Positions 1 to 64,000 of a stretch of DNA of 64,000 bases are shown in pieces (positions within the stretch are counted from its first letter, which is position 1; every line of letters begins with the position of its first letter). The notes below the pieces were generated by a model. It ran no database searches. It saw only the letters and a program-made list of their open reading frames with translations, and had not been told where the DNA came from. The position numbers were made by a program, and so were the translations under genes. Origin of the DNA: Patescibacteria group bacterium (GTDB taxonomy: Bacteria; Patescibacteriota; UBA1384; XYA2-FULL-43-10; 1-14-0-10-43-13); NCBI GenBank assembly GCA_041666325.1, contig JBAYHC010000002.1:157319-221318 (forward strand). Reading direction: 5' to 3'.

Positions 1-845
1 GTGAGTCTACTTTGGGGGTGGCAAAGAGACTGAAGGAGAGGGGATTGATCTCTTCTGATGCTTTCTTTGCTATCTTGGCAAAGATCAAGAAGGGCTCCAT
101 CTATGCTGGCGTCTATCGTATTCCCAGGGAAGCATCTATACTGTCAGTTTATGACCAACTCTCCTCTGGAAAAGTCACACATATCAAGGTAACAATTCCA
201 GAGGGCTGGCGGACAGAACAGATCGCACAGGTATTATCCAAGAAGAATTTGGTAAGTTATGAGGAATTCATAACTAAGGCAAAGCCGTTCGAGGGGAAGC
301 TGTTTCCTGATACTTACTTTTTCCCCTATGATACGACCGCTGAGAATATAATTTCTCAGATGCAGGATGATTTTACCAAAAGAACCAGCGGACTCAATGT
401 CAGTGATGCCGACATAGTCATTGCTTCAATTGTCGAGCGGGAGGCCGTGACGGATGAGGAGCGGCCCTTGATCGCTGGTGTTTTCAAGAACCGTATTGCG
501 AAAGGCATGAGGCTGGAAGCCGATCCGACTATTCAATATAGCAAAGATAGCGTGTTGATCAAGGCGATGCCTGCTGCTGAACTGACTGATTTTCGATTTT
601 GGCAGCCAATTACGATCTCGCAGTCCCCCCTGTATGATTCTCCATACAACACCTACATCGCGCTTGGTTTACCGCCGGGCCCAATCTGCAATCCGGGTTT
701 GGCCAGTATCAAAGCAACCGTTAACTCTCAAGAGCATAACTATCTCTATTTCCTGCACAAGGATGGGGTTATTTACCCGAGTGCTACTGTCGAGGAGCAC
801 AACGCCAATCGTGCCAAAATTCTCGGTGTCAAGATAAAACGATAA
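1..845 (+). CDS. mltG: Endolytic murein transglycosylase MltG (YceG-like), 5'-partial; ORF is open to the window start
   Basis: YceG-family sequence recognised by eye (IVIASIVEREA, PLIAGVFKNRI, DPTIQY, LPPGPICNPG). The ORF-track start at 12 is a TTG, and the frame stays open back to base 1. The N-terminal TM segment expected for MltG is missing, so the gene begins upstream of the window. Confidence 0.8.
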   Translation, partial: ESTLGVAKRLKERGLISSDAFFAILAKIKKGSIYAGVYRIPREASILSVYDQLSSGKVTHIKVTIPEGWRTEQIAQVLSKKNLVSYEEFITKAKPFEGKLFPDTYFFPYDTTAENIISQMQDDFTKRTSGLNVSDADIVIASIVEREAVTDEERPLIAGVFKNRIAKGMRLEADPTIQYSKDSVLIKAMPAAELTDFRFWQPITISQSPLYDSPYNTYIALGLPPGPICNPGLASIKATVNSQEHNYLYFLHKDGVIYPSATVEEHNANRAKILGVKIKR

Positions 846-1067
846 CAACGCCAAAAATAGTCTGCTTGGTACGGCTATGGCATGGTTGTTGAATCGGAGC
901 AGGAAAATGCAATCAAAGAATAAAAATAGGCTCGACCAGCTGGCGTGTGCGCCGGTGTCGAGCCTGTGAATTTGCCTCCGATGTGTCACCATCCGAAGAT
1001 GGCAATGAGTAATCCTGCGGCGAAGAGTACTCCTAGAATACCCCCGATGATCCAAGTAACGATCTGA

Positions 1068-1796
1068 CTATTGTCGGTCTGATGCTTCGATCTTGCCTTC
1101 ATCTTGTTCTTCCCAACCGGGGCTAGAATACCAACGAATTACGCGACCCTGGTTGTTGTCACAAACCCAGAGCATCTGGGAGAGATCGGCGCAGCACCAC
1201 CAGGTATTGCCGATCCTGGCGATGACAAAATGGCCATCTGGAACATTGGGATATTTGCTAGGTAGACAGCGAATATCGAGTGGGACAGGGTTCACTGGCG
1301 GCCTATTCTGGCTACCGGGCCTGATGACAATATCATCAACACCATCGACTGTGTTGTCAATCATGATCTCGTCGGCTTCGAGTTGGCGGCAAATGAGGAG
1401 GAACGGCTCCTTGTGTTCGCCCTGGTAATCAACCAGGGGAACGAAGAACTGAGTTGCTAGTTGTCGTCCTCTCGCCGTCGTCATGTTTCCAACCAGAATC
1501 TTATCAGCTGTGAGTGGTGTTACGCGGGCAGCATATGTTTCTTTTACCCTGAAATCATCAATGTTTGCCAAGCCTATGTTCGTGATCTGTTGGCTGATGC
1601 TCTCGGTTGGGGCTGCAGGTACAGCGCCTCTCACGAGCGTGGGCACAAGCACATTGAGGGCTGGGCTATTGACCATGTGGATCATGGCGCCGGGATAGCG
1701 AGAGCCATCGAGTTTGCCGGTTTTTCGGAATCTTTCCAGTTGGTGATCGGTAACAATGGTGAAAAGATTGGGCAAGTATTCGATTCCTTTGTCCAT
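1068..1796 (-). CDS. Hypothetical protein (242 aa), no recognisable family
   Basis: Long ORF with non-repetitive, protein-like composition, divergent from mreB. I could not assign a family. Confidence 0.45.
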   Translation of the reverse strand: MDKGIEYLPNLFTIVTDHQLERFRKTGKLDGSRYPGAMIHMVNSPALNVLVPTLVRGAVPAAPTESISQQITNIGLANIDDFRVKETYAARVTPLTADKILVGNMTTARGRQLATQFFVPLVDYQGEHKEPFLLICRQLEADEIMIDNTVDGVDDIVIRPGSQNRPPVNPVPLDIRCLPSKYPNVPDGHFVIARIGNTWWCCADLSQMLWVCDNNQGRVIRWYSSPGWEEQDEGKIEASDRQ

Positions 1797-1959
1797 GCGT
1801 TGCTCCTCTCGTGGCGATTCGTACGAGCTGAATAATACTACGGAAGTTAAGGTCTGTCAATCAGGGACTTAAAAAGGTTTGAATAATAGATTGTTTCACC
1901 CTATTATTTCAAAGGCGCTGAATGTTCTTAAGCTTTGACTTGTGTCGTTGTTGTTGAGC

Positions 1960-1988
1960 TTGACCGATAGTCGTATTTCCTCTAGATT
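1960..1988 (+). promoter_or_regulatory. Sigma70-like promoter upstream of mreB (TTGACC-17-TAGATT)
   Basis: -35 TTGACC at 1960-1965, 17-nt spacer, -10 TAGATT at 1983-1988, about 30 nt upstream of the mreB start. Confidence 0.45.
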
Positions 1989-2016
1989 GAAGTAGACTTC
2001 CGGTCATCTATTTTTT

Positions 2017-3105
2017 GTGGATGGGTTCACTAAGGAGCTTATGAGAAAAGGTATCGGCAGAATTGTCGGCAGGGTCCTTGGAAAAGTTTCCCACGATATT
2101 GGGATTGATTTGGGCACGGCCAATACTCTGGTCTATGTCAGGGGCAGGGGAATTGTTATTCGCGAACCATCGGTCGTTGCCCTGAACAAGCGGACGAAAG
2201 AGATACTTGCCATTGGCGAGGAAGCCAAAAGAATGGTTGGCCGCACTCCGTCTCATATTGTTGCTGTCCGGCCATTGGTTGATGGTGTTATCTCTGACTT
2301 TGAAATTACTGAGCAGATGCTGCGCTATTTTTTTGATCGTGTGCATCGGGAAAAGTTTAGTCTCCTGCCAAGGCCTCGCGTTGTAATTGGTATTCCCCAT
2401 AGTGTGACCGAGGTTGAGCGCAGGGCTGTAGAGGAAGGCGCTATTAATGCGGGGGCACGCGAGGTGTATCTGATTGAGGAGCCAATTGCTGCTGCTATCG
2501 GAGCCAGGCTTCCAATTCAGGACGCTTCCGGCAGTATGATCATCGATATTGGCGGCGGCACGACAGAGGTTGCTGTAATAGCCTTGGGCGGAGTTGTCGC
2601 GTCGAGATCATTACGTATCGCTGGCGACGAGATGAATGATGATATCGTTCAGTATGTCAGGGACAAATTTAACCTATTGATCGGTGAGAGAAGTGCAGAA
2701 GAGACCAAGATGAGAATCGGTTCGGCTGTGGAACTAAAGGAGAAGTTAGAGGCACCGCTGCGAGGTCGCGACCTAGTCACTGGTTTGCCCAAAGAAATTA
2801 TTGTTAATGATACTCAAATACGCGAAGCTCTAAAAAAGTCGATCAGTGCGATCATGGAAAGTATTAGGGTAACCATGGAGGAGACACCCCCAGAGCTATT
2901 GGCTGATATAATGGAAAAGGGCATCATTCTTGCTGGCGGAGGTGCTTTGCTACGTGGCCTCGATAAGCGAATTGCAACAGAGACTCTGACCGCGGTTCAT
3001 ATCGCTGACGACCCCCTGACAGCGGTCGTGAGGGGTACGGGAATTGTGCTCGAAGATCTAGATATGCTTGCTGAGGTTTTGCTACCAAAGGAGTTCAGCA
3101 GATAA
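2017..3105 (+). CDS. mreB: Rod shape-determining protein MreB (actin homologue)
   Basis: IGIDLGTANTLVYV N-terminal phosphate-1 motif and IDIGGGTTEVAV phosphate-2 motif; 362 aa. The true start may be the internal Met at 2041. Confidence 0.9.
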   Translation: MDGFTKELMRKGIGRIVGRVLGKVSHDIGIDLGTANTLVYVRGRGIVIREPSVVALNKRTKEILAIGEEAKRMVGRTPSHIVAVRPLVDGVISDFEITEQMLRYFFDRVHREKFSLLPRPRVVIGIPHSVTEVERRAVEEGAINAGAREVYLIEEPIAAAIGARLPIQDASGSMIIDIGGGTTEVAVIALGGVVASRSLRIAGDEMNDDIVQYVRDKFNLLIGERSAEETKMRIGSAVELKEKLEAPLRGRDLVTGLPKEIIVNDTQIREALKKSISAIMESIRVTMEETPPELLADIMEKGIILAGGGALLRGLDKRIATETLTAVHIADDPLTAVVRGTGIVLEDLDMLAEVLLPKEFSR

Positions 3106-3151
3106 AAAACAGCGCAGGCTTGGCTAGGACTGTTATCGGGATTCAAGTGGA

Positions 3152-3937
3152 ATGAAAAGGAATAACAATCTTGTTAAAATGTTGTCCGTATCTGTGTTTT
3201 TGGTGTTGATTTTGGTCATGCCCTTACGAGCGAAGTTTCGTTCGTTCGCCTGGAGTGCCGGGAAGGTTGTTGCTAATCCATTTATTTTTTTGTCTCAAAA
3301 GACACAAAATGTCACGACATTTGTTAGGGGTATTGGTAGGTTGCAAGACGAGAATAAGGATTTAGGCCGAAAGATTGCATCTCTTGAGGTTGACAGGAGT
3401 CGAATTACCGAACTTGAACATGAGAATGAGTTGCTCAAACGCGAACTGGGATTTCTTGGTTCGCGGCCTAATCAGGAGCTGATACCGGCAAGAATTGTTG
3501 GGCGTGAGCCAACCACGTTGCTTGATTACGCAATTATTGACAAGGGAGAGTCTGATGGAGTAGTGGCAAATGCACCTGTTGTCTCGGAGGGTGCACTTAT
3601 AGGACAGGTTAGCGAGGTCAACAAGGACTCCGCTAAAATCATTCTCATTACGAGCAAAGATTCGATTGTTCAGGCCATGTTGCAGGTTAGCAGGTCGAAG
3701 GGGGTTTTGCGGGGAGGGATATCTGGCCTTTCGCTTGAAAATATTTCTCAGGATGTTGAGTTTAGTTCAGGAGAATACGTTGTAACATCTGGGTTGGGAG
3801 GAGAACTACCGGAGGGCATATTAATTGGGAAGGCCCGGTCGCTTCAATCTCCCCTGTCTGGTATTTATAAATCTATCTCCGTAGAGCCCATAATTGATCT
3901 TCCGCGACTGGAGATGGTTTTCGTAGTAAGGGAGTAA
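3152..3937 (+). CDS. mreC: Rod shape-determining protein MreC
   Basis: N-terminal TM, coiled-coil segment (EVDRSRITELEHENELLKREL) and C-terminal beta domain (VVTSGLGGELPEGILIGKA) typical of MreC. Position immediately after mreB supports the call. Confidence 0.8.
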   Translation: MKRNNNLVKMLSVSVFLVLILVMPLRAKFRSFAWSAGKVVANPFIFLSQKTQNVTTFVRGIGRLQDENKDLGRKIASLEVDRSRITELEHENELLKRELGFLGSRPNQELIPARIVGREPTTLLDYAIIDKGESDGVVANAPVVSEGALIGQVSEVNKDSAKIILITSKDSIVQAMLQVSRSKGVLRGGISGLSLENISQDVEFSSGEYVVTSGLGGELPEGILIGKARSLQSPLSGIYKSISVEPIIDLPRLEMVFVVRE

Positions 3938-3966
3938 TAATTTTTCGCGGTGATTTTTGCGTCTGG

Positions 3967-4500
3967 TTGTCTTGCTTTGAGTTTTGTAAAAGAGGTTCGG
4001 CAATTATGAGATGGATAAAATATTTGTTGGTTGGTGTACTGTCGCTTTTCTTGGTAATGCTTGATGTAACATATTTTTCTTCTTTGCCGATCAAGGGAGC
4101 GACGATCTTTTCTTCATTGGTAGTGGTTATTGTGACAGCGCTGATCTGGCCTCTTGACCCGTTACTTATTCTGATATCTTTTCTTTCTGTTCTTTTCGCC
4201 ATTTTTTCCTCCTTGCCAATTGTATTAATCTTGATTATGTTCTTTTTGCTTCCGGTTGCGCTGGTCTTTTGTCGGCAGCGTTATTTGCCTGGGTCTTCTC
4301 GTTTTGTTGTACTAGTCATTTTGATAGTCACCTGTCTGTCGACCGAAATGTTAATGCTTATTTTTTTTCCTGAGTGGAGCAGCGAGGTGGCCACTTCTAT
4401 CGGGTATTTCGTATTAATAAATTCAATATTTGGAATGGCGGTGTTTGAGCTGGCCACGAGGGTCCGTTCAGCTGTTCGGCACAATGAAATTAGGCTCTAG
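3967..4500 (+). CDS. mreD: Rod shape-determining protein MreD (polytopic membrane protein)
   Basis: Very hydrophobic 177-aa ORF directly after mreC. The likely start is the Met at 4006. Confidence 0.6.
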   Translation: MSCFEFCKRGSAIMRWIKYLLVGVLSLFLVMLDVTYFSSLPIKGATIFSSLVVVIVTALIWPLDPLLILISFLSVLFAIFSSLPIVLILIMFFLLPVALVFCRQRYLPGSSRFVVLVILIVTCLSTEMLMLIFFPEWSSEVATSIGYFVLINSIFGMAVFELATRVRSAVRHNEIRL

Positions 4501-4505
4501 GATTA

Positions 4506-6440
4506 GTGATGGATATTTTCGGAAACTTTGGCGCCCTAAGGGGCGATCGAAAGAAGCGCAAGATTCCTCAAGGTGAAGAGAACGATTTTTCCTATTCTGA
4601 TGCAGTAATTTCAGGGATAACTAAGATAGAAGATAGAGCGATCTCTTCGTTAACACTGCCAGCAAGGACATTGTTGATAATGTTTTTTATCGTATTGCTA
4701 GCCAAAGTATTCTTTTTGCAGGTAGTGGAGGGTAAAAACCACCAGAAACTTGCTGAAGGAAACCGTATCAGACCAAGAGTCCTTGAGGCACCAAGAGGAT
4801 TAATTTCGGACAAAGATGGAGTTTGGCTTGCGCGCAATAAGGCTGATTTTGCTCTCTCGTTTTATCCCTCAGACTTGCCGAAGGCGAAGGCGGACAGAGC
4901 AGAAATTTTCAAGAAGCTTGCCGACGTCTCTGGTTTGGCCCCAGAGGAGATTCAAAAAATTGCCGAAGAGAAGGGAAACTATTTTCTTGATTCAGTTATT
5001 ATCAAGGACCATTTATCACATGATGAGGCGCTGCTATTGGAAGAAAGGACAGCTGATCTGCCGGGTGTGTTTATTGCGCATCGCGTGAGCCGAGAGTATG
5101 TTAGTCTTCCTGGAATCTCACATATCTTGGGATATACTGGCTCCGTTTCGGGTGCAGATCTAAAGGATCATCCTAACTATTTTCTTTCGGATTGGATTGG
5201 AAAGGCGGGAATAGAAAAGGAGTATGAGCAGTATTTGCGCGGAGTCCACGGGGTCGAACAGGTCGAGGTTGATTCGCGCGGAAATGTCGTGCGCGTTCTT
5301 GTCAAAGAGGGCAACATGGAGCCGAAGCCAGGGAATGATGTTTCCCTCTACCTGGACAGAGGATTGCAGTCAAAGGTTGCGCTCTCTCTGCAAGATGGCA
5401 TCAAGAAGGCGAAGGAGATCACCGGTAAGGAGGACATAAACTCAGGTGTGGCTGCCGTAATGGATGTTAGAAACGGCGGAATACTGGCAATGGTTTCTCT
5501 TCCCGACTATGATAATAATCTTTTTGCCACAAGAATATCGAATGATGATTACCAGCGATTGATTAATGATCCATCGCAACCCCTTTTCAACAGAGCAATA
5601 AAGGGCGAGTATCCGCCAGGATCAATCGTTAAGATTGTTATGGCTGCAGCGGGGCTGTCTGAAGGTGTTATTAACGAGGGGACATCTCTTGATACCCCAC
5701 CGGCAATTCAAATTGGAGACTACTCTTTCCCAGACTGGAAAGATCACGGCCTGACTGACGTCGAGCGCGCTATTGCTGAGTCAAATAACATATTCTTTTA
5801 TGCTATTGGCGGCGGATACGACAAGATAAGGGGAATCGGCATAGCAAAGATCAAAGAATATTGGCAGAAATTCGGTTTGGGAAAAACAACCGGGATTGAT
5901 ATTCCAGGGGAAGAAAACGGGCTGTTGCCGGATGGAGAGTGGAAACAAAAGGTCAAGAACGAGCCGTGGTATCTTGGTGACACTTATCATGTTTCAATTG
6001 GCCAGGGAGATTTACTGGTTACGCCTATTCAGATGCTCAGAGCGACTGCTGCCATAGCTAACGGTGGAAAGCTCCTTAATCCACGTTTCATAAAAACAAT
6101 AATAGGATTGGATGGCGAGGTTGTTAAAGAGTTTGGTCCTTCCGTGGAGAACGAGGCAGTCGTTTCCTCCCAGGTTGCAAGCACGGTTGCTCGCGGTATG
6201 CGAATGACGGTGACAGAAGGCTCTGCCAGGAGCTTGAATTCTTTGCCTGTAGCAGTCGCTGGCAAAACAGGCACTGCACAATTTTTCAATAACGAGAAGA
6301 CGCATGCCTGGTTTGAGGCTTTTGCTCCTTATGATGATCCAGAGATTGCCGTCATCGTTCTGATCGAGGGTGGCGGTGGGGGCAACGAAACCGCTGTGCC
6401 TGTTGCTAAGGACATCTTAGATTACTACTTTAGTAGATAA
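4506..6440 (+). CDS. mrdA: Penicillin-binding protein 2 (class B transpeptidase, elongasome)
   Basis: N-terminal TM plus transpeptidase motifs SxxK (GSIVK), SxN (ESNN) and KTG (KTGTAQ). Position after mreBCD supports the call. Confidence 0.85.
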   Translation: MMDIFGNFGALRGDRKKRKIPQGEENDFSYSDAVISGITKIEDRAISSLTLPARTLLIMFFIVLLAKVFFLQVVEGKNHQKLAEGNRIRPRVLEAPRGLISDKDGVWLARNKADFALSFYPSDLPKAKADRAEIFKKLADVSGLAPEEIQKIAEEKGNYFLDSVIIKDHLSHDEALLLEERTADLPGVFIAHRVSREYVSLPGISHILGYTGSVSGADLKDHPNYFLSDWIGKAGIEKEYEQYLRGVHGVEQVEVDSRGNVVRVLVKEGNMEPKPGNDVSLYLDRGLQSKVALSLQDGIKKAKEITGKEDINSGVAAVMDVRNGGILAMVSLPDYDNNLFATRISNDDYQRLINDPSQPLFNRAIKGEYPPGSIVKIVMAAAGLSEGVINEGTSLDTPPAIQIGDYSFPDWKDHGLTDVERAIAESNNIFFYAIGGGYDKIRGIGIAKIKEYWQKFGLGKTTGIDIPGEENGLLPDGEWKQKVKNEPWYLGDTYHVSIGQGDLLVTPIQMLRATAAIANGGKLLNPRFIKTIIGLDGEVVKEFGPSVENEAVVSSQVASTVARGMRMTVTEGSARSLNSLPVAVAGKTGTAQFFNNEKTHAWFEAFAPYDDPEIAVIVLIEGGGGGNETAVPVAKDILDYYFSR

Positions 6441-6541
6441 ACTGAAGGTTGACAAAAGCGCCCTCTTTTTGAGATACTCAGAAGTCGTAAAGTACTATTT
6501 TTAACAATTATTAAATATAATAACTAGTCAGTTTCTGAAGC

Positions 6542-7027
6542 TTGACGAAAACAAGAAAAACTTCGGGAGAAATAACCATGACCAATGAAATGACAGCCAC
6601 TGGGCTGGACCACCTAAAAAAACAATATGATGATGTTCATCAAAAGCTGAAGGATATTGCCGGACGAATCAAGGAAGCTAGAGATTTGGGCGATCTCTCG
6701 GAAAATGCCGAGTATCAAGAGGCTAAGAACGAGCAAGCTTTTTTGCTTGGGCGTGAAGCTGAGTTGGAGCAGAAAATTAAATCGGCAAAAGTTGTTGCCA
6801 AGTGCGACGATGGGGTTGTTGGTGTCGGTTGCCGTGTTAAGATCGAAGGCAACGGCAACACCATGACTTTCGAAATTGTTGGTCCTGATGAAGTGGATCC
6901 TCTCGCTGGCCGCATCTCTCCGGAATCACCCATCGGCTCAGCCATTCGCGGCCATCGTAGTGGAGAGACAGTTCAGGTTAAAACTCCCGGAGGAGTGACA
7001 GAATATCGGATTGTGGAGGTAAATTAA
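6542..7027 (+). CDS. greA: Transcription elongation factor GreA
   Basis: GreA signature LSENAEYQEAKNEQAFLLGREAELEQKI followed by a C-terminal FKBP-like domain. The start may be the Met at 6578. Confidence 0.85.
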   Translation: MTKTRKTSGEITMTNEMTATGLDHLKKQYDDVHQKLKDIAGRIKEARDLGDLSENAEYQEAKNEQAFLLGREAELEQKIKSAKVVAKCDDGVVGVGCRVKIEGNGNTMTFEIVGPDEVDPLAGRISPESPIGSAIRGHRSGETVQVKTPGGVTEYRIVEVN

Positions 7028-7050
7028 TTCATTTCGAATATGATCTCAGC

Positions 7051-7080
7051 AAAAGTCCCGCGTTCACGGGACTTTTGCTA
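7051..7080 (+). terminator. Intrinsic terminator after greA
   Basis: Hairpin AAAAGTCCCG-CGTTCA-CGGGACTTTT followed by TTTGC. Confidence 0.7.
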
Positions 7081-7101
7081 TTCGGTCATCTTGGATAATC
7101 G

Positions 7102-7130
7102 TTGACGTATTTTTTCTGCCGTTGTATTAT
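7102..7130 (+). promoter_or_regulatory. Sigma70-like promoter (TTGACG-17-TATTAT) for the ORF at 7176
   Basis: Consensus-like hexamers with 17-nt spacing, about 45 nt upstream of the ATG. An AAAAGGAGA RBS precedes the start. Confidence 0.5.
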
Positions 7131-7175
7131 CGAATCACACGTTAACTCGGCTAGGATAAGCCAAAAGGAGACACC

Positions 7176-7784
7176 ATGGGAGACGAAAGAATGGAAAGAT
7201 TTTTGGGTGGCGAAGTGGGTGCATCTTATCTGCCGCATCACACAGATGAGGCGGTTATCACAAGTGTCACGGATCCAAACACCGGCGCTGTTTACACGCC
7301 AGGAGACAAAGGTGTTGGTGCTGTTCCAGTTCCCGAAGCTAGTCCTGGTGCAGACGAGACGGGGGATGAAGAATATCAGGGCCAGAAATTTGCTGTGACG
7401 ATCCGGGAGAGCGATGAGCAGCTGGGCTGGAGGAAGGTTGGCGATGAGCTGTCTCTGCCCCAAACCGGTCTTACATTTACTGATGGTTCACGTTATTTTT
7501 CTGAAGGAATAGGATCAGAGAGGCTTGATATTCCAGCCGAATCAATTAGAAAGCTTGTTCGTCCGGAGATTGTGAAGAGGTTGGAAGCGGTCATCGGTAA
7601 GGAGCTCGAAGGGCAAGTGCCGCTTACGGCGCAGATATCTCCGTCAAATTATTATGCCAACGGTGTTCGAATTGAAGATCCTGGTTTGCAGAACGAGATT
7701 TATAGCCTTATTCAAATTTATACCAATCACCGCAAACGGTTCGTTGCTCCGGGCGCAGATGAGGCCGGACCAGCAGCTAAGTAA
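7176..7784 (+). CDS. Hypothetical protein (202 aa)
   Basis: ORF with a good SD sequence and a downstream terminator. No family recognised. Confidence 0.5.
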   Translation: MGDERMERFLGGEVGASYLPHHTDEAVITSVTDPNTGAVYTPGDKGVGAVPVPEASPGADETGDEEYQGQKFAVTIRESDEQLGWRKVGDELSLPQTGLTFTDGSRYFSEGIGSERLDIPAESIRKLVRPEIVKRLEAVIGKELEGQVPLTAQISPSNYYANGVRIEDPGLQNEIYSLIQIYTNHRKRFVAPGADEAGPAAK

Positions 7785-7800
7785 ATACAGCCAATTACAA

Positions 7801-7831
7801 AAAATCATCCAGTAGATCGGATGATTTTTTG
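7801..7831. terminator. Intrinsic terminator (hairpin AATCATCC-loop-GGATGATT followed by T6), potentially bidirectional
   Basis: 8-bp stem at 7803-7810/7819-7826 followed by TTTTTT. An A-run precedes the hairpin, so it may also act on the minus strand. Confidence 0.7.
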
Positions 7832-7877
7832 ATACTAGAGTGCAGAATGAACAAACTATTGTTCGCTCTGTTCTCTG

Positions 7878-7906
7878 CTGATCCGGCGGCGGGGCCGCCG
7901 GATCAG
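7878..7906 (-). repeat. GC-rich hairpin copy A (13-bp stem CTGATCCGGCGGC / GCCGCCGGATCAG, 3-nt loop), immediately 3' of the minus-strand gene at 7915
   Basis: Perfect inverted repeat seen in the sequence; no U-tract follows it in the minus sense. It is near-identical to copy B at 8991-9019, differing by one compensatory base-pair change. Confidence 0.8.
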
Positions 7907-7914
7907 CGTGTGTG

Positions 7915-8850
7915 CTACAGCGTTCTGGCTGTCAGGACTGCGTATGGCTTCTGCGCCCTGACGTTGGTCAGCCGCCACTGATCGTTCCGGCGGTTGACTG
8001 TTACGATGTAGCTCGCCTTGGTGGCGCTGGCACCGCCAAGGATAGAGATCCAGCGGAAGTCTACCCGATACTTCCTGCCCTTCCAGAGGCAAGATGTCTC
8101 GATGGTAGGGGTGATGATTCCGGCCTCGTCGAGCGGAAGGTACGCCAGGTTGGCGCACCTCGTCGTCAGGCCGGGGTTTCCCTCGATGGCTCTGAGGCGA
8201 GCAAACTCCCTCTCGACGAAGGCCGCAGCCGGGTCCTCCTCTGCTCCGGCGTAGGGGTTCAGTCCGCGGTAGTCGTCCCCGATCAGGCTAGGATCGTGCC
8301 TGGGGAAGGGCGGAAGCGGAAAGCCACAGTGCTCGAGCGCCTCTTCGCGGCTGTCGACCTCACGGCCGATGCCCTCGAAAGCGACATTCCAGGACAGGGC
8401 ATTCATACCATAATATGGGATGGCCTCTGGTCTGACGTCGATGTCCCTCGCGGAGTTTATGATCTCCTTTTCCTTCCACTCGGGACAGTTCTTCTTCCTG
8501 TTGATGGTGTAGCGGTAGTGGCCGATCTCACGGCCGGTGGGGAAGCGGTAGATGAGGTGTGCGGCATTGCCGACTACTTCGACCTGGGTGTAATTCTCCA
8601 GGTTGGGCCATGCCTCGAAGATGGCCCAGACACGAGATTGCTCATCTGACCATTCTCCGGTGAAGGTTGGCGGCAGGGAGCCGCCTCGATAGTAGTGGAA
8701 GGTGCTGATGACCTTCTCTTCGTGCTCAGCGCATCGTTGCGACGCTTGCTCGATGTACGGCACTCCGATGCCCACTGCGATCATGCCGGCAAGCCCTGCG
8801 GCAATGAGTGTGGTCAATGCAGTTGCTGCTAGTCTTGTCAATCGTTCCAT
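7915..8850 (-). CDS. Hypothetical exported/membrane-anchored protein, high GC (cassette gene A). The ORF track extends to 8907; the likely start is the Met at 8850 (MERLTRL...)
   Basis: N-terminal hydrophobic segment (LAATALTTLIAAGLAGMIAVGIG), preceded by an AAGGAGAG RBS. GC about 62% versus about 45% for the flanking DNA. No family recognised. Confidence 0.5.
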   Translation of the reverse strand: MERLTRLAATALTTLIAAGLAGMIAVGIGVPYIEQASQRCAEHEEKVISTFHYYRGGSLPPTFTGEWSDEQSRVWAIFEAWPNLENYTQVEVVGNAAHLIYRFPTGREIGHYRYTINRKKNCPEWKEKEIINSARDIDVRPEAIPYYGMNALSWNVAFEGIGREVDSREEALEHCGFPLPPFPRHDPSLIGDDYRGLNPYAGAEEDPAAAFVEREFARLRAIEGNPGLTTRCANLAYLPLDEAGIITPTIETSCLWKGRKYRVDFRWISILGGASATKASYIVTVNRRNDQWRLTNVRAQKPYAVLTARTL

Positions 8851-8925
8851 CTTGCCTCTCCTTGCGTCGTGCACATTGGTGGGCTCGAGTGCCCAACCGA
8901 ATGACAAGCGCCAAACGATGGCTCC

Positions 8926-8943
8926 TGTTTGCGACGATCGAGA
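8926..8943 (-). promoter_or_regulatory. Conserved leader element (plus-strand text GTTTGCGACGATCGAG; minus-sense CTCGATCGTCGCAAAC) upstream of cassette gene A
   Basis: 16/17-nt identity with the element at 10038-10054 upstream of gene B. It sits inside ~130-nt leaders that are about 60-70% identical, while the two coding regions are unrelated. Confidence 0.55.
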
Positions 8944-8990
8944 TTGCTTAATCTAAACAATTATCGATTGTCACAAGAATGGTATTGTTA

Positions 8991-9019
8991 CTGGTCCGGC
9001 GGCGGGGCCGCCGGACCAG
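8991..9019 (-). repeat. GC-rich hairpin copy B (CTGGTCCGGCGGC / GCCGCCGGACCAG), 3' of the minus-strand gene at 9029
   Basis: Perfect 13-bp inverted repeat. It differs from copy A only by the A:T to G:C change at one stem position. Confidence 0.8.
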
Positions 9020-9028
9020 CTGGTATAC

Positions 9029-9970
9029 TTACTTTCGCCACGGCGGGTTGCCGAAGCGACCGAGCGGGATCTGTTTCGTCCCGGCCGTGCCGGTGGCGAT
9101 CAAGAAGTCCTCGGTGCATTCGAGCCTCTTGATGAGGCCGATCTTGGGGTTGATCCCCGTGAACATCTCGCCGAGCTTGTACTTATCCTCGAACGGCTGG
9201 TAGGCGCAGACCGCCCGAATAGTGCGGCCCTCCTCCTCGACAAGGAAGACCACGTCGTTGTGGCGGCGGTTGATTGCGAGGCAGCCGGTGCTGCCGGTGT
9301 TCTTGAACTGGGCGTCCTGGTACCGGGTGCTTTCGGACGGGCTGATGGTCTGGATGATCCCGTCCATCGTTGCGTAGGCGACTGCGCCGGTGCGCAGATC
9401 ATGGTCAAGTGCGGCCACCTCGGAGTTTTCGTTGAACCAGAGCGGCCTGCTCTGGTCCCTGGAGCAGACGGCCCAGCCGACCTTCGGCTTGGGCTCCATG
9501 ATCTGGTGCCAGGTCCTGACCCCGTACACCTGCTGATCGGGTGTGGACATGTAGGCAACCCCAACGAACTGCAGGTAGGCCTCCATGTAGGTGGCCGGCG
9601 TGAAGACCGGTGTTGACACGGCCTCCAGCCAGATGCGCATGCCCGGTTTGAGCTCCTTGAAGCGGAGGTAGTCCGGGTGGGTAGGCGGGATGCAGATCTT
9701 CCGCCAGCCGTCCTGCCCGTAGTTGACCTTGATAGTGATGTGCTTAGTGAAAGCGCGATCACTTCCCATCTGGTCCCCGTAGCTGATGGCGGTAACGACC
9801 CCGCCGTCAGCGAGCGGCTTGACGAACGCCTTCGCCTCCTCTTCGGCTCTCACCTCAGACCTTGCATTCAGGACGTCGTCCTGATGCCAGATCCAGGTTC
9901 CGACCCAGAGGGTCATGAGGATGAGGCAGAATCCAAGCGCGATCTTCAGTGACTTCTCGATCTCTGTCAT
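9029..9970 (-). CDS. Hypothetical membrane-anchored protein, high GC (cassette gene B). The ORF track extends to 10090; the likely start is the Met at 9970 (MTEIEKSLK...). It may be a Cys-dependent peptidase-like protein (STGCLAI)
   Basis: N-terminal TM (IALGFCLILMTLWVGTWIW) and a GGGAGAGAAAG RBS. The leader resembles that of gene A. A weak L,D-transpeptidase-like Cys motif is present, but the family is not established. Confidence 0.5.
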   Translation of the reverse strand: MTEIEKSLKIALGFCLILMTLWVGTWIWHQDDVLNARSEVRAEEEAKAFVKPLADGGVVTAISYGDQMGSDRAFTKHITIKVNYGQDGWRKICIPPTHPDYLRFKELKPGMRIWLEAVSTPVFTPATYMEAYLQFVGVAYMSTPDQQVYGVRTWHQIMEPKPKVGWAVCSRDQSRPLWFNENSEVAALDHDLRTGAVAYATMDGIIQTISPSESTRYQDAQFKNTGSTGCLAINRRHNDVVFLVEEEGRTIRAVCAYQPFEDKYKLGEMFTGINPKIGLIKRLECTEDFLIATGTAGTKQIPLGRFGNPPWRK

Positions 9971-10037
9971 CTGCTTTCTCTCCCAACGTCGCTGGTGGTG
10001 GCGGGTTCTTTTTCCCCAACCCAACTGCAAAGTACTC

Positions 10038-10054
10038 GTTTGCGACGATCGAGC
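10038..10054 (-). promoter_or_regulatory. Conserved leader element (CGTTTGCGACGATCGAG) upstream of cassette gene B
   Basis: Second copy of the element seen at 8926-8943. Confidence 0.55.
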
Positions 10055-10190
10055 TTGTCTGGTCTTGCCAAACAATTTCGATCGCCGCAACGTGTCGACT
10101 TTGAGAAAAATCTATTCTTTCTGATTGTTAAAGAACGTAATATCATATCATAATTTATTAAAATTGTCAATAGAGCCAAGGACAGACTGC

Positions 10191-10218
10191 TTGACATTGG
10201 GTCGTATTGTGATATCAT
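10191..10218 (+). promoter_or_regulatory. Sigma70-like promoter TTGACA-16-TATCAT upstream of the ORF at 10248
   Basis: Consensus -35 at 10191-10196 and a -10-like hexamer at 10213-10218, in an AT-rich intergenic region. Confidence 0.5.
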
Positions 10219-10247
10219 GATGGCTAGCTTAATCAGCTACTTGCTGA

Positions 10248-11066
10248 TTGGGACTATATGGGAAAGAGGATAACCACGTGGATGGAAGTCAGGGGGCTAT
10301 TCGTGTCTATCTGATTTGGCTGCCTAATCCAGGCGGCAAAACATTGAAGAGCTATTATGATGATTGGCGGGTATATCCTTCACACATCAATAGCGAGGCT
10401 CGCACTCCGGATTGCGGAGTAAGAGTCGAAAGTCCGCGAGCGTTCACTTATGAAGAGTGCATGCTGTTTAAGCATCCGACCCAGAACATCTATTTTGCCT
10501 ATCCGGTTGTTGGCGGTGAGCCTTTCTTGATGCCGGGGGTTTACTCGCCGTACGAAGTGATTTGGAGAGAAAACGCCAAGCGCCAGGGTGTATCGGGCAT
10601 GATTTACCATGATCGCACACCCACTTACTTTCGGATTCTTTGCGGCGCCAGCAATACCAAGGACCAGCAGAGTCCAAATCCCAGCCTGTCGGGGAATTGG
10701 AGTAGTGAGGAGCCGTTAAAAGATGGCGATGTTAGATTGTGCTGGATTGGTTGGCAGTTGACAGATACGGGTAACATTGTTGGCTATGCTTATCCGGCAG
10801 TCCAATCAGACGAAGCCGAAAAGGCCACTGACGCGGTAATGATTGATGTTGAGGCTCGCCGGGGTGTTGTCCAAGTAGAGAACCATATACTCATCCTTGG
10901 CGGTGACCAGAGGGCACGGGTTTCGGCTCGGAAGCAGGGCGACCATGTCGTAATTGTCATATCCGGCGGGACCCGTAATAACGGGACCAACGGTAGCAAA
11001 GTATTGGCGCCCGGTGTGCTTGATCTTGCGTGCGCTGATGGCGTGTCTTTTGCTCCATTAGGCTAG
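10248..11066 (+). CDS. Hypothetical protein (272 aa), moderately high GC
   Basis: ORF downstream of a promoter and followed by a hairpin plus T6 at about 11074-11102. No family recognised. Confidence 0.45.
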   Translation: MGLYGKEDNHVDGSQGAIRVYLIWLPNPGGKTLKSYYDDWRVYPSHINSEARTPDCGVRVESPRAFTYEECMLFKHPTQNIYFAYPVVGGEPFLMPGVYSPYEVIWRENAKRQGVSGMIYHDRTPTYFRILCGASNTKDQQSPNPSLSGNWSSEEPLKDGDVRLCWIGWQLTDTGNIVGYAYPAVQSDEAEKATDAVMIDVEARRGVVQVENHILILGGDQRARVSARKQGDHVVIVISGGTRNNGTNGSKVLAPGVLDLACADGVSFAPLG

Positions 11067-11073
11067 ATTGCTG

Positions 11074-11102
11074 TTGCGCTGCCCGCTGGGTGGCGCTTTT
11101 TT
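11074..11102 (+). terminator. Probable intrinsic terminator (imperfect GC hairpin followed by T6)
   Basis: GCGCTGCCCGCTGGGTGGCGC followed by TTTTTT. Confidence 0.4.
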
Positions 11103-11203
11103 CATTCTGCGACTCCCTGCTTCATTTTCAGATCAAAACGTGTTACATTACAGACAATCACAAAGCTATGATTTAGAGGGCTAGTAACCCAAAAAGGAGT
11201 TCT

Positions 11204-12487
11204 ATGCTCGACATCAAAATAATTCGCGATAATCCGGAAGAGATAAAGCGCAGCATTACCAGAAAAGGTGCTGACTCTAATCTGGTTGACCAAGCGCTGG
11301 AGACTGATGAGAAGCGCCGCCAAGTTTTGGCTGAGATCGAACAAGTGCAGAGCGAACTCAATAGGCGTTCTTCTGATATTGCTCGACTGCATGGTCAGCA
11401 AAAAATTGATGCAATCAAAGAGGCCTCTCTTCTGTCCGACAAAGTCAAGGAACTAAAGCCGAAGGTTGATGAGATTAACGTCGACTTTAGAAAGATTATG
11501 CTAGATATTCCTAATCCGCCAGCTGACGATGTTATCGATGGTAAATCCGACAAAGACAACACGGTAAATAGGAAATGGGGTACTCCACCGCAATTTGATT
11601 TTCAGCCGAAAGACCATGTTAGCTTGGGCGAGACGCTCAACCTTATCGACATTGAACGAGCCGGCAAAATTTCAGGTTCTAGGTTTTATTTCTTAAAAAA
11701 CGAACTCGTGTTACTCGAGTTTGCCTTAATTAGGTATGCTTTTGATGTTTTGGTTGAAAATGGGTTTCAGCCGATGCTGCCGCCAGTGCTTCTTAATAGA
11801 CGAACGATGGAGGGCGCCGGCTATATTCCAGGCGGCGAAGATGAGATTTATCGAACTCAGGACGACACTTATCTGGCCGGTACAGCCGAACAACCGTTGG
11901 CAGGGTATCACATGGATGAGATTTTGGAGGAGAAGGAGCTGCCTTTGCGCTATGCTGGTTTTTCCTCGTGTTTTCGCAGAGAAGCAGGCAGCCACGGCAA
12001 AGACGTCAGAGGGATACTGCGAGCCCATCAATTTGATAAGGTTGAAATGTTCTCGTATGTTTTGCCGGAAGAGTCAGAGAAGGAGCACGACTACCTGGTT
12101 TCTTTGGAAGAAAAGATTGTCCAGGGCTTGGGTGTGCCATATCAGGTGGTCAATATTTGTGCCGGAGATCTTGGCGCGCCAGCAAGCAAGAAGTTCGATA
12201 TTGAATCTTGGATGCCAGGAGAGGACAGATATCGTGAAACGCACTCGTGTTCGAATGTAACAGACTTTCAGGCCAGGCGATTGAATATCCGCTATCGCAA
12301 AGACGATGGTAAGGTTCTGTATCTGCATACGCTGAACGGCACAGCCATCGCAATCGGGCGCATGCTTATTGCAATCATGGAGAATTACCAGCAAGCTGAT
12401 GGTAGCATCGTGGTTCCAGAAGTATTGCACAAATACGTTGGGTTCAAATCAATAAATACAAAAGCAAAAACCCAAAGTTTAAAATGA
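11204..12487 (+). CDS. serS: Seryl-tRNA synthetase
   Basis: Typical SerRS N-terminus (MLDIKIIRDNPEEIK...) with a coiled-coil arm and class II core motifs; 427 aa. Confidence 0.9.
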   Translation: MLDIKIIRDNPEEIKRSITRKGADSNLVDQALETDEKRRQVLAEIEQVQSELNRRSSDIARLHGQQKIDAIKEASLLSDKVKELKPKVDEINVDFRKIMLDIPNPPADDVIDGKSDKDNTVNRKWGTPPQFDFQPKDHVSLGETLNLIDIERAGKISGSRFYFLKNELVLLEFALIRYAFDVLVENGFQPMLPPVLLNRRTMEGAGYIPGGEDEIYRTQDDTYLAGTAEQPLAGYHMDEILEEKELPLRYAGFSSCFRREAGSHGKDVRGILRAHQFDKVEMFSYVLPEESEKEHDYLVSLEEKIVQGLGVPYQVVNICAGDLGAPASKKFDIESWMPGEDRYRETHSCSNVTDFQARRLNIRYRKDDGKVLYLHTLNGTAIAIGRMLIAIMENYQQADGSIVVPEVLHKYVGFKSINTKAKTQSLK

Positions 12488-12531
12488 CAGCGTCAGGTAT
12501 AATATTATTTTTCATTTGAGGAGATAGCCCC

Positions 12532-12873
12532 ATGAAAATACTATTTCACATAAAGGGAGTTGCTCTGACGGAACAGGAGAATAATGATATTGAGGAAAAG
12601 CTACAGGGATTGTCTCGTTTCGTTACTAGAGATGAGCCAGTGACTATAGACCTGTTTCTAATCGATGAGGCGGGCAAAAGAGCCAAGAACGGCCCCGACC
12701 AGATCGTCCACATCAACGCGCTTCTTTCTGGCGAGAACATCTTTATCGAAGAGCGGAACAGCCATCATATGCAAGCATTCTCAGAGGCGTATCATCGCTT
12801 CAAGAGAGCTTTGGAAGATCGTCATCGTAAGATGATTGACGAAGCAAAAGATTCTAATACTATGATTGAATGA
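12532..12873 (+). CDS. hpf: Ribosome hibernation promoting factor / RaiA (YfiA) family protein
   Basis: 113-aa protein whose layout matches the sigma-54 modulation/HPF family (short form), preceded by a TATAAT box. Confidence 0.55.
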   Translation: MKILFHIKGVALTEQENNDIEEKLQGLSRFVTRDEPVTIDLFLIDEAGKRAKNGPDQIVHINALLSGENIFIEERNSHHMQAFSEAYHRFKRALEDRHRKMIDEAKDSNTMIE

Positions 12874-12894
12874 ATTAATCATTGGGAGGCGCGA

Positions 12895-13128
12895 GTGTCC
12901 AACGATCAAAATGAGCAAACGGGTGTGCCAAATGACAACACCGATCATGTTGCGGATTTGAATTTAGCCGACGATGCTGACTTGGATATGGAGATCTTGC
13001 CTGACGACGGGGGAGTTAAAGTTGGTGGTGTTTGGTATTCATCACTTCAAAGTTACTTTGAAAAAAGAGAGGAAGAGTTGAAAAAACGAGCAGCAGGCGG
13101 CAGTGGTGGACAGGATCAGGCCAAATAG
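12895..13128 (+). CDS. Small acidic hypothetical protein (77 aa, GTG start)
   Basis: ORF only; low-complexity D/E-rich sequence. Confidence 0.3.
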   Translation: MSNDQNEQTGVPNDNTDHVADLNLADDADLDMEILPDDGGVKVGGVWYSSLQSYFEKREEELKKRAAGGSGGQDQAK

Positions 13129-13265
13129 GTAGAATAGGTTGTCAATACTAAAATCCGAGTTGCAAATGCTAAATGCGTTTTCCGGTGACGAAAATCAAAA
13201 CATCTAGGTATTAAGTCATTTAGTTTTTGTTTGGTATTAGAAATTAGGAATTTGGAATTATTTTT

Positions 13266-16115
13266 ATGTCATTATTCGATTTAATCGTTAAAAGTCCAAA
13301 CAAGAAGGTTCTGCGCGATCTTCAAGACCAAGCGGAGAATGTTTCCGCTTTTGAAGACTCTATTAAAAAACTTTCTGATGAAGAACTAAGGGCAAAAACA
13401 GCTCAATTTAGAGAAATGATCGAAAGGGAGCGGAAAAAAGGATTGAGTGACGCAAATATTGCGACTCAATTACTTTCCGAAGCTTTTGCTGTTATGCGCG
13501 AGGCGATGCGTCGCGTTTGGAATGAGCGCCACTTCGATGTTCAGGTTATGGGTGGCATAGTGCTGCACCAGGGCAAGATTGCTGAGATGAAAACTGGTGA
13601 GGGCAAAACGATTGTTGCGGCGTTGCCGCTTTATCTGAATGCTCTTTTCGGTCGGGGCGCGCATTTGGTTACAGTTAACGACTATTTGTCCCGCCGTGAC
13701 GGTGAGGGCATGGGTGATGTTTACCACTTCTTGGGATTGTCGACGGGCATAATTCAAAGCAATTTCCAAACTTTCAAATTCGCCAAAAATGTTGATTATG
13801 GTCATTATTCTGAAGCAGAGGGCAAAAATCTAGAGCCCTGCTCTCGCACAGAGGCGTATGCCTGTGATATTACATACGGTACCAATAACGAATTTGGCTT
13901 TGATTACCTCCGCGACAATATGATTTTCCGACTTCCGGATGCCTCTCAACGCGAGCTTTATTATGCCATCGTCGATGAGGTGGACTCAATTTTGATTGAT
14001 GAGGCTAGAACGCCGTTGATTATATCTGCTCAAGCCGAGGAATCAACTTCTCTCTATCAACAGTTTGCAGCGCTTGTTCCGCGCCTGAATCCTGGCGAAG
14101 ATTATTCGGTTGACGAGAAAGATCGCGTTGTCACATTGACCGACTCTGGTATCCAAAAAATGGAGAAGATGCTCGGGGTTAAAAATATTTATGAGGGCGA
14201 TGGCATTGCTCTTGTCCACCATCTCGAGGAGGCACTCAAAGCTCATGCGCTCTTCAAGCGCGACAAAGACTACGTCGTCAAGGACGGCGAGATCGTTATC
14301 GTCGATGAGTTCACGGGCCGCCTTATGGTTGGTCGTCGTTACTCAGAGGGTTTGCATCAAGCAATCGAGGCCAAAGAGGGGGTCGAGGTCAAACAAGAAT
14401 CGCAGACATTAGCTACGATCTCATTTCAGAACTTTTTCCGCATGTACAAAAAGCTTGCCGGCATGACAGGAACGGCGGCGACCGAAGCGGAGGAGTTCTT
14501 TAAAATATACAAGCTTGATGTTGTTGAGATTCCAACAAACAGGCCAGTCACGCGTAAAGATTCTACTGACCGTATCTACAAGACATCAGAGGCAAAGTGG
14601 AATGCGATTGTTGCGGATATTAAGATATGCCAGGAGCAAGGACAACCTGTTCTTGTTGGAACGGTTTCGGTCGAGAAAAATGAGATGCTTTCCAAGCTTC
14701 TCAAGCGCGCCGGAGTGAAGCACGAGGTGCTCAACGCGAAACATCACGACCGGGAGGCAAAGATCGTCGCGAAGGCCGGAGAATTTGGTGCCGTGACTGT
14801 GGCTACCAACATGGCCGGGCGCGGCACAGATATCAAGATCGGCAAGGAGATTAAGGAGATTGGCGGTCTCCATGTCATCGGAACCGAGCGTCATGAAGCG
14901 CGTCGTATCGATAATCAGTTGCGCGGTCGTGCTGGACGCCAAGGTGACCCCGGTTCCTCTCAGTTTTATGTTTCTCTGGAAGATGACCTGATGCGTATCT
15001 TTGGTGGCGACCGGATCAAGAGCCTGATGAACTCACTGGGTTTGCCTGATGAGATGCCGATTGAAAACAGAATGATCTCTAAGTCGATCGAATCAGCCCA
15101 ACGCAAGGTGGAGGGCCACAACTTTGACATAAGAAAACATCTGGTTGAGTATGACGATGTCATGAACAAACACCGCGAGGTGATTTATCGCAAGAGACGG
15201 GAAATTTTAGAGGCAGAGGGTGGAAAACGAAAGATAGAAATCGATAATGATGAGGCGTTCGATGCCGAGGATGAGCAAACGACCCTCAGAGAGGAAATTC
15301 TAAGCATTATCTCTGATGAGGTCAGGCTCGTCTTGGAGTCTGTTGAAGATGAAGAGGCAGCGAAAAAGGAGCTCTCCGCCATATTCGGCACATCCGACCT
15401 CCCGCTGAATGAAGAGAAGCTCATCGAGATCAGTGAGAGGATGTATGACGAACGTGAGCGAAAATTTAGTCCCGAGTCGATGAGAGAGATCGAAAAAGCG
15501 GTCTATCTCCGCACGATTGATATGCTTTGGGTTCAGCACTTAACAACAATGGATGAGCTCAGAACCGGTATCGGGCTGCGTGGCTACGGACAACGTGATC
15601 CCCTGGTTGAATACAAGCAGGAATCATATCGTTTGTTTCAACAGCTGCTAAAAAGTATCGAGCTCTCCGTGGCGCGGACCATATTTAAGGTTGAAGTTAG
15701 GATCGAGGCTGCACCGATGACAGCTAAGCCTTTGCAATACGAGAAGCCAGATCTTGATGAGATTGGTGGTGTCGAGGATGAGGTTCTGGAGATAGAGGAA
15801 AAGACAGAGGAGGCGAGAGGGCGACCCCACTACGCTGAAGCTTCGCGGGGCGAGAAGGGCGATCCGTCTCGACGAGGCCGAGTCGAGGCGGAAGGCGGAA
15901 GTGAGTCGCAGCACGAAGCTCCAAATAATACTCGTAGCAATGATTCTGGGGGTGTGACGACCACTGTTCGATATGGCGGCAAGACGGTTTATGAAAGAAT
16001 GAAGGAATCATCAGGCGGACAGGTGGCGACGGTACGAGGCAAAGAAAAGGTTGGCAGAAATGATCCTTGTCCTTGCGGATCCGGCAAGAAATTCAAAAAG
16101 TGTCACGGAAAGTAA
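13266..16115 (+). CDS. secA: Preprotein translocase ATPase SecA
   Basis: DEAD-like motor motifs, including the Walker A sequence MKTGEGKT, and a C-terminal zinc-binding tail (CPCGSGKKFKKCHG); 949 aa. Confidence 0.95.
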   Translation: MSLFDLIVKSPNKKVLRDLQDQAENVSAFEDSIKKLSDEELRAKTAQFREMIERERKKGLSDANIATQLLSEAFAVMREAMRRVWNERHFDVQVMGGIVLHQGKIAEMKTGEGKTIVAALPLYLNALFGRGAHLVTVNDYLSRRDGEGMGDVYHFLGLSTGIIQSNFQTFKFAKNVDYGHYSEAEGKNLEPCSRTEAYACDITYGTNNEFGFDYLRDNMIFRLPDASQRELYYAIVDEVDSILIDEARTPLIISAQAEESTSLYQQFAALVPRLNPGEDYSVDEKDRVVTLTDSGIQKMEKMLGVKNIYEGDGIALVHHLEEALKAHALFKRDKDYVVKDGEIVIVDEFTGRLMVGRRYSEGLHQAIEAKEGVEVKQESQTLATISFQNFFRMYKKLAGMTGTAATEAEEFFKIYKLDVVEIPTNRPVTRKDSTDRIYKTSEAKWNAIVADIKICQEQGQPVLVGTVSVEKNEMLSKLLKRAGVKHEVLNAKHHDREAKIVAKAGEFGAVTVATNMAGRGTDIKIGKEIKEIGGLHVIGTERHEARRIDNQLRGRAGRQGDPGSSQFYVSLEDDLMRIFGGDRIKSLMNSLGLPDEMPIENRMISKSIESAQRKVEGHNFDIRKHLVEYDDVMNKHREVIYRKRREILEAEGGKRKIEIDNDEAFDAEDEQTTLREEILSIISDEVRLVLESVEDEEAAKKELSAIFGTSDLPLNEEKLIEISERMYDERERKFSPESMREIEKAVYLRTIDMLWVQHLTTMDELRTGIGLRGYGQRDPLVEYKQESYRLFQQLLKSIELSVARTIFKVEVRIEAAPMTAKPLQYEKPDLDEIGGVEDEVLEIEEKTEEARGRPHYAEASRGEKGDPSRRGRVEAEGGSESQHEAPNNTRSNDSGGVTTTVRYGGKTVYERMKESSGGQVATVRGKEKVGRNDPCPCGSGKKFKKCHGK

Positions 16116-16258
16116 TAATATGTATTCAGTTAGCGCTTCGGAACAGATCAAGGGTATTCCATATAGTGTTTAACTTTAAGGTAGCGCCTTGAAAGAGCAG
16201 AAAGTATTATGAGGCTTTCAGCGAATGGCTTGAGAGAAAGAGGTGAGAAGTATAAAGG

Positions 16259-17875
16259 GTGGTTTCCAGGGCAAATAAGCAACACGCGGAGGTAGATGTG
16301 GCGGCAAAAAACAAGGCATTATTAATTATTCTCGATGGTTGGGGCTTGACTCCTGCAGAAAAGGGCAATGCGCCACTTTTGGCAAAAACTCCAAACCTAG
16401 ATTATATTTATGCTACTTATCCAAAAACTTCTCTTGCGGCCTCGGGTCTAGAAGTTGGATTGAATCCCGGAGAACAGGGCAACTCTGAAGTGGGGCATTT
16501 GAACTTGGGGTCAGGGCGGGTTGTGTGGGAGAATCTGCCTCGCATTGGCCAGTCGATTGAGAATGGGGACTTCTTCAACAATCCTGCCCTTCTTCAAGCA
16601 GTAGACCATGCCAAGAAAAACAACTCTTGTTTGCATCTTTGGGGTCTGATCTCTGACGGCGGAATTCACTCTCATATCAAGCATGTAATTGCCTTGCTTG
16701 ACCTCGCCTCTCGCGCGAAGCTAACAAAGGTTCTAGTTCACTTTATTACTGATGGTCGTGATACCTCTCCGAAACAAGCGGAAAGCTTTGTCTCTCAGCT
16801 CGAATCTGCCATAAATCAATATCGGGTTGGCTCAATAGCTACCATGGTTGGTCGTTATTTTGCTATGGACCGGGACAAGAACTGGGATCGTGTTGCCAAA
16901 GCCTATGGTCTCATCACTCAGAATGAGGGTCAGCACTTTGACACTGCGCTGGCGGCACTTAGCTCTTCTTACGCTGCTGGTGAAAGCGACGAGTTTTTGG
17001 AGCCAAAAGTAATTGGTAATGGCGGGACAGTAGCGGATAACGATGCGATCATTATGTTCAATTTTCGTAATGACAGAGCACGCCAGATGCTTGAAGTCTT
17101 GACTAATCCTGACGCAGAGAATTTCCCTCATGAGCTGCCAAAAAATCTTTTTGTCGCAACTATGACGCAGTATTACAAAGACCAGCTCGCACCAGTTGCT
17201 TTTGAGAAGATTAATCTTGCCCAGACCATTGGTGAAGATATCGCTTCGCTTGGGTTGAGTCAATTTCATGTGGCAGAGACTGAGAAGTATGCCCATGTTA
17301 CCTATTTTTTCAATGGCGGGAGCGAAAAAGCCTTTCAGGGTGAAAATCGTGTTATCGTGCCATCCAAGAAGGTGGCTACTTATGACTTGGCGCCAGAGAT
17401 GTCTGCCAGAGAGATCACTGCCAAGATTTGTGAGTCCATTGGCAGGGGTGACGATTTGATTGTGGCGAATTATGCTAATGGTGATATGGTCGGTCACACT
17501 GGCAACCTCGAAGCTGCAATGAAGGCGTGCGAGGTCGTTGACCAGTGCTTAGGTGAGGTTCTCACTGCAGCGAGTCAGGCCGGATATCATGCAATTCTGA
17601 CTGCAGACCATGGCAATTGTGAGGTCATGATTGATGAAGTGACCGGTGGTCCCAATAAAGAACATACGACCAATCCTGTTCCCTTTGTTAATTTAAAACT
17701 TGAACAAGTTCCTTTTTCTCCCGTCCTGACCCCAAGTGATCCTGCCTCATACGCGCAGTATGCTGTGGGTACGCCAGTGGGGATTTTAGCAGATGTGGCG
17801 CCTTCAGTACTCGCAATTTTGGGCATCGATCAACCGTCCCAGATGGTCGGTATGGATTTAACAACCGCACTTTGA
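16259..17875 (+). CDS. gpmI: 2,3-bisphosphoglycerate-independent phosphoglycerate mutase
   Basis: LIILDGWGL N-terminal motif and iPGM-length protein. The likely real start is the GTG at 16298, with a GGAGG SD 5 nt upstream. Confidence 0.9.
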   Translation: MVSRANKQHAEVDVAAKNKALLIILDGWGLTPAEKGNAPLLAKTPNLDYIYATYPKTSLAASGLEVGLNPGEQGNSEVGHLNLGSGRVVWENLPRIGQSIENGDFFNNPALLQAVDHAKKNNSCLHLWGLISDGGIHSHIKHVIALLDLASRAKLTKVLVHFITDGRDTSPKQAESFVSQLESAINQYRVGSIATMVGRYFAMDRDKNWDRVAKAYGLITQNEGQHFDTALAALSSSYAAGESDEFLEPKVIGNGGTVADNDAIIMFNFRNDRARQMLEVLTNPDAENFPHELPKNLFVATMTQYYKDQLAPVAFEKINLAQTIGEDIASLGLSQFHVAETEKYAHVTYFFNGGSEKAFQGENRVIVPSKKVATYDLAPEMSAREITAKICESIGRGDDLIVANYANGDMVGHTGNLEAAMKACEVVDQCLGEVLTAASQAGYHAILTADHGNCEVMIDEVTGGPNKEHTTNPVPFVNLKLEQVPFSPVLTPSDPASYAQYAVGTPVGILADVAPSVLAILGIDQPSQMVGMDLTTAL

Positions 17876-17927
17876 TACTATTGTTGGAGACAGAAAATTA
17901 GCGGTCCGATAGCTCTAGGATAGGAGT

Positions 17928-18734
17928 TTGCGACCCACAAATATGTCAGAAAGCCCACAAACAAAAGAAAAATCAGCTTTGGCAGAGCCGGCTGTATCGC
18001 AAAACCAAAAGAAATCAACACAGGAAACACCTTCTCATAAGAGTAAGGATGTTGTAATTGAATTTGATCATGTTACGAAGCGTTACCCCGGTCAAATTAC
18101 AGCTGCCGACGATGTTTCTTTTAAGATTTGCTTGGGCGAGTTTATCTCAGTTGTCGGTCCGTCCGGTGCAGGGAAATCAACTCTTATTCGCCTCCTCACT
18201 TGTGAGGAGCGGCCAACAGGGGGACATATCTATGTTGCTGGTCGCGACGTGACGAAATTAAAGCCCAAAGAACTCCCATTTTATCGCCGCAAAGTAGGTG
18301 TAATTTTTCAGGATTTCAAGTTATTGCCAAGAAAAACTGTTTACGAAAACATTGCTTTTGCGCTGGAGGTTGCCGATGCTCCGAACTGGGAGATCAAAGA
18401 GAGTGTGCCCAAGATTATTGAGATCGTTGGTCTCTCGACTCGATCTAACGCTATGACGGAGGAGCTTTCTGGCGGCGAGAAACAGCGTGTTTCTATTGCG
18501 CGAGCACTGGTGCATAAGCCCAAACTTCTCATTGCTGATGAGCCAACTGGAAACTTGGACCCAGTTACCACATGGGAAATTATTGAGCTTCTTTTCAAGA
18601 TTAATCAACAGGGAACAATTGTTATCCTCGCCACACACGATCGCGAGGTTGTCGACTCACTCGAGAGAAGGGTTATGAGCATGAAGAATGGTGCCATAGT
18701 CTCCGATCAAGAGAAGGGCAAGTATATCCTCTAA
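17928..18734 (+). CDS. ftsE: Cell-division ABC transporter ATP-binding protein FtsE (with an N-terminal extension of about 45 aa)
   Basis: Walker A (GPSGAGKST), ABC signature (LSGGEKQR), Walker B (LLIADEPTGNLD). An ftsX gene follows directly. Confidence 0.85.
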   Translation: MRPTNMSESPQTKEKSALAEPAVSQNQKKSTQETPSHKSKDVVIEFDHVTKRYPGQITAADDVSFKICLGEFISVVGPSGAGKSTLIRLLTCEERPTGGHIYVAGRDVTKLKPKELPFYRRKVGVIFQDFKLLPRKTVYENIAFALEVADAPNWEIKESVPKIIEIVGLSTRSNAMTEELSGGEKQRVSIARALVHKPKLLIADEPTGNLDPVTTWEIIELLFKINQQGTIVILATHDREVVDSLERRVMSMKNGAIVSDQEKGKYIL

Positions 18735-18880
18735 ATCGAAGATTTTGAGGAAAGCTAGCAAATTTCTAATATCTAATCCCTAAACAAATCCCAATAACCA
18801 AATACTCAATTGACCAAAATTTTGAATATTAGAGCTTAGAAATTGTTTAGAAATTAGAAATTAGGATTTAGAAATTTCAC

Positions 18881-19792
18881 ATGAAACTTGTCTCATTCTT
18901 GCGCATAATCAAAACCGCCTTTGTCTCACTTTGGCGAAATCGTTGGCTTTCTTTGGCGGCAACACTAATTATGATATTGACGCTTATTACGATTTCTTTT
19001 TTCGTCAGTCTTTTATTCGTTACTAACAGGACGACAGAGACTTTGCGTGGCAAGGTTGATATGTCCGTGTATTTCGAGGACTCTACCTCGAAAGATCAAA
19101 TCTTTGCTACCCAGAATGTGCTTTTGTCCCGCTCCGATATAAAAAGTGTTGATTATGTTTCCAAAGAAAAAGCTCTTGAGCTTTGGCGTAAGCGCCACGA
19201 GGACAATGAGAAATTGAGGAATATTGTGACGGAAACTGATAATCCTCTGCCACGTAGTCTTGAGATAAAAACAGAAAATCCCGAGGATCTAGAAAAGATC
19301 AATGACCTGCTCAGCACCGCTGACTACAAACAGCTCATTCGGGAGGTTAGCTATAAGAAGAATAAAGATGTTATCAACCGTTTGGTTAAGATTACTTCTT
19401 TTATCAAGCTTGTCGGCTGGAATCTCTCCTCTGTTTTCGTTTTGATATCGATTCTAATAATCTACAATACAATCAGGCTGACCATTTTCGCTCGAAAAGA
19501 GGAGATTGAGATAATGAAGCTCGTCGGTGCATCGGACTGGTATGTTCGTGGCCCATTTGTGATAGAGGGGGTGTCATACGGCATAGTCGCTGCCGTTGTC
19601 TCAACTCTAGTTTTCTATTCAATTTTTAAACTCACTATACCGGATATCGAGCAATACCTAGGTTTGTCTAACCTTAACTCCTACTATCTTGGCTTGAATG
19701 CATGGTTTATAATATTATTGCAAGGCATCATTGGTTTAGTGCTAGGGGCGCTTTGCTCAGTGTTCGCAATACGTCGGCACTTGAAATACTAG
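18881..19792 (+). CDS. ftsX: Cell-division permease-like protein FtsX
   Basis: Four-TM FtsX topology with a large first extracellular loop. Position directly after ftsE supports the call. Confidence 0.8.
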   Translation: MKLVSFLRIIKTAFVSLWRNRWLSLAATLIMILTLITISFFVSLLFVTNRTTETLRGKVDMSVYFEDSTSKDQIFATQNVLLSRSDIKSVDYVSKEKALELWRKRHEDNEKLRNIVTETDNPLPRSLEIKTENPEDLEKINDLLSTADYKQLIREVSYKKNKDVINRLVKITSFIKLVGWNLSSVFVLISILIIYNTIRLTIFARKEEIEIMKLVGASDWYVRGPFVIEGVSYGIVAAVVSTLVFYSIFKLTIPDIEQYLGLSNLNSYYLGLNAWFIILLQGIIGLVLGALCSVFAIRRHLKY

Positions 19793-19881
19793 ATCAGTGT
19801 AGGCTGCGAGTGAATATGCGATAGCTTGTTTCTGGTTTTGCTGTTGGCATATTGGTTCAACTCTAACTACGACGAGGGGAC

Positions 19882-21135
19882 ATGTCTGGCCAAAGACATA
19901 AAATAATCATATTATCTAAGATAAAATGGAAACGGACAGTGTCCCTGCTTTTATTGTGGGCCATTCTCTTTTCTTTCGCTTCAACCGTTTCGGCTTCGAC
20001 TCTTGATGATCTAATCAAGCAACAGAAGCTAAATGCCTCTATAGCTGAATCAGCGCGGAAGCAAAGAGAGCAGAAGGAGAAGGACGCTGCGTTGGTTAAA
20101 AATCAGATTGAGTATGTCAGCGACAAGATAGATGAAGCGGCCGATGCTATTGAATCGACGCAGGGCCAAATCTCAAGTACCGAAGAAACAATTGATGAGC
20201 TCACCGATAAGATTAGGGCCGAAGAAGACAATCTTGCCAAGGAGAACGACAGGCTTAAGGGAGTAGTGTCTTCGTGGTACATGGAGGGCGAAGATGGTTT
20301 TTTGATCTCGATGATAAGCTCTGACAATTTATCCCAGATGGTGACGCAGCAACAGTACTACGATTCTATTAGGCAACAGATTGACATCTCCATGAATAAG
20401 ATCCAGCAGTTGAAGGACGAGTTGCAAAAGCAGAAGGGTGAGACGACGGGTCAGTATATGGTGCTGCAGGGACTCAAGAACAATCAGCTCAGCCAGAAAA
20501 ACAATCTTGAGTTGCAAAAGAGAATTAAAGATCGATTGCTGAACGACACAAAGGCGATGGTCTCCGAGCTAAGTGTTGAAGAAGAACAGGCAAGAGCTAG
20601 AGTCGCCGAGCTGCAGTCTAAGATTGACCAGATTAAGGCTGCGTCGGTTGGAACTGGGGGTGATGTTATCTCTACTTCAGCCGAGGGTTGGTATTTAAAG
20701 CAGGTTGATGACAGGTGGAGTGACTATAAGATGGGAAATTATGCAACAATTGGTCTTTATGGCTGTCTAATAACCTCTCTTGCCATGATCGCAAACTACT
20801 ATGGCTCAAACTATACACCTGTGACAGCAGTACAAAATTCCTCATTTGTTCGCGGCGGGAGATCGGATGGCGCATTGATACAAACGTCTATCGTTAGTGA
20901 TGGGGGATCTGTCCCAATTGATTGGGCCAAGGTTGACACAGAGCTAGCAGCAAGCCATCCAGTCGTTGTCGGCGTGGCTATGGGTGTCGATATGGGCAAC
21001 ACTTATGGTGTTTCTCATTTCGTTGTACTAAAGTCCAAGATGTCAGACGGCAGATACGCGATGCAGGATCCTCTTGGTGAAGGGCGAGGCTATCGCAAAT
21101 CGCAAATCAAGGCGATGAGAGTTGTCAGACCTTGA
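19882..21135 (+). CDS. Secreted coiled-coil protein with a C-terminal papain-like (C39-like / Peptidase_C39_2-type) cysteine peptidase domain; a PcsB/CwlO/RipC-style partner of FtsEX
   Basis: Signal peptide, then about 230 aa of heptad-rich coiled coil, then the C-terminal motifs YGCLITSLAMIANYYG (Cys), SHFVVL (His) and MQDP. The gene order ftsE-ftsX-this gene supports the role. Confidence 0.55.
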   Translation: MSGQRHKIIILSKIKWKRTVSLLLLWAILFSFASTVSASTLDDLIKQQKLNASIAESARKQREQKEKDAALVKNQIEYVSDKIDEAADAIESTQGQISSTEETIDELTDKIRAEEDNLAKENDRLKGVVSSWYMEGEDGFLISMISSDNLSQMVTQQQYYDSIRQQIDISMNKIQQLKDELQKQKGETTGQYMVLQGLKNNQLSQKNNLELQKRIKDRLLNDTKAMVSELSVEEEQARARVAELQSKIDQIKAASVGTGGDVISTSAEGWYLKQVDDRWSDYKMGNYATIGLYGCLITSLAMIANYYGSNYTPVTAVQNSSFVRGGRSDGALIQTSIVSDGGSVPIDWAKVDTELAASHPVVVGVAMGVDMGNTYGVSHFVVLKSKMSDGRYAMQDPLGEGRGYRKSQIKAMRVVRP

Positions 21136-21437
21136 ATATAGTCCAAGAGCCTGCTTAACAACTACGTCCGATAGTCATAACCGGCAAATTTTGTCTGCAA
21201 AGGCGCGAGTTGTTTGTCAAAGTAGTTTTGGCTACTCTTCCTCATAGCTCCCGCTTTTCGCCCCACAGAGGGGCCCATTGGTGGGGCTCAATCCGCCGGC
21301 TGGCGGATTGCTCGCTTCTGTCTTGGTGATCAGTTATTAAGCACACTTTTAGTTTTAGCTGCGGGCACAAACAGAAAAACCATCAATCGACAATCTAGAT
21401 TCTGGCTGAAAGCAGCCTAATAGGCTATAATAGTTTT

Positions 21438-22664
21438 GTGGAAAAAGATTTCAACTCAAAAATAAAGAAAAAACACTTTCTCAAATTGGTGACTCCTGTC
21501 TTGGTTTGTGCAATATTGGTTTACCTCTCTTTTGCGATTGGATATACCCAGGGCCAAAAAAACTTTGTTTCCAAGAATCAGGACAAGGTTGTCAATACCG
21601 AATCAGGTAAACCGAAAGACGTTAGTTTCTCAATCTTTTGGGAAACCTGGAACAAGCTGAGAGAAAAATCTGTTACCGAAACTGATGCTCAAAAGATGAT
21701 TGACGGATCAATCTCCGGAATGGTCTCATCGCTCGATGATCCTTACACCATGTTCATGAGCAAGGAAGAAAATAAGCGTTTCCGTGAGGATATTTCTGGC
21801 GAGTTCGGAGGAATCGGAGTCGAAATTGCACCCAAAGATGGGGTGCCGACCGTTGTGTCTGCGCTTGATGGTACTCCAGCACAGAAGGCTGGGATTAAGA
21901 CAGGTGATATCGTCGATGAAGTTGACGGCACTAAGACTTCAACAATCAGTTTTGAGGAAACAATAAACAAAATTCGTGGCCAAAAGGGCTCTGAGGTTAA
22001 ACTAAAAATCGTTCGTGCAGCAACTGCCGACCCAATTGAATACAGCGTTGTTAGAGATACCATTGTCGTTAAGAGCGTCCAATGGGAGAGGAAGAAGGAG
22101 GGTAGCAAGGACATCCTTTACATCAAGGTTAGACAATTCGGTGACGATACTAGCAAGGGTTTTTCTGATATCGCCAAGGAGGTTGCTGCATCAAAGCCTG
22201 ATGGGATAGTTGTCGATCTGCGCAACAACCCTGGCGGGTACTTGGTGACAGCCGTTGACTTGGCCAGTTACTTTATCGATGGCGGCGTGGTTGTTTCTGA
22301 GAAAGGCAAAAACGACAAAGTCAAAGAATACAAAACAACGACTAAGGCTCGCTTAAAAAATTATAAATTGGCCGTGCTGGTGAACAAAGGGTCTGCTTCT
22401 GCTTCGGAGATTTTTGCCGGAGCGGTTCAAGACAGGGGCTCAGGAAAAATATTCGGAGAAAAAACCTTTGGCAAAGGGAGTGTCCAGGAGCTAGTTGAGC
22501 TTTCCGATGGTTCTGCCTTAAAGGTTACGGTTGCAAAGTGGTTTACGCCAAAAGGGCGCCAGATAAATGAGCAGGGAATCTCTCCCGATGTTGAAGTAAG
22601 CGATCAGGAATCAACCGCGGATGACGAGCAGCTCATCAAGGCTCTTGAGTATGTGAGAAATTAA
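21438..22664 (+). CDS. ctpA: Carboxyl-terminal processing protease (S41 family, PDZ domain)
   Basis: PDZ segment (GIKTGDIVDEVDG), S41 catalytic region (GSASASEIFAGAVQD, K in TFGKGS). GTG start immediately downstream of a TATAAT box. Confidence 0.85.
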   Translation: MEKDFNSKIKKKHFLKLVTPVLVCAILVYLSFAIGYTQGQKNFVSKNQDKVVNTESGKPKDVSFSIFWETWNKLREKSVTETDAQKMIDGSISGMVSSLDDPYTMFMSKEENKRFREDISGEFGGIGVEIAPKDGVPTVVSALDGTPAQKAGIKTGDIVDEVDGTKTSTISFEETINKIRGQKGSEVKLKIVRAATADPIEYSVVRDTIVVKSVQWERKKEGSKDILYIKVRQFGDDTSKGFSDIAKEVAASKPDGIVVDLRNNPGGYLVTAVDLASYFIDGGVVVSEKGKNDKVKEYKTTTKARLKNYKLAVLVNKGSASASEIFAGAVQDRGSGKIFGEKTFGKGSVQELVELSDGSALKVTVAKWFTPKGRQINEQGISPDVEVSDQESTADDEQLIKALEYVRN

Positions 22665-22703
22665 ATTTTCGATATGCACATAATCGGTTGCTTCTGATAA
22701 CGT

Positions 22704-24815
22704 GTGCAGACGACCAAATGGAGGGAGTTAGTGGCAGGGGATAATTCTACAAATACGACCCAAAGTTCTGCAACAAGCGTGCCGAATGCGGTTGCGGTTC
22801 CAGTAGCGCAACCAAATTCTGGAAGTCCTTGGGACGAGGATATTGACTTGCCCTCGGAGGAACCAGGGGTGAAGCCAACCGTGATTGGTTCTCTTGACGA
22901 TAGCGGTGACGAGAGCGCGCCAGTTCCTTTTTCTGTTCCAAAAGATATTGAGGAAAAGATTGGCCAGAAGGTTCCAGCAGAGAACTATATTGATCCTGAT
23001 CCCAGCAAAGTCGCTGCTGCAACATCCACCACTATTCCGGCGCAAATCCCAACAAACGAAAAAACTGTCGACACAATCAAGCCTAATGTCGGTCAAACTC
23101 AAGTCGCTAGCAACCCTTCAGCGCAAGTGGGGAGTCGGCCCAATTCTGGGCAAGTGCCAAGCCAAAATATTGTTGCAAACCTAAAAGCAAAAATTGAAAA
23201 CAAACCACAACACGATGAAAAGGCGCTCTCGCTAAATTCCTCTAATGATTATGTGGCACAAAAAATTGGTATAGATTCCGCCAGTCCACCCGCTGAAGCA
23301 GTGCCAGTTCCTGCCGTTGCCCCAAAGAAGACGTCCAGTTTTGAAATTGTTAGACTAATCCCCTTGTTTGTCTTGGTAATACCTCTATTCTTATTGCTAA
23401 TTTTGTCGCTGCTCACAGAAAAGGGTTTTTTGTCGATCGGAGTTGAGAAGATCTATGGTGCTGTCGGCTTAGAACGACTTTGGGGCGGTCTGTCCAAGGA
23501 TGCCGAGAGTTCACTTGTTAGAAGCGTGGTGGAAATGAGATCCCATCCCAACTTTAAGATAAAAGGGACAATGACTTTGTCGATTGATAAGTCTATAAAG
23601 TCGATAATTGTTTCGCCTCTCGTTGCAATCGGCCCGGATAAAAATATTGTCGCTGACTCGAATGTCTTAAATATTGTTACGGCTGCTATAACTCAGGGTA
23701 CTTCGAATGGTAGCTCTTCTGCCTACGATTACACCATAACAAATAGCTATCTTGACGAGACTTCAAGCGATGATCCCGGCTCTGGCTCTGATACTAGCTC
23801 CAGTTCTGTCTACGATGATGTTGCATCCACCGGTACCTCGGCATCGAGTTCGGCTGGTAGCTCAACAACCACGAAGAAACAAGAGGATTATCCTTCGTAC
23901 CAATATCAAGGATCGACAATCAAAGATGTCGACGTCAGTATTGCGTCATCGTTTGGGGAAAACGGAAACGAGAGCACACTGGAGGTCAAAAAAACTAGTG
24001 GAACCTATCCGGTCTTGCTGAAGAACAAAGAAGATAAATTATGGTTGAAGAGTGATCCCTATATCAAATATAGCAATCGAGTGAGCAATGATCAGTGGCT
24101 CGAGTACACCATTCCCTCACTCTTGGGCAAAAAAGTCCAGTCAGAGTTTTTCTCGCTCAAATCTGACGCCGGCCTATCGGTGCGTGGAATAAGGTTGGGC
24201 AATGAAAAGATCGGGGGTGAGAGGGCTTATCATTACAAGGTTTCCAGTTTTGAGATTGGTAACTCGCTATCATCTTTGGGCATAACTTCGGATATGGTCC
24301 AGAGTGTCTCGGGCGATATTTGGATCGGAGTTGAGGACAAACTGATCAAGCGGGCCGAACTGAAGATTCTGACCTCGCCTTCAACTGCAGTAACACAGAT
24401 CATTCTAAAGGCTGATTTTATTGACTACGACGTAGAAAATAGGTTAACGGCTCCCGAGGATAATTTGGTCATTAAAGCCACCGAGGATGATCTAAGTGTC
24501 AATACTGATGTGCGGCGCAAGGGTGATCTGGCAACAATTCGCGATGCGCTAGAGGAGTACAAAGTTGATAATGACAAGTATCCGGAAACCAACGGTATTG
24601 TCAAACTTAATAGTCCTGGTAATATCTTAGGCAGTAGACTCGTACCCAGTTATCTCGCTGCGTTGCCATCGGATCCGAAAGCTACGGAGGGTTGGTATTA
24701 TTCTTACAAGTCGGATGGGAAAACCTTTAGTCTTGGGTCGCGCCTAGAAAATGAGACAGATCCCGAGGGTCAGTCTGTTGGTTCGGTGTACCTTTATCTT
24801 TTGTATAATAAGTAA
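22704..24815 (+). CDS. Large type-II membrane protein (703 aa) with a low-complexity cytoplasmic N-terminus, one TM, a Ser/Thr-rich linker and a C-terminal GspG/type-IV-pilin-like (pseudopilin fold) domain. The probable real start is the GTG at 22731
   Basis: The C-terminus (DLATIRDALEEYKVDNDKYPETNG...LPSDPKATEGWYYSYKSDGKTFSLGS) closely parallels the GspG/PulG core (LxxYxxDNGxYPxxxxGL...LPxDPWGxxYxY...FSLGxDG). No prepilin G/FTLIE leader is present. The internal TM is IVRLIPLFVLVIPLFLLLILSLL. Confidence 0.5.
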   Translation: MQTTKWRELVAGDNSTNTTQSSATSVPNAVAVPVAQPNSGSPWDEDIDLPSEEPGVKPTVIGSLDDSGDESAPVPFSVPKDIEEKIGQKVPAENYIDPDPSKVAAATSTTIPAQIPTNEKTVDTIKPNVGQTQVASNPSAQVGSRPNSGQVPSQNIVANLKAKIENKPQHDEKALSLNSSNDYVAQKIGIDSASPPAEAVPVPAVAPKKTSSFEIVRLIPLFVLVIPLFLLLILSLLTEKGFLSIGVEKIYGAVGLERLWGGLSKDAESSLVRSVVEMRSHPNFKIKGTMTLSIDKSIKSIIVSPLVAIGPDKNIVADSNVLNIVTAAITQGTSNGSSSAYDYTITNSYLDETSSDDPGSGSDTSSSSVYDDVASTGTSASSSAGSSTTTKKQEDYPSYQYQGSTIKDVDVSIASSFGENGNESTLEVKKTSGTYPVLLKNKEDKLWLKSDPYIKYSNRVSNDQWLEYTIPSLLGKKVQSEFFSLKSDAGLSVRGIRLGNEKIGGERAYHYKVSSFEIGNSLSSLGITSDMVQSVSGDIWIGVEDKLIKRAELKILTSPSTAVTQIILKADFIDYDVENRLTAPEDNLVIKATEDDLSVNTDVRRKGDLATIRDALEEYKVDNDKYPETNGIVKLNSPGNILGSRLVPSYLAALPSDPKATEGWYYSYKSDGKTFSLGSRLENETDPEGQSVGSVYLYLLYNK

Positions 24816-24896
24816 TTAAGAGTCGAAGGGGCAGAGACAGAAGCTGAAGGTCGCACTCTCGGTCTCTCTTGCCTCGCGCACTTACAAGGAGTTTAT

Positions 24897-25442
24897 ATGT
24901 GGATTGCAATTGGTGCTGTTGTCGCTGTCATTCTTATTGTCGCAGTAATGTACAATCGATTAGTATCGCTGAAAACAAGAACAGAGGAAGCTTGGAGCGA
25001 TATTGATGTTCAGCTCAAGCGCAGGTATGATTTGATTCCCAACCTGGTCGAGACTGTCAAAGGTTATGCAAAGCACGAAAAAGGACTCCTGGAAGAGGTC
25101 ACAAGGGCTAGGGCGGAGGCAATTAGCGCTAAGGGAATTGGGCCGCAGGCCAAGGCAGAGAATCACATAACGGAAGCTTTGCGTTCAGTTTTTGCTGTAG
25201 CTGAGAATTACCCTGACCTCAAGGCAAATCAGAATTTTGCGCAGTTGCAGTCTGAGATAACCGATACCGAGGACAAAATTCAGGCTGCTCGTCGTTTTTA
25301 CAATGGAAATGTGCGCGATCTCAATATTGCAATAAGGAGCCTTCCAACCAATATTATTGCTGGCCTCTTCGGATTTAAGGAAAGAGAGTTGTTTGAGCTG
25401 GAAAATGAAGCCGAGCGCAAGCCTGTCGAGGTTAAGTTCTAA
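24897..25442 (+). CDS. lemA: LemA family protein
   Basis: N-terminal TM plus the conserved LemA core (YNRLVSLKTRTEEAWSDIDVQLKRRYDLIPNLVETVKGYAKHE). Confidence 0.8.
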   Translation: MWIAIGAVVAVILIVAVMYNRLVSLKTRTEEAWSDIDVQLKRRYDLIPNLVETVKGYAKHEKGLLEEVTRARAEAISAKGIGPQAKAENHITEALRSVFAVAENYPDLKANQNFAQLQSEITDTEDKIQAARRFYNGNVRDLNIAIRSLPTNIIAGLFGFKERELFELENEAERKPVEVKF

Positions 25443-25471
25443 TAATTATTCTTTCGAGTAAAAGGAGCCAA

Positions 25472-25888
25472 ATGCCTGCCAAAAGTGGATTAGCCATTCA
25501 TCACAAGATAAGAGAAAAAGCTAAACACATAGCGCGACAAGTGTCGAAGAGAATCAAGCCCAAGAAGAAAAAACAGAACGATTTTCCTTTGATAGAGAAT
25601 AATGTTAAGTCAAGAATTATGGCAGCGTTGTCATATGTTCATGTCGTTGTCTTGGTACCGTTGGTTTTTGCTCGAAAAAATAGCTACGTTAAATTTCATG
25701 CCAAACAGGGTGTTGGGTTGTTGATCATTTGGCTTCTAGCACTTCTTCTCTTTTGGGTACCAATAGTTGGCTGGCTGCTGGTTCTTGTTTCCGTTGCCGG
25801 CCTGTTTTTTGGGGTTACGTCAGCACTCACCGGACAGGAAAAACGTTTGCCCGTCATCGGCCGGATGGCCCAGAGCTTCAAGGTCTAA
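25472..25888 (+). CDS. Small membrane protein (DUF4870-like?)
   Basis: Basic N-terminus then 2-3 TM helices, located between lemA and htpX. Confidence 0.4.
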   Translation: MPAKSGLAIHHKIREKAKHIARQVSKRIKPKKKKQNDFPLIENNVKSRIMAALSYVHVVVLVPLVFARKNSYVKFHAKQGVGLLIIWLLALLLFWVPIVGWLLVLVSVAGLFFGVTSALTGQEKRLPVIGRMAQSFKV

Positions 25889-26083
25889 GCGAGCTCGGTA
25901 TTTGACTTATTGAGTCGGGAGAGATATTTTCAGGCTGATAGTTCGTGTTTAAAGATAGCAGTAAGGCAGTGGGGAAGTAAGCTTCAAGACGGTTGCTCGA
26001 TTTGTTGCTCTACTGATCTTGCCGCATCATTATTTACTGGTATCTTGTTTGTTATTTGAAATTTTGACTTAGGACTTATTGTT

Positions 26084-26956
26084 ATGTATTCACAAATTGA
26101 TTCAAACAAGCGAAGAACAGCTTTTCTACTCGCCATCTTTCTAATATTCATTATTGGCCTAGGTTGGTTCTTGTCACGGGTTTATGGTAATCCGGCCATA
26201 CTTTACATTGCGGCAATTTTTAGTATGGTTCAGACACTCGTAAGTTACTATTACTCTGATAAAATTGCCCTGGCCGTTTCCAACGCCACGGAAGCGCCAA
26301 GAAAGGAGCCGTTTCTTGAGCTTCATCGTATTGTGGAGAATCTTGCTATCACAGCCGGAATTCCTCGGCCGAAAATTTATATAATCGAGGATAGTGCCCC
26401 GAATGCGTTTGCTACCGGGCGTGATCCGAAACATGCGGCTGTTGCCGTAACGACGGGGCTGTTGTCCAAATTAAATAAACCTCAGATGGAGGGCGTGATC
26501 GCACACGAGCTTTCGCATATTGGTAATTATGATATTCGCCTGATGACGGTAGTGGTTGTGCTGGTCGGCACAGTAGCGCTTGCGGCGGATTGGTTTTTGC
26601 GCAGTCTTTGGTTTCATGGCGACAGGGAGGAAAGACAAGGTGGTCAATTTCTTATCTTGATAGGAATTGTCTTGGCTGTGGTGGCGCCAATCGCAGCAAC
26701 GTTGATTCAGCTGGCGATCAGTCGAAAGCGCGAGTATTTGGCGGACGCAACCGGCGCTCTCATGACCCGCTATCCCGACGGTTTGGCTGAGGCGCTTGAG
26801 ATAATTGCCAAGGACAAGGAGCCGCTCGAAGTAGCTAACCGGGCAACCGCCCATCTCTACATTTCAAATCCACTTAAGGGCGTGAATATATCAACACTGT
26901 TTTCGACTCACCCGCCGATTGAAGACCGAGTCAAACGACTCCGCCATATGGCATGA
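26084..26956 (+). CDS. htpX: Zinc metalloprotease HtpX (M48)
   Basis: HExxH motif (AHELSHI), four TM segments, conserved C-terminal stretch STHPPIEDRVKRL. Confidence 0.85.
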   Translation: MYSQIDSNKRRTAFLLAIFLIFIIGLGWFLSRVYGNPAILYIAAIFSMVQTLVSYYYSDKIALAVSNATEAPRKEPFLELHRIVENLAITAGIPRPKIYIIEDSAPNAFATGRDPKHAAVAVTTGLLSKLNKPQMEGVIAHELSHIGNYDIRLMTVVVVLVGTVALAADWFLRSLWFHGDREERQGGQFLILIGIVLAVVAPIAATLIQLAISRKREYLADATGALMTRYPDGLAEALEIIAKDKEPLEVANRATAHLYISNPLKGVNISTLFSTHPPIEDRVKRLRHMA

Positions 26957-26962
26957 GGACAA

Positions 26963-26993
26963 ATAAAAAAGCGGGGGGCCAGGCTCCCCCGCT
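26963..26993. terminator. GC hairpin (GCGGGGGG-CCAGGC-TCCCCCGC) with an A-run on its 5' side. It works as an intrinsic terminator for the minus-strand gene at 27018 and may also terminate htpX
   Basis: 8-9-bp stem seen in the sequence. The U-tract lies in the minus sense. Confidence 0.55.
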
Positions 26994-27017
26994 GCGGTAC
27001 GTGTTGTTCGGTTGCTC

Positions 27018-27599
27018 TCACCGAGGCGAGAACTTGATCGGAAAGGTCTTGGTCGCACTCTTGCCTTTCCACTCGATCTTGACCAGGACCTCGCCACGGT
27101 CCATCTTGGGGAGCAAGACGCTCTCTTCGTGTTCGAAAATGAAGACGTCCTTTGGCGGTGCCAAGGAACGCCACTCGTAGGAGATGACCGGAGTCATCCT
27201 GCCTGCGATCTTCTCGTGGTGCATGTAGAACTTGCTTGTCTCGAACTTGCGACGCCGGTAGGCGATGTAGTGGCCGTTTGCGTCACGTAACCAGATGTGG
27301 GTAGTTAGCCCACGGATCAGGGGTACCCAGGCGAACACCTGCATGCTGTTGATGTCGGTGTACTGGAAGGACTTGCCGTTCGGGTCCAGGCCGGACTCGA
27401 ACTGGGGCAGGGCCTCCTTTGTTACCGTAACAAGGGCCTTCTCAAAGAAGGTGCTGGGCTGGTAGCTGCGGATCTTCTCCTCGCGCAGGTCTTCGCGACT
27501 CCCCTTGACTGTCTCGCAGCGCAAATCCGGCGGGATAGGTCCCGCAAGCGCCGCCGACATGGCCGTGACGACCAAGGTTATAATCAGCCGTTGTTTCAT
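27018..27599 (-). CDS. Hypothetical secreted protein, high GC. The ORF track extends to 27716; the likely start is the Met at 27599 (MKQRLIITLVVTAMSAALAG...)
   Basis: Signal-peptide-like N-terminus, GGAGGGA RBS, and an upstream TTGCAC-17-TACAGT promoter at about 27618-27646 (minus sense). No family recognised. Confidence 0.5.
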   Translation of the reverse strand: MKQRLIITLVVTAMSAALAGPIPPDLRCETVKGSREDLREEKIRSYQPSTFFEKALVTVTKEALPQFESGLDPNGKSFQYTDINSMQVFAWVPLIRGLTTHIWLRDANGHYIAYRRRKFETSKFYMHHEKIAGRMTPVISYEWRSLAPPKDVFIFEHEESVLLPKMDRGEVLVKIEWKGKSATKTFPIKFSPR

Positions 27600-27681
27600 C
27601 GGTATCCCTCCGTCTCTCTGCCTGGCGGTGATACTGTACAATATTTTGCCTTTTTGTGCAATAGTTAGCGACAGGACGAAG

Positions 27682-27711
27682 AAAAAAGCCAGCGGGCTAT
27701 ATGCCGCTGGC
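27682..27711 (-). terminator. Intrinsic terminator of the WD40-like gene (GCCAGCGG-GCTATATG-CCGCTGGC followed by U6 in the minus sense)
   Basis: Perfect 8-bp stem directly after the stop codon at 27713, followed by TTTTTT on the minus strand. Confidence 0.7.
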
Positions 27712-27712
27712 G

Positions 27713-28627
27713 TCAAAGGGTCAGGCCCTGGATGAGGCCATTATCGAGCGCAATATAAAGTGTATCCGGCGAAGCGGCAAGAGATGTAATTCTTCGATTG
27801 AAACGCATAACATTTGCAACTCGCTCGCAGTTACCGAGTTGTTCGAATAGTCCCAGTCTGAACACATCTTCGTTGTCTTCCTTGATCGCCGCTGCTAAAA
27901 TTTTGTCCCAGAGCGTCATGGCAGTAATCCAGCCATAATAAGTTCCAATGAAACGACCCTCGCGCCGCTCTGCCGCCACCTCCTCGACTAGATGCAAGCG
28001 TACCTCAGCTTGCGAGCCAATGGCAATCAGGTCTTTGCCGTAGGGGCCACAGGGCCGGATCGAGCTCATTGACCAGGCAAAACTTGTTCCATTGGTGCAA
28101 CCATCGTAATCTTCCTCGAAATCTCCCCAGCGATAGCGCTTGGTCTGTGCATCCGTTACGGCGATCAGATTCTTCTGTGAGTCAAAGTGGAGGCCAACCA
28201 CATTCTCTTTGCTGATCGGAATAAACTTGAGAAGACCGGGCAAGTGGATGTCCCAGATGCCAATCCCCTGGCAACTTCCACTGGCAATCAGGCCATTATT
28301 ACTGAAAGCCAAGGCCATTATCACATTCTTGTCGTGCGGGGAGTAGATCGCAACAGGATTTACCTCCCCTGGTTCTTCTTCAAGGCTATGGAGATAGATA
28401 TCGCCCTTAACGTTGCCGTAGGCTGCCAACTTGCCATCAGGTGAGACTGCTTGAGCGGTGAAATTGCGCAAGAAAGTGCCAGAGCTAGTCCTAACTTTCT
28501 GCTTCGTGTTGTAGACCCAGAAGCCTTTGCCGGCAGTGGCAACAAGCACCAGGCCATCATCGGAGATGACTAGCCTTGGTATATCCCCCTTCTTTATTCC
28601 AAGATGGGCCAAGTTGTAAAGGTTCAT
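27713..28627 (-). CDS. WD40/beta-propeller repeat protein (hypothetical)
   Basis: Repeated GxxDGxxxAxxxxxxxIxLW-type units (PDGKLAAYGNVKGDIYLHSL; GLIASGSCQGIGIWDI). Strong GGAGGTGA RBS. Confidence 0.55.
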   Translation of the reverse strand: MNLYNLAHLGIKKGDIPRLVISDDGLVLVATAGKGFWVYNTKQKVRTSSGTFLRNFTAQAVSPDGKLAAYGNVKGDIYLHSLEEEPGEVNPVAIYSPHDKNVIMALAFSNNGLIASGSCQGIGIWDIHLPGLLKFIPISKENVVGLHFDSQKNLIAVTDAQTKRYRWGDFEEDYDGCTNGTSFAWSMSSIRPCGPYGKDLIAIGSQAEVRLHLVEEVAAERREGRFIGTYYGWITAMTLWDKILAAAIKEDNEDVFRLGLFEQLGNCERVANVMRFNRRITSLAASPDTLYIALDNGLIQGLTL

Positions 28628-28703
28628 TCCCTCACCTCCATCAAATTGCAGGCCTAGGACCTGCGCTATCTGATCTATACCGTATTGTTGTTTGGTTGTC
28701 TAG

Positions 28704-30815
<2,112 letters not shown>

Positions 30816-30847
30816 TCAATACATAAAGATTAATTCTAAGGTGAAGT

Positions 30848-31303
30848 ATGGAGAATTTAGGACCAAAAGACATCAATGGTTTGTCTGAGAAGGACAGACA
30901 GATGCTGGAGCCTGGTGCGAAGGGCGAGAAGAAACCTGGTGCGGACGCAAAACCAGACAACGTCAGATCTCAGGACTCGCGCGAAGCAGGCGTTCTGCGC
31001 AAAATGGCACGCATAGCCAAGGATAAGGGTGAGATAGTTAAGCTCTTGGCGATGATTGCCAGCTATGAGCATGAGGTTCCGGGCAAGCGGCCGCAGCCTC
31101 CTATTCAGAAGACGGCTATTGTTCGGAATGAGTACGAAGGCCAAGTGGGCACTTCTCAGTCCAAAGCCATCCAGAGTGCTGAGTCTCGGCCGGTCAACAA
31201 ATCGCAAGCCTTTGAATTCGGCGGAAAACAGATAAATGTTTCGTCTCGAAGCCAGGAAAAAGGCACCAATCCACCCGGATCAGCGCAGGGAATCCCTGTT
31301 TAA
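30848..31303 (+). CDS. Hypothetical protein (151 aa), lysine/glutamate-rich
   Basis: ORF followed by a weak terminator-like hairpin at about 31333-31362. No family recognised. Confidence 0.4.
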   Translation: MENLGPKDINGLSEKDRQMLEPGAKGEKKPGADAKPDNVRSQDSREAGVLRKMARIAKDKGEIVKLLAMIASYEHEVPGKRPQPPIQKTAIVRNEYEGQVGTSQSKAIQSAESRPVNKSQAFEFGGKQINVSSRSQEKGTNPPGSAQGIPV

Positions 31304-31368
31304 TATTCAAAAAATGATGTCCTACACGTAAAATATGGTACATGGGCAAGGTCCCGGCCCAATTTTGT

Positions 31369-31397
31369 TGTTGCCCTCTTGACAAATATCCACGCCT
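31369..31397 (+). promoter_or_regulatory. Near-consensus sigma70 promoter (TTGACA-17-TGgTAGCAT) driving a non-coding GC-rich unit
   Basis: -35 TTGACA at 31369-31374, 17-nt spacer, extended -10 TGgTAGCAT ending at 31397. The predicted transcription start is about 31405. Confidence 0.6.
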
Positions 31398-31404
31398 GTG
31401 GTAG

Positions 31405-32550
31405 CATATTGGCCATATCGTCGATGACGTGAGCGACGTTCGGAAGGAAAGGACGGAGGAATGAAGATCCTCGCTGTTCGCTGACCGACACGCGGCGCGG
31501 GCGCTCCTGGCGAGCGCGGATGGTACTGACCTCTTGTAGGTCTGCGGCGAGGCCTTGCCTCACCCATCCGGTTTACGCCAGGCGGGCGTTCGTCCGCCCA
31601 GTTCAAAATCACTTCTGACGAGTTTCCGTCGGCCCAAACCGGCGGAAGGGTCCCGCAGGCAAACCCCTCCAGGGGGTCCGACCGCGACAACGCGGGACTC
31701 ATCACGATGACGGGAGGTACGCATGGTCACGACGCGCACCTCCGCCCAGCACAGCGTTAAGGCCGCTGGCTAGCCAGGCGGACGTCATCACCCACCCTTC
31801 GGTTCGGGAGGCGCGAATGAGGGTAACACCAAGAACGCGCGCCCGCATGGCGCAGGCATTCGGTGCCTGACCAGCCAGCGGGTCACATCATGTCGACTGC
31901 AAGACCGCACGACCAGGCTCCGGCTGATAACATCATGCCGGAACGCCAAAACAATGCGAATAGGAGCCGCTCGACTGAGCGCGGCGCGGACTTGATCCGG
32001 GCAGCCTTCCGCTCAGCGCCATTGAGCTCCTTGCCCCACATGGGGCCGCAATGCAGACGAGGGCCAGCGCCAAATCGGCCCTCACAAGTGCGTTTCAAGC
32101 AGTACCCACCAATAAAGCCCCGGTGAAACTCCGGGACCCTCAGCAAGCAGTGCCTACTAATGTCCGGGTGCAATTCCCGGCTCATGAGGTGCAAGATGAC
32201 TACATGCCAAGTGGCGACGGCGCGGGAAGAGGGTTCCCGTCTGCTATCGCCCCTGGGGTAGTCCACGGAGGGGTCCGGCGGGCGCGGGTTCGAAACCAGC
32301 GCAAAGCCGGCACAGACCGCCGACTAGGTCAAGTGCACAGGCCTAGACGGCCCAGAACGGGCAGCGCCCCTGCCCCGGCCCGCCAGCCTCAGGCTGGAAG
32401 ACAAAAAGGGGTCGGGCGCCTCACGGCGCGCCCACAGGACGCCGGCGCAAGCGCCGGCCGGATCACTCCGCGGGCGTGGGGAGAGCGGCTTTCGCCGCCT
32501 CCCCGCCCCAATCTCAGACGGCAGTCAACCACGACTGCCTGTTTTTTTTA
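31405..32550 (+). ncRNA. Candidate large structured non-coding RNA (about 1.15 kb, about 65% GC); class undetermined
   Basis: Bounded by a strong promoter and a canonical intrinsic terminator. It contains only short Arg/Pro-rich frames typical of GC-rich non-coding DNA, and has many local and long-range stems. A sub-segment (about 32108-32160) loosely resembles the RNase P CR-II/P11 region (GGTGAAACTCC...AGCAAG). No tmRNA or RNase P identity could be established by eye. Confidence 0.4.
32520..32550 (+). terminator. Intrinsic terminator (GGCAGT-CAACCACG-ACTGCC followed by TGTTTTTTTT)
   Basis: Perfect 6-bp GC stem followed by a U8 tract. Confidence 0.8.
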
Positions 32551-32563
32551 TTTAGAATCCATA

Positions 32564-32601
32564 TTATGCTGAAAACAGTCGATCGTGTATAATCAGCATA
32601 A
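32564..32601 (+). promoter_or_regulatory. Operator-like 9-bp inverted repeat (TTATGCTGA...TCAGCATAA) enclosing GTCGATCGTG and the TATAAT -10 of the PaaX-like gene
   Basis: Perfect IR seen in the sequence. It overlaps the TATAAT box at 32588-32593, about 35 nt upstream of the ATG. This is copy 1 of the motif TGCTGAAnAnnGTCGATCGTGyATA. Confidence 0.5.
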
Positions 32602-32631
32602 GATTATTTAGTACTCAAACAGGAGTGGGCG

Positions 32632-33228
32632 ATGACAAATATCAGAGGTAAGAAGATCATAGAATGGAGAGACGAGAACTACTATAGACGCAGAAGACCG
32701 ATGGCCCAAAAAGCAAGATCTACCGTTGAAGCAACGCTTGATCTGTTGTTGGCAGTGCCGGAGAGTTTGGTGGCAGTGTTTGAGCGAAGGTCAATCTACG
32801 AAGCAATAAGCACTTCTTCGGAAAAAGTGTTGACGGTTGAGAATATCAGTAAGATTTTTCATGGCCTGAAGCGCACTGGATACATCGAAACTACCAAGGA
32901 CAGTAGTGGCCTTGAGTCAGTCCAATTTACCAATAAAGCTAAGCTAAGAGTCATTGATGCAATTGCCGGTTGCCAGGGTTGGGATGAGAAATATCGTTTG
33001 GTTTCATTTGATATTCCTGAACGAATGAGGAACAATCGCGACAAGTTTCGTCGGGCAATCAAGAGGATCGGATTTAGGCAGATCCAAAAAAGCCTCTGGG
33101 TATGCAATCGGAACGTCGAAGAGCTGGTCGGCGTCGCATCGAACGAATACGGTGTTTCGACCTACACTGTCTGTGTCATTGCCGACAAGACAGATATCGA
33201 TAGCGCTATCAGCAAGATGTTCAAATAA
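32632..33228 (+). CDS. PaaX-like transcriptional regulator (N-terminal winged helix plus PaaX_C-type C-terminal domain)
   Basis: wHTH-like segment (ISKIFHGLKRTGYIE) and a C-terminal region colinear with E. coli PaaX (WDEKYRLVSFDIPERMRNNRDKFRRAIKRIGFRQIQKSLWV versus WDGKWLLLLSEGL...VKKQLIWQGFGALAPSLMA). AGGAGTGGG RBS. Confidence 0.6.
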   Translation: MTNIRGKKIIEWRDENYYRRRRPMAQKARSTVEATLDLLLAVPESLVAVFERRSIYEAISTSSEKVLTVENISKIFHGLKRTGYIETTKDSSGLESVQFTNKAKLRVIDAIAGCQGWDEKYRLVSFDIPERMRNNRDKFRRAIKRIGFRQIQKSLWVCNRNVEELVGVASNEYGVSTYTVCVIADKTDIDSAISKMFK

Positions 33229-33259
33229 GGGTGGATATATTTTTTGAATGAAGAATCCT

Positions 33260-33287
33260 CTGCTGAATATCGTCGATCGTGCATAGG
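33260..33287 (+). promoter_or_regulatory. Second copy of the motif (CTGCTGAATATCGTCGATCGTGCATAGG), downstream of the PaaX-like gene and upstream of the second GC-rich unit
   Basis: 20 of 23 positions identical to copy 1 at 32569-32595. Confidence 0.45.
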
Positions 33288-33386
33288 CATAGGAAGATAT
33301 GAAGACGCGGTGGCGGGAAACATTTTTGTGGATAAATATTTAATTCAGGTATTGCAATTGCCGGAAAGTCTGCTAACATAGCATTA

Positions 33387-33765
33387 AATCTGGCAGGGCC
33401 AGCACTATCCAGTCCGGAGTTTACTCCTGTAAAGGTCGAGGACTGGAATCGGCTCTGTTGGGTTCGAGTCAGTGGTTGGCACCCCTCTGCGGGGTCGCAG
33501 CGCCGCTGGCTCTAGGAGAACACCATTGCCACTCACTCTCCGCCGGCCGTCGTGGTCGGCAACAGCAACAAGCTGATCGATGCTGCGACCCGGAACGACC
33601 TGGGCGCGCACGCCAAGCAGGAGTCCCTGACGGGCTGACACATCACCAACAACCACAGCCATAAGGGGAACGAAGGGGTCATTGACCCGAGTTGATGCCA
33701 CCGGGGCATCGACATCGACATGCGGGAGCATGCACCCACCCGGGGTGTGTGCCCCCGCTCTTTTT
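33387..33765 (+). ncRNA. Second candidate structured non-coding RNA (about 380 nt, GC-rich); class undetermined
   Basis: Candidate promoter TTGCAA-16-TAACAT (33353-33380). Downstream hairpin CGGGG-TGTGTGC-CCCCG followed by CTCTTTTT at about 33741-33765. No credible ORF. Contains a T-loop-like GGGTTCGAGTC sequence, but no tRNA fold could be built around it. Confidence 0.3.
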
Positions 33766-33977
33766 GTATCCAGGGTGCAAGCAGCAATATGAAGGGCGAG
33801 AGCAAGGGGATCCTTTGCGCGAATTCGTTCGAATCAATGTCGAAGGATTCAGGATGACAGGGCGGCAGGATGGCGGGAAAGAGGAGCGTCCTTGAATCCG
33901 GAGTCTGGAAGTGGTAAGCTGAGGCCATAGTTCTTAAAGTTTGTAAAGTTCTTAAAGTTGAAATGTAAATTTCTATA

Positions 33978-34295
33978 TTGCCTTATGAACCTTATGAACA
34001 AATTGACATGATTGATATCGAACAAGTAAAACATATTGCCAAGTTGTCTCGATTGGAATTAACACCCGAAGAGGAGAAGAAATACTCAGAACAGCTCTCC
34101 TCGATTTTGGATTATGTTGAACAATTAAATGAAGTTAATACAGACGGTATTCCGCCCATGGCCAATATTACCGGCATGTCCAACGTGTTTCGCGATGACG
34201 GAGTAGAGCCATCCGGTATTTCGCATACCGACATTGCTCAGAATGCGCCAGAGTTTAGAGACGGGTCTTTTGTCGTGCCAGGAGTATTTGAGTGA
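33978..34295 (+). CDS. gatC: Asp/Glu-tRNA(Asn/Gln) amidotransferase subunit C
   Basis: GatC-like sequence (VKHIAKLSRLELTPEEEKKYSEQLSSILDYVEQLNEV) immediately upstream of gatA. The start may be the Met at 34008. Confidence 0.8.
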   Translation: MPYEPYEQIDMIDIEQVKHIAKLSRLELTPEEEKKYSEQLSSILDYVEQLNEVNTDGIPPMANITGMSNVFRDDGVEPSGISHTDIAQNAPEFRDGSFVVPGVFE

Positions 34296-34403
34296 GCGCG
34301 AATACGCGCAGATGAGAAAGCTAATACGTGTAGATATTCTTCGAGGGAGTGAGGCGGGCGAATCGAGAAGTCTTAAAAAGTTCTCGACAAGCTCGAACAG
34401 TAT

Positions 34404-35909
34404 ATGGGCTTAGAACAGCTGACAATCAAAGAGGCGAGCGAGAAGCTGGCCAAGGGAGAGATTACTTCGGTCGAATTAACCGAGGCGGTTTTGGCGCGAA
34501 TCGATGAGATCGATCCGAAGGTGGGATCGTTTATCACAGTGACCAATAATCTTGCGCTCGAGAAGGCCAGGGAATCAGATGCGAGAAGAAGGTCTGGTGA
34601 GACTAAGGGGAACCTTGATGGTATTCCCGTTGCTGTTAAAGATTGCTTTTTGACCAAGGGCATAAAAACCACTTCGGGATCAAGAATACTGGAGGATTTC
34701 ATTCCTGTGTATGAGTCGACAGTGACGCGGAAACTTTGGGAGGCCGGCGCAGTTCTGATAGGCAAGACCAACCTGGATGAATTTACTATGGGCTCGTCGA
34801 CTGAAACCTCAGCCTATAACACATCGACTGAGTTTAACTCACCAACCCGTAATCCGTGGGACTTGGGGCGAGTACCCGGGGGTTCCTCCGGTGGATCTGC
34901 TGCAGCTGTTGCTGCCGATGAATGTATTGCAGCGGTCGGTACGGATACCGGCGGATCAATTCGTCAACCAGCCGGTCTTTGTGGTGTTACTGGTATTAGG
35001 GCAAGCTATGGTCGTGTGTCACGTTTTGGATCAACCGCCATGGCCTCATCGCTCGATCAAGCCGGATCTTTCGGCAAGACAGTCGAAGATGCGGCGATCA
35101 TGCTTGAGGCTATCTCGGGGCACGACAAATATGATTCAACTAGTTCAGAAAAAACCGTTCCAAAGTATTCCGACCTATTGGAAGACAAAGCTAAGGGTTG
35201 GAAGATAGGCATTCCGGAAGAATTTTACGGTGAAGGTATGGACGTTGATGTCGAGGCAAAGATTAGGGCTGCCGCTGATAAATTTGTCAAGATGGGTGCT
35301 AAATTAGTGCCAGTTTCACTGCCGATAATCAAATACGCGCTTGCATCGTACTACATTCTTATGCCAGCCGAAGTCTCGTCAAATATGGCCCGTTATGACG
35401 GCATCAGATTCGGATACTCAAAGCTAAAAGGCGACCGGTCAGAAGCAGAAACTTTAATGGATATTTATCTTAAGAGTAGGGCAGAGGGTTTTGGAGCAGA
35501 GGTCAAGAGGCGAATTATGCTCGGATCATATGTTTTGTCAGCTGGCTATTACGACGCCTATTATAAGAAAGCTCAACGAGTTCGAACTTTGATTAAGAAA
35601 GAATTTGACAAGGTTTTTGAGTCGGTTGATTTCTTGTTGACACCAGTTTCTCCAACTCCTGCTTTTAAGTTCGGGGAGAAAACAACCGACCCTCTCTCAA
35701 TGTACATGGCTGATATTAATACCGTACCGGTGAACATTGCCGGTCTGCCTGGTATAAGTCTTCCGGCCGGATTTGTGGAGCGCGATGACAAAGATTTGCC
35801 AGTGGGAATGCAGTTGATTGGGCCGATGTGGGGAGAGGAGACTTTGTTGCGAGCGGGACACGTATTCCAGCTAGAGACTGATTGGCACCTAAGAAAACCT
35901 CAAATTTAA
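34404..35909 (+). CDS. gatA: Glutamyl-tRNA(Gln) amidotransferase subunit A (amidase signature family)
   Basis: Amidase signature GGSSGGSAAAVAA with Ser-cisSer-Lys triad context; 501 aa. Confidence 0.9.
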   Translation: MGLEQLTIKEASEKLAKGEITSVELTEAVLARIDEIDPKVGSFITVTNNLALEKARESDARRRSGETKGNLDGIPVAVKDCFLTKGIKTTSGSRILEDFIPVYESTVTRKLWEAGAVLIGKTNLDEFTMGSSTETSAYNTSTEFNSPTRNPWDLGRVPGGSSGGSAAAVAADECIAAVGTDTGGSIRQPAGLCGVTGIRASYGRVSRFGSTAMASSLDQAGSFGKTVEDAAIMLEAISGHDKYDSTSSEKTVPKYSDLLEDKAKGWKIGIPEEFYGEGMDVDVEAKIRAAADKFVKMGAKLVPVSLPIIKYALASYYILMPAEVSSNMARYDGIRFGYSKLKGDRSEAETLMDIYLKSRAEGFGAEVKRRIMLGSYVLSAGYYDAYYKKAQRVRTLIKKEFDKVFESVDFLLTPVSPTPAFKFGEKTTDPLSMYMADINTVPVNIAGLPGISLPAGFVERDDKDLPVGMQLIGPMWGEETLLRAGHVFQLETDWHLRKPQI

Positions 35910-35925
35910 TTTTTAAGGACTACCA

Positions 35926-36684
35926 ATGGGCAAAAGGGCACAACAAAAAAGACAAGAGAAGATCGAGGCAGAAAATCGCCGCAAGGACGAGATCAGTGCG
36001 CGGCTGAAGGAAAAGCAGCCCTGGCTCTATTTCTGGCGACGGGTTGATTTTTGGATATTGACCGCCTGTTTTCTTTTGGTCATTGCTTTTCCTTTTGTTA
36101 ACCCATACTTAAGCAGAGTAAGGAGTGGGGCCAACAAGAGTGGCAATCTGGCAGTCATCAAGACGTCTGTCGGAGATATTAAGGTTGCGCTTTACCCAAA
36201 TGATGCGCCAAAAACGGTTGATAACTTTATTCAGCTTTCAAAGAGAGGTTATTACAATAATACGACGTTTCACCGGGTAATCAGGGACTTTGTGATCCAG
36301 GGCGGTGACCCCAAGGGTGATGGCACCGGTGGAGAGAGCGCCTTTGGCGCGGCGCTTGAAGATGAAATTAATCCGAGATCTCTCGGATTGTCTCCAGAGC
36401 AGATCACCTCGCTCGAGCAAGAGGGCTACAGGTATAATTATGCACTAAATTCACACAAGCTTACCCCTGGTGTCATTGCAATGGCCAACTCTGGCCCAAA
36501 CAGCAATGGAAGCCAATTCTTCATAGTGACCGAAAAACCACAGCCTCATCTTGATGGCAAGCATACTGTTTTTGGCGAGGTGACAGAGGGCATGGACATT
36601 GTGCGTCTAATTGCTTCGGTTGAGGTTGGCGAGGGGGATAAGCCCAAGGAGCCGATAACTGTTTATACGGTGGAGATTAGATAG
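35926..36684 (+). CDS. Cyclophilin-type peptidyl-prolyl cis-trans isomerase with an N-terminal membrane anchor
   Basis: FHRVIRDFVIQGGDP...GTGGES cyclophilin core; N-terminal TM helix. Confidence 0.85.
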   Translation: MGKRAQQKRQEKIEAENRRKDEISARLKEKQPWLYFWRRVDFWILTACFLLVIAFPFVNPYLSRVRSGANKSGNLAVIKTSVGDIKVALYPNDAPKTVDNFIQLSKRGYYNNTTFHRVIRDFVIQGGDPKGDGTGGESAFGAALEDEINPRSLGLSPEQITSLEQEGYRYNYALNSHKLTPGVIAMANSGPNSNGSQFFIVTEKPQPHLDGKHTVFGEVTEGMDIVRLIASVEVGEGDKPKEPITVYTVEIR

Positions 36685-36715
36685 CTGTAATTCACATACT
36701 ACGAATCGGAACTAT

Positions 36716-37171
36716 ATGACCAAGCAATATAGAAAGCACAAAAATCAGCAAACAGTTCTTGAGTCAATCGTTTTGGGTTTATTCCAATTGGTTGCCTCGC
36801 TCTTCCATATTGCTATCAAAGGATTTCGAAAACGGGGTGGTATTTCTACTGCTGACAAGAATGAGATCGTCAGGCGTCGGCTTATTGTTGAGGCCATGCT
36901 TGAGTCCAATAACATTCACGAGCTTCGCCAGGCTGTGTTCGAGGCCGACAAGCTGGTTGACCACACATTGAAAACCAAAGGCTTCGATGGAGATACCTTT
37001 GCCTCACGATTGCGTGCCGCTGAATCATCGATCGACTCAGGCATGTACAACCAGATCTGGCAAGGTCACAAGATAAGAAACCAGCTAGCGCACGAGCATG
37101 ATCGTGGTGTTGATCAATACGAGCTGAGGAATGCTGCCGAGAAGTTGCTCAGATATATTAGGGAGCTATAG
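36716..37171 (+). CDS. Membrane-anchored HEPN-like protein (HepT/DUF86-like RNxxxH motif)
   Basis: N-terminal TM (VLESIVLGLFQLVASLF) and a C-terminal KIRNQLAHEHD motif (R-x4-H). No MntA-type partner is present. Confidence 0.35.
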   Translation: MTKQYRKHKNQQTVLESIVLGLFQLVASLFHIAIKGFRKRGGISTADKNEIVRRRLIVEAMLESNNIHELRQAVFEADKLVDHTLKTKGFDGDTFASRLRAAESSIDSGMYNQIWQGHKIRNQLAHEHDRGVDQYELRNAAEKLLRYIREL

Positions 37172-37172
37172 G

Positions 37173-37526
37173 ATGCAGATAAAATTAGAAAAGGGTTCGC
37201 CCAAGAAAGTACTGAAGGCTTTGTTGGAAACTCCGGTAGCAGTTTCTCTTTTTGCTTTGGTATATATCGTCATCACCTACTCGTTCTCTGTTTTTTTCTC
37301 GGGTAACGGTGATTCACTCTGGATTCAAGCAGCGAACACGATTGGCTTCTATGTAGGTTTTCTCTTAACTTGGTGGGTTGGTTTCTACTCAATCTATTTA
37401 TGGTTAAGGAAGTTGTGCAAGACGGAACAATCCAAGATCATGTTGTCGGCTATTTGGTTGATCCTCGCTGCTTTGGTTGTAGCGATTTTTATCTATCCGA
37501 TGTTCGCATTTAATTCCATAGACTAA
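37173..37526 (+). CDS. Small polytopic membrane protein (hypothetical). The ORF track begins at 37131; the likely start is 37173
   Basis: Three predicted TM helices. The start codon lies 2 nt after the preceding stop. Confidence 0.35.
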   Translation: MQIKLEKGSPKKVLKALLETPVAVSLFALVYIVITYSFSVFFSGNGDSLWIQAANTIGFYVGFLLTWWVGFYSIYLWLRKLCKTEQSKIMLSAIWLILAALVVAIFIYPMFAFNSID

Positions 37527-37528
37527 CA

Positions 37529-38944
37529 ATGAACAAAGAGCTTAAAACTACAATTGGTTTGGAGATTCATGTCCAGCTCAAGACTAAGAGCAAGATGTTT
37601 TGCCGATGTGACAATAACGCAGAGGACAAGGCGCCCAATACTGTCGTTTGTCCGGTCTGTTTGGCTTTACCTGGAGCTTTGCCGGTTGCCAATCGACAAG
37701 CAATTGAGTGGACTATTAAGACTGGTCTGGCCATCAATTCTACGATTCCCGAGATTGCCAAATTTGACCGCAAACATTACTTCTACCCGGATTTACCCAA
37801 GGGTTATCAAATCTCCCAATACGACGAACCTTTCTGTGTTGGCGGTGAGATTGAACTGGGTGGCCACAAGGTTAGATTTAACAGAATTCATCTTGAGGAA
37901 GATGCCGGTAAATTAATTCACTTTGGTAGCAAGAGTCTGGTTGACCTTAACCGCGCAGGCACTCCCCTGATGGAGATGGTAACGGAGCCAGATATCACTT
38001 CTCCTCGCATCGCAGCTGATTTTTTGCGCCGGTTACAGAAGCTAGTTCGAGATGAAGTTCAGGTTTCCGAAGCTGACATGGAGAAGGGTCACATGCGATG
38101 TGATGCCAATATTTCGGTGACAGATGGCGAGCATATGTCTGAGATTGTTGAGATCAAGAACCTAAACTCATTCAGGTTTGTCGAGAAGGCATTGATTCTC
38201 GAAGAAGAACGATTGATAGCTGAGTATCCGAATTGGCCGGAGAAAAGAGGTAAGGTTACACGGGGATATGACAGCAAGAACAACAAGACCTATGTTCAGC
38301 GTGTAAAAGAGGAAGCTGCTGATTATCGCTACTTTCCTGAACCAGACTTGCCTCCGTTTGAAACATCGGTATTCGACCTTGAGGAGCTTCGTCGGAATGT
38401 GGGCCGATCCTATGAAACAATAGTTGCAGAATTGACTGGAGAAGGTGTAGCTGAGCCTGAGGCGAAAGTATTGGCCTCAGATAACAAGAAGTTCCAGAGC
38501 TATTCTCTTGTTAACCGTGCCTTGGATCCGTCCTACAATGATGCACTGGCAAGGGCAGTTGTACACAATTACTTTGGTTTTGATTTAGCTGGTCCAGATG
38601 ACGAGGTCATGAGTAGCCAATATACTCGGGCGGTAATGGATTTGAAGGATGGAAAAGTAGCATCAAAAATGCAATTCGCCGGCATTGTGGATCTGATACA
38701 TAGCGAAAGTTGTTCGTACGAAGAAGCTAGAAAAGAAGTCGAGGGAGAGGCCGGTGCCGGTGGGGGCGATCTCAGCGGTGTTGTGCAATCGGTTCTCAGC
38801 CAAAACTCAGCCGAAGTTGATAGATATAAGGCGGGAGAAAAACAACTCTTGGGATTCTTCATGGGCCAAGCGATGAAAGAGACCGGAGGCAAAGCTGATC
38901 CGAAACAAATTAATGAACTATTAAGGCAAGAATTAGAAAAGTGA
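37529..38944 (+). CDS. gatB: Asp/Glu-tRNA(Asn/Gln) amidotransferase subunit B
   Basis: GatB N-terminus (IGLEIHVQLKTKSKMFCRC) and C-terminal YqeY-like domain; 471 aa. Confidence 0.9.
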   Translation: MNKELKTTIGLEIHVQLKTKSKMFCRCDNNAEDKAPNTVVCPVCLALPGALPVANRQAIEWTIKTGLAINSTIPEIAKFDRKHYFYPDLPKGYQISQYDEPFCVGGEIELGGHKVRFNRIHLEEDAGKLIHFGSKSLVDLNRAGTPLMEMVTEPDITSPRIAADFLRRLQKLVRDEVQVSEADMEKGHMRCDANISVTDGEHMSEIVEIKNLNSFRFVEKALILEEERLIAEYPNWPEKRGKVTRGYDSKNNKTYVQRVKEEAADYRYFPEPDLPPFETSVFDLEELRRNVGRSYETIVAELTGEGVAEPEAKVLASDNKKFQSYSLVNRALDPSYNDALARAVVHNYFGFDLAGPDDEVMSSQYTRAVMDLKDGKVASKMQFAGIVDLIHSESCSYEEARKEVEGEAGAGGGDLSGVVQSVLSQNSAEVDRYKAGEKQLLGFFMGQAMKETGGKADPKQINELLRQELEK

Positions 38945-38950
38945 GGCAGA

Positions 38951-39493
38951 ATGATTGGGGAAATAATGGCTGAATTATTGGAACCGTTTAGAGCCTTGGG
39001 ACCAAGGTTGCCAATATTGATTTTGGGATTGGCAGCAGGCTATCTGGCTATTAAGATTCTGGCCAGTTTGGCTAGCAATGCGCTAAGACTTGCCAAGGTA
39101 CCCAAGGCACTAACAAATATTGTAATCTCCCTTATTGTGACCGTTCTTTGGTTGATCCTTTTCTCTGAGCTTGCTCGCACTGCCGGATTGCCCTCACTCG
39201 CCGTAAAAATTTCTGGGTCCCTCTTGGTTGTCGGCTTGGCCATTGCCAATGGTGCCTCTGCTGTGGCAGGAGACATTCTGTCTGGTGTATTTTTGGCACA
39301 GGATAGAGATTTCGAGGTTGGCTACCGCATTAAAAGTGGCGAGATTGAGGGGGTGATCAAGAAAATCGATATTCGGAAAACCAGAATCGAGGACAATAAC
39401 GGTTGTTTGCACATCATCCCAAACTCCAAGCTGGATACAGTTGGATGGAAGATAATTTCTCGCGATCCGAATGAGGGTCAGAACAAAAAATAG
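38951..39493 (+). CDS. Small MscS-like mechanosensitive channel family protein
   Basis: Three TM helices followed by an MscS beta domain (GDILSGVFLAQDRDFEVGYRIKSGEIEGVIKKIDIRKTRIEDNNGCLHIIPNSKL). Confidence 0.5.
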   Translation: MIGEIMAELLEPFRALGPRLPILILGLAAGYLAIKILASLASNALRLAKVPKALTNIVISLIVTVLWLILFSELARTAGLPSLAVKISGSLLVVGLAIANGASAVAGDILSGVFLAQDRDFEVGYRIKSGEIEGVIKKIDIRKTRIEDNNGCLHIIPNSKLDTVGWKIISRDPNEGQNKK

Positions 39494-39579
39494 CAGTGAT
39501 TTTACCTCGTGAAAAATCTTCTGCTATAATGAGAGTTGGTTATATATAAACAAATATTTTGCCACAAGAGGGAGGCGCG

Positions 39580-39882
39580 ATGCTTACGGACATTTTGTAT
39601 CAGGTTTTGCTGGCGGTGCTGATTATTGTGGCCATTGTTCTGACTATTGATTTGTGGCGTTTTAATAATATATTGAAACGGCTCGAGGATGTTTCTGCTA
39701 TTGCTCATCGTCGAGCAAAGGAAGTTGACAGATATTTGGCAAGCGCCCAAGCTACCGCCGCTAGCTATCTGGGGTCCCTAAAGGGGTTTGCTCTTTCGTT
39801 TGAGTTTATGAAAATTTTACGTGATCGACTTATGGATCTTAAAAAAAACGACAACAAGAAAGGAGAAAGCGATGACAAATAA
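39580..39882 (+). CDS. DUF948-like membrane protein (N-terminal TM plus coiled coil); start at 39580 with a GAGGGAGG RBS
   Basis: Architecture and pairing with the downstream YtxH-like gene, as in Firmicutes ytxG/ytxH pairs. Overlaps the next gene by 11 nt. Confidence 0.4.
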   Translation: MLTDILYQVLLAVLIIVAIVLTIDLWRFNNILKRLEDVSAIAHRRAKEVDRYLASAQATAASYLGSLKGFALSFEFMKILRDRLMDLKKNDNKKGESDDK

Positions 39883-40147
39883 AGATAATGGCAAAAAGTT
39901 TGCCGCTGGTGCGTTGCTTGGCGCCCTAACCGGAGCTGTTTTGGGAGTTCTTTTTGCTCCGAAGAGCGGCAAGGATACAAGAAAGATCATCAAGGATAAG
40001 GCCAAAGATTATTCCGACAAGGGTAAAGAGCTCGTGGAGAAGGGCAGCGAGAGCGCAAAAGATGCCTGGGAGAAGATGAAAAACAAGGGCGAGGAAATTA
40101 AATCTGATGTTGAAAAAGAGATCGAGAAAAGAACCGATAATAAGTAG
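39872..40147 (+). CDS. YtxH-like general stress protein
   Basis: GALLGALTGAVLGVLFAPKSGKDTRK N-terminal motif followed by a K/E-rich coiled coil; AGGAGA RBS. Confidence 0.6.
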   Translation: MTNKDNGKKFAAGALLGALTGAVLGVLFAPKSGKDTRKIIKDKAKDYSDKGKELVEKGSESAKDAWEKMKNKGEEIKSDVEKEIEKRTDNK

Positions 40148-40195
40148 TATTACTAGAGCTTAAAACAAAGACATATAGGGTTTTAGGAGCATGCA

Positions 40196-41392
40196 ATGGC
40201 AAGAATTGATTTTATTGATCCAGTCACTGGAGATGTAAAAAATAATCATAAAAAACGCTTAAGTTTAGGCGTGGTTGCTTTAGTACTCGTAGCCTTAATG
40301 GTCGGAGCTGTGAGCGGTGTGTTTGGATTACTGGCACTTTCGGCTAATGACGGGGCTCTTGCAAAAAAGTTTGGCTTCCAAGAGCTTTCTATACCGACAA
40401 CCAAGACAGAAAGAATGGTTCTTGAGGAATCAAGCGCGATCATTGACGCAACAAATAAGGTGAAGGGTGCAGTCGTTTCAGTCAAGCAGAAGAAGACCGT
40501 CCAAGACATTTTCGGTCAAGTCGTTGAGGCGGAGGGTGCAGGCACGGGTTTTATTATTACCAATGATGGACTAATTTTAACCAACGCTCATGTTGTTTCC
40601 GACTCAAATGCCACCTATTCGGTGGTCTTGGCAGATGGTACCAGCTACGATGCGGTGGTAAAATCAGTTGATACTTATCAGGACATTGCTGTCCTCAAAG
40701 TTGAGGCTAGAAACCTGCCCGTTGTTGAGCTGGGTGATTCTGATCAACTCGAGGTTGGCCAGTGGGTCGTAGCGGTTGGCAACGCGCTTGGCAAATACCA
40801 GAACACGGTGACCGCAGGTATCGTCTCTGGGCGGAACCGCAAGATTCAAGCAACTGATTCTTCTTCTGGCGCGACTGAGACTCTGGACAATCTTATTCAA
40901 ACAGATGCGGCCATAAATCAGGGTAACTCCGGTGGTCCACTCGTAAACCTTAAGGGTCAAGTTATTGGCATAAACACAGCCGTTGCCACAAACGCACAGG
41001 GTATTGGCTTTGCTATTCCTATAAGTGAAGCTAAATCTGCAATCGAAAGCATCAAGAGATCAGGTCGAATAATTCGACCGTTTATCGGTGTCCGTTATGT
41101 TCAGGTTACACCGGAGATCGTTAAAGAAAACAGTCTAACTGTCGATTATGGTGCTTGGGTTTTGCGTGGTCAGGGCATGGGTCAGGTAGCAGTTGTTGCT
41201 GGATCACCAGCCGATAAGGCAGGTATAGTTGAGAATGATATTATTCTCGAAATTAACGGCGAGAAGATCGACCAGAACAACAGCCTGATAAGTCTGATAC
41301 AGCAGTATCAAGTCGGTGACGAAGTTGAGCTCAAGGTTTTGTCAAAGGGCAGCGAAAAGAAGGTTAAAGTTACGCTCGAAGAAAGAAAGTAA
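40196..41392 (+). CDS. htrA: HtrA/DegP-family serine protease with a C-terminal PDZ domain
   Basis: Catalytic-triad contexts TNAHVV (His), DIAVLKV (Asp), GNSGGPLVN (Ser); PDZ at the C-terminus; N-terminal TM. Confidence 0.85.
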   Translation: MARIDFIDPVTGDVKNNHKKRLSLGVVALVLVALMVGAVSGVFGLLALSANDGALAKKFGFQELSIPTTKTERMVLEESSAIIDATNKVKGAVVSVKQKKTVQDIFGQVVEAEGAGTGFIITNDGLILTNAHVVSDSNATYSVVLADGTSYDAVVKSVDTYQDIAVLKVEARNLPVVELGDSDQLEVGQWVVAVGNALGKYQNTVTAGIVSGRNRKIQATDSSSGATETLDNLIQTDAAINQGNSGGPLVNLKGQVIGINTAVATNAQGIGFAIPISEAKSAIESIKRSGRIIRPFIGVRYVQVTPEIVKENSLTVDYGAWVLRGQGMGQVAVVAGSPADKAGIVENDIILEINGEKIDQNNSLISLIQQYQVGDEVELKVLSKGSEKKVKVTLEERK

Positions 41393-41415
41393 CCGCCAAT
41401 ATCTCGTTAATAAAC

Positions 41416-41443
41416 AAAAAATACGCTCAAAGCGTATTTTTTG
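41416..41443. terminator. Bidirectional intrinsic terminator (A5-ATACGCT-CAA-AGCGTAT-T6)
   Basis: Perfect 7-bp stem flanked by an A-run and a T-run, between convergent genes. Confidence 0.75.
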
Positions 41444-41544
41444 TGTACGCCTTTTGCCATGTGTCTTGGAGCAGACTGATTGGCTCGGCAAAAGGCGCGG
41501 TAGGCTAGATGGTGGGACACTGACTTTTCCTCCTTCTCGCCCTG

Positions 41545-41769
41545 TCATTCGTTCTTGTCGGGCGGAAAGATAAAGATTATACGACACTGCTCGCAGGAAA
41601 CGGCATAAATCGGAACCTTGTGTGTCGTTCCGTCCCGGTTGATCTTGATGTCGAGAGATGCTAGGTTTCCTCGACATTGTGGACACGTGATGAGCCGGCG
41701 CTGGATCTGCATGACTTGATAGCGATCGTTTATCCTGATTTGTTGGAGTTCGGCCTCCGATAGTGCCAT
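41545..41769 (-). CDS. Small zinc-ribbon protein (two CxxC pairs), hypothetical
   Basis: CPQC...CEQC spacing; located directly downstream of prmC on the minus strand. Confidence 0.4.
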   Translation of the reverse strand: MALSEAELQQIRINDRYQVMQIQRRLITCPQCRGNLASLDIKINRDGTTHKVPIYAVSCEQCRIIFIFPPDKNE

Positions 41770-41802
41770 CTTGTTCGCCCCCCTTCCTGGCTCGATAGCA
41801 GC

Positions 41803-42789
41803 TTAATTAGAACATATCGAGAGAAATCTATCAAGAGAGGCAAGGTCTTTGTGCAAATCTACCTTTCTGTCAGAAAAAATCTGTTTGGCTGTGTTAAATA
41901 ATTCAGTGGCGTTGCGTGGATCCAGTTCTGCTAAGATGATTCCGCCAGGGTTGATTCGATCCCTTACTTCGCTCAGGAAGCGTTTAATAATCGTTGTGCC
42001 ATTTTCGCCTGCGAATATGGCTTCTTGCGGCTCGAAATCTATTGGGCTCTTCCGTCTGGAGTTTACCCCGACTTTGTCGGGGCCTTCCGCCATACTAAGG
42101 ATGGCTATTTCCTGATGAGTTTGGGGCACATAGGGCAGATTCGCGATTACGAGATCAAATTTTCTTGGGAGTCGTTTGTTGGAGAGTAGATCGGAGTTAT
42201 AAAAGCTAATTGAGCCCTTAACGCCATGCTTTTCAGCATTTTTCTTAGCAACCGTTAAGGCTCTCGAAGAGATGTCGGTGGCATAAATATTGGTAGAAAG
42301 TAAAGAATGGAGGGTAGAAAGGGATTTTGCAATGGAAACAGCAATGCAACCGGAGCCAGTGCCGACGTCTAGAATTATGAATTTAGAATTATGAATTATG
42401 AGTTTGTGGCTGTTTGTTTCTTGCCGCTTTTCGTTAATTCTTGATTCATAATTCTTAATTCTGTCGAGTGCGGTTTCGACCAGTAGCTCTGTCTCTGGAC
42501 GTGGAATCAGGACATTTTTATTAACTATAAAATCTAGACCATAAAATTCCTTGTGGCCCAAAATATAGGCAACTGGTTCGCCCGTTTTCCTTCGGCGGAT
42601 ATAGCGCCTGAAGCGAGAGTAGTCAGCATTAGTCATCGGCATTTGGGGGTGAGAAAAAATAAACGGTGCGTCCTTGGATATGGCTGCTTCCAGTAGTACC
42701 CTAGCATCAAGATCGGGTGTTTCAACACCTTGGTTTGATAGTTCCTTGGATGCTCTTTTCAAAATTGTGCCAATTGAAAGATAACTCAT
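41803..42789 (-). CDS. prmC: Release-factor glutamine N5-methyltransferase PrmC (HemK)
   Basis: SAM-binding motif LDVGTGSGCIAV and substrate motif NLPYV (NPPY-type). Adjacent to prfA. Confidence 0.8.
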   Translation of the reverse strand: MSYLSIGTILKRASKELSNQGVETPDLDARVLLEAAISKDAPFIFSHPQMPMTNADYSRFRRYIRRRKTGEPVAYILGHKEFYGLDFIVNKNVLIPRPETELLVETALDRIKNYESRINEKRQETNSHKLIIHNSKFIILDVGTGSGCIAVSIAKSLSTLHSLLSTNIYATDISSRALTVAKKNAEKHGVKGSISFYNSDLLSNKRLPRKFDLVIANLPYVPQTHQEIAILSMAEGPDKVGVNSRRKSPIDFEPQEAIFAGENGTTIIKRFLSEVRDRINPGGIILAELDPRNATELFNTAKQIFSDRKVDLHKDLASLDRFLSICSN

Positions 42790-42809
42790 GGGATAATCTT
42801 TTGTTGCCT

Positions 42810-43892
42810 TTATCGAACGCTTGTTTCCTCTGATGTGGCAAGCAGCCTTGCTTGGTCTTCGGAGACTAGACTGTTCACGATAGGTTCAAGGTCGCCGTCC
42901 AGAATACGAGGCAGACTGTGCCAAGATTCATTAATTCGGTGATCAGTGAGACGGTCTTGGGGGAAATTGTAGGTTCTAATTTTTTCAGATCGGTCACCTG
43001 TGCCGACCTGCGATCGGCGTGCGTCACCACGCTCTTTAGCCAGTCGCTCTTCTTCTGCTGCAAGCAAACGAGAACGTAGGATACTAAGGGCTTTTTCTCT
43101 ATTTTTCAGTTGGCTTTTTTCGTCTTGACAGGACACCACTGTGTTGGTTGGGAGGTGTGTGATACGGACGGCAGAGTAGGTAGTGTTGACTGACTGGCCG
43201 CCCGGGCCAGTGGCACAGAAGGTGTCAATTCGAAGATCTTCGGGCTTGATTGCAATATCAGCTTCCTCTGCTTCCGGCAGTACGGCTACAGTGATGGTTG
43301 ATGTGTGGATGCGACCAGCCTTTTCTGTCTCTGGAACACGCTGAACACGATGCACGCCGCTTTCGTATTTCATCTTTGAATAAACGTTGCGCCCGTTTAT
43401 TTGGAATGTGATTGACTTCAGGCCGCCGATCGGTGAAGGTTGCGAGTCGAGTATCTCTATCTTCCATTCTTGTCGCTCGGCATAACGGGCATACATCCTG
43501 AAGACTTCTGCTGCAAATAGCTCAGATTCATCGCCTCCCGCACCGGGCCTGATTTCGATGATGACGTTTTTTTCATCGTTTCTGTCTTTGGGCAGGATGG
43601 CAATTTCCATTTCTTTCTCAAGTTCTCCAAATTCTCTTTCAAGGTCTGCTAGCTCAGCCTGTGCGATCTCGGCCAACTCTGGGTCGATGCCGCTATTGAT
43701 AATGTCTTGGTTCTCGGAAATGTTTCTCTGCACTGCAAAATAACGTTCAATTCTCTCTGCAAGGGGTGCGATATCTGCTTTTTCCTTGGAGATTTTGACA
43801 AATTGAGCTTGGTCTTGTGTGATCATGGGATCGTTTAATCTTTGTTCAAGATTGCGATAGTTGTCTAATATTTTTTGCAGTTTCTCATTCAT
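42810..43892 (-). CDS. prfA: Peptide chain release factor 1
   Basis: GGQ motif ([10 protein letters not shown]) and PxT-region sequence of RF1; 360 aa. Confidence 0.9.
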
Positions 43893-44080
43893 AAGATTTT
43901 CCTAATCATATATGGACGACAGACTTAATGGACGACGGATTTAAGCATAAAATTTTTGTTGGTTGCTTTGCCTGACTTTGGTCGAGGTTGGAGTCTGTTA
44001 GTTCGTTTTTTTATTTGGTTAATTAAAAACCGGCCTTTGTTTCTCTGCTCTCAAGAAGGCGGAGATAGTGCCGGTTTTAA

Positions 44081-44166
44081 TTATAACAAGATATGATAAT
44101 GCCCGATAGGGCGACAAGGCGTTACAAGAAGCGAAGCGCACTTATAACAAGATATGATAATGCCCG
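44081..44166. repeat. Two perfect 25-bp direct repeats (TTATAACAAGATATGATAATGCCCG at 44081-44105 and 44142-44166); similarity extends over about 45 bp
   Basis: Seen directly in the sequence. The repeats lie in the prfA upstream / rpmE downstream intergenic region. Confidence 0.8.
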
Positions 44167-44211
44167 GCGACAGTGCGTTAAACGAGTGAAACGAGTATAA
44201 CTTAAAATCAA

Positions 44212-44499
44212 CTACTCTTCAGCAGTTTCTTTTTTGATTTTTTCTTTCTTTGCTTCAGCCTTAGTGTTTGCTTTTGCCTTTTCGGCTTCGGCCTTTTCAC
44301 GTGCAGCCACGCGAGCTCTGAACTTATCGACTCGTCCTGCTGTGTCGACTAGCTTTTGCTTGCCGGTGTAGAAAGGATGACAGGATGAACATATTTCAAC
44401 CTTGATGCCTTCTTGCGTCGAGCCAACAGAATAAGTTGCGCCACAGGCGCAAGTGATGACGGTATCATTGAAATATGTTGGATGGATACTTGGTTTCAT
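44212..44499 (-). CDS. rpmE: 50S ribosomal protein L31 (zinc-ribbon form) with a K/E-rich C-terminal tail
   Basis: MKPSIHPTY...CxC...[13 protein letters not shown]31 signature. Confidence 0.85.
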
Positions 44500-44928
44500 T
44501 TAAAACACCTAAAACTTAAGAACTAAAGAACAAAAAACGAAATCAGGCTCGTTTTTTATATCAACGAGATAAATATATCACACTATTGAATCTATGTAAA
44601 TAGTCTGCTATACTCCATCGAGTAATCCTCATCATTGAGGAAGCGGATCCTCCTTCGCTCGGGTTTGCCTCGAATCTTTCAGTTTTGCAGGCAAAACTGC
44701 GCTGTGGAGAACGCACCCTTGGGCAAAGCCCGAGGAGTACACACGTCCATCTCAAATTCTTTCCCGGTTTACCGGGAGTGTTGGGCGGAGGTTTAAAAAA
44801 GAATTAGCGCCGAGCAAAGCTTGGCAGCCCCTGCTAAATTACGAATTGCTCAAAATTACGAATAGTATTTGTAATTTCGTACTTTCGTTTAGTTTGTATT
44901 TTCGTAGGGGACTAGAAAGGAATATTTT

Positions 44929-45645
44929 ATGGCTACGACATTACCAACGTTGCGTAATCTCTTGGACGCAGGTGTTCATTTTGGACACAAAACATCTCGT
45001 TGGCATCCGGCAATGGAGAAGTATATTTTTACATCCAAATCTGGCGTGCATGTTATCAACCTTGAGTCGACCGCAGAGAAAATGGCCGAGGCTGTTAATT
45101 TTTTGAAGGAACTTTCCGCTTCGGGCAAAACAGTCATGTTTGTTGGCACAAAGAAGCAAGCTGCAAATATCATCAAAGTTGCAGCTGAAAATTGTGGCAT
45201 GCCGTTTGTAAACTCTCGCTGGCTTGGCGGGACTCTTACCAACTTTGACATTATCCGGGGTTCTGTCAAAAAGTTCGAGAAGAACAAGAAAATGCTCGAG
45301 GGCGAAGAGGCTAACGCACTATCAAAGAGAGACCGAACCAAATTAAAAGAAGAAACTGAAAAGGCAGAGAAGGTTTTGGGTGGACTCGTCAAACTTGAGA
45401 AAAAGCCTGATGCGTTAATTCTGATTGGTGCTCATGATGAGAAAAATGCTCTTCGTGAGGCAAAAAATGCTGGCATTCCAGTCATTGCTATTGTTGATAC
45501 CAACACAAACCCCAGTCTGATCGACTATCCAGTGCCGGCAAATGATGATGCCACCAAATCAATCGAACTTTTCGCTAACCTTTTTTCCCAGATTATCAAG
45601 GAGAATAAGGGAGCAGTAGTTGAGAAAAAAGAAGAAACAAAATAG
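44929..45645 (+). CDS. rpsB: 30S ribosomal protein S2
   Basis: LLDAGVHFGHKTSRWHP and other S2 signature sequence; tsf follows. Confidence 0.9.
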   Translation: MATTLPTLRNLLDAGVHFGHKTSRWHPAMEKYIFTSKSGVHVINLESTAEKMAEAVNFLKELSASGKTVMFVGTKKQAANIIKVAAENCGMPFVNSRWLGGTLTNFDIIRGSVKKFEKNKKMLEGEEANALSKRDRTKLKEETEKAEKVLGGLVKLEKKPDALILIGAHDEKNALREAKNAGIPVIAIVDTNTNPSLIDYPVPANDDATKSIELFANLFSQIIKENKGAVVEKKEETK

Positions 45646-45829
45646 TTTATAAAGTTAAAAGTTCCTAAAGTTTGTAAAATAGCTCTCATCTGTCGGGGGT
45701 CATCCCAACCCATTGATCTTTGAGGCGGAGGGATCCTCCAGCATGCTAGATTAAATCTCTCAGAATAACTTTATTGCTTTATAACCTTACGAACTTTATA
45801 AACTTTATGAACTCTAATCAAGGAGTTTT

Positions 45830-46426
45830 ATGGCAGACATCAAAGCATCACAAGTTGCACAGTTGCGTAACAAAACCGGTTTATCAATGATGGAGTGTAA
45901 AAAGGCTCTTGTTGAGGCAGGCGGCGATGAGGCTGCAGCATTAGAAATCCTCCGTCGCAGCGGCGCAGATAAAGCCAGCAAGAAAGCCGAAAGGACTACA
46001 GGGTCAGGGATCATCGAGGCCTACTCTCACGAAGGCAGGATCGGTGTTTTGGTTGAGGTTTTGTGCGAAACTGACTTTGTCACAAGGAATGAAGAATTCA
46101 AACAGCTCGCCCATGACGTTGCTTTGCAGGTTGCAGCCATGAACCCACTCTATGTTTCTCGGGATAACGTTCCCGCTGAGATTTTAGACGAGCAGAAGAA
46201 AATCTTTGAGGATGAGGCTAGGTCTGGCGGTAAACCGGAAGATATCATTGCCAAAATTGCCGAAGGCAAACTCGAAAAGTATTTTGCCGAAGTATGCCTG
46301 GTTGATCAGCCTTTCGTAAAGGATCAAGACACAACTATCGGAAAACTCATTACGGAAAAGATTGCAAAAATTGGTGAGAATATTGCCGTATCCCGATTTG
46401 TTCGTTTCGAACTCGGCTTGAAATAG
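45830..46426 (+). CDS. tsf: Elongation factor Ts (short form)
   Basis: N-terminal UBA-like motif (LRNKTGLSMMECKKALVEAGGD) and dimerisation core. Confidence 0.85.
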   Translation: MADIKASQVAQLRNKTGLSMMECKKALVEAGGDEAAALEILRRSGADKASKKAERTTGSGIIEAYSHEGRIGVLVEVLCETDFVTRNEEFKQLAHDVALQVAAMNPLYVSRDNVPAEILDEQKKIFEDEARSGGKPEDIIAKIAEGKLEKYFAEVCLVDQPFVKDQDTTIGKLITEKIAKIGENIAVSRFVRFELGLK

Positions 46427-46482
46427 TTTTTGTACCTGCTTTAGCTTTCCTTAGTTGGAGTTTTTTGCTAGACTGATGCTAA

Positions 46483-47196
46483 ATGCAGAAGCCGAAATAT
46501 AAACGTGTTCTAATTAAACTATCTGGCGAGGCACTATTGGGCTCTCGCCATTATGGTATTGAGCCCGAAACTGTTGACAAGGTTGCGTCGGAGATTGCCA
46601 AAACTTCTAGTACTGGTGCAGAGATTGTGATAGTTTTGGGTGGCGGGAATATCTTCCGTGGTTTAGCCGCATCAAAACATGGTCTAGACCGTACGGCAGC
46701 CGACTATATAGGAATGCTGGCAACGGTTATGAATTCGCTCGCACTTGGTAGTTCGCTAAAGAAGATCGGTCTTGAGAATCGAGTTCAGTCGGCAATTGAT
46801 ATGCCCAAGGTCTGCGAGTCTTACATTCGTAATCGTGCTATTCGCCATCTTGAGAAAGGAAGGGTTGTGATCGTGGGTGCTGGTTCGGGAAATCCATATT
46901 TTTCCACAGATACGGCTGCAGCCATGCGGGCATGCGAATTAAATTGTGATGTAGTGCTCAAAGCAACCAAAGTTGATGGTGTTTACAACAAAGATCCGGA
47001 AAAGTTCCCAGATGCAGTACGGATAGAGCAGCTTGCGCATCTTGACATATTAAACAATGGGTATGGAGTCATGGACAACACTGCCGTAACCTTGTGTATG
47101 GACAACAAGTTGCCTATCCTTGTTCTCGAGTTGCTCAAGGACGACAATATCAAGAGGGCCGTTCTGGGAGAGAAAATCGGTACTATTGTAAAGTAA
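46483..47196 (+). CDS. pyrH: UMP kinase
   Basis: VLIKLSGEAL N-terminal motif, GGGNIFRG, amino-acid kinase fold. Confidence 0.9.
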   Translation: MQKPKYKRVLIKLSGEALLGSRHYGIEPETVDKVASEIAKTSSTGAEIVIVLGGGNIFRGLAASKHGLDRTAADYIGMLATVMNSLALGSSLKKIGLENRVQSAIDMPKVCESYIRNRAIRHLEKGRVVIVGAGSGNPYFSTDTAAAMRACELNCDVVLKATKVDGVYNKDPEKFPDAVRIEQLAHLDILNNGYGVMDNTAVTLCMDNKLPILVLELLKDDNIKRAVLGEKIGTIVK

Positions 47197-47230
47197 CTCA
47201 TTTAGGAAGATGGTAAAACAAGGAGTCGCT

Positions 47231-47791
47231 ATGACTATAGATGAAATTATCAAAGAAGCTCGACCCAAGATGGAAGCAACAATTAGCAGATTAGTGGAAG
47301 AATTGAAAAAGATCCGCGCAGGAAGAGCTAATCCCGAAATTGTAGATGGAATCATGGTTTCTTATTACGGAACGACGACTCCTTTGCGTGAGATGGCTTC
47401 GATTAGTGTTCCCGAATCGACCCAAATCGCGATCAAGCCCTGGGATCGCAATGCTCTATCGGATATAGAGACGGCTATTCGAAATTCCGATCTTGGTTTA
47501 TCGCCAATTAATGATGGTGTATCAGTTCGTTTGGTTTTGCCGCCCCTAACCGAGGAGAGAAGAAAGCAGATTGCCTCTCAAGTGAAGAAAATGGGAGAAG
47601 AGGCGAGAGTAGCTCTGCGAAATGTTCGTGGGGAGGCATGGGCCAAGGTTCAGGAGGGTGAAAAGCGCAAAGAGGTCACAGAGGATGATCGTTACATGGC
47701 TGAAGAAGAGCTGAATAAGCTGATTGGCGAAATGAACAAAAAGGTTGACCAGTCGGCTGCCGATAAAGAAGCTGAAATTTTGAAAATATAA
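47231..47791 (+). CDS. frr: Ribosome recycling factor. The ORF track starts at 47210; the likely start is the ATG at 47231 with an AAGGAG RBS
   Basis: RRF sequence (IRAGRANP, VRLVLPPLTEERRKQ). Confidence 0.85.
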   Translation: MTIDEIIKEARPKMEATISRLVEELKKIRAGRANPEIVDGIMVSYYGTTTPLREMASISVPESTQIAIKPWDRNALSDIETAIRNSDLGLSPINDGVSVRLVLPPLTEERRKQIASQVKKMGEEARVALRNVRGEAWAKVQEGEKRKEVTEDDRYMAEEELNKLIGEMNKKVDQSAADKEAEILKI

Positions 47792-47930
47792 TTATTAGCA
47801 AGTAGGCAGGCAAGCTTACAAGTAATCAGCGCGAGATATGGATTGTAGCTCGGTCTGCTAGCTTATTCGATCGCCCGCTCACGAGCTTATTAACTTACTT
47901 ACCTACACGTTTGCTAGCTAGCGAGGTTTA

Positions 47931-49010
47931 ATGATACTAACTATCCTTGCATTTTTATTTGTACTTGGCGTATTGGTCCTGGTTCACGAATTCGGTCACT
48001 TCATTGCAGCCAAAAAGGCAGGGGTGAAAGTTGAAGAGTTCGCCTTCGGTTTCCCCCCGCGGTTGTTCTCAGCCAAGAGGGGCGAGACTAGGTATTCGAT
48101 TAACGCCATTCCTTTTGGTGGCTATGTAAAGATGCTGGGTGAGCTTGAGCATTCGAATCATCCCCGGGCTTTTGAGAACCAATCAACGCTTAAGCGATTT
48201 GTTATCTCCATAGCTGGTGTTGTTATGAATATCCTGCTTGCCTGGGTGATTCTTACTGTCGGCTTTGCGGTGGGCATGTCTCCAATTGTTTCTAATCCAA
48301 ATGCAATTCCCGGGCAAAAACTTTCATCAGAGATAATTGTTGCTGACGTTCAAGCAGATTCACCCGCAAGCAAAGCTGGATTGGAGCAGGGGGACGTTCT
48401 TCTCGGGGCAACTGTTTCCGGTCAAAACATTCCATTCGATGAGGCCGGAGATGTTGGCGCTCTGACCAAATCTCATCGTGGTGAAAAGGTTGTATTCCAG
48501 TACGAGCGTTTAGATAAAACTGCAGAGAGGGAGGTGCAGCTGTCTGATAGCCAGGATGCGCCGCTTGGAGTCGCTGTCGCCGAAAGATCAATTGTACGAG
48601 TTCCGTGGTATCGAGCACCGTATGTCGCTCTACATGAGACATGGAAGGTGGTGGAAGCGACGTTTTCAATGCTCAAGAACTTTGTTTCCGATCTTTTCTC
48701 AACGGGCAAGGTGGCTGATGAGGTTGGCGGGCCGGTGGCAGTCTATGTTTACAGCGGCTTGGCAGCCAGAGCGGGACTAATGGTTTTCATGCAATTTATC
48801 GCCATGCTCTCTATTAACCTTGCTCTCATTAATATCCTGCCCTTTCCAGCCCTCGATGGTGGTCGCCTGCTTTTCATTGCTCTCGAAGGCATCCGCGGCA
48901 AGAAGGTGGTTCGGGAAGAGCTTGAAAATATTATTCATACTATCGGTTTTGTTTTATTAATTATTCTGCTCGTAGCTATTACTTATCGAGATATTATTAA
49001 ACTATTCTAG
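47931..49010 (+). CDS. rseP: RseP-like site-2 zinc metalloprotease (M50) with a PDZ domain
   Basis: HEFGH motif within TM1, PDZ segment, and a distal LDGG motif. Confidence 0.8.
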   Translation: MILTILAFLFVLGVLVLVHEFGHFIAAKKAGVKVEEFAFGFPPRLFSAKRGETRYSINAIPFGGYVKMLGELEHSNHPRAFENQSTLKRFVISIAGVVMNILLAWVILTVGFAVGMSPIVSNPNAIPGQKLSSEIIVADVQADSPASKAGLEQGDVLLGATVSGQNIPFDEAGDVGALTKSHRGEKVVFQYERLDKTAEREVQLSDSQDAPLGVAVAERSIVRVPWYRAPYVALHETWKVVEATFSMLKNFVSDLFSTGKVADEVGGPVAVYVYSGLAARAGLMVFMQFIAMLSINLALINILPFPALDGGRLLFIALEGIRGKKVVREELENIIHTIGFVLLIILLVAITYRDIIKLF

Positions 49011-49014
49011 TCCT

Positions 49015-50442
49015 ATGTCAAAAGAAGAAATCACTAAAAGAGAAGAAGACTATTCAGAGTGGTACTTGGACGTTATCAAGGTCGCCGATCTAGCTGATTA
49101 TGCCCCAGTGAAGGGCTGTATGGTCATCAAACCCAATGGTTATGCAATGTGGGAAAAAATTCAGCAGACACTAGACAAGAAGTTCAAGGAAACAGGCGTC
49201 GCTAACGCATATTTTCCACTTTTGATTCCGGAGAGCTATTTGAAGCGCGAAGCGGAACATGTTGAGGGTTTTGCCCCGGAGCTTGCGGTCGTGACCCATG
49301 CTGGCGGCAAAAAGCTTGATGAACCGCTAGTTATTCGACCGACCTCAGAGACCATTATTTATGAGATGTTTTCTCGCTGGATTAGCTCTTATCGAGATTT
49401 GCCGCTCCTCATCAATCAGTGGGCTAATGTTGTTCGCTGGGAGATGAGAACAAGACTTTTTTTGCGGACAACAGAATTTTTGTGGCAGGAAGGTCACACT
49501 GCGCACTCAAGCGAAGAGGATGCCGACAAGAGGGCCAGAATGATGCTTGATATTTACCAGCACTTTTGCGAGGAATACTTAGCAATCCCTGTTATCGCGG
49601 GGCAGAAAACTGAAGCTGAAAAGTTTGCCGGAGCCGAAAGAACATACACCATTGAGGCGATGATGCAAGACGGTAAGGCCCTTCAGTCCGGGACTTCTCA
49701 TATGCTGGGACAAAGCTTTGCAAAGGCATTCAACGTGAAGTATTTAAGCGAAGAGGGCAAAGAAGAATACGTCTGGTTGACTAGCTGGGGAGTTAGTACC
49801 CGACTGATTGGTGGAGTTATCATGGCGCACAGCGATGACAAAGGATTGGTTTTGCCGCCAAAGATCGCGTCAACCCAAGTTGTTATTATCCCGATCTGGA
49901 CTAATGATGAGGAGAAGGCTGGGGTGATGGCGCACGTGTCCACCCTTCTGGCTGAGCTAGAAAAATTAGGCATCACTGCCAAGATTGATGATCGAGACAT
50001 GCGGCCTGGTCCAAAGTTCTTTGAATGGGAGAAGAAGGGTATTCCCGTCAGAGTTGAAATCGGTCCGAAGGATATTGCGTCGGGATCAGCAGTTTTGGTT
50101 CGGCGTGATAGCGGAGAGAAGGACGCGGTTTCTCTAAATGGCGCAGCCAAGCAGATAGAGGCAGTCCTTTCGAGTATCCAGCATGATCTATTCCAGCGTG
50201 CTCTTGATTATCGCACGGCAAAGACTAAGGACGTTTCAACTTATGACGAACTTGCAAATCAGGTAGAAGCGGGTTTCGCCAGAGCTCACTGGTGTGGAAA
50301 TCCTAAGTGCGAAGCGAAAGTAAAAGAAGAAACCAAAGCGACTATTCGCTGTATTCCCTTTGATCAGCAGAAAGAAGGGGGCCAGTGTGTTGTTTGCGGT
50401 CAGGAGTCGAGCACTAAAGTGATTTTTGCCCGGTCGTACTAA
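49015..50442 (+). CDS. proS: Prolyl-tRNA synthetase, archaeal/eukaryotic-like type (short, with a C-terminal zinc-binding domain)
   Basis: Class II motifs and C-terminal Cys cluster (CGNPKCE...C..CG); no bacterial-type insertion domain; 475 aa. Confidence 0.9.
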   Translation: MSKEEITKREEDYSEWYLDVIKVADLADYAPVKGCMVIKPNGYAMWEKIQQTLDKKFKETGVANAYFPLLIPESYLKREAEHVEGFAPELAVVTHAGGKKLDEPLVIRPTSETIIYEMFSRWISSYRDLPLLINQWANVVRWEMRTRLFLRTTEFLWQEGHTAHSSEEDADKRARMMLDIYQHFCEEYLAIPVIAGQKTEAEKFAGAERTYTIEAMMQDGKALQSGTSHMLGQSFAKAFNVKYLSEEGKEEYVWLTSWGVSTRLIGGVIMAHSDDKGLVLPPKIASTQVVIIPIWTNDEEKAGVMAHVSTLLAELEKLGITAKIDDRDMRPGPKFFEWEKKGIPVRVEIGPKDIASGSAVLVRRDSGEKDAVSLNGAAKQIEAVLSSIQHDLFQRALDYRTAKTKDVSTYDELANQVEAGFARAHWCGNPKCEAKVKEETKATIRCIPFDQQKEGGQCVVCGQESSTKVIFARSY

Positions 50443-50457
50443 ATTAAACAAAAAAAT

Positions 50458-50484
50458 GAGAGTGGCCGAAGGCCACTCTTTTGG
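50458..50484 (+). terminator. Intrinsic terminator after proS (AGAGTGGCC-GAA-GGCCACTCT-TTTT)
   Basis: Perfect 9-bp stem followed by a T-run. Confidence 0.8.
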
Positions 50485-50858
50485 TGTAAATAAAGGCTAA
50501 TGCCAGGTTGGCTCAGCCTTTCTGAGGTCGAGCAATTTATCGCATTTGGTACCCGGCAAGCATGGTCGGGATGTGTGATCAAGCATAACAGTTGGAACGT
50601 TCCACTGGAGCTGTCCTACTTCGATGGCTGCTTGCCAAATTTGGCGGTATTGGTAAGGACTCATCCACCTTGCGGATCTGATCTTGATTCGGATTGGCGG
50701 ATGGAGGGATTGAGATGATCGGAATGTGTATATCCAATGCTCTGTCTTGGCACCGATCTTGTTTCTGGCCCAGAGCTTGAAACTAAGCCAGTAGCGCAAA
50801 CGAACGATGCGACCGGCAGTAGTAAGCCGGTCCGACAAAGTGGGCTTGCTCGTCATCC

Positions 50859-51164
50859 CTAGAAGATCTTGAGCCATTGAGGCAAGAACGGGTCAAGCGC
50901 GAGAAGCTTGTCGGTAAGTTCCGGGTCTTCGCGCCTGACCTCTATGATGATGCAATGGATCTCTTGGACGACCGAAATGCTTGTGCGTCTGTAATCATCA
51001 ATATCCCTGAGGCGAGCTGCAAGCATGTCCATAAACAGAAGCGCAGCGTGATCAGGATGATTGACCAAGAATTCACTTATCTCTCCCCATTGTGCGTTGC
51101 GTGAAAAGTCAGACAGAAGATCCATGTGTCGGGCGATCTCTTCAGCCTGTTTCTGGTATGGCAC
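50859..51164 (-). CDS. Hypothetical small protein (101 aa); weak call
   Basis: ORF with plausible composition but no clear RBS. The neighbouring 126-aa minus-strand ORF (50497-50877) overlaps it and is W/R-rich, so it is doubtful. Confidence 0.3.
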   Translation of the reverse strand: MPYQKQAEEIARHMDLLSDFSRNAQWGEISEFLVNHPDHAALLFMDMLAARLRDIDDYRRTSISVVQEIHCIIIEVRREDPELTDKLLALDPFLPQWLKIF

Positions 51165-51247
51165 CTTGTGTTCTCCCTCATCTGACCCAAGACACTCTAG
51201 CGGGGCTTGCCTTAGATCGTTGCTTATAATATAATAAACCTCGTATT

Positions 51248-52573
51248 ATGTCAAATCTGAAGGGAAAAATTAAAGAGTTGCCGCAATCTCCTGGCGTGTA
51301 TCAGTTTCTTGATGCCAGTGGGGATATTTTATACGTGGGCAAAGCAAAGAATATTCGCAATCGTATCAAGTCATATTTTGCCAAAGAGATTGGTCGGGGA
51401 CCAGCCATTGATCTGATGGTTCAGCTTGCCGTCGATATCAAGACTATCGAAACCGAGAGTGAGATCGAAGCCGTTATTTTGGAAGCCGATCTGATTGGAA
51501 AGCTAAAACCCAAATACAATATTCGTCTGCGTGATGACAAATCGTTTTTGATGATAAGGATAACTAAGCCAAAGGTGGGCGTAAGTGACGAGGCGGAGGT
51601 CAAAAGTAAGAATCGTAATTTATGTGCCACAGATGTTTCGAGAGTAGAATTGGTCAGGTACAAAAACGCCGATTTGCATGATAAATCGGCCTGGTACTTC
51701 GGCCCATATCCGGCCGGAGATTTGCTCAAGAAGTCGCTGCGCTATCTTCGCCGAATATTCCCCTACATGGATTGTACTAACACCAAATACAATCGCTACA
51801 GCAAGTTTGGCCGGGCTTGTTTGTATGGCGATCTTGGAATTTGCCCGGCGCCTTGTGTTGCTGGAACGAGCAGAGAAGAATATCAGAAAAACATTACTTA
51901 TCTAAAAAACTTCCTCCGTGGCAACAAGAAGGAGGTTAGGTCCAAGCTCGAGAAGGAAATGCATCGCCTGAGTAAAACCAACCACTTCGAGCAGGCGGCA
52001 ATTATTCGGGATCGCATTTATGCCCTGGACCATATCAGCGATGTTGCCGTTGGTATCAAGGACGATTTTACCTCGCCCGGCAAGCTCGCTTTTCAGCGAA
52101 TCGAATGCTATGACATGTCGAACATTTCGGGCCAATATGCCGTTGGTTCTATGGTTGTTTTTGCCAATGGCGAGCCGGACAAGGACGAATATCGCCGCTT
52201 TAGGATCAAAAACAAAGCGCTAAGTGTGCTCGGCTACGAAGGTGGCGATACTGGTATGATGGCTGAAGTATTGGAGCGTCGTCTCAATAACAGCTGGCCG
52301 TTACCCAATCTTCTTATAGTTGACGGTGGCCCAACCCATGTTACACTTGCAACTCGAATACTCAAATCTCATGGACTTGATATTCCAGTAGCTGGCATTG
52401 CCAAGGGCCCGAAGCGCGACAAAGACGAGTTCCATTTTTCTAATCATGCCATCGCCGCATATATCAAGAAGAATCCTGAAATTCAGATAATTTGTATTAA
52501 GGCTAGAAACGAGGCTCACCGTTTTGCCAGAGACTATTACCGCAAGCTCCACTCTAAAAATATGCTACAATAG
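51248..52573 (+). CDS. uvrC: UvrC-like excinuclease subunit, short form (GIY-YIG nuclease, Cys cluster, UvrB-interacting region and part of the RNase H-like domain; no C-terminal HhH)
   Basis: GIY-YIG motif (GVYQFLDASGDILYVGKAKNIRNR), central UvrBC-like segment; 441 aa compared with about 600 aa for canonical UvrC. Confidence 0.6.
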   Translation: MSNLKGKIKELPQSPGVYQFLDASGDILYVGKAKNIRNRIKSYFAKEIGRGPAIDLMVQLAVDIKTIETESEIEAVILEADLIGKLKPKYNIRLRDDKSFLMIRITKPKVGVSDEAEVKSKNRNLCATDVSRVELVRYKNADLHDKSAWYFGPYPAGDLLKKSLRYLRRIFPYMDCTNTKYNRYSKFGRACLYGDLGICPAPCVAGTSREEYQKNITYLKNFLRGNKKEVRSKLEKEMHRLSKTNHFEQAAIIRDRIYALDHISDVAVGIKDDFTSPGKLAFQRIECYDMSNISGQYAVGSMVVFANGEPDKDEYRRFRIKNKALSVLGYEGGDTGMMAEVLERRLNNSWPLPNLLIVDGGPTHVTLATRILKSHGLDIPVAGIAKGPKRDKDEFHFSNHAIAAYIKKNPEIQIICIKARNEAHRFARDYYRKLHSKNMLQ

Positions 52574-52611
52574 ATAGAATAATTCTCTTGTTGCGAACAA
52601 AAATCCCCGCC

Positions 52612-53121
52612 TTAAGAGCGGGGGACGGACAAACAAGATGGAGCAGGTTGGGGCGCCGGCTGGGGTGTCAACAAAGCACGCGCTTTGGCTAGGACGTTTT
52701 TGACTAGTCCCCTGAGCGTTATCTTGCTTCTTGGTCCTTGATTGAGGACAAAATAGAGGTAGAAGTCAGGGATCATGAGAAGTCTCAAAAAATGCATGTT
52801 GGGTGGCACAATCACGAACCATAAAAGGCCATAGAGGGAAACACGTGCCAAACGGATATGCGGATTGAGCAAGACCAAATCATTAGCCAAGACGTCGTCG
52901 TCTCTGAAGTAAAATTTTGCCAATTTATAGTCAACCCAGACATTCGGAGGCATCACTATAAGGGAAAACAACAAGTCATTACAGGTTATGATGAATGTTG
53001 TGAAATAAGCCAACAATATCCACCCCACAATCACTTGCCATCTTGTGATACCGAAGAAACTTGCTATGGTCAGGATTTTCTTGGCTAGAGCCAAGAGCCA
53101 ACTGTCGATCTTTCGTACCAC
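52612..53121 (-). CDS. Polytopic membrane protein, possibly RDD-family
   Basis: Multiple TM helices; FRDDD motif. Confidence 0.35.
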   Translation of the reverse strand: MVRKIDSWLLALAKKILTIASFFGITRWQVIVGWILLAYFTTFIITCNDLLFSLIVMPPNVWVDYKLAKFYFRDDDVLANDLVLLNPHIRLARVSLYGLLWFVIVPPNMHFLRLLMIPDFYLYFVLNQGPRSKITLRGLVKNVLAKARALLTPQPAPQPAPSCLSVPRS

Positions 53122-53175
53122 ACTGCTTCTCCCTTCGCGCCATGATTATTAAACCATAAATAATTGATACTGTAA

Positions 53176-54204
53176 ATGGTTAAGCGATTCCTAAAAAACT
53201 GGTGGAATGGGATAAAGTTTGATCCCGGCGATCCTCGCTATCTTGCCGGCGGCGAGATTAAGATCGCTGTAATTGGCGGCGGAACCGGATTGGCCACCTT
53301 GCTCCGGGGCTTGAAGAAGTACTCAAATCAGATCACGGCCATAGTCACAGTAACAGATAGCGGCGCTTCAACGGGACGATTGCGCAAAGAATTCGACATG
53401 CTGGCCCCAGGGGATATTCGGAAATGCATCTCGGCTCTGGCTTATGACGAGGGACTGATATCTCATATCTTTGAATATCGTTTTTCGGGGGAGAAGAATG
53501 CTCTTGGTGGACATACTCTCGGCAATATTTGGATCACGGCTCTAACTGAGTATCTTGGATCCTTCGATAAGGCGATTGAAGCAACAACAGAATTATTCCA
53601 AACTGCCGGTCGAGTCGTGCCTGCTACGCTGGCGAATGTTGATCTTGTCATCAAATATGCAGATGGAACTGTACTTGAGGGTGAATCAAATTTAGATGAG
53701 ATTGTCGGTAAAAAGATCAGATGTATTCAATTGAACAAAAAAGAAGCCAAGGCTTACCATAAGGCCGCGCAATCACTTCGTGATGCAGACTTAATCGTCG
53801 CCGGTCCAGGCAGTCTCTATGGCAGCATAATTCCCAACTTGCTCATTGCCGGCATAAGACAGGCGATCGCTGTAAACGAGAAAGCGCTGAAAGTTTATAT
53901 TGTTAATTGCTCGACAGAACGAACACAAACAGCCGGCTACAGTGTTGAGGACCATATTGCAGCACTCGTTGGCAATACGGGTGGAAATATTTTTGACTAT
54001 TGCCTTGTGAATAACAAAATTATCAGTCGCTCGAAGGATGAGCATAAGTTGGGCGAGATTAACAACATCACGACTGACAAGACCGAGATACTCGGCCATC
54101 GGATCATTCTCTCTGATCTGATTGATGGGGAAAAACCCCTTTATCACGACTCAGAAAAGCTGGCCAAATCCCTCATTAACTTATATAATAGCGTAAGGAG
54201 ATAG
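53176..54204 (+). CDS. yvcK: YvcK/CofD-like gluconeogenesis factor (UPF0052)
   Basis: IAVIGGGTGLATLLRGLK N-terminal motif and the 2-phospho-L-lactate-transferase-like fold sequence. Confidence 0.8.
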   Translation: MVKRFLKNWWNGIKFDPGDPRYLAGGEIKIAVIGGGTGLATLLRGLKKYSNQITAIVTVTDSGASTGRLRKEFDMLAPGDIRKCISALAYDEGLISHIFEYRFSGEKNALGGHTLGNIWITALTEYLGSFDKAIEATTELFQTAGRVVPATLANVDLVIKYADGTVLEGESNLDEIVGKKIRCIQLNKKEAKAYHKAAQSLRDADLIVAGPGSLYGSIIPNLLIAGIRQAIAVNEKALKVYIVNCSTERTQTAGYSVEDHIAALVGNTGGNIFDYCLVNNKIISRSKDEHKLGEINNITTDKTEILGHRIILSDLIDGEKPLYHDSEKLAKSLINLYNSVRR

Positions 54205-54295
54205 GTATATCGTATATCGGTTGATGACTTGAACCAGAAATATCCATAATACGAAATACCGAATACGAACTACGAATTACGAAACTGGAGGGGAT

Positions 54296-55060
54296 TTGAG
54301 ACGGCCGATTGTGATAGGTAATTGGAAGATGTACACCCGAGCTGCGGATGCGGCTATTTTAGCGACTTCGATCAGAAACGGTGTCGAAAAGATAAAGGGT
54401 GTCGAGGTTGTGCTTTGCCCCCCTGCAATATGGCTTGCAGAAGTTCTCTCAATAGTTGGCAAGAGCGGTCAAATCAAATTGGGTGTCCAGAACATGTTTT
54501 ATGAGCCAGAGGGTGCTTACACAGGAGAGCTTTCGCCCCTCATGATCAGGGACTTGGCTCAATATGCCATTGTGGGACACTCTGAGCGTCGAGAGCATTT
54601 TGGCGAAACCGATCTGGATGTTAATGAAAAGGTAATAGCTGCCCTCAAGGCTGGCATAACGCCCATAATTTGTGTTGGTGAGAGGAAGAAGGAAGGTTTG
54701 CCAAAGCAACCGTTAAATCAATTAGAACAGGCACTTCTTCATGTGCCTAAGAAAAATTATGGCGATGTTGTAGTCGCATACGAGCCCATCTGGGCGATAG
54801 GCACTGGCAATAACGCAGATCCAGAGTATGTGAGCAAGGTTATTACTTACTTGCGGCAACACGGCTTGGTGCAAGCACCCATTCTCTATGGCGGAAGTAT
54901 CAACTCTCAGAATGCTCGTGATTATGCCTGCAGGCCAGAGATAGATGGGTTACTCGTGGGCGGTTCAAGTATCAGATCGCTGGAGTTTACCAGAATTTGC
55001 AACACTTGGTCGAAGGAGAAGCACTTCAGCAGGCGCATCGAGATCAGGGAGGAAGAATGA
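54296..55060 (+). CDS. tpiA: Triosephosphate isomerase
   Basis: IVIGNWKMY, GHSERR and a catalytic Glu context. The stop overlaps the gap start in the sequence ATGA. Confidence 0.9.
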   Translation: MRRPIVIGNWKMYTRAADAAILATSIRNGVEKIKGVEVVLCPPAIWLAEVLSIVGKSGQIKLGVQNMFYEPEGAYTGELSPLMIRDLAQYAIVGHSERREHFGETDLDVNEKVIAALKAGITPIICVGERKKEGLPKQPLNQLEQALLHVPKKNYGDVVVAYEPIWAIGTGNNADPEYVSKVITYLRQHGLVQAPILYGGSINSQNARDYACRPEIDGLLVGGSSIRSLEFTRICNTWSKEKHFSRRIEIREEE

Positions 55061-56046
55061 AAGTAGCTATCAATGGTTTTGGGCGAATTGGCCGTGCGGC
55101 AGCTAAGATTATTCTGGAAAAAAATAATCTTGAGCTTGTTGCGGTCAATGACTTGAGCGACATAGGCACATTGGCCCACCTTCTAAAGTATGACAGTTGC
55201 TATGGGATATATTCTCGTGAAATAAAAACAGACAAGGACAGCCTGCTTGTTAACAACCGAAGGATTAAGTTTCTCTCGGAGAAGGATCCGAGGAACTTGC
55301 CATGGAAAAAGCTGGGTGTTGACGTTGTCATAGAGTCAACCGGAGCATTTTTATCAAAGGAGAGGTCCCGGACTCACCTTCAGGCAGGTGCCAAGAGGGT
55401 AATACTCTCAGCTCCGGCCAAGGACGACGATATCCCGACGTATATTGTTGGTGTTAACAGTGACAAATACAGTGGAGAGAAGATCGTCTCAAATGCATCT
55501 TGCACCACTAACTGCGTTACTCCAATCATGGATGTCTTGGAGAAAAAGATCGGAATTCAGAAGGCCCTCATGACAACCGTCCATAGCTATACAGCCGATC
55601 AGAACTTGGTCGATGGGCCGCACAAGGATCTTCGTCGTGCAAGATCAGGCGCGTACAACATAGTGCCAACGACTACTGGCGCAGCTAGGACAACGGCTAA
55701 GGTTATTCCCAAACTTAGAAATAAATTTGATGGCTTGTCGATCAGGGTGCCAACCCCGGTCGTATCTATCTCTGATGTTGTCGCGCTGACAAGGAGAGAC
55801 ACCACGGTTTTAGAGATAAACGGAGCATTGCTTCAGGCATCAGAGGGCTCGCACTGGGGCATTATCACCGCGAGTAACCAGCCTTTGGTTTCCACTGATT
55901 TGATCGGAGATTCCTCCTCGGCCATAGTTGACTTGCAGCTGACTCAAGTTGTGGACGGCAATCTCATCAAGGTTGTTGCTTGGTATGATAACGAATGGGG
56001 CTACTCGAACAGATTAGTAGAGTTGGCAGAGATTGTCGGAAAATGA
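55057..56046 (+). CDS. gap: Glyceraldehyde-3-phosphate dehydrogenase. The ORF track starts at 54997; the true start is MKVAINGFGRIGR at 55057
   Basis: NGFGRIGR Rossmann motif, catalytic ASCTTNC. Confidence 0.9.
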   Translation: MKVAINGFGRIGRAAAKIILEKNNLELVAVNDLSDIGTLAHLLKYDSCYGIYSREIKTDKDSLLVNNRRIKFLSEKDPRNLPWKKLGVDVVIESTGAFLSKERSRTHLQAGAKRVILSAPAKDDDIPTYIVGVNSDKYSGEKIVSNASCTTNCVTPIMDVLEKKIGIQKALMTTVHSYTADQNLVDGPHKDLRRARSGAYNIVPTTTGAARTTAKVIPKLRNKFDGLSIRVPTPVVSISDVVALTRRDTTVLEINGALLQASEGSHWGIITASNQPLVSTDLIGDSSSAIVDLQLTQVVDGNLIKVVAWYDNEWGYSNRLVELAEIVGK

Positions 56047-56078
56047 TGATTAATTTATAATTCCTACTTTATATCCAT

Positions 56079-57206
56079 ATGAAGAGTCTTAAAGAAGCGG
56101 ACGCAAGAGGCAAAAGAGTTTTCTTGCGTGTTGATTACAATGTTCCCATCAGGGATGGCGTCGTTTATGATGACAATCGCATCGAATCTTCCCTGCCCAC
56201 AATTCGACATCTGATCGAGCAACAGGCCAAGATAATTATCGGTACTCATCTTGGACGTCCTGCTGGCTCAAAAGATCTGAGTCTTTCTACTATTCCTCTA
56301 GCAAAGGAGCTGGCAAAGATTCTGCAGCGCAAGGTCTATGCTAGTGATTTTATCACCGGCCCCGAAGTTAGGAATGTGATCGGTCAGATGCAGTCAGGTG
56401 ATATTTTTGTTCTTGGTAATTTGCGTTTCAATCCTAGCGAAGAGGCCAATGACGGTGGCTTTGCCTCTTCGCTAGCCAGCATGGCCGAGGTCTACGTCAA
56501 TGACGCCTTCCCCGTTTGCCACCGTGAAGCCGCTTCGATTGCTGCTATAACACGATACATACCAAGCTATGCTGGGTTACGTTTGGAGCAGGAGATCACA
56601 ACGCTCGGTTCTCTGCTGTCCAATCCAGTCCATCCGTTTGTCCTCATCGTCGGCGGAGTCAAGGTTAATGATAAGGCGAGCGTTATCAAATACTTGGCGC
56701 CCAAAGTAGACAAAATACTAATTGGCGGCGCTGTTGCTAATACTTTTCTAGCGGCTTCCGGTGAGGACATTAGCCACTCACTGTTTGAGCCCAAGATGGT
56801 ATTGGATTGTCAGATGGTGCTGCGCAAATATAGCCGAAAGATTATGTTGCCCATAGATGCAACCCGTGAGACCACGGGACATGGCTACAAAATTATGGAT
56901 ATAGGGCCGGCAACGATAAACCGCTTTTCCAAAGAGATCAAGCGTGCTAAAACAGTATTATGGAATGGCAATCTCGGTTACACTGAGGATGATAGGTATG
57001 CGATTGGCACGAAGAAGATAGCCGAGTCAATTGCTCAGGACAAGAGGACCGCTATCGTCGCAGGCGGTGATACTGCTGCTTACATGGATACTCACAATCT
57101 TGCCGGTGGATTTTCCTTTATATCGACCGGAGGGGGAGCGGCACTAGAATTATTTGCCGGGAAACAACTGCCAGGAATTGTTGCGCTAGAAAATAATAAG
57201 CAATAA
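56079..57206 (+). CDS. pgk: Phosphoglycerate kinase
   Basis: RVDYNVP N-terminal motif and PGK domain sequence; 375 aa. Confidence 0.9.
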   Translation: MKSLKEADARGKRVFLRVDYNVPIRDGVVYDDNRIESSLPTIRHLIEQQAKIIIGTHLGRPAGSKDLSLSTIPLAKELAKILQRKVYASDFITGPEVRNVIGQMQSGDIFVLGNLRFNPSEEANDGGFASSLASMAEVYVNDAFPVCHREAASIAAITRYIPSYAGLRLEQEITTLGSLLSNPVHPFVLIVGGVKVNDKASVIKYLAPKVDKILIGGAVANTFLAASGEDISHSLFEPKMVLDCQMVLRKYSRKIMLPIDATRETTGHGYKIMDIGPATINRFSKEIKRAKTVLWNGNLGYTEDDRYAIGTKKIAESIAQDKRTAIVAGGDTAAYMDTHNLAGGFSFISTGGGAALELFAGKQLPGIVALENNKQ

Positions 57207-57266
57207 TTGGCCTGTGTTAAGAATTTTTGTTTATTATTTCTAGTTTATTATTTCTTAGGAATTTTT

Positions 57267-58097
57267 ATGATGAATGTAGCATCAGAACTCCGTCAGGCTA
57301 GGGCAGGGGGCTACGCCATAGGTGCATTTAATACGAGCAATCTAGAGGTAACAAAGGCGATTTGTTCTGCTGCGATGTCACTTGGAGCTCCAGTGTTGAT
57401 TCAGACAACGCCAAGTGCTATCGAATACGCTGGGCTGACTCAATTGTATGATATTGTCATAGATGAAATTGCGGCAAGTGGAATAAAGGCGGCGATCCAT
57501 CTTGACCATGGCAAAGATTGGGATATCACAAAAAGGTGTATTGATGCCGGGTACACTTCGGTCATGATTGATGGCTCCAAGCTGCCATATAAGGAAAACT
57601 TAGAGCTGACCAAAAAGGTAGTTGATTATGCTCACGCAAGAGGTGCTTCTGTTGAGGGTGAGATCGGTGTACTTGGAGCTAAGGAAATTGGAGAGAGCGG
57701 CAGTGATGCCAGTGATGTCTTGAGCTCTCCAGAACAAACCGCAGAGTTTGTAACGCGAACAGGTATCGATTCGGTGGCGGTAGCAATCGGCAACTCCCAC
57801 GGTGCGCCTCAACATGAAGAAATTAATCTGACTCTGCTGAAAGAAATCTCTTTGGTTGTTGATATTCCACTCGTAATTCACGGCTCGTCCGGCTTGTCAG
57901 ATGACCAGATAAAGGAGGCCATTAATCTCGGTGTTGCAAAATTTAATGTTGATACCCTTATTCGTCGGGCGGTCATAGACTCACTTCAGGGTGTCAAACC
58001 GGACGAAAAGGATTATCGGGATGTGTTTCGAGACGAGATGGAGGAAATTGAGAGAGTGGTCAGAAACCGCATTGAGTTATTCAGAAACAACGAATAG
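57267..58097 (+). CDS. fba: Class II fructose-bisphosphate aldolase. The ORF track starts at 57207; the likely start is the MMNVASELR Met at 57267 or 57270
   Basis: Class II FBA signature (IGAFN, HLDHG, zinc ligands). Confidence 0.85.
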   Translation: MMNVASELRQARAGGYAIGAFNTSNLEVTKAICSAAMSLGAPVLIQTTPSAIEYAGLTQLYDIVIDEIAASGIKAAIHLDHGKDWDITKRCIDAGYTSVMIDGSKLPYKENLELTKKVVDYAHARGASVEGEIGVLGAKEIGESGSDASDVLSSPEQTAEFVTRTGIDSVAVAIGNSHGAPQHEEINLTLLKEISLVVDIPLVIHGSSGLSDDQIKEAINLGVAKFNVDTLIRRAVIDSLQGVKPDEKDYRDVFRDEMEEIERVVRNRIELFRNNE

Positions 58098-58128
58098 TCA
58101 ATCGCACAATATTTTCCTGGTCTAACTG

Positions 58129-59157
58129 TTGAGCTTAATTATGAAATACGACGTAGTTACAATCGGTGATGCTTCGGAGGATGTTTTTGTCCGTCCCGTT
58201 GATATGAAGATAACGGATAGCCGCTCCTTCACTAGCGGTAAGGTGATGAGTTTTGAGTTGGGAGAGAAAATTCCAATCGAAGATGTTGTCTATGATGTTG
58301 GTGGTACTGCAGCCAATGTTGCCGTCGGCCTATCGCGGTGCGGCATGAAAACAGCAATTATTACAGCTATCGGTCAAGATTCGCCGGCAGAAAGGATTCT
58401 CGCTTGTCTCGATAAAGAGGGAGTTGATTCCGGTTGTATCAACATCAGACAGAAAAACAAGACTAACTTTGCCGTCATTATCAACACTCCTAACGGCGAG
58501 AGAACCATTCTTGTTTATCATGGTATCGACTACAGTAATCTTAATCTCAAAAGATCACTGAATACCTCGTGGATATATTTAGGTCCTGTTGGTGAAAATT
58601 GCGGAGAAGTGATCGATCAGATCCTAACCCAAGTTGGCGAAAGGAATGCCAGATTCGCCTGGAATCCTGGCTCTTATCAGGTCAAGGCGGGTGCCTCGAA
58701 GTTTCACCGCTTGCTAAGAAATGCATCGGTGTTATTTCTCAATCGCGAGGAGGCGATCAAGTTTCTGGATTATCCTGTGCACCCGAAGATGGAGGAGGTG
58801 ATGAAGAAGTTATTTCAGCTAGGAGCGAGAATCGTTGTGGTTACTGATGGCAAAGAGGGGGTGAGGGCGTATGACGGAGAGGTGTTCTACCAGGTAGACA
58901 TTATCAGAAATGTTACCAGAGTGGACGCAACCGGGGCTGGCGACAGCTTTGCCTCTGGCTTTATGGCACGGTTTATCGATGGTCAGGCAAAAGGGGAGTT
59001 GGACAGGGATGTTATTTGCGATGCTCTTAAGTATGGTATTGTTAACTCTACTTCAGTTGTGGCGCAAATTGGGGCCCAAAAGGGCTTGCTCTCGGTCTCT
59101 GCTATCGAAAAAGGTATAGCCGAACATCCTCGACTTCGAGTAGATATCTATAATTGA
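58129..59157 (+). CDS. PfkB-family carbohydrate/nucleoside kinase (ribokinase-like)
   Basis: N-terminal GG-A-N motif (GGTAANVAVGL) and C-terminal DATGAGDSF anion-hole motif. Confidence 0.7.
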   Translation: MSLIMKYDVVTIGDASEDVFVRPVDMKITDSRSFTSGKVMSFELGEKIPIEDVVYDVGGTAANVAVGLSRCGMKTAIITAIGQDSPAERILACLDKEGVDSGCINIRQKNKTNFAVIINTPNGERTILVYHGIDYSNLNLKRSLNTSWIYLGPVGENCGEVIDQILTQVGERNARFAWNPGSYQVKAGASKFHRLLRNASVLFLNREEAIKFLDYPVHPKMEEVMKKLFQLGARIVVVTDGKEGVRAYDGEVFYQVDIIRNVTRVDATGAGDSFASGFMARFIDGQAKGELDRDVICDALKYGIVNSTSVVAQIGAQKGLLSVSAIEKGIAEHPRLRVDIYN

Positions 59158-59206
59158 CTATCTGGTTAATAGATAGTACTATTGCTCTCAGTGAAGGAGG
59201 GACGCC

Positions 59207-59467
59207 ATGACTTCTGCTGAAAAAGAGACGGCGCGCAATTTGTCGATTGTGCGACGGATGATCTCTCGTGATCTTGGGATTCCAATGCGAAAAGTTAGAC
59301 CGGATGCTTTTCTGGGTGAGTTGGGAAGAGTTCGGGGGCAACTTGCTTCTTTGGCCAGGTCACTCCAAGATGAGGTTCCTGACCTTGCCCTGGTCCCGGA
59401 TTTTGCGATCTTTCCTCGAGTTGAAGATTTGGCTCGTGCTTATTCGGAGCAGAGAGCAGTTAGTTAG
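59207..59467 (+). CDS. Hypothetical small protein (86 aa), possibly a degenerate ACP-like helical bundle lacking the phosphopantetheine Ser
   Basis: AAGGAGGGA RBS. DAFLGELG resembles the ACP DSL region, but the Ser is replaced by Leu. Confidence 0.3.
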   Translation: MTSAEKETARNLSIVRRMISRDLGIPMRKVRPDAFLGELGRVRGQLASLARSLQDEVPDLALVPDFAIFPRVEDLARAYSEQRAVS

Positions 59468-59498
59468 TTCTCTTTCATCATTTTTCGTTCCGTTTCCT

Positions 59499-59529
59499 GT
59501 CTTGCCCGGCAATATATGCCGGGCAAGAC
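59499..59529. repeat. Perfect 13-bp-stem palindrome GTCTTGCCCGGCA-atata-TGCCGGGCAAGAC; possible terminator or protein-binding site
   Basis: Seen in the sequence downstream of the ORF at 59207. No immediate U-tract follows; a second T7 run lies about 35 nt later. Confidence 0.6.
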
Positions 59530-59593
59530 ACCTCTAAGACTCCGGGGCTTTAAAAGTAGCTCTTTTTTTGATACACTGAGGTGTACTATTTAG

Positions 59594-59677
59594 AGAATGT
59601 TCTGGATTGACGTTGCAATGTCAATCCCGCACTTGATGCGGGATCCAGGCGATTAATTATTACTAGATCCTGAATCA
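59594..59677. promoter_or_regulatory. Cluster of palindromes upstream of tig: 24-bp GGATTGACgTTGCAAtGTCAATCC (59594-59617), a CCCGC-N7-GCGGG hairpin, and ATCCTGAA-tcaag-TTCAGGAT (59657-59677)
   Basis: All seen directly in the sequence. Function unknown; they could be operators or attenuators. Confidence 0.45.
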
Positions 59678-59711
59678 AGTTCAGGATGACAACACAAAGG
59701 ACGATAGGAAC

Positions 59712-60923
59712 ATGGAAACAAAGGTATCGAAACTCGAGAAAAGCAAAATCAAACTAAAAACCACGGTTACACCTGCAGAACTGGCCGATCATTTTCAACA
59801 TGCTTACGATGATTTGGCTGCCGGCGTAAAAGTAGCTGGCTTTCGTCCGGGCAAAGCTCCAAGAAAAATGGTTGAAGAGGCGCTCGGCACATCCCGGTTG
59901 CTTTCGCATGCCATTGACCACTCTATCCAACACTTCTATGTTGAAGCCCTGCAGAAAGAGAATATCTCCCCGATTGCTCATCCAAATATTGCTATCAGCA
60001 AATACCCGAAATTCGGTTTGACTCCCGAAGAGATTGAAGAAGCTCTTGAATTCGAGGCTGAAGTAGAGACTTTTCCTGCTATGGAGCTAGGGGATTACAA
60101 AAAGATAAAGGTTGACGCCGGCAAGCCTGAGGTGGCGAAGGACGAGGATGTTGATAAAGTGATTGAGCACTTCCGTAAGCAGAGAGCGAAGTTTTCTGAC
60201 CTTGATCGAGCTGCTGAGATGGGTGATTTTACCGAAATAGATTTTGAAGGCAGTCACAAGGGCGTCAAGCTTGATAAATTGGCTTCCAAGCATTTTCCGA
60301 TGGTTCTGGGCGAGGGCAATATGATTCCTGGATTTGAGGGTGAGATCGTTGGTCTAAAAAAGGGTGATGAAAAAACATTCAAGATCAAATTCCCCAAAGA
60401 TTATCATGCTAAGGAATTTGCCGGCGAAGAGGTTGAATTTAATGTTAAGCTCAATGAGTTAAAGAAAGTTGAAATGCCTGAAGTCGATACTGAATTTGCC
60501 AAGGCTTTCGGTCATGATAAAGTAGAAGACTTAAAAAAGGCCATCAAGGAAAGTCTTCAGCAGGAAATGGATCACAAGCATGAACACGGTGTTGAGGAGA
60601 AGGTTATCGAGAAGGTGCTGCCTTTGCTTAAGGTAGATTTGCCCGATGCGCTCGTTGATCAGGAGCTTGCCCGAATGCTTAAGAACTTCGAGGCAGAACT
60701 CTCCAAACAGGGCCTGAATTTCGAGAGCTACCTTAAGTCCGTGAAGAAGGACGTGGCAGAGTTCGAGAAGGAACTTCGACCTCAGGCAGAGAAAAGCGTC
60801 AAGGTTGGTTTACTCTTGGGACAAATCATCAAGGACGAGGGTATTGATGACAATGATTCGGAGTCAGGCAAGAAGGCGTTGACCTTATTGGTCAAAAATT
60901 TGACTGAAGAACCGAAGAACTGA
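59712..60923 (+). CDS. tig: Trigger factor
   Basis: N-terminal ribosome-binding domain with GFRPGKAPRKMVEE (GFRxGxxP motif), FKBP-like middle domain and C-terminal arms; 403 aa. Confidence 0.85.
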   Translation: METKVSKLEKSKIKLKTTVTPAELADHFQHAYDDLAAGVKVAGFRPGKAPRKMVEEALGTSRLLSHAIDHSIQHFYVEALQKENISPIAHPNIAISKYPKFGLTPEEIEEALEFEAEVETFPAMELGDYKKIKVDAGKPEVAKDEDVDKVIEHFRKQRAKFSDLDRAAEMGDFTEIDFEGSHKGVKLDKLASKHFPMVLGEGNMIPGFEGEIVGLKKGDEKTFKIKFPKDYHAKEFAGEEVEFNVKLNELKKVEMPEVDTEFAKAFGHDKVEDLKKAIKESLQQEMDHKHEHGVEEKVIEKVLPLLKVDLPDALVDQELARMLKNFEAELSKQGLNFESYLKSVKKDVAEFEKELRPQAEKSVKVGLLLGQIIKDEGIDDNDSESGKKALTLLVKNLTEEPKN

Positions 60924-61045
60924 ATAACGAATGAACATTAACAACTAAAGAACGAGAAGACAGAAGAGTTAAAGAACAAATATGATTTTCAATGTTCTTA
61001 CGTCTTTATGTTTCTTGGTCCTTTAGTTAATTTGCGGAGCAAATT

Positions 61046-61633
61046 ATGAGTTATATAATTCCAACTGTAATTGAAAAAAGTCCTATGGGGGAAAGAGTTT
61101 ATGATATCTACTCCCGTCTGCTCAAGGACAGGGTTATCTTTTTGGGTGGAGCGATTGATGATGCTGTGGCGAATGTGGTCATTGCTCAGCTTCTTTTTCT
61201 GGAAGCGGAAGACCCCGACAAAGACATTCAAATGTACATCAACTCTCCTGGCGGTGAAGTTTATTCTGGCATGGCCATCTTTGACACCATGCAGTATATC
61301 AAGCCACAGGTTTCCACTATCTGTGTCGGCCTTGCCGCATCGATGGCGTCATTCCTGCTTGCGGCTGGCGCTGAGAATAAGCGTTTCTCGTTACCCAATT
61401 CACGCATCCTGATTCACCAGCCGATGGGCGGAGTTCAGGGGCAGGCTGCTGATATCAAAATTCAGGCCGAAGAAATTCTGAAGATTCGCGAGGAAATGAA
61501 CAAGATCTTGGCCAAGACAACGGGCCAGCCACTAGAAAAAATCGAAAAAGATACGGATCGTGATTTCTACATGAACCCTGAGGAAGCAAAGAAGTACGGT
61601 TTGATCGACAAGGTATTAGCAAAACGAAAATAA
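61046..61633 (+). CDS. clpP: ATP-dependent Clp protease proteolytic subunit
   Basis: ClpP sequence with catalytic Ser (GLAASMAS), His (IHQP) and Asp context; 195 aa. Confidence 0.9.
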
Positions 61634-61755
61634 ATTTTATCGATGAGGGCAGTAAGGCGGTAATGCAGTAGAGCAATAAAGCAAAACCTTTGTGTGATAA
61701 GCTAGAAAACATTACCGCCCTACAGCTTTATCACCTTATTGCTGTTTGGAGGTAC

Positions 61756-62835
61756 ATGGCTATTGACGAACGAACAAAAAAGCTGGCGAATTTGGTTGTG
61801 AATTACTCCCTGGCGGTTAAGCACGATGAGAGTGTTGTTATCTCCGGTTCGACGGTGGCAGAGCCGTTCATTGTCGCTCTCTACGAGGAGGTACTGAAGG
61901 CTGGTGCCCACCCGATTTTGCGATTGACCGTACCGGGGCTTGATCCAATCTATTACAAGTATGCCAAGGATCATCATCTTAAGAAGTTCCCTGAGTACTA
62001 CGATTACACGGTTAAGAGTGCACAGAAGTTCATCGGAATTCACACGGAGTCCAACACAAGAGAGCTGACTGGTGCTGACCCCAAAAAGATCGCAGAGCGC
62101 GGCAAAGTCATGCGCCCAATCACTGAGTATATCGTCAACGAGAAGGACAAAATGCGTCGTTGTAGTGTTGGCTATCCAAGTCTAGCATTGGCCCAAGATG
62201 CTAATATGTCGCTAGGTGAATACGAGGATTTTGTCTTCGGTGCTTGTCTCCAGGATTGGAGCAAACTTGGCCAAAAGATCGATTCGATACTGGATGTTTT
62301 TAAGAGCGGCAAAGAAGTTCATCTATTGGGCAAAAATGTTGATCTGCACATGAAGATCCATGGCGATAAGGCCGCGGCAGATAAGGGTGAGGAGAATATG
62401 CCTGGGGGTGAGGTTTTTATGGCCCCGGTTCGCGAATCAGTTGAGGGTTGGATCAAATTCGACTATCCGGCAATTCGTAATGGCAATGAAGTGACTGGGA
62501 TTCGCGTCGAATTTAAGGGTGGCAGGGCTGCAAAAATTGAAGCAGAGAAGAATGAGAAGTTTCTACGGGACATGCTTGCCATTGATGAAAATGCTTCATA
62601 TATCGGAGAGCTTGGTGTTGGCGTTAATCCAAGGGTTAACAAATTTACAGGAGATTTGCTTTTCGATGAAAAAATTGGCGGCACAATTCACCTTGCTTTC
62701 GGTATAGCCTATAAGGAAAATGGCGGTGGCAATGACTCTGCGCTGCATTGGGATATTGTCAAAGACATGCACCATGGCGAGATCATCCTCGATGGCAAGA
62801 CAGTACAGAAAAATGGTAGGTGGCTGATCGGGTGA
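61756..62835 (+). CDS. M29-family aminopeptidase (AmpS/aminopeptidase T-like). The ORF track starts at 61690; the likely start is the ATG at 61756 with a GGAGG SD
   Basis: N-terminal KLANLVVNYSL and overall colinearity with thermophilic metalloprotease (M29) family proteins. Confidence 0.65.
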   Translation: MAIDERTKKLANLVVNYSLAVKHDESVVISGSTVAEPFIVALYEEVLKAGAHPILRLTVPGLDPIYYKYAKDHHLKKFPEYYDYTVKSAQKFIGIHTESNTRELTGADPKKIAERGKVMRPITEYIVNEKDKMRRCSVGYPSLALAQDANMSLGEYEDFVFGACLQDWSKLGQKIDSILDVFKSGKEVHLLGKNVDLHMKIHGDKAAADKGEENMPGGEVFMAPVRESVEGWIKFDYPAIRNGNEVTGIRVEFKGGRAAKIEAEKNEKFLRDMLAIDENASYIGELGVGVNPRVNKFTGDLLFDEKIGGTIHLAFGIAYKENGGGNDSALHWDIVKDMHHGEIILDGKTVQKNGRWLIG

Positions 62836-63014
62836 TCCCATCTGGCCATAACAGACAAAGCAAAGTAATGAGTTAAAGCTGTTTCATTGTTGCCTGTATT
62901 TGCGTTGTCCCCCTAGTCCTTTTTGATTATTGGTTGAAATTTGTGAAGCTGTAACATTTGAGGACACTAGCGCTTTTGTTTTTAGCAATGTGCGTTAAAA
63001 ATGCACACAAAGTT

Positions 63015-64000
63015 CTAGTGTGGTTGTATCTCGAAGAAATAGACCTCATCTCCTGCTGCGGTCGGAATACGTCGAAGATCATTTTTGTTATTTGATAAGA
63101 AACGAGAGAAATTATTTTTTATGCTGTCAAAGAATTCGGAATCGCCAAAGTACGATATATCTTGCGGACTATAATAAATGTATCTAAAACCATTATTGCG
63201 TAAATTAGCCATAATCGTTTCGTCGTCAAACTTTGGGCTTGCTGACGCAAAAGAGACAAGATTATCAGAATATACAGTCTTGTCATTGTTTTCGATAAAA
63301 TATTTTAAATATTTTGAGACGAGATAGGTGCGGCGGTTCAATTGATCGTTGCTGATAGTTGTATTGATTATATTTGCGGCATCGTAAAATTTCGGTAAGG
63401 TTTGCTTGAAGTATTCTTGCTCTCCCATGTGGCTTCCCGCGAACTGCAAAATTTGAGGGGTAACCCGGGCGGGGTTATGCTCTGGCAGGTGTGCCACTCT
63501 CAGAGTGAATGCGATGAAAAGCCACAGGCTGCAATATCCCGCAGCAATAAATCTAAAATAACGAATATTATTAACCTCAGCAACATAGTCTAGCTCTAAA
63601 TAGACCAGAAAAAGAAGAACAAAGCCACCGAAACCATACCAAATTATTCCTGAGCCAAAGACAAGCCAGGGTACCCAGTAAGCAGAGGCAAGGGCTAATA
63701 TTGCAATCAAATGATAGTCTTTGCCCATGATTAATGCCAGATAGCAAAACGGTATTATGAATGGTAAAGGCGCCAATAAGACGAAGCCAATATCGGTGTA
63801 TTGGCCGAGGCCGCTGTTGCCGAAGGTTGCTTCGAATGGGGTGTACAATATTGTAAAAATTTTGCTGCCCTTGTCTTTGCCGCGGTAGCGCTCTAGCTCA
63901 TTTTGAGTGCTCTGGCCAAATTTTTGCTTAGTAGATTCTTCTTGGGTGATTTTACCTTCCTTTGCGGAAGCTCCCCCCTCTGGCTCTGCTTCGATGGCAA
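63015..64000 (-). CDS. Large polytopic membrane protein, 5'-partial (the ORF stays open to the window edge; the ORF-track 'start' at 63848 is only an internal TTG). It may be a GT39/ArnT-like glycosyltransferase-fold protein
   Basis: In-frame translation continues without a stop from 63849 to 64000 on the minus strand. The protein has about 6 or more TM helices followed by a soluble C-terminal domain. No family established. Confidence 0.45.
   Translation of the reverse strand, partial: AIEAEPEGGASAKEGKITQEESTKQKFGQSTQNELERYRGKDKGSKIFTILYTPFEATFGNSGLGQYTDIGFVLLAPLPFIIPFCYLALIMGKDYHLIAILALASAYWVPWLVFGSGIIWYGFGGFVLLFLVYLELDYVAEVNNIRYFRFIAAGYCSLWLFIAFTLRVAHLPEHNPARVTPQILQFAGSHMGEQEYFKQTLPKFYDAANIINTTISNDQLNRRTYLVSKYLKYFIENNDKTVYSDNLVSFASASPKFDDETIMANLRNNGFRYIYYSPQDISYFGDSEFFDSIKNNFSRFLSNNKNDLRRIPTAAGDEVYFFEIQPH

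Follow-up and report, generated by a model that had tools for sequence, protein, structure and literature searches.

In a 64-kb window (the whole stretch of DNA analysed) of a ~264-kb Patescibacteria contig, two adjacent genes, A and B, are each preceded by a homologous leader containing a long hairpin (LH) and followed by a near-identical GC-rich hairpin (GH). This arrangement is read here as a horizontally acquired two-cistron operon with duplicated RNA processing or stability modules—that is, as a local tandem unit and not as active cassette mobilisation—and we regard this reading as about evenly poised between right and wrong, for a two-copy locus known from one genome. The sequence features that gave rise to the original prediction for this locus are all present where it had placed them, and several of its statements about them are refined below.

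7915–8850, minus strand: gene A, 311 aa, N-terminal transmembrane helix, GC3 of 0.74, TAG stop
9029–9970, minus strand: gene B, 313 aa, N-terminal transmembrane helix, GC3 of 0.86, TAA stop

A and B are genuine protein-coding genes, and their codon usage is foreign. The GC contents at the three codon positions (0.57/0.48/0.74 for A and 0.55/0.43/0.86 for B) clearly mark the called frame as coding, and the overall GC contents (0.60 and 0.61, respectively) are high as predicted, albeit slightly lower than the ~62% originally given. The GC3 of 50 other ORFs is 0.486 ± 0.055, which places A and B at z = 4.6 and z = 6.8, respectively. This bias is not an expression effect, because the GC3 for ribosomal protein S2 is only 0.43. 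Furthermore, the ATC:ATT ratio is 20:1 in gene A and gene B alike, and 33:51 in host genes. A third high-GC3 secreted orphan gene was observed at 27018–27599, with flanks entirely unlike those of A and B.

Gene A was found to match only itself in a search of 5.8 billion protein clusters, and no homologue of gene B was found among 5.8 billion protein clusters or 1.84 billion representatives (full HMMER). The two proteins also appear unrelated to each other in every sequence comparison made, as had been claimed: BLASTP gives E = 0.04 across 36 residues, alignment z-scores are 1.6–1.8, the hhalign probability is <1%, and the hydropathy profiles show no in-register correlation. Their description as secreted or membrane proteins likewise holds, with each protein being membrane-anchored by a single N-terminal helix.

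The GC content of the 2.2-kb A/B stretch is sharply unlike that of its surroundings, and this departure, together with the lack of relatives of A and B anywhere, would suit an assembly artefact in which a fragment from a high-GC organism had been mis-joined into a Patescibacteria contig. However, such a mis-join is extremely improbable. Over 18.85 kb around the locus, a 231,582-bp ENA MEGAHIT contig and the 264,019-bp contig are identical base for base, and the same syntenic host genes flank the insert to either side, in a cellular setting with housekeeping neighbours. The promoter-containing region upstream of B is AT-rich, host-like, and common to a divergent host-type promoter, the downstream terminator is common to the B–A unit and orf202, and the leaders have a host-like GC content (0.47–0.48). 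In relatives, the syntenic slot is occupied by another gene, encoding an aminoacyl-tRNA synthetase, and no relative carries the A/B locus. Searches of PHROGs and of a phage DNA collection yielded no match.

The leader and hairpin flanks of A and B are truly homologous. The leaders contain the following elements.

10038–10091, minus strand: LH-B, the long leader hairpin of gene B, ~23 bp, CAAGA loop
10000–10021, minus strand: P2-B, a small second leader hairpin, GGUUGGGG ... CCCGCC, including a U·G pair
9978–9984, minus strand: Shine-Dalgarno sequence of gene B, GGGAGAG, 7 nt ahead of the ATG
8927–8977, minus strand: LH-A, the long leader hairpin of gene A, ~20 bp with 1×1 and 2×1 loops, GAU loop
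8878–8898, minus strand: P2-A, a small second leader hairpin, GGUUGGGC ... GCCCACC
8856–8862, minus strand: Shine-Dalgarno sequence of gene A, AGGAGAG, 5 nt ahead of the ATG

When the two leaders are aligned globally from LH to the ATG, the z-score is 8.3 and none of 1000 shuffles does as well, in agreement with the similarity first reported; the same comparison for seven other leaders in the window gives z-scores from −1.5 to 2.6. The 16-mer CTCGATCGTCGCAAAC occurs twice, and a 20-nt leader block is identical at 19/20 positions. The two leader blocks that had been described separately, ATCGAwAATTGTTTrG and CAAnCTCGATCGTCGCAAAC, are both present, but are the 5′ and 3′ arms of a single long hairpin. 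In LH-B, a lower stem, (G)UUGCGGCGAUCGA / UCGAUCGUCGCAA(AC), is followed by a 2×2 internal loop and an upper stem, UUGUUUGG / CCAGACAA, the inverted repeat having 23-nt arms with 83% complementarity. LH-A consists of UUGUGAC / GUCGCAA, an A·C mismatch, AUCGA / UCGAU, a 2×1 internal loop, and then AUUGUUUA / UAAGCAAU. The predicted folds have energies of −50.4 kcal/mol (z −3.8) for leader B and −48.5 kcal/mol (z −4.2) for leader A.

Comparison of the two copies showed 10 of the 14 lower-stem pairs of LH to be invariant, two to be unpaired in copy A, and two to carry one-sided changes that keep pairing (C-G to U·G and G·U to A-U). Reading of the upper stem showed one pair changed from G-C to A-U and two pairs in which U-A and U·G are swapped, and P2-A has U-A at the position where P2-B has U·G. 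Overall, the stems persist in both copies, whereas loops and spacers have been randomised, with a 12-nt indel in one spacer, and the similarity of the flanks starts and stops sharply at the stop and start codons. Structure seems to matter, in that most stem differences keep pairing through G·U or double changes. On the sense strand, a covariance model built from the leader scores 141–143 bits, versus only 22–30 bits on the antisense strand; LH folds properly on the sense strand only, because its G·U pairs become C·A mismatches on the plus strand, and this asymmetry therefore points to an RNA structure. A search of Rfam returned only sub-threshold chance matches in positions 7600–10400 (IRES_Bip at 17 bits and ar7 at 16 bits), and nothing at the gathering threshold in the whole 64-kb window.

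Each gene is followed by a GC-rich hairpin.

8991–9019, minus strand: GH-B, CUGGUCCGGCGGC-CCC-GCCGCCGGACCAG, starting 9 nt past the TAA stop
7877–7907, minus strand: GH-A, GCUGAUCCGGCGGC-CCC-GCCGCCGGAUCAGC, starting 7 nt past the TAG stop

The stem comprises 13 bp in GH-B (14 counting a G·U pair) and 14 bp in GH-A, with a CCC loop in both, and the folding energies are −31.2 kcal/mol (z −5.8) and −34.4 kcal/mol (z −7.3), respectively. The hairpins do lie just after the stop codons, their stems beginning 7–9 nt past them (8–10 nt in the original prediction). The 21-nt GH core has exactly two occurrences in the window versus 0.01 expected from shuffles. A single compensatory difference between the copies had been reported; the A-U/G-C double change is indeed there, but is accompanied by a G-C/G·U change, with 12 of 14 pairs unchanged and 100% of the pairing kept. 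The proposal that selection acts on the structure seems to be supported insofar as the stem differences mostly keep pairing, but not by the covariation test, in which 237 of 500 shuffles reached the observed score, two copies having no statistical power. Neither hairpin is followed by a U-tract—GH-B is followed by UAACAAUACC, and GH-A, after the 14-bp stem, by AGAGAACAGA—and neither is listed by the terminator scan, consistent with the earlier view that these are not canonical intrinsic terminators. Because other genes of the window end in hairpin-plus-T-run terminators, GH is not the host's kind of terminator.

The near-identity of the two GH copies and the 19/20 identity of the LH 3′ arm, in the midst of randomised spacers, argue against a purely structural role and instead favour either recent gene conversion or recognition of the sequence itself by a protein or recombinase. 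Conservation in excess of what a purely structural RNA role needs would also fit sites acting at the DNA level—that is, palindromes serving as operators or cruciforms bound by a dimeric protein that co-regulates or silences A and B, with RNA folding being incidental. LH and GH are both palindromic, with GH forming a perfect 13–14-bp inverted repeat that is near-identical in both copies and the LH 3′ arm being invariant across 16 nt. However, we consider such DNA sites rather unlikely, given that a symmetric operator would not tolerate the C·A mismatches that the LH G·U pairs produce on the opposite strand, nor a loop that varies (5 vs 3 nt) in addition to internal loops. The positions would also be unusual for operators, with LH-B lying at least ~50 nt downstream of the −10 element and GH after the stops, and the A/B island contains no candidate regulator gene.

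The transcription signals of the locus are as follows.

10142–10170, minus strand: predicted sigma-70 promoter of the B–A unit, TTGACA, 17-nt spacer, TATGAT, 11/12 consensus matches
7798–7831, both strands: bidirectional intrinsic terminator, A-run, 13-bp stem, T-run, 13-nt arms with 100% complementarity

The promoter has a TG ahead of the −10 element and is located back to back with the plus-strand promoter (10191–10218) of the neighbouring orf272. A promoter scan of the B–A spacer found none, and the best candidate by eye in leader A (TTGTGA, 15-nt spacer, TAGATT) is weak. The terminator serves orf202 on the plus strand and is the sole hairpin-plus-T-run downstream of the B–A unit on the minus strand. 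The lone promoter upstream of B, the lack of one in the spacer, and the location of the only T-run hairpin past A together suggest one bicistronic mRNA shared by B and A, with each cistron bracketed by LH and a Shine-Dalgarno sequence on its 5′ side and by GH on its 3′ side. The original prediction had included neither the long hairpin in the leaders, nor the lone promoter ahead of B, nor the foreign character of the codon usage.

The B–A operon is proposed to be transcribed from the host-type promoter (10170–10142) to the bidirectional terminator (7831–7798), with each cistron carrying a 5′ module of a ~23-bp LH, a small hairpin and a GGAGAG Shine-Dalgarno sequence, and a 3′ module of a GH with a 13–14-bp all-G/C core, 7–9 nt past the stop codon. 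LH and GH would work on the mRNA rather than on the DNA. LH would be a putative RNase III-type site for dsRNA processing or protein binding, separating or insulating the cistrons and setting the translation of the gene downstream, and GH would act as a barrier to 3′ exonucleases, giving each processed message greater stability. Combined, the modules would provide the same expression context for two different cargo genes. LH does have the size of an RNase III substrate (~23 bp with a 2×2 loop in LH-B, ~20 bp with 1×1 and 2×1 loops in LH-A); the window ORFs that were scanned against Pfam gave no RNase III family match.

The two copies are in tandem, with a spacing of 1113 nt for GH and 1111 nt for LH, and may have arisen by local repetition of a ~1.11-kb LH–SD–CDS–GH unit, with the coding regions subsequently diverging past recognition or one of them being replaced. 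A tandem-duplication origin predicts paralogous proteins, whereas similarity between A and B is undetectable. The GC3 values of 0.74 (A) and 0.86 (B) would be odd for duplicates of the same age.

The foreign codon usage and the unlikeness of GH to host terminators are also compatible with inert relics from a high-GC donor, with GH being a donor "I-shaped" terminator lacking a U-tract and LH a donor regulatory site, both functionless here and alike through duplication in the donor or homogenisation by gene conversion; as no relative carries the locus, conservation cannot be shown. Nevertheless, we think this unlikely. The mosaic conservation, with preserved stems amid randomised loops and spacers and a 12-nt indel in one spacer, is the pattern of selection and not of recent copying, and pairing is retained in the stem differences more often than under random substitution.

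A gene-cassette, attC-like or mobile module, as originally suggested, is not borne out: there are two tandem copies only, with no recombinase in the window and no core sites. The leader covariance model detected no further copy in the 64-kb window or in the syntenic loci of relatives, GH with up to 3 mismatches has only 2 matches in 64 kb, and scans of GTDB genomes, JGI metagenomes and IMG/VR yielded chance matches only. On present data, which for this genome cover 64 kb of the ~264-kb contig, the leader and hairpin turned up nowhere else, so that the cassette idea fails by the refuting condition that the prediction itself had set. The integrase that it proposed to look for was not among the window ORFs of at least 150 aa, in which Pfam gave no integrase, transposase or reverse-transcriptase family match.

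Specific types of element were rejected individually. The window lacks the IntI-type tyrosine recombinase of an integron cassette array, and its annotated neighbours are all housekeeping genes. GH is a perfect palindrome with a 3-nt loop and, by inspection, no flanking RYYYAAC ... GTTRRRY pair, unlike attC, and the GTT...AAC order in LH is the reverse of the attC order. As a diversity-generating retroelement target, the locus fails in that the 3′ ends of A and B take part in no repeat and the window has no reverse transcriptase, and as an IS200/IS605-type palindrome-bounded element (PATE), in that LH and GH are unrelated in sequence and the window has no transposase.

More generally, LH, GH or the GH–LH spacer might be homology or recognition sites for swapping orphan surface-protein genes, by shuffling of the kind mediated by the promoter-early stem-loops (PeSLs) of T4-type phages or as attC-based integron cassettes, with A and B being two cargo genes from a larger pool that has not been sampled. 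Coding regions that share no detectable similarity lie within conserved non-coding flanks, with sharp edges at stop and start codons; the cargo genes are both orphans, and their codon usage is foreign; the conservation of GH and of the LH 3′ arm extends to sequence, beyond structure; and the locus is plastic, as the slot in relatives has an aminoacyl-tRNA synthetase gene instead. PeSLs are, moreover, a precedent for stem-loop modules mediating the shuffling of orphan genes (PMC2839356, PMC4122927). However, recombination cassettes of this sort are quite unlikely, because just two copies exist, in a single tandem array of equal unit length, with no other copy found by the leader model in the window or the relatives' loci and only chance matches in public collections. 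No integrase, transposase or reverse transcriptase is present in the 64-kb window, the R″/R′ core sites and extrahelical bases of attC are absent, the conserved spacer has no promoter, unlike in PeSLs, and the high-GC3 secreted orphan at 27018–27599 is flanked by entirely different sequence. By analogy with PeSLs, LH and GH could even be the ends of an undescribed, integrase-independent recombination module of candidate-phyla-radiation (CPR) bacteria that captures, arrays and exchanges foreign orphan surface-protein genes within a population, which we hold to be very unlikely; if true, each gene would arrive with its own RNA expression "adaptor," and the two units would be the tip of a cassette pool as yet unsampled by public databases.

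If the RNA-module reading is true, the locus would represent natural "expression insulators," in which the same 5′ duplex and 3′ clamp surround two foreign genes, both made to work in a small symbiont genome. It would then be relevant to the way in which surface proteins acquired by horizontal transfer become domesticated in episymbiotic Patescibacteria, and would provide a cellular counterpart to the repeated regulatory modules of phages (PeSL and SAS/ESAS). The practical weight is small, this being an anecdote of a single genome and two copies, and the main value is negative: the locus should not be placed among mobile cassette systems, integron-like or otherwise.

With respect to known systems, the locus resembles integrons in having unrelated ORFs in the same orientation with a hairpin-forming repeat after each, such repeats being highly conserved in chromosomal integrons. 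However, it has no IntI integrase, attI site or RYYYAAC/GTTRRRY core sites. The 29-nt GH is perfectly palindromic and has no extrahelical bases, whereas attC is imperfect and 57–141 nt long, and the conserved 5′ leader of each gene here has no counterpart in integron cassettes.

REPs are imperfect palindromes found in tens to hundreds of copies per genome, usually with a conserved GTAG head recognised by a RAYT transposase. They belong to the stable 3′ stem-loops that protect the mRNA upstream of them. Like the elements of REPs and BIMEs, GH is a stable GC-rich palindrome a few nt past the stop with no U-tract, and plausibly guards mRNA from 3′ exonucleases. It differs in being a perfect palindrome with only 2 copies in 64 kb, with no GTAG at the foot of either stem and no transposase-like protein in the window.

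Classic RNase III sites include intercistronic hairpins with a duplex of ~20 bp or longer, such as those of phage T7 early mRNAs, where cleavage by RNase III leaves a 3′ hairpin on the upstream message. LH resembles these sites as a long hairpin with an internal loop that lies in a polycistronic spacer and recurs before unrelated genes. There is no sequence similarity, and the T7 sites are single elements whereas a 5′ and 3′ pair is found here.

The SAS/ESAS elements of Cluster K mycobacteriophages (start-associated sequences and their extended form) comprise a 13-mer, GGGATAGGAGCCC, and 17-bp inverted repeats, with 11–19 SAS per phage genome; SAS overlaps the ribosome-binding site just upstream of the starts of unrelated genes, and a translational role is suspected (PMC3203893, Pope et al. 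2011). An imperfect inverted repeat with a variable spacer, followed by a conserved block overlapping the Shine-Dalgarno sequence, is common to both systems. However, GGGATAGGAGCCC and the ESAS inverted-repeat sequences are absent here, where there are 2 copies, and SAS/ESAS has no paired 3′ hairpin.

The PeSL cassettes of T4-type phages carry a strong sigma-70 promoter in each copy (PMC2839356, Arbiol, Comeau & Krisch 2010; PMC4122927, Comeau et al. 2014) and number ~50 copies per phage genome, in hyperplastic regions (PMC2839356, PMC4122927). In the present locus, by contrast, the sole promoter precedes leader B and falls outside the conserved part, with none detected in the B–A spacer; the two copies lie in a cellular housekeeping neighbourhood and not in plastic phage regions, with no evidence of inter-copy recombination; and a 5′ hairpin and a distinct 3′ hairpin are found instead of the one composite element of a PeSL. 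The likeness to PeSLs lies in the principle of conserved flanks with unrelated cargo, in which a G/C-rich stem-loop and a Shine-Dalgarno sequence bracket unrelated orphan genes, and the locus shares with them a G/C-rich stem-loop that is situated between a stop and the next start and flanks orphan genes.

Genes A and B, adjoining minus-strand orphan genes for membrane proteins with foreign codon usage, form a compact unit (10170 to 7798, minus strand) in which each coding sequence follows a leader containing a long 5′ hairpin (LH) and precedes a GC-rich 3′ hairpin with a CCC loop (GH):

10170-10142, minus strand: near-consensus sigma-70 promoter, TTGACA-17-TATGAT (promoter scan)
Between promoter and gene B, minus strand: leader B, ~165 nt (sequence)
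10091-10038, minus strand: LH-B, ~23 bp with a 2x2 internal loop (inverted-repeat listing, fold)
9970-9029, minus strand: gene B, 313 aa (sequence)
9019-8991, minus strand: GH-B, GC hairpin (inverted-repeat listing, fold)
Between GH-B and gene A, minus strand: leader A, the second leader (sequence)
8977-8927, minus strand: LH-A, ~20 bp with 1x1 and 2x1 loops (inverted-repeat listing, fold)
8850-7915, minus strand: gene A, 311 aa (sequence)
7907-7877, minus strand: GH-A, the second GC hairpin (inverted-repeat listing, fold)
7831-7798, both strands: bidirectional terminator, A-run/stem/T-run, ~45 nt past GH-A (inverted-repeat listing)

The promoter scan reports a single site, which precedes leader B; the 178-nt spacer between B and A has none. 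GH was rejected as an intrinsic terminator: no T-run follows either copy, as the original prediction had pointed out, and the terminator scan lists neither GH-A nor GH-B. Other genes in the window, among them GreA, the plus-strand neighbor orf272, a 193-aa gene (27018-27599), and a candidate RNA gene (to ~32545), end in an ordinary hairpin plus T-run, so that GH does not resemble the terminators of the host. On the simplest reading of this layout, B and A would be transcribed together as a bicistronic mRNA that terminates at 7831-7798, and LH and GH would be RNA elements within it.

Two near-consensus sigma-70 promoters stand back to back (10142-10218) in an AT-rich spacer of ~150 nt—TTGACA-17-TATGAT on the minus strand and TTGACA-16-TATCAT on the plus strand, each with 11/12 matches and a TG ahead of the -10 (scan)—and this pair is predicted to drive divergent transcription of orf272 and of the foreign B-A unit. 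The A and B frames are open upstream of their ATG codons, back to TTG at 8907 and 10090, and mechanical ORFs from these TTG starts comprise 353 aa for B (9029-10090) and 330 aa for A (7915-8907), the B extension starting precisely where the LH 5′ arm begins. The ATG starts, preceded by a Shine-Dalgarno sequence (SD; GGAGAG, 5-7 nt upstream), are far more likely than the TTG starts.

Both genes carry a classic high-GC coding signature, with codon-position GC of 0.57/0.48/0.74 in A and 0.55/0.43/0.86 in B. Their GC3 lies 4.6 (A) and 6.8 (B) SD above that of the window's 50 other ORFs (0.486 ± 0.055), and the ATC:ATT ratio is 20:1 in each, as against 33:51 in host genes. Expression-driven codon bias was rejected as the source of the high GC3, because ribosomal protein S2, EF-Ts, and RRF show GC3 values of 0.42-0.47. 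The window comes from a Patescibacteria MAG, and at NCBI the two proteins are WCT32_03160 and WCT32_03165 of "Patescibacteria group bacterium". NCBI calls the 313-aa gene B, a call supported by its codon-position GC; the ENA gene calls skip gene B, with two short antisense ORFs of 91 and 118 aa (8899-9174 and 9235-9591 in L001, the ENA contig with the same locus).

Neither protein has a relative in Pfam, PHROGs, or PDB sequences; a search of 5.8 billion protein clusters returned self matches only, as did full HMMER for B against 1.84 billion representatives. Each protein has a single strongly hydrophobic N-terminal segment, with none comparable later (hydropathy), and single-sequence AlphaFold2 models, with mean pLDDT of 36 (A) and 42 (B), are too poor for fold comparison. 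The statement that A and B are not recognizably similar is borne out by all comparisons: BLASTP finds a 36-residue out-of-register patch (E = 0.04), global and local alignments reach z of 1.6-1.8 against shuffles, hhalign gives a probability of < 1%, and the hydropathy profiles show no in-register correlation. A search for hidden paralogy that set A, B, and the remaining orphan ORFs of the window against each other was likewise negative.

Every element of the original prediction is present in the sequence. Exactly two copies of the 21-nt GH core are present in 64 kb even with three mismatches tolerated, where shuffles predict 0.01 copies, and the stems, placed 7-9 nt past the stop codon, fold with z of -5.8 (GH-B) and -7.3 (GH-A) against shuffles. 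The reported compensatory A-U versus G-C pair is seen as one double change between the copies, together with a further G-C/G·U difference at the stem foot. The leader similarity is also real (alignment z = 8.3, with 0/1000 shuffles as good), as against z of -1.5 to 2.6 for seven other leaders of the window. The two leader blocks noted earlier are both arms of one hairpin, LH, which had been missed; the leader portion 3′ of LH retains weak residual similarity (z = 2.8).

Of the 14 pairs in the LH lower stem, 10 are the same in both copies, two are altered one-sidedly with pairing kept (C-G to U·G, G·U to A-U), and two are open in copy A. In the upper stem, a by-eye comparison shows two U-A/U·G pairs trading places and the apical G-C replaced by A-U. 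A small second hairpin (GGUUGGG ... CCCRCC) lies upstream of the SD, with a U·G in one copy and a U-A in the other. The wobble pairs of LH and of the small hairpin form on the sense strand only, and with the leader covariance model the sense strand scores 141-143 bits and the antisense strand only 22-30 bits; both observations point to an RNA structure rather than a symmetric DNA site, as an indication and not a proof. The alternative that the elements are DNA operators is improbable. Covariation statistics for LH and GH would rest on two sequences and are hence without meaning.

The arrangement is strictly tandem, with 1113 nt from GH to GH and 1111 nt from LH to LH, and the proteins differ in length by two residues and share the same topology, which is what tandem duplication of an LH-SD-CDS-GH unit leaves; equal lengths arising from independently captured cargo would be an unlikely coincidence. 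A simple duplication of this unit would account for the spacing, lengths, and topology, but the two proteins are not recognizably related and their GC3 differs (0.74 vs 0.86). Flank conservation is mosaic—stems kept, loops and spacers randomized, and a 12-nt indel in one spacer—arguing for selection on the stems and against recent copying. In tension with this, sequence in GH and in the LH 3′ arm is conserved beyond what structure alone requires. That the elements are inert relics of the donor is considered unlikely. Past LH and GH, similarity at the three junctions is weak: the motif AACAAT and what may be the remnant of a third GH, lying upstream of LH-B, reach z of 1.1-2.7 and carry no weight in the interpretation.

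Further copies of the leader and of GH were sought. With filters off, the leader covariance model picks out only the two known leaders in the window, and it detects no copy at the syntenic positions of four relatives. The full GH pattern, searched in one genome per GTDB species, yields a single, isolated palindrome in Nocardia whose loop differs; the LH 3′-arm 19-mer has 8 matches in JGI metagenomes, all within coding sequence and lacking the 5′ arm; and four IMG/VR scans give chance matches only (best model score 19 bits, within a coding region). Neither large collection returned the source contig, so this genome is absent from both and these negatives are weak for this lineage. Rfam returns nothing for the A-B region, and BLASTN of the 2.45-kb region finds no match in phage and plasmid collections.

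The original prediction had also raised a gene cassette or mobile module as a candidate and suggested looking for an integrase. Among window ORFs of at least 150 aa, Pfam gives no match to an integrase, transposase, reverse transcriptase, or phage-specific family, and the neighbors are housekeeping genes (MreB, MreC, PBP2, GreA, SerRS, SecA, and similar). An attC site was rejected, as GH has neither attC core sites nor extrahelical bases; so were an IS200/605-like element, as LH and GH show no relation to one another, in contrast to the two ends of IS200/605 elements, and a DGR target, as there is no variable-repeat/template-repeat pair. The observation stands in its entirety, and its interpretation is supported in part. 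With two copies, no recombination machinery in the window, and no defining site features, the cassette or mobile-element reading is not supported; a PeSL- or integron-like recombination module is quite doubtful.

The nearest seryl-tRNA synthetases, several labelled Berkelbacteria, are at best 77% identical. In three relatives (SerRS 74-77% identical), the GreA-SerRS interval, compared with window 7030-11200, holds a class II aminoacyl-tRNA synthetase (tRNA-synt_2, 423-489 aa):

L037, 8337-10001: compared region with tRNA-synt_2
L039, 8421-10001: compared region with tRNA-synt_2
L041, 1747-3368: compared region with tRNA-synt_2

In the window, this slot holds orf202 (plus strand), A, B, and orf272, which belong to no known families and form three separate transcription units, and no tRNA-synt_2 gene is found among the window ORFs; the slot is thus plastic. 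An assembly artefact joining foreign sequence to the host is very unlikely, since the locus reads the same in two assemblies across 18.85 kb and the unit shares its promoter region and terminator with host-type neighbors.

Two other features with high GC3 or high GC occur in the window. A third gene with outlier codon usage (27018-27599, minus strand, 193 aa; GC3 0.76, z = 5.0) encodes a protein with a signal-peptide-like N-terminus, MKQRLIITLVVTAMSAALAG, and has its own promoter-like sequence and canonical T-run terminator (by eye); it has no Pfam match, and the sequence on either side of it bears no relation to the leader and hairpin of A and B. The products of all three high-GC3 genes are exported or membrane proteins, and the genes lie on the minority strand. 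The second feature (31390-32545, plus strand; ~1.1 kb, 63-65% GC) shows no codon periodicity (phase GC 0.68/0.64/0.63) and no convincing ORF, with a promoter-like TTGACA-17-TAGCAT near 31379, a hairpin plus T-run at ~32505-32545, and folding z against shuffles of -3.1 (plus strand) and -4.7 (minus strand). Even at E <= 1, Rfam gives no match to this stretch, which contains no tRNA or tmRNA and adjoins a PaaX/Cas2-like gene (32632-33228); it is a candidate large structured non-coding RNA with no assigned family.

For A and B, the preferred reading, held with about as much confidence as doubt, is that they form a bicistronic operon gained by horizontal transfer, with duplicated RNA modules on both sides of each cistron. 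LH may be a duplex, either of the RNase III type or bound by a protein, that keeps the cistrons apart or insulates them and that conditions translation, and GH, 7-9 nt past the stop codon, may block 3′ exonucleases.

By architecture, REP elements and T7 intercistronic RNase III sites are among the nearest analogues. So are the PeSL cassettes of T4-type phages (PMC2839356, PMC4122927) and, in Cluster K mycobacteriophages, the start-associated SAS/ESAS repeats (PMC3203893). For each family, at least one defining feature that sequence can test is missing from the locus: it has no promoter in the module, no multi-copy dispersal, no SAS motif, and no GTAG head. The locus is assigned to no known family and, by analogy, appears to work like a repeated regulatory stem-loop module. 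What is novel in this single-genome, two-copy curiosity is the pairing of 5′ and 3′ stem-loop elements in a cellular CPR genome.

Follow-up and report, generated by a model that had tools for sequence, protein, structure and literature searches.

An ftsEX locus of Patescibacteria encodes a coiled-coil protein with a Peptidase_C39_2 domain, a predicted FtsEX-activated cell-wall hydrolase

Introduction

FtsEX is the best-understood ABC transporter-like machine that works mechanically across the membrane to switch on cleavage of the cell wall. PcsB is an FtsEX-dependent hydrolase whose N-terminal coiled coil binds FtsX, while CwlO and RipC join a coiled coil to an NlpC/P60 domain and are directly activated by FtsEX. 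A 2024 review of the FtsEX partners describes LytM, CHAP and NlpC/P60 modules only. Does this machine also drive another kind of catalytic module? The question is raised by a gene found downstream of ftsX in a 64,000-nucleotide stretch of DNA (hereafter the window) from a Patescibacteria group bacterium, an organism that is ultrasmall and uncultured. The window has a match in GenBank assembly GCA_041659665.1. The original prediction was that this gene encodes a coiled-coil protein ending in a C39-like peptidase domain, and that such a combination was unreported. Indeed, we found no paper in the literature on a C39-type FtsEX partner.

Results

The locus consists of four open reading frames, all on the forward strand, and the predicted order of ftsE, ftsX, a coiled-coil protein gene and ctp was confirmed by the NCBIfam and Pfam families of their products. 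The first gene, ftsE (17928..18734), encodes the 268-aa ATPase of the FtsEX complex, recognized by the FtsE equivalog TIGR02673 (272.3 bits, cut-off 264.85) and by Pfam ABC_tran. It lies directly 5′ of ftsX (18881..19792), an arrangement kept in related loci. The 303-aa membrane subunit FtsX matches NF038347, FtsX_Gpos (232.4 bits, cut-off 225), and the Pfam families FtsX_ECD (63.2 bits) and FtsX (61.4 bits); its extracellular domain spans about aa 59-146. The third gene (19882..21135) has a 417-aa reading frame and is followed by ctp (21438..22664), which encodes a C-terminal processing S41 serine protease of 408 aa with an N-terminal membrane anchor (TIGR00225, 335 bits, cut-off 218.6; Pfam CtpB_N-like, PDZ and Peptidase_S41). 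In public gene calls the third frame starts 19 codons later, at codon 20, giving 398 aa, and a public protein (P0001, "C39 family peptidase [Patescibacteria group bacterium]") is 100% identical to its product. The names in use for such coiled-coil proteins are "C39 family peptidase" and, for some members at JGI, "peptidoglycan hydrolase CwlO-like protein". Scanning the operon for promoters and terminators gave nothing above chance, and the Rfam and tRNA scans of the 64-kb window gave no match.

The N-terminus of the protein (aa 1-39; 19882..19998, + strand) looks like a signal peptide or a membrane anchor, as judged by inspection of MSGQRHKIIILSKIKWKRTVSLLLLWAILFSFASTVSAS, in which a basic stretch is followed by a hydrophobic stretch and by VSA-S. 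In the AlphaFold model, a helix covers aa 3-33 and precedes a low-confidence stretch. The full-length model (pLDDT 86.7) then shows a two-helix hairpin and a globular domain, the placement of the one relative to the other being uncertain (pTM 0.48). The two helices (aa 41-136 and 150-258) form an antiparallel coiled-coil hairpin of the EnvC/PcsB type (aa 41-258; 20002..20655, + strand), as defined by the AlphaFold secondary structure together with the profile matches. The coiled coil expected from the first reading of the sequence is thus present, but it measures about 218 residues and not about 230.

We searched 177,635 PDB sequences with a profile of the coiled coil. The best three matches were EnvC chains from FtsEX-EnvC complexes (8hd0, E 8.2e-09; 6tpi, E 1.1e-08; V. 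cholerae EnvC 8tzk, E 5.7e-06), with alignments extending along the full length of the coiled coil, and RipC (8idc) was also found (E 0.04); all these matches carry a large compositional-bias term. Among the Pfam families, CC_PcsB was matched most often (9/20 members). The best match of the whole protein in NCBIfam was the EnvC equivalog NF008644, which scored far below its threshold (24.3 bits, cut-off 270) and covered the coiled coil only. Foldseek with the full-length model recovered EnvC, PcsB (4cgk) and the RipA coiled coil (TMt 0.78), together with generic coiled coils such as those of Smc, Tc toxins and chemoreceptors. These data show that the coiled coil is homologous to that of EnvC and is of the type found in FtsEX partners.

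The tip of the hairpin (aa about 122-168; 20245..20385, + strand; SSWYMEG...NLS...QQYYDSIRQQ) is conserved and contains those residues of the coiled coil that are invariant or nearly so: S131, Y133, M134, G136, S151, Y159, S162, Q165 and Q166. In the profile alignment, the tip falls on EnvC residues about 114-160, which engage the extracellular domains of FtsX (PMC11627006). The tip motif is also kept in sister proteins that end in an M23 or a CHAP domain. We predict that this segment is the docking site for the FtsX extracellular domains.

The C-terminal part of the protein (aa 262-417; 20665..21132, + strand) belongs to Peptidase_C39_2 (PF13529). The expected C39-like domain is therefore there, although its 156 residues begin at aa 262 and not at aa 250. 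The whole protein scores 27.8 bits, just 3.8 bits over the cut-off of 24, and the domain alone 33.2 bits; PF13529 matched 24/24 relatives tested (best E 4.5e-12). The three motifs that had suggested this family were all recovered: YGCLITSLAMIANYYG at aa 293-308, SHFVVL at aa 378-383 and MQDP at aa 394-397. They contain a Cys/His dyad that is essentially invariant and is completed by an Asp and an upstream Gln. The predicted nucleophile Cys295 (20764..20766, + strand) is a Cys in 179/179 aligned relatives, and the predicted general base His379 (21016..21018, + strand) is conserved in 180/181. The same proportion holds for Asp396 (21067..21069, + strand), the predicted third member of the triad, while Gln274 (20701..20703, + strand), the predicted oxyanion-hole residue, is a Gln in all 177 relatives having a residue at this position. 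Cys295 starts a helix (aa 295-306) in the AlphaFold model, as in papain-like enzymes. The domain takes a papain-like fold in this model, in which the Cys nucleophile opens a helix and the His lies downstream.

The assignment to Peptidase_C39_2 rather than to CHAP or NlpC/P60 also stood: the Pfam run gave PF13529 above its cut-off and neither of the other two families. CHAP (PF05257) gave no match among 24 members at E <= 1, NlpC/P60 (PF00877) had no Pfam match in the protein or in any of the 24 relatives tested, and the PcsB equivalog NF046104 reached only 10.4 bits (cut-off 450). An hhalign comparison of the domain with the CHAP modules of sister proteins returned a probability of 0.2%. Searched as a single sequence against the PDB, the C-terminal domain had no match; with a profile, the best matches were solely proteins described as C39-like (9jdd, 9jg8 and 3erv), of which 9jdd is BtaeB, a type VI secretion effector of Bacteroides. 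In fold, the AlphaFold model of the domain (pLDDT 95) came closest to C39 domains and to PeiR, a pseudomurein endoisopeptidase. We therefore rejected a diverged CHAP or NlpC/P60 domain, as there is no profile match, the sister CHAP modules are not recognized and the fold relatives are others. Since the Cys/His dyad exists and Pfam returns C39_2, the protein differs from an ordinary PcsB or CwlO orthologue. However, all three families have papain-like folds, so that the C39_2 module represents a different family and not a different chemistry.

A true bacteriocin-type C39 peptidase was rejected as well. PF03412 gave 19.7 bits with the whole protein and 22.2 bits with the domain alone (cut-off 22), the match being limited to about 20 residues around the Cys, and the domain lies at the C-terminus of a secreted protein. 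PCAT/ComA-type enzymes of that family are cytoplasmic, form the N-terminal part of ABC exporters and cut leader peptides of the double-glycine kind, whereas the domain described here is predicted to be extracytoplasmic and follows a coiled coil. We also considered the G259-G260 junction as a general double-glycine self-cleavage site and rejected it; because Gly-Gly is present in just 82/139 family members, the junction is more likely a hinge.

Several lines of evidence tie the domain to lysis of the cell wall. The PHROG endolysin family 10051 was matched by 18/24 members, and the best fold matches in BFVD bear the names of a phage wall hydrolase (phi29 morphogenesis-protein type), a tail tape measure protein, a peptidase and a lysozyme/endolysin. 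Relatives from Chloroflexota carry the same domain fused to a bacterial SH3_3 domain, a module associated with cell-wall binding. Furthermore, Peptidase_C39_2 is an enzymatically active domain in lysins of phages that infect Gram-positive bacteria (PMC8223927). A search of the literature for biochemical evidence of peptidoglycan cleavage by any PF13529 member found none. From these relationships we infer that the domain probably hydrolyses peptidoglycan.

At E <= 1e-10, the domain was matched by 1129 cluster representatives, and giant proteins carrying several copies of it exist. The coiled-coil profile was matched by 139/143 of the proteins of 350-480 aa that carry the domain. Among 34 related C39-type loci of Patescibacteria, the gene is located directly 3′ of ftsX in 27; in six C39-type loci (L014, L021, L023, L028, L033 and L036) ftsEX is absent within 6 kb. 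Directly behind the hydrolase gene lies ctp in 15 C39-type loci, and the five loci with an M23 or CHAP variant all have it there too. The link to ftsEX, usually extended to ctp, is thus kept across dozens of genomes, and in many of them it belongs to a conserved housekeeping block, secA-gpmI-ftsE-ftsX-X-ctp. The conserved neighbourhood contains no amidase gene, and neither secretion-system nor toxin-immunity genes adjoin the hydrolase gene. A conserved protein of 703 aa is also encoded in the neighbourhood.

In five sister genomes the same slot encodes the coiled coil with another catalytic domain in place of C39_2. The domain is Peptidase_M23 in L022 and L030 and CHAP in L024, L026 and L029, and the HxxxD and HxH motifs providing the metal ligands are intact in the M23 domain of L022. 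M23 and CHAP are established peptidoglycan hydrolase domains. In a neighbour-joining tree of FtsX, calculated without support values, these variants nest among the C39 genomes. When the coiled-coil profile was used by itself to survey the modules on this scaffold, the database search, limited by a word index, yielded at least six proteins, five with M23 and one with CHAP, a count that is not a census.

Discussion

We propose that the product of the gene at 19882-21135 is an extracytoplasmic FtsEX effector, a hydrolase of the PcsB/CwlO/RipC type equipped with a different catalytic cassette, and we give this reading a probability of roughly 0.7. The N-terminal hydrophobic segment would export or anchor the protein, and the tip of the hairpin would dock on the FtsX dimer at its extracellular domains. 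As FtsE binds and hydrolyses ATP, the FtsX domains would move, and this movement would strain the coiled coil so that the C-terminal domain is freed or re-positioned. The Gln-Cys-His-Asp domain would then most likely act on septal peptidoglycan, where it would cut a peptide or isopeptide bond of the cross-links or stem peptides and allow the daughter cells to separate. The activity of the hydrolase is most likely limited by the adjoining S41 protease, which would trim or degrade it. In Pseudomonas aeruginosa, CtpA degrades several cell-wall hydrolases (PMC6050968, PMC8764530), and by analogy the ctp product is a predicted regulator of the hydrolase.

This architecture resembles that of known FtsEX partners. 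Like PcsB of Streptococcus pneumoniae (PDB 4cgk), the protein is secreted, is about 400 aa long, places a Cys-His papain-fold domain after a coiled coil most often recognized by CC_PcsB, and occurs in an organism with a Gram-positive-type FtsX. However, the catalytic domain of PcsB is CHAP, and its coiled coil is built of five helices (PMC11627006) where a two-helix hairpin is modelled here. With CwlO of Bacillus subtilis and RipC of Mycobacterium and Corynebacterium (PDB 8idc), it shares the succession of a two-helix hairpin, a linker and a cysteine peptidase, and the predicted role of the partner, which is to hydrolyse directly and not to activate. The NlpC/P60 signature is, however, lacking, and the 52-residue proline-rich linker of RipC is replaced by a short GGD (aa 259-261). 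The coiled coil is closest in sequence to that of EnvC (E. coli, P. aeruginosa and V. cholerae; 6tpi, 8hd0 and 8tzk), with the FtsX-binding tip in register and the gene likewise linked to ftsEX, but EnvC ends in a dead LytM domain that activates amidases, whereas the domain here is papain-like with invariant catalytic residues. On the side of the catalytic domain, the pseudomurein endoisopeptidases PeiR, PeiW and PeiP (PDB 8z4h; 18% identity) act on archaeal pseudomurein and have neither a coiled coil nor a link to FtsEX. Other PF13529 proteins, such as the putative C39-like peptidase of B. anthracis (3erv), lysin domains of phages of Gram-positive bacteria and PHROG 10051, are stand-alone or fused to wall-binding or phage modules, and none with an EnvC-type coiled coil beside ftsEX has been reported.

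The most serious alternative, although improbable, is that the enzyme is a protease tethered to the divisome which, like true C39 peptidases, has a propeptide or a protein of the surface or the secretome as its target instead of peptidoglycan. Its substrate might be a pilin-like or envelope protein, for example the conserved 703-aa neighbour. This is countered by the short PF03412 match at or below the cut-off, by the M23 and CHAP domains occupying the same slot in sister genomes, and by the ties of the domain to phage endolysins and SH3_3 fusions. Moreover, protein processing is not known of any FtsEX partner (PMC11627006).

Less credible still is an EnvC-like activator, whose C-terminal domain would bind and switch on a separate amidase without cutting the wall itself. 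The proximity of the coiled coil to EnvC speaks for it, as does the rank of the EnvC equivalog as best whole-protein match, far below threshold as that match is. Activator domains such as the LytM domain of EnvC have, however, lost their catalytic residues (PMC11627006), whereas Gln, Cys, His and Asp are kept here in about 180/181 relatives and the M23 variant of L022 retains its metal ligands; an amidase gene is also missing from the conserved neighbourhood.

There is only a slight chance that the protein is an offensive lysin opening the wall of a host and not the septum of its own cell. Patescibacteria are regarded as living on the surface of host cells, the cultivated ones being epibionts, and the domain has relatives among phage lysin domains and in the effector 9jdd and recurs in giant multi-copy proteins. 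Nevertheless, the gene resides within a housekeeping block kept across many genomes, its coiled coil is of the FtsX-binding type, and genes for secretion systems or toxin immunity do not adjoin it. Finally, an ordinary PcsB/CwlO orthologue, with a CHAP or NlpC/P60 domain diverged so far as to be mislabelled C39-like, is hardly conceivable: the papain-like fold common to all these domains and the CwlO-like name given by JGI to some members would fit, but the domain searches contradict it.

As an FtsEX-activated hydrolase, the protein would give a concrete function to Peptidase_C39_2, which is also found in phage lysins. It would add a fourth module to the FtsEX partners, in a very large bacterial branch with hardly any cultured members. 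Chances seem evenly balanced that Peptidase_C39_2 is the main, possibly ancestral, FtsEX effector in much of Patescibacteria, with the coiled coil as a fixed adaptor for swapped cassettes. If so, a poorly characterised Pfam family would gain its first physiological role, that of a septal peptidoglycan peptidase, C39_2, M23 and CHAP cassettes would have been swapped between closely related genomes, and activation by FtsEX would be independent of the fold of the domain released. The enzyme could also cut another bond than the CHAP or NlpC/P60 partners do. These natural swaps on one coiled coil would make the activation mechanism modular, and for Patescibacteria, about whose cell biology little is known, the C39_2 protein would be a candidate for an essential enzyme of division.

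Organization of ftsE, ftsX, a predicted hydrolase gene and ctp

The four open reading frames of the original prediction were recovered at exactly the coordinates it had claimed, all on the + strand. ftsE (17928-18734, +) matched the NCBIfam FtsE equivalog TIGR02673 with 272.3 bits (cut-off 264.85), and ftsX (18881-19792, +) matched the Gram-positive-type FtsX model NF038347 with 232.4 bits (cut-off 225) together with Pfam FtsX_ECD and FtsX. They are followed by an ORF for a predicted hydrolase of 417 aa carrying Pfam Peptidase_C39_2 (19882-21135, +), and by ctp (21438-22664, +), which encodes a C-terminal processing S41 protease (TIGR00225, 335 bits) with CtpB_N-like, PDZ and Peptidase_S41 matches. 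The N-terminus of the 417-aa protein is basic, then hydrophobic, ending VSA|S, and the three motifs quoted in the prediction lie at aa 293-308, 378-383 and 394-397. Under the title 'C39 family peptidase [Patescibacteria group bacterium]', GenBank has an identical protein. In assembly GCA_041659665.1, which the window matches, the gene call is 19 codons shorter.

The 302 nt separating the hydrolase gene from ctp (window 21136-21437) contain GC-rich inverted repeats, ccccac...gtgggg and aatccgccggctggcggatt, while the same gap spans only about 60 nt in the closest relative (L001). This stretch may represent a small insertion, or else act as a terminator or attenuator.

The C-terminal domain is C39-like

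Residues 277-396 matched Peptidase_C39_2 (PF13529) with 27.8 bits against the Pfam cut-off of 24. Since this margin is thin, the identity of the domain was tested in several further ways. PF13529 was matched by all 24 aligned relatives (best E-value 4.5e-12), and neither CHAP nor NLPC_P60 was matched by any of them in Pfam, even at E <= 1. Searched against all PDB sequences, the domain profile first retrieved the 'C39-like' entries 9jdd, 9jg8 and 3erv. Profile-profile comparison of the domain with the CHAP module of the sister proteins found nothing (0.2% probability). The AlphaFold model of the domain, built on the alignment, was very confident (pLDDT 95.2). Gln274, Cys295, His379 and Asp396 are invariant across the close family and are retained in about 180/181 cluster representatives. 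The assignment to a C39-like rather than a CHAP or NlpC/P60 module is thereby borne out: the Pfam check returned neither of the latter, and the Cys/His dyad is present (Cys295, His379).

The coiled coil is related to that of EnvC

The full-length AlphaFold model (pLDDT 86.7) begins with a helix at aa 3-33. Two long helices follow (aa 41-136 and 150-258), connected through a short tip, and a GGD hinge leads into the globular domain. With this model, Foldseek recovered EnvC in the V. cholerae FtsEX-EnvC complex, PcsB, EnvC bound to an FtsX domain, and the coiled coil of RipA (TMt 0.78). Unrelated long coiled coils reached similar scores, indicating that shape alone is non-specific, and sequence comparison is taken to be more telling for the identity of this region. 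A coiled-coil profile built with the M23 and CHAP sisters among its members was searched against 177,635 PDB sequences: its three best matches were all EnvC, from E. coli (8.2e-09 and 1.1e-08) and V. cholerae (5.7e-06), as expected for the FtsEX-partner type of coiled coil that had been proposed. These matches aligned over the whole length, with a large compositional-bias term that calls for caution; RipC was matched at 0.04. The Pfam family matched by most members was CC_PcsB (9/20). Within the coiled coil, conservation peaks at the tip (SSWYMEG...NLS...QQYYDSIRQQ, aa about 122-168), which aligns with EnvC residues about 114-160, a segment that touches both FtsX extracellular domains (2024 review, PMC11627006).

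Where the coiled coil meets the C39-like domain (window 20656-20664; aa 259-261, GGD), there is a Gly-Gly that hardly varies within the close family. It resembles the double-glycine sites at which true C39 peptidases cleave. The GGD is more likely a hinge than such a cleavage site, because only 82/139 members of the wider family have the Gly-Gly.

Exchange of the catalytic module

In five loci, the gene in the ftsX-ctp slot encodes a homologous coiled coil that retains the tip motif, without the C39 domain. Two of them carry Peptidase_M23 (L022 and L030, 93 and 84 bits; the HxxxD and HxH motifs are intact in L022) and three carry CHAP (L024, L026 and L029, about 64 bits). In a neighbour-joining tree of FtsX, built without support values, both M23 genomes grouped within the window's nearest clade, with L022 sister to the C39-type locus L025, and the CHAP genomes formed one clade nested among C39 genomes. 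This is clear evidence for cassette exchange on a conserved coiled coil. M23 and CHAP are well-established peptidoglycan hydrolase domains. Evolution has handled C39_2 as interchangeable with them, which is the strongest argument for its function. A protease that processes proteins is rather unlikely; it would be compatible with a fold search that cannot separate PeiR, a pseudomurein endoisopeptidase, from PCAT1, an ABC exporter bearing a C39 domain, and the literature search found no PF13529 enzyme with a measured activity.

In L030 (5914-7092), the Peptidase_M23 profile was matched in two pieces whose order is reversed: the HxH end of the profile (positions 59-96) falls at aa 260-298, and the HxxxD part comes after it, close to the C-terminus. 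Such an order points to circular permutation or to an artefact of assembly.

Conservation of the neighbourhood and size of the family

A scan covering one genome for each species gave 64 loci, which were examined by tblastn and ORF analysis. In 27 of the 34 that encode a coiled-coil + C39 protein of about 400 aa, its gene directly follows ftsE-ftsX; of the other seven, six lack ftsEX within 6 kb and one is truncated at a contig end. ctp lies immediately 3' of the hydrolase gene in 15 C39-type loci, and the extended order secA-gpmI-ftsE-ftsX-hydrolase-ctp-(703-aa protein)-lemA recurs in many loci. According to record titles, almost all belong to Patescibacteria, including Berkelbacteria, Andersenbacteria and Paceibacterota. 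When 1.84 billion cluster representatives were searched exhaustively with HMMER, 1129 proteins matched the C39_2 domain at E <= 1e-10, and 139/143 retrieved domain-bearing proteins of 350-480 aa also matched the coiled-coil profile. These counts indicate a large family, not a one-off fusion.

The 703-aa protein (window 22704-24815, and 24897-25442) is of low complexity and Ser/Thr/Pro-rich in its N-terminal half, contains a single hydrophobic segment and ends in a T2SS GspG-like (pseudopilin) domain (Pfam T2SSG, 24.5 bits). Its gene lies between ctp and lemA in most related loci, and because this position is conserved the protein may be part of the same envelope module. Seven giant proteins of 2900-5200 aa (P0075, P0083, P0090, P0104, P0110, P0129 and P0177) contain 2-4 copies of the C39_2 subfamily domain.

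Other features of the window

Two stretches between ligA (28725-30815) and gatC/gatA (33978 onwards), at 31300-32600 and 33250-33950, are GC-rich (about 53% versus a background of about 45%), contain no convincing ORF and flank a 198-aa ORF (32632-33228). Searches of them found neither tRNA nor tandem repeats, and no Rfam match at a threshold as loose as E <= 0.1. At 60% GC, a 2-kb block (8001-10000) greatly exceeds the remainder of the window. Long ORFs overlap one another there on the two strands (7912-8649, +; 7915-8907, -; 9029-10090, -), and the block may be a structured element or DNA of foreign origin. Over the whole 64 kb, ARAGORN found no tRNA gene and no Rfam family reached its gathering score.

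A predicted FtsEX-linked wall hydrolase

We propose a mechanism modelled on the structurally characterised FtsEX-EnvC and FtsEX-RipC systems (PMC11627006, PMC10694151, PMC10214136). The coiled-coil tip would dock on the FtsX extracellular domains, ATP-driven movement would be transmitted along the coiled coil, and the C39_2 domain, then freed or positioned, would cut peptide bonds of septal peptidoglycan. The inter-domain geometry of the full-length model is uncertain (pTM 0.48), so that autoinhibition is not readable from it. By analogy with P. aeruginosa, where CtpA limits several cell-wall hydrolases (PMC6050968, PMC8764530), Ctp probably limits the predicted hydrolase. [quoted passage not shown]

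Further links to cell-wall lysis were found. PHROG family 10051 ('endolysin') was matched by 18/24 members, and the best fold matches among predicted viral structures were named phi29-type morphogenesis/wall hydrolases, tail tape measure protein, lysozyme and peptidase. In a survey of phage lysins, Peptidase_C39_2 is an enzymatically active domain restricted to phages of Gram-positive hosts (PMC8223927). An enzyme that lyses host cells would clash with the housekeeping gene context, and we consider it most improbable. The results effectively rule out a CHAP or NlpC/P60 orthologue that has been mislabelled. In Chloroflexota, a domain of the same subfamily stands at the N-terminus of proteins with bacterial SH3_3 and without the coiled coil; in four loci (L046, L049, L050 and L052) an S41 (PDZ) protease gene directly follows, as at 5902-7083 and 7002-8678 of L049. 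This is a second, independent C39_2-Ctp pairing outside Patescibacteria.

The combination of FtsEX or FtsX with C39, predicted to be unreported, was described nowhere in the literature searched, whose coverage mostly excluded subscription journals; searching for FtsEX in Patescibacteria, and within two Patescibacteria papers, likewise turned up no such description, and the 2024 review of FtsEX partners nowhere mentions C39 (PMC11627006). Automatic annotations already call family members 'C39 family peptidase' or 'CwlO-like'. The function of the gene is thus given as a predicted FtsEX-linked wall hydrolase, in which the FtsEX-hydrolase logic is already known and the catalytic cassette is new.

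Follow-up and report, generated by a model that had tools for sequence, protein, structure and literature searches.

Pilins and pseudopilins of the GspG/PulG/EpsG type, other T2SSG-type pilins (PF08334) and the CPR prepilins P0171-P0174 share a head in which a long alpha1C helix lies on a small antiparallel sheet. GspG-type pilins begin with a class III signal peptide, the residues Gly-1, Phe+1 and Glu+5, and a hydrophobic alpha1N helix. In the modular minor pilins (Streptococcus sanguinis PilB/PilC, ETEC CofB, V. cholerae TcpB and GspK) the pilin module is N-terminal, with leader and alpha1N, and the extra domain rides on the fiber. Two further groups invite comparison with the protein described here: the LolA/LolB/LprG/LppX/RseB/MucB superfamily, through predicted fold, and the bitopic FtsN/SPOR proteins, as a functional analogy only. 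Our protein reverses the order and logic of the modular minor pilins: its pilin module stands at the C-terminus, stripped of the polymerization helix. We found no description of leaderless C-terminal pilin-head proteins in the literature.

The gene lies at 22704..24815 (+ strand) of a 64,000-nucleotide stretch from the genome of an ultrasmall Patescibacteria group (CPR) bacterium (contig JBAYHC010000002.1), hereafter the window. Read from a GTG at 22704 and with the stop included, this ORF encodes 703 aa of a predicted single-pass, N-in/C-out membrane protein. The probable true start, read from the sequence, is a GTG at 22731 that follows a Shine-Dalgarno GGAGG (22718..22733, +) and gives a 694-aa product; the ENA/Logan and JGI gene calls are also of 694 aa, and homologues begin MADxxN. 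A sequence-only reading of this DNA had proposed a cytoplasmic low-complexity N-terminus, one internal TM, an extracytoplasmic beta domain and a leaderless C-terminal pilin head. This layout is real, and there is good support for the architecture. Scans for Rfam families and tRNAs gave no match anywhere in the window.

The C-terminal pilin head

Structure prediction, which had been suggested as a check on the C-terminus, gives a pilin fold: residues 601-703 (24504..24812, +) form a globular alpha/beta-roll head with an alpha1C helix, a short helix and a four-stranded sheet. The head is 27-33% identical to GspG/PulG/EpsG and the CPR prepilins, with which it shares the motifs RD..RKSDL...I..AL..Y..D.G.YP and P.DP....Y.Y.S.G..Y.L...LE. 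Its conserved LEN.SD.EG loop is aligned with the GADGQEGGEG loop at the C-terminal end of V. cholerae EpsG, a region in which GspG-type pseudopilins have their calcium site. Homology to genuine CPR prepilins starts at 'RDxxRKSDL' and extends from alpha1C onward only (alignment A4). In the same alignment, the slot of the hydrophobic alpha1N helix of real pilins is occupied by a short polar linker (residues 593-600, 24480..24503, +), the residues preceding alpha1C are polar (VENRLTAPEDNLVIKATEDDLSVNTD), and KGFTLIELL, Glu5 and alpha1N have no equivalents. Unlike the aligned CPR prepilins, the protein has no Cys pair at their cysteine positions. Profile versions of the search with the C-terminal domain succeeded where a single-sequence word-index search returned three candidates, none of them significant.

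A regex scan found no prepilin motif (class III signal peptide) in the protein or in any ORF of the window, and none in leader position in 143 relatives (0/143); the few loose matches in relatives fall inside or just after the internal TM. An alternative start, which the earlier reading had named as a point to check, and a cryptic prepilin site were considered and rejected: neither candidate start codon yields a prepilin peptide.

The protein might still be cut at a cryptic internal site and then built into a fiber. It matches Pfam PF08334 (T2SSG) at 24.5 bits against a cut-off of 21, and its NCBI PGAP product name is GspG. However, it scores only 24.9 bits against a cut-off of 88.85 with the NCBIfam GspG equivalog TIGR01710; it contains a PF08334 domain yet is not GspG. 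Besides the missing class III signal peptide, Glu5 and alpha1N, its sole hydrophobic segment (residues 218-237) comes ~360 residues before the head, with a LolA/LprG-like half-barrel, a folded domain of 330 residues, in between, and a conserved Glu follows the TM rather than opening it. No T4P/T2SS genes (PilB/GspE ATPase, PilC/GspF platform, PilD peptidase) were found with Pfam among the 40 largest ORFs of the window, and the genes called at up to 8 kb from the gene in loci L001, L003 and L005 include none either; the window also showed no further pilin-like genes. Because the general view of Patescibacteria is that they are monoderm, a type II secretion system would lack an outer membrane to cross. 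Incorporation into a fiber is, on this evidence, extremely improbable.

Unlike GspG-type pilins, the protein thus carries its head at the C-terminus of ~700 aa, with its own distant TM and with no pilus or T2SS neighbors found. Given these differences it cannot work as a polymerizing subunit, and we infer that it is probably neither a pilus nor a type II secretion subunit. This supports the earlier suggestion of a head presented on its own, with no pilus being built.

Cytoplasmic tail, membrane anchor and LolA-like domain

The cytoplasmic N-terminus holds three short motifs, all of them conserved: SPWDEDIDLPS (22824..22856, +; family consensus SPWdE.Ld.pe), PTVIGSLD (22875..22898, +) and PFSVPKDIEEKIGQKVPAENYI (22926..22991, +; consensus pFnvP.nieekVG.KipA). 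In the first of these, S41, P42 and W43 are invariant (alignment A1); the motif is found in 72 of the 156 top representatives of the family and, among the 1081 ORFs of the window and the loci, is confined to these proteins. The only TM, a signal anchor at residues 218-237 (23355..23414, +) located by a hydropathy scan and from the sequence, is modeled as a helix (15-35 in model m23e4cbe2bb1c). It is flanked on its N-terminal side by K208, K209 and R217, and the positive-inside rule, together with the extracytoplasmic type of the downstream folds, predicts an N-in topology. Next comes the best conserved piece of the protein, the 27-aa juxtamembrane peptide LTEKGFLSIGVEKIYGAVGLERLWGGL (23412..23492, +), which has many invariant columns. 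A related motif, GWISLGGLEKLWGG, follows the TM in orthologues of 236-290 aa, and the juxtamembrane motif is absent from orthologues of 370-480 aa.

What had been described as a beta-rich middle region is, in the predicted structure, a LolA/LprG/RseB-like half-barrel, that is, an antiparallel beta-barrel that stays unclosed and has a helix or lid at its N-terminal end. In the AF2 model, searched against the PDB with Foldseek, residues 264-300 (23493..23603, +) supply the N-terminal helix and first strand, and residues 404-592 (23913..24479, +) the main beta half-barrel. The 13 Foldseek matches with E <= 1e-3 (LprG, RseB, LolA3, Outer-membrane lipoprotein carrier protein and one DUF1329 protein) are all of the LolA/LprG/RseB type of fold. 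LprG (3mh9_A) was matched with E 2.8e-5, prob 1.0 and TM(target) 0.53, and RseB (3m4w_C) with E 1.6e-5; LolA3, MucB, LolA and LolB were matched as well. The query, a 499-residue model, returned only LolA-like matches, because the larger domain dominates, and the pilin head was modeled separately (head-only model). With a model pLDDT of 60-90 in the domain, the LolA-like fold holds at the level of predicted structure. Pfam LolA, LppX_LprAFG, MucB_RseB, DUF4367 and the like gave no match to the protein and 13 homologues at E <= 0.05, and placing the domain in a LolA-type Pfam family by sequence was dropped for this reason; the NCBIfam SCO4651-lipoprotein model gave a weak, sub-threshold match to residues 497-585 (15.8 bits against a cut-off of 65).

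Unlike members of the LolA superfamily, which the domain resembles in predicted fold but not in detectable Pfam-family sequence similarity, the protein is TM-tethered and has no lipobox or cleaved signal peptide, and its domain is fused to a pilin head and split by a disordered insertion of ~100 residues. This Ser/Thr/Asp-rich stretch (residues 301-403, 23604..23912, +; pLDDT <50; S 23%, T 11%) had been taken for a stalk. It is instead a loop inserted in the LolA-like domain, deleted in the homologue P0009 and missing from L016.

If the LolA/LprG-like pocket were the working part, for instance in the scavenging or shuttling of host lipids, the protein would be a lipid or lipoprotein handling factor and its pilin head an accessory targeting domain. 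The match to the lipid-binding LprG and LolA folds is confident, and CPR bacteria, to our knowledge, lack lipid biosynthesis. Against this stand the lack of a sequence match to any LolA-type Pfam family and the short positional orthologues (236-480 aa), from which the LolA-like domain is missing, so that the family must have its core elsewhere. We regard a primary role in lipid handling as very unlikely.

Family and gene neighborhood

The protein is no singular case. It is a member of a very large, conserved and CPR-wide family, which is uncharacterized and for which "GspG" is a database label. An exhaustive profile search returned 8650 cluster representatives at E <= 1e-3; at the stricter E <= 1e-10 there are 881. 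The best 150 of the 8650 share the leaderless layout: every one of them places the head at, or close to, the C-terminal end, a prepilin motif is missing throughout, and with few exceptions there is a single internal TM; the few shortest of them resemble fragments. Among 156 top sequences, the head lies within 5 aa of the end in 127, and a TM is present in 143 and situated beyond residue 40 in 139. More than 100 separate clusters at 50% identity show this architecture. Mean pairwise identity reaches 72% in the juxtamembrane peptide, 50% in the head and 47% in the N-terminal motifs, and is ~20% in the disordered regions, a pattern that points to conserved endogenous partners.

Such a pattern bears on the earlier proposal of a surface adhesin, which could also be a host-recognition protein: a pilin-type tip on a stalk would touch the host of this presumably episymbiotic bacterium. 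Type IV pili adhere through their pilin heads, the head of our protein is predicted to be extracytoplasmic and has disordered Ser/Thr-rich sequence nearby, and some variants in the family carry two heads, others 4-6 in tandem; type IV pili have been shown to drive host binding in Saccharibacteria (PMC11623550). Yet a head so much better conserved than the disordered regions, and encoded at a core housekeeping location, is hard to reconcile with an adhesin. Few parts of the protein are as conserved as the head, which keeps 37-56% identity across lineages whose hosts are presumably different, and the gene occurs once, as a positional orthologue within a housekeeping block rather than in a variable or pilus locus. 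Moreover, there is no long stalk, since the linker before the head is just 8 residues long and the S/T-rich sequence forms an internal loop. We hold an adhesin to be rather improbable.

The orthologue search in related genomes that had been recommended was productive: positional orthologues of 236-880 aa are found between ctpA(-rplI) and lemA(-htpX) across CPR lineages (36 GTDB loci), in a housekeeping block that shows no pilus genes and whose order, with the gene at its place, is ftsE-ftsX-hydrolase-ctpA-(rplI)-gene-lemA-membrane protein-htpX-...-ligA. In the window, ftsE and ftsX (17928..19792, +; from their translations and from Pfam ABC_tran, FtsX_ECD and FtsX on orthologous genes) are followed by the gene of a coiled-coil protein with a C39-like cysteine peptidase domain (19882..21135, +), a slot that holds a coiled-coil + M23 protein in most relatives. 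The upstream neighbor, across a gap of 39 nt, encodes a ctpA/ctpB-type S41 C-terminal processing peptidase with PDZ (21438..22664, +). Downstream, lemA (24897..25442, +) follows after 81 nt, and then come the genes of a MamF/MmsF-like small membrane protein and htpX (M48) (25472..26956, +). A terminator scan found no convincing intrinsic terminator on the + strand between ftsE and htpX and a strong hairpin only after htpX (26970-26993), which is compatible with co-transcription but no proof of it.

Across lineages, lemA is the most constant neighbor, directly downstream in 29 of the 36 GTDB loci, and ctpA lies upstream in most of them. The position after ctpA, on which the earlier reading had relied, is therefore conserved, but it is a loose one because rplI intervenes in 12 loci; the tight neighbor is lemA. 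The ctpA/lemA synteny includes loci that match by the head alone, where the protein has 236-480 aa, and the universal parts of the orthologues are the cytoplasmic tail, the TM and the head only.

With ctpA upstream and htpX downstream in most loci, the protein could be a substrate or sensor in regulated envelope proteolysis, a counterpart of RseA/RseB in its pairing with DegS/RseP, or of SpoIVFA in its pairing with CtpB. Its ectodomain would first be trimmed by the PDZ protease CtpA; after a further step in the membrane, by HtpX or RseP, the tail in the cytoplasm would be set free as a signal. The RseB/MucB-like fold of the middle domain, the conserved motifs on the tail, and an M50 RseP-type protease and HtrA that are also encoded in the window are in line with such a cascade. 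CtpA/CtpB-type proteases, however, usually prefer non-polar tails, whereas the C-termini of the family are variable and often polar; rplI splits ctpA from the gene in the 12 loci mentioned, short orthologues do without the RseB-like domain, and the protein has neither an anti-sigma domain nor an adjacent ECF sigma factor. We consider this alternative distinctly improbable. An anti-sigma factor reading was rejected in its own right, as the protein has neither a zinc-finger nor an anti-sigma domain and the gene lacks a conserved sigma neighbor; a sigma-70 gene lies near the gene in L001 only.

By analogy with FtsN/SPOR proteins, the protein might also serve as a coupling factor of the divisome or elongasome: one of its motifs in the cytoplasm would bind a cytoskeletal protein (FtsA or MreB), the juxtamembrane peptide would activate a peptidoglycan synthase, and a flexible linker with the C-terminal pilin head, replacing SPOR, would localize the protein to a cell-wall feature. 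The order of parts in FtsN (cytoplasmic motifs, TM, juxtamembrane peptide, linker and globular C-terminal domain) is matched here, with 27 aa at 72% identity in the place of the juxtamembrane peptide, the gene lies three genes downstream of ftsEX and the wall hydrolase, and mltG, mreB, mreC and pbp2 are in the window. The analogy is nevertheless purely architectural, as the protein has no sequence or fold relation to FtsN or SPOR and its C-terminal domain is a pilin head. Orthologues of 370-480 aa also lack the juxtamembrane peptide, pilin heads are not known to bind peptidoglycan, and the gene lies outside any dcw cluster. A role of this kind is unlikely.

A proposed envelope scaffold or tether

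The function that we infer, and to which we give slightly better than an even chance, is that of a non-polymerizing, Sec-inserted CPR envelope scaffold or tether with a globular head taken over from a type IV pilin as its C-terminal ectodomain. Sec/YidC would insert the protein as a signal-anchor protein; being neither processed by prepilin peptidase nor extracted into a filament, it would display a monomeric pilin head outside the membrane. The cytoplasmic short motifs and the juxtamembrane peptide would dock cytoplasmic and membrane partners, and the head, plus the LolA-like pocket in long forms, would bind an extracytoplasmic ligand. Insertion, monomeric display, docking and ligand binding of this kind would make the protein a trans-membrane scaffold or tether for envelope maintenance, acting most plausibly with its constant neighbor LemA(-HtpX) and/or CtpA. 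No LemA-HtpX mechanism was found in the literature.

Counting against a link to LemA, HtpX or CtpA, the block also holds the unrelated housekeeping genes rplI, ligA, secA and iPGM, so that the neighborhood may be a matter of a gene order that has stayed frozen, and not of a function in common. Counting against the scaffold or tether itself, the juxtamembrane motif and the LolA-like domain are each missing from some orthologue classes, and, with pilus genes looked for in the window and near the gene in three loci, a pilus-related role of the head keeps some probability. In the cultured Saccharibacterium Southlakia epibionticum, a response regulator and not an orthologue of our protein follows the S41 peptidase (PMC10633639), which also counts against it and for which reason the published Tn-seq data of this organism could not be transferred to the protein.

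More tentatively, and with a real but minority chance of being right, we propose that a pilin head minus its polymerization helix was fixed early in Patescibacteria as the outer module of a core, vertically inherited coupling protein, FtsN-like or LemA/HtpX-linked, that ties a cytoplasmic partner, via SPWDE-type motifs, to an extracellular ligand. If true, the pilin fold would gain a new functional class, that of a monomeric receptor or tether instead of a fiber subunit, and a gap would be filled in what is known of the CPR envelope or division machinery, which is poorly understood. Although Patescibacteria account for much of bacterial diversity, little is known of how they build their envelope and divide, and a function has yet to be assigned to many of their conserved proteins; the present family is widespread among them, at a fixed place in a housekeeping block. 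The name "GspG" could make genome surveys count T2SS or pilus components that are absent, and recognizing a leaderless, non-polymerizing pilin-head protein corrects this annotation and provides a case in which the pilin fold has been put to new use as an ordinary ectodomain. The three cytoplasmic motifs, the juxtamembrane peptide, the LolA-like pocket and the head offer experimental handles in the few cultivable CPR strains.

We finally considered whether the ORF could be an artifact, a misassembly chimera or a frameshift fusing two genes; nothing was found in favor of this, and we see next to no probability in it. Assemblies made independently show the full-length architecture, as do dozens of clusters at 50% identity, and the identical protein occurs on two contigs that were assembled separately. 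Its NCBI copy, MFA6531850.1, has 703 aa, and a further database copy (P0001, 694 aa) is 100% identical to our protein.

A pilin head without a leader

The reading frame of X, the protein under study, runs on the plus strand through 703 codons, from a GTG at 22704 to a stop at 24815, as read from the sequence and called by NCBI. Translation from an alternative GTG at 22731, which follows a GGAGG box at a distance of 7 nt, would yield a protein of 694 aa. This version agrees with the gene calls of ENA/Logan and JGI, and homologues likewise begin 'MADxxN'. No prepilin peptide arises from either start, and the absence of a leader noticed by the sequence-only reading thus survived the search for a hidden one.

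The only Pfam domain in X is PF08334 (T2SSG; residues 606-677, 24.5 bits, gathering cut-off 21), also matched by 10 of 13 homologues, while against the NCBIfam GspG equivalog model X reaches 24.9 bits, well under the cut-off of 88.85. The best seven matches of a PDB sequence search are all GspG, EpsG or PulG chains. An AF2 model of residues 598-703, which cover the C-terminal head (601-703), was built from a 13-sequence alignment and is confident (pTM 0.87, pLDDT 93.3). It has a pilin fold, as the proposed GspG-like core would predict: two helices, one of 25 residues and one short, and a sheet of four strands, with EpsG and Clostridioides difficile PilA1 on top of a Foldseek search of the PDB, at weak scores. 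The head profile also recovers genuine prepilins carrying PF07963 (the N-terminal methylation motif) and PF08334 at E values of 1e-14 to 1e-5, one from a record naming Candidatus Levybacteria. When X is aligned with six genuine prepilins, the first homologous stretch is exactly 'RDxxRKSDL', where alpha1C, the helix opening the head, begins; where real pilins carry KGFTLIELLIVIxIIGIL, X has a polar linker. The C-terminal domain of X is a pilin head, homologous to prepilins from alpha1C on, and the leader, Glu5 and alpha1N are missing.

The pilin-family domain could suggest a true pseudopilin, but X fails on leader, alpha1N, equivalog score and machinery context, which makes this extremely improbable; neither pilus or secretion machinery, nor a second pilin-like domain, nor a prepilin motif was found in the 64-kb window. 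X should therefore not be filed as GspG, a product name that is misleading for its family. In modular minor pilins the domains come in the reverse order. Type IV filament polymerisation depends on alpha1N, the hydrophobic helix, so X would not be pulled into a fibre. It would be inserted co-translationally as a signal-anchor protein, beyond reach of prepilin peptidase and fibre extraction, and, neither cleaved nor drawn into a fibre, would display its head as a monomer.

Cytoplasmic tail, anchor and middle domain

Residues 1-217 are of low complexity (S, P, V and A at 10-11% each) but contain three short conserved stretches, SPWdE.Ld.pe, P.viGsLd and pFnvP.nieekVG.KipA; the first defines a set of 72 representative clusters, whose alignment shows the second and third in its consensus. 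The sole hydrophobic segment spans residues 218-237. Since K208, K209 and R217 lie on its N-terminal side and the downstream folds are of extracytoplasmic type, we infer an N-in/C-out signal anchor. Straight after it comes LTEKGFLSIGVEKIYGAVGLERLWGGL, the most conserved part of X: mean pairwise identity is 72% in this juxtamembrane peptide, 50% in the head, 47% in the cytoplasmic motifs and about 20% in disordered regions.

The AF2 model of residues 205-703 has a mean pLDDT of 64.6, pulled down by disorder, with folded parts mostly at 60-90. All 13 of its Foldseek matches in the PDB at E <= 1e-3 have a LolA/LprG/RseB-type fold, among them LprG 3mh9_A (E 2.8e-5, prob 1.0, TM(target) 0.53), RseB 3m4w_C (E 1.6e-5), LolA3, an outer-membrane lipoprotein carrier protein and one DUF1329 protein; MucB, LolA and LolB rank just outside this set. 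The region previously described only as beta-rich is thus modelled as a LolA-like domain. No LolA-type Pfam family matched X or its 13 homologues by sequence, and X differs from LolA-like proteins in lacking both sequence membership and a lipobox. A lipid-handling protein with this pocket at its centre would account for the modelled fold; we consider it highly improbable.

Residues 301-403 (S 23%, T 11%, pLDDT below 50), taken earlier for a stalk, lie in the model between the first strand and the remainder of the barrel; the homologue P0009 has them deleted, and the Nealsonbacteria orthologue L016 lacks them. They are therefore better described as a variable insertion loop. The linker to the head has 8 residues in X and up to about 35, rich in T/S/P/A, in homologues.

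A widespread family in a conserved neighbourhood

An initial search returned thirteen full-length homologues (28-42% identity); that the reading frame is an assembly artefact is next to impossible. When the head profile was run exhaustively with HMMER against 1.84 billion cluster representatives, 8650 matched at E <= 1e-3, of which 881 reach E <= 1e-10 and 63 reach E <= 1e-30. In every one of the best 150 of the 8650 (128-1101 aa, the few shortest apparently fragments), the head sits at the C-terminus or close to it. Among 156 analysed sequences, the head lies within 5 residues of the protein end in 127, a transmembrane segment is present in 143 and begins beyond residue 40 in 139, and no member of the set shows a prepilin motif at the leader position. 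The search for orthologues thus revealed a large family predicted from sequence to share the leaderless layout. Two tandem heads occur in the long-form members P0014-P0017 and four to six behind an N-terminal anchor in P0018 and P0085, and proteins of about 400-430 aa at loci L038-L040 (about 6990-8290) join an N-terminal CxxC...CxxC zinc ribbon, a transmembrane segment and a head. Given these variants, the leaderless head is a mobile extracytoplasmic module that behaves as a general repeat module in Patescibacteria (CPR). In full-text literature searches, neither proteins with a leaderless pilin head at the C-terminus nor this family were found described. X represents a widespread, well-supported CPR envelope family; recognising it corrects an annotation error and offers concrete motifs for testing, and by itself settles no open question.

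The window is a housekeeping stretch (including mltG, mreB, mreC, pbp2, greA, serS, secA, iPGM, ftsE and ftsX; also gatA, gatB, htrA, prmC, prfA, an M50 protease gene, proS, uvrC, glycolytic genes, tig and clpP). X is preceded by genes for a coiled-coil protein with a C39-like peptidase domain and for CtpA, and followed by lemA, a MamF/MmsF-like membrane protein gene, htpX and ligA. Across GTDB species, each represented by one genome, 36 loci were found; all except a few come from MAGs that bear the label Candidatus Saccharibacteria, Berkelbacteria, Nealsonbacteria or 'Patescibacteria group'. The matched gene is directly followed by lemA in 29 of the 36, then usually by htpX and ligA, and has ctpA upstream in most. 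This neighbourhood is kept even at loci matched by the head alone, whose products are either short (236-290 aa: PPEPMG motif, transmembrane segment, GWISLGGLEKLWGG, S/T/P linker, head) or medium (370-480 aa: SPLE[EQ] and TDEFL.SIL motifs, transmembrane segment, linker, head, short tail). By position, X thus has orthologues at all these loci, although their length varies. Every form has a cytoplasmic tail bearing an acidic short motif, a single transmembrane segment and the head, to which particular lineages have added the LolA-like domain and juxtamembrane peptide.

The gene order may be frozen as much as functional, because in 12 loci of several CPR lineages (L005, L015-L017, L021, L024, L026, L029-L031, L034, L037), though not in the window, ctpA and the X orthologue are separated by rplI (ribosomal protein L9), and the unrelated secA, iPGM and ligA share the block. 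In Southlakia Tn-seq tables, a response regulator, not X, follows the S41 peptidase (PMC10633639). A scan of the plus strand found no convincing terminator between ftsE and htpX; a strong hairpin lies just past htpX (+).

The identity pattern and core-genome location speak for partners that are endogenous and conserved, and against rapidly evolving ligands of the host. A surface adhesin, which a displayed head might suggest, is accordingly unlikely. For the same reason we favour X as a transmembrane scaffold or tether in envelope maintenance, which would act with LemA(-HtpX) and/or CtpA; the helical domain of LemA is predicted to be cytoplasmic by the positive-inside rule, on the same side as the X motifs. 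We lean slightly towards this statement as a whole; its architectural part is near certain and its functional part, taken alone, less likely than not. With division and elongation genes in the same stretch, X could instead be an FtsN/SPOR-like coupling factor, a rather unlikely but not negligible reading, and with ctpA and htpX close by, a substrate or sensor in regulated proteolysis, which is quite unlikely.

Other features of the window

Envelope proteases are dense: besides ctpA and htpX there are an HtrA-type PDZ serine protease (40196-41392, +) and an M50 (RseP-type) site-2 protease (47931-49010, +). The coiled-coil protein after ftsEX (19882-21135, +) carries a C39-like domain (PF13529, 27.8 bits), where most relatives have M23 (L001, L003, L005) and Southlakia has CHAP. 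It aligns full-length with L014 (57%) and with M23 relatives over the coiled-coil part alone (34-44% identity), as if the catalytic domain had been exchanged on a conserved scaffold that partners FtsX. Between htpX and ligA, two minus-strand genes (27018-28627) encode a 304-aa WD40-like beta-propeller (weak Pfam matches) and a 232-aa protein without matches; since relatives carry different genes there (sigma-70 in L001, Amidase_2 and PaaX_M in L003), this interval is a variable slot in an otherwise fixed order.

Positions 7900-10100 have a G+C of 0.60, against about 0.45-0.48 for the genome. Two ORFs lie there on the minus strand, at 7915-8907 (330 aa) and 9029-10090 (353 aa); both products carry a hydrophobic segment at the N-terminus and lack Pfam matches. 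The segment may be acquired DNA, or the ORFs may encode membrane proteins specific to the lineage. No tRNA gene or Rfam family at gathering threshold was found in the 64-kb window. Almost all genes lie on the plus strand and cumulative GC skew climbs steadily, consistent with a single replichore. In the region 54296-56046, the tpiA ORF (54296-55060, +) overlaps the gap ORF, listed from TTG 54997, by 64 nt; since the Gp_dh_N match does not begin until residue 21, translation of gap probably starts further downstream.
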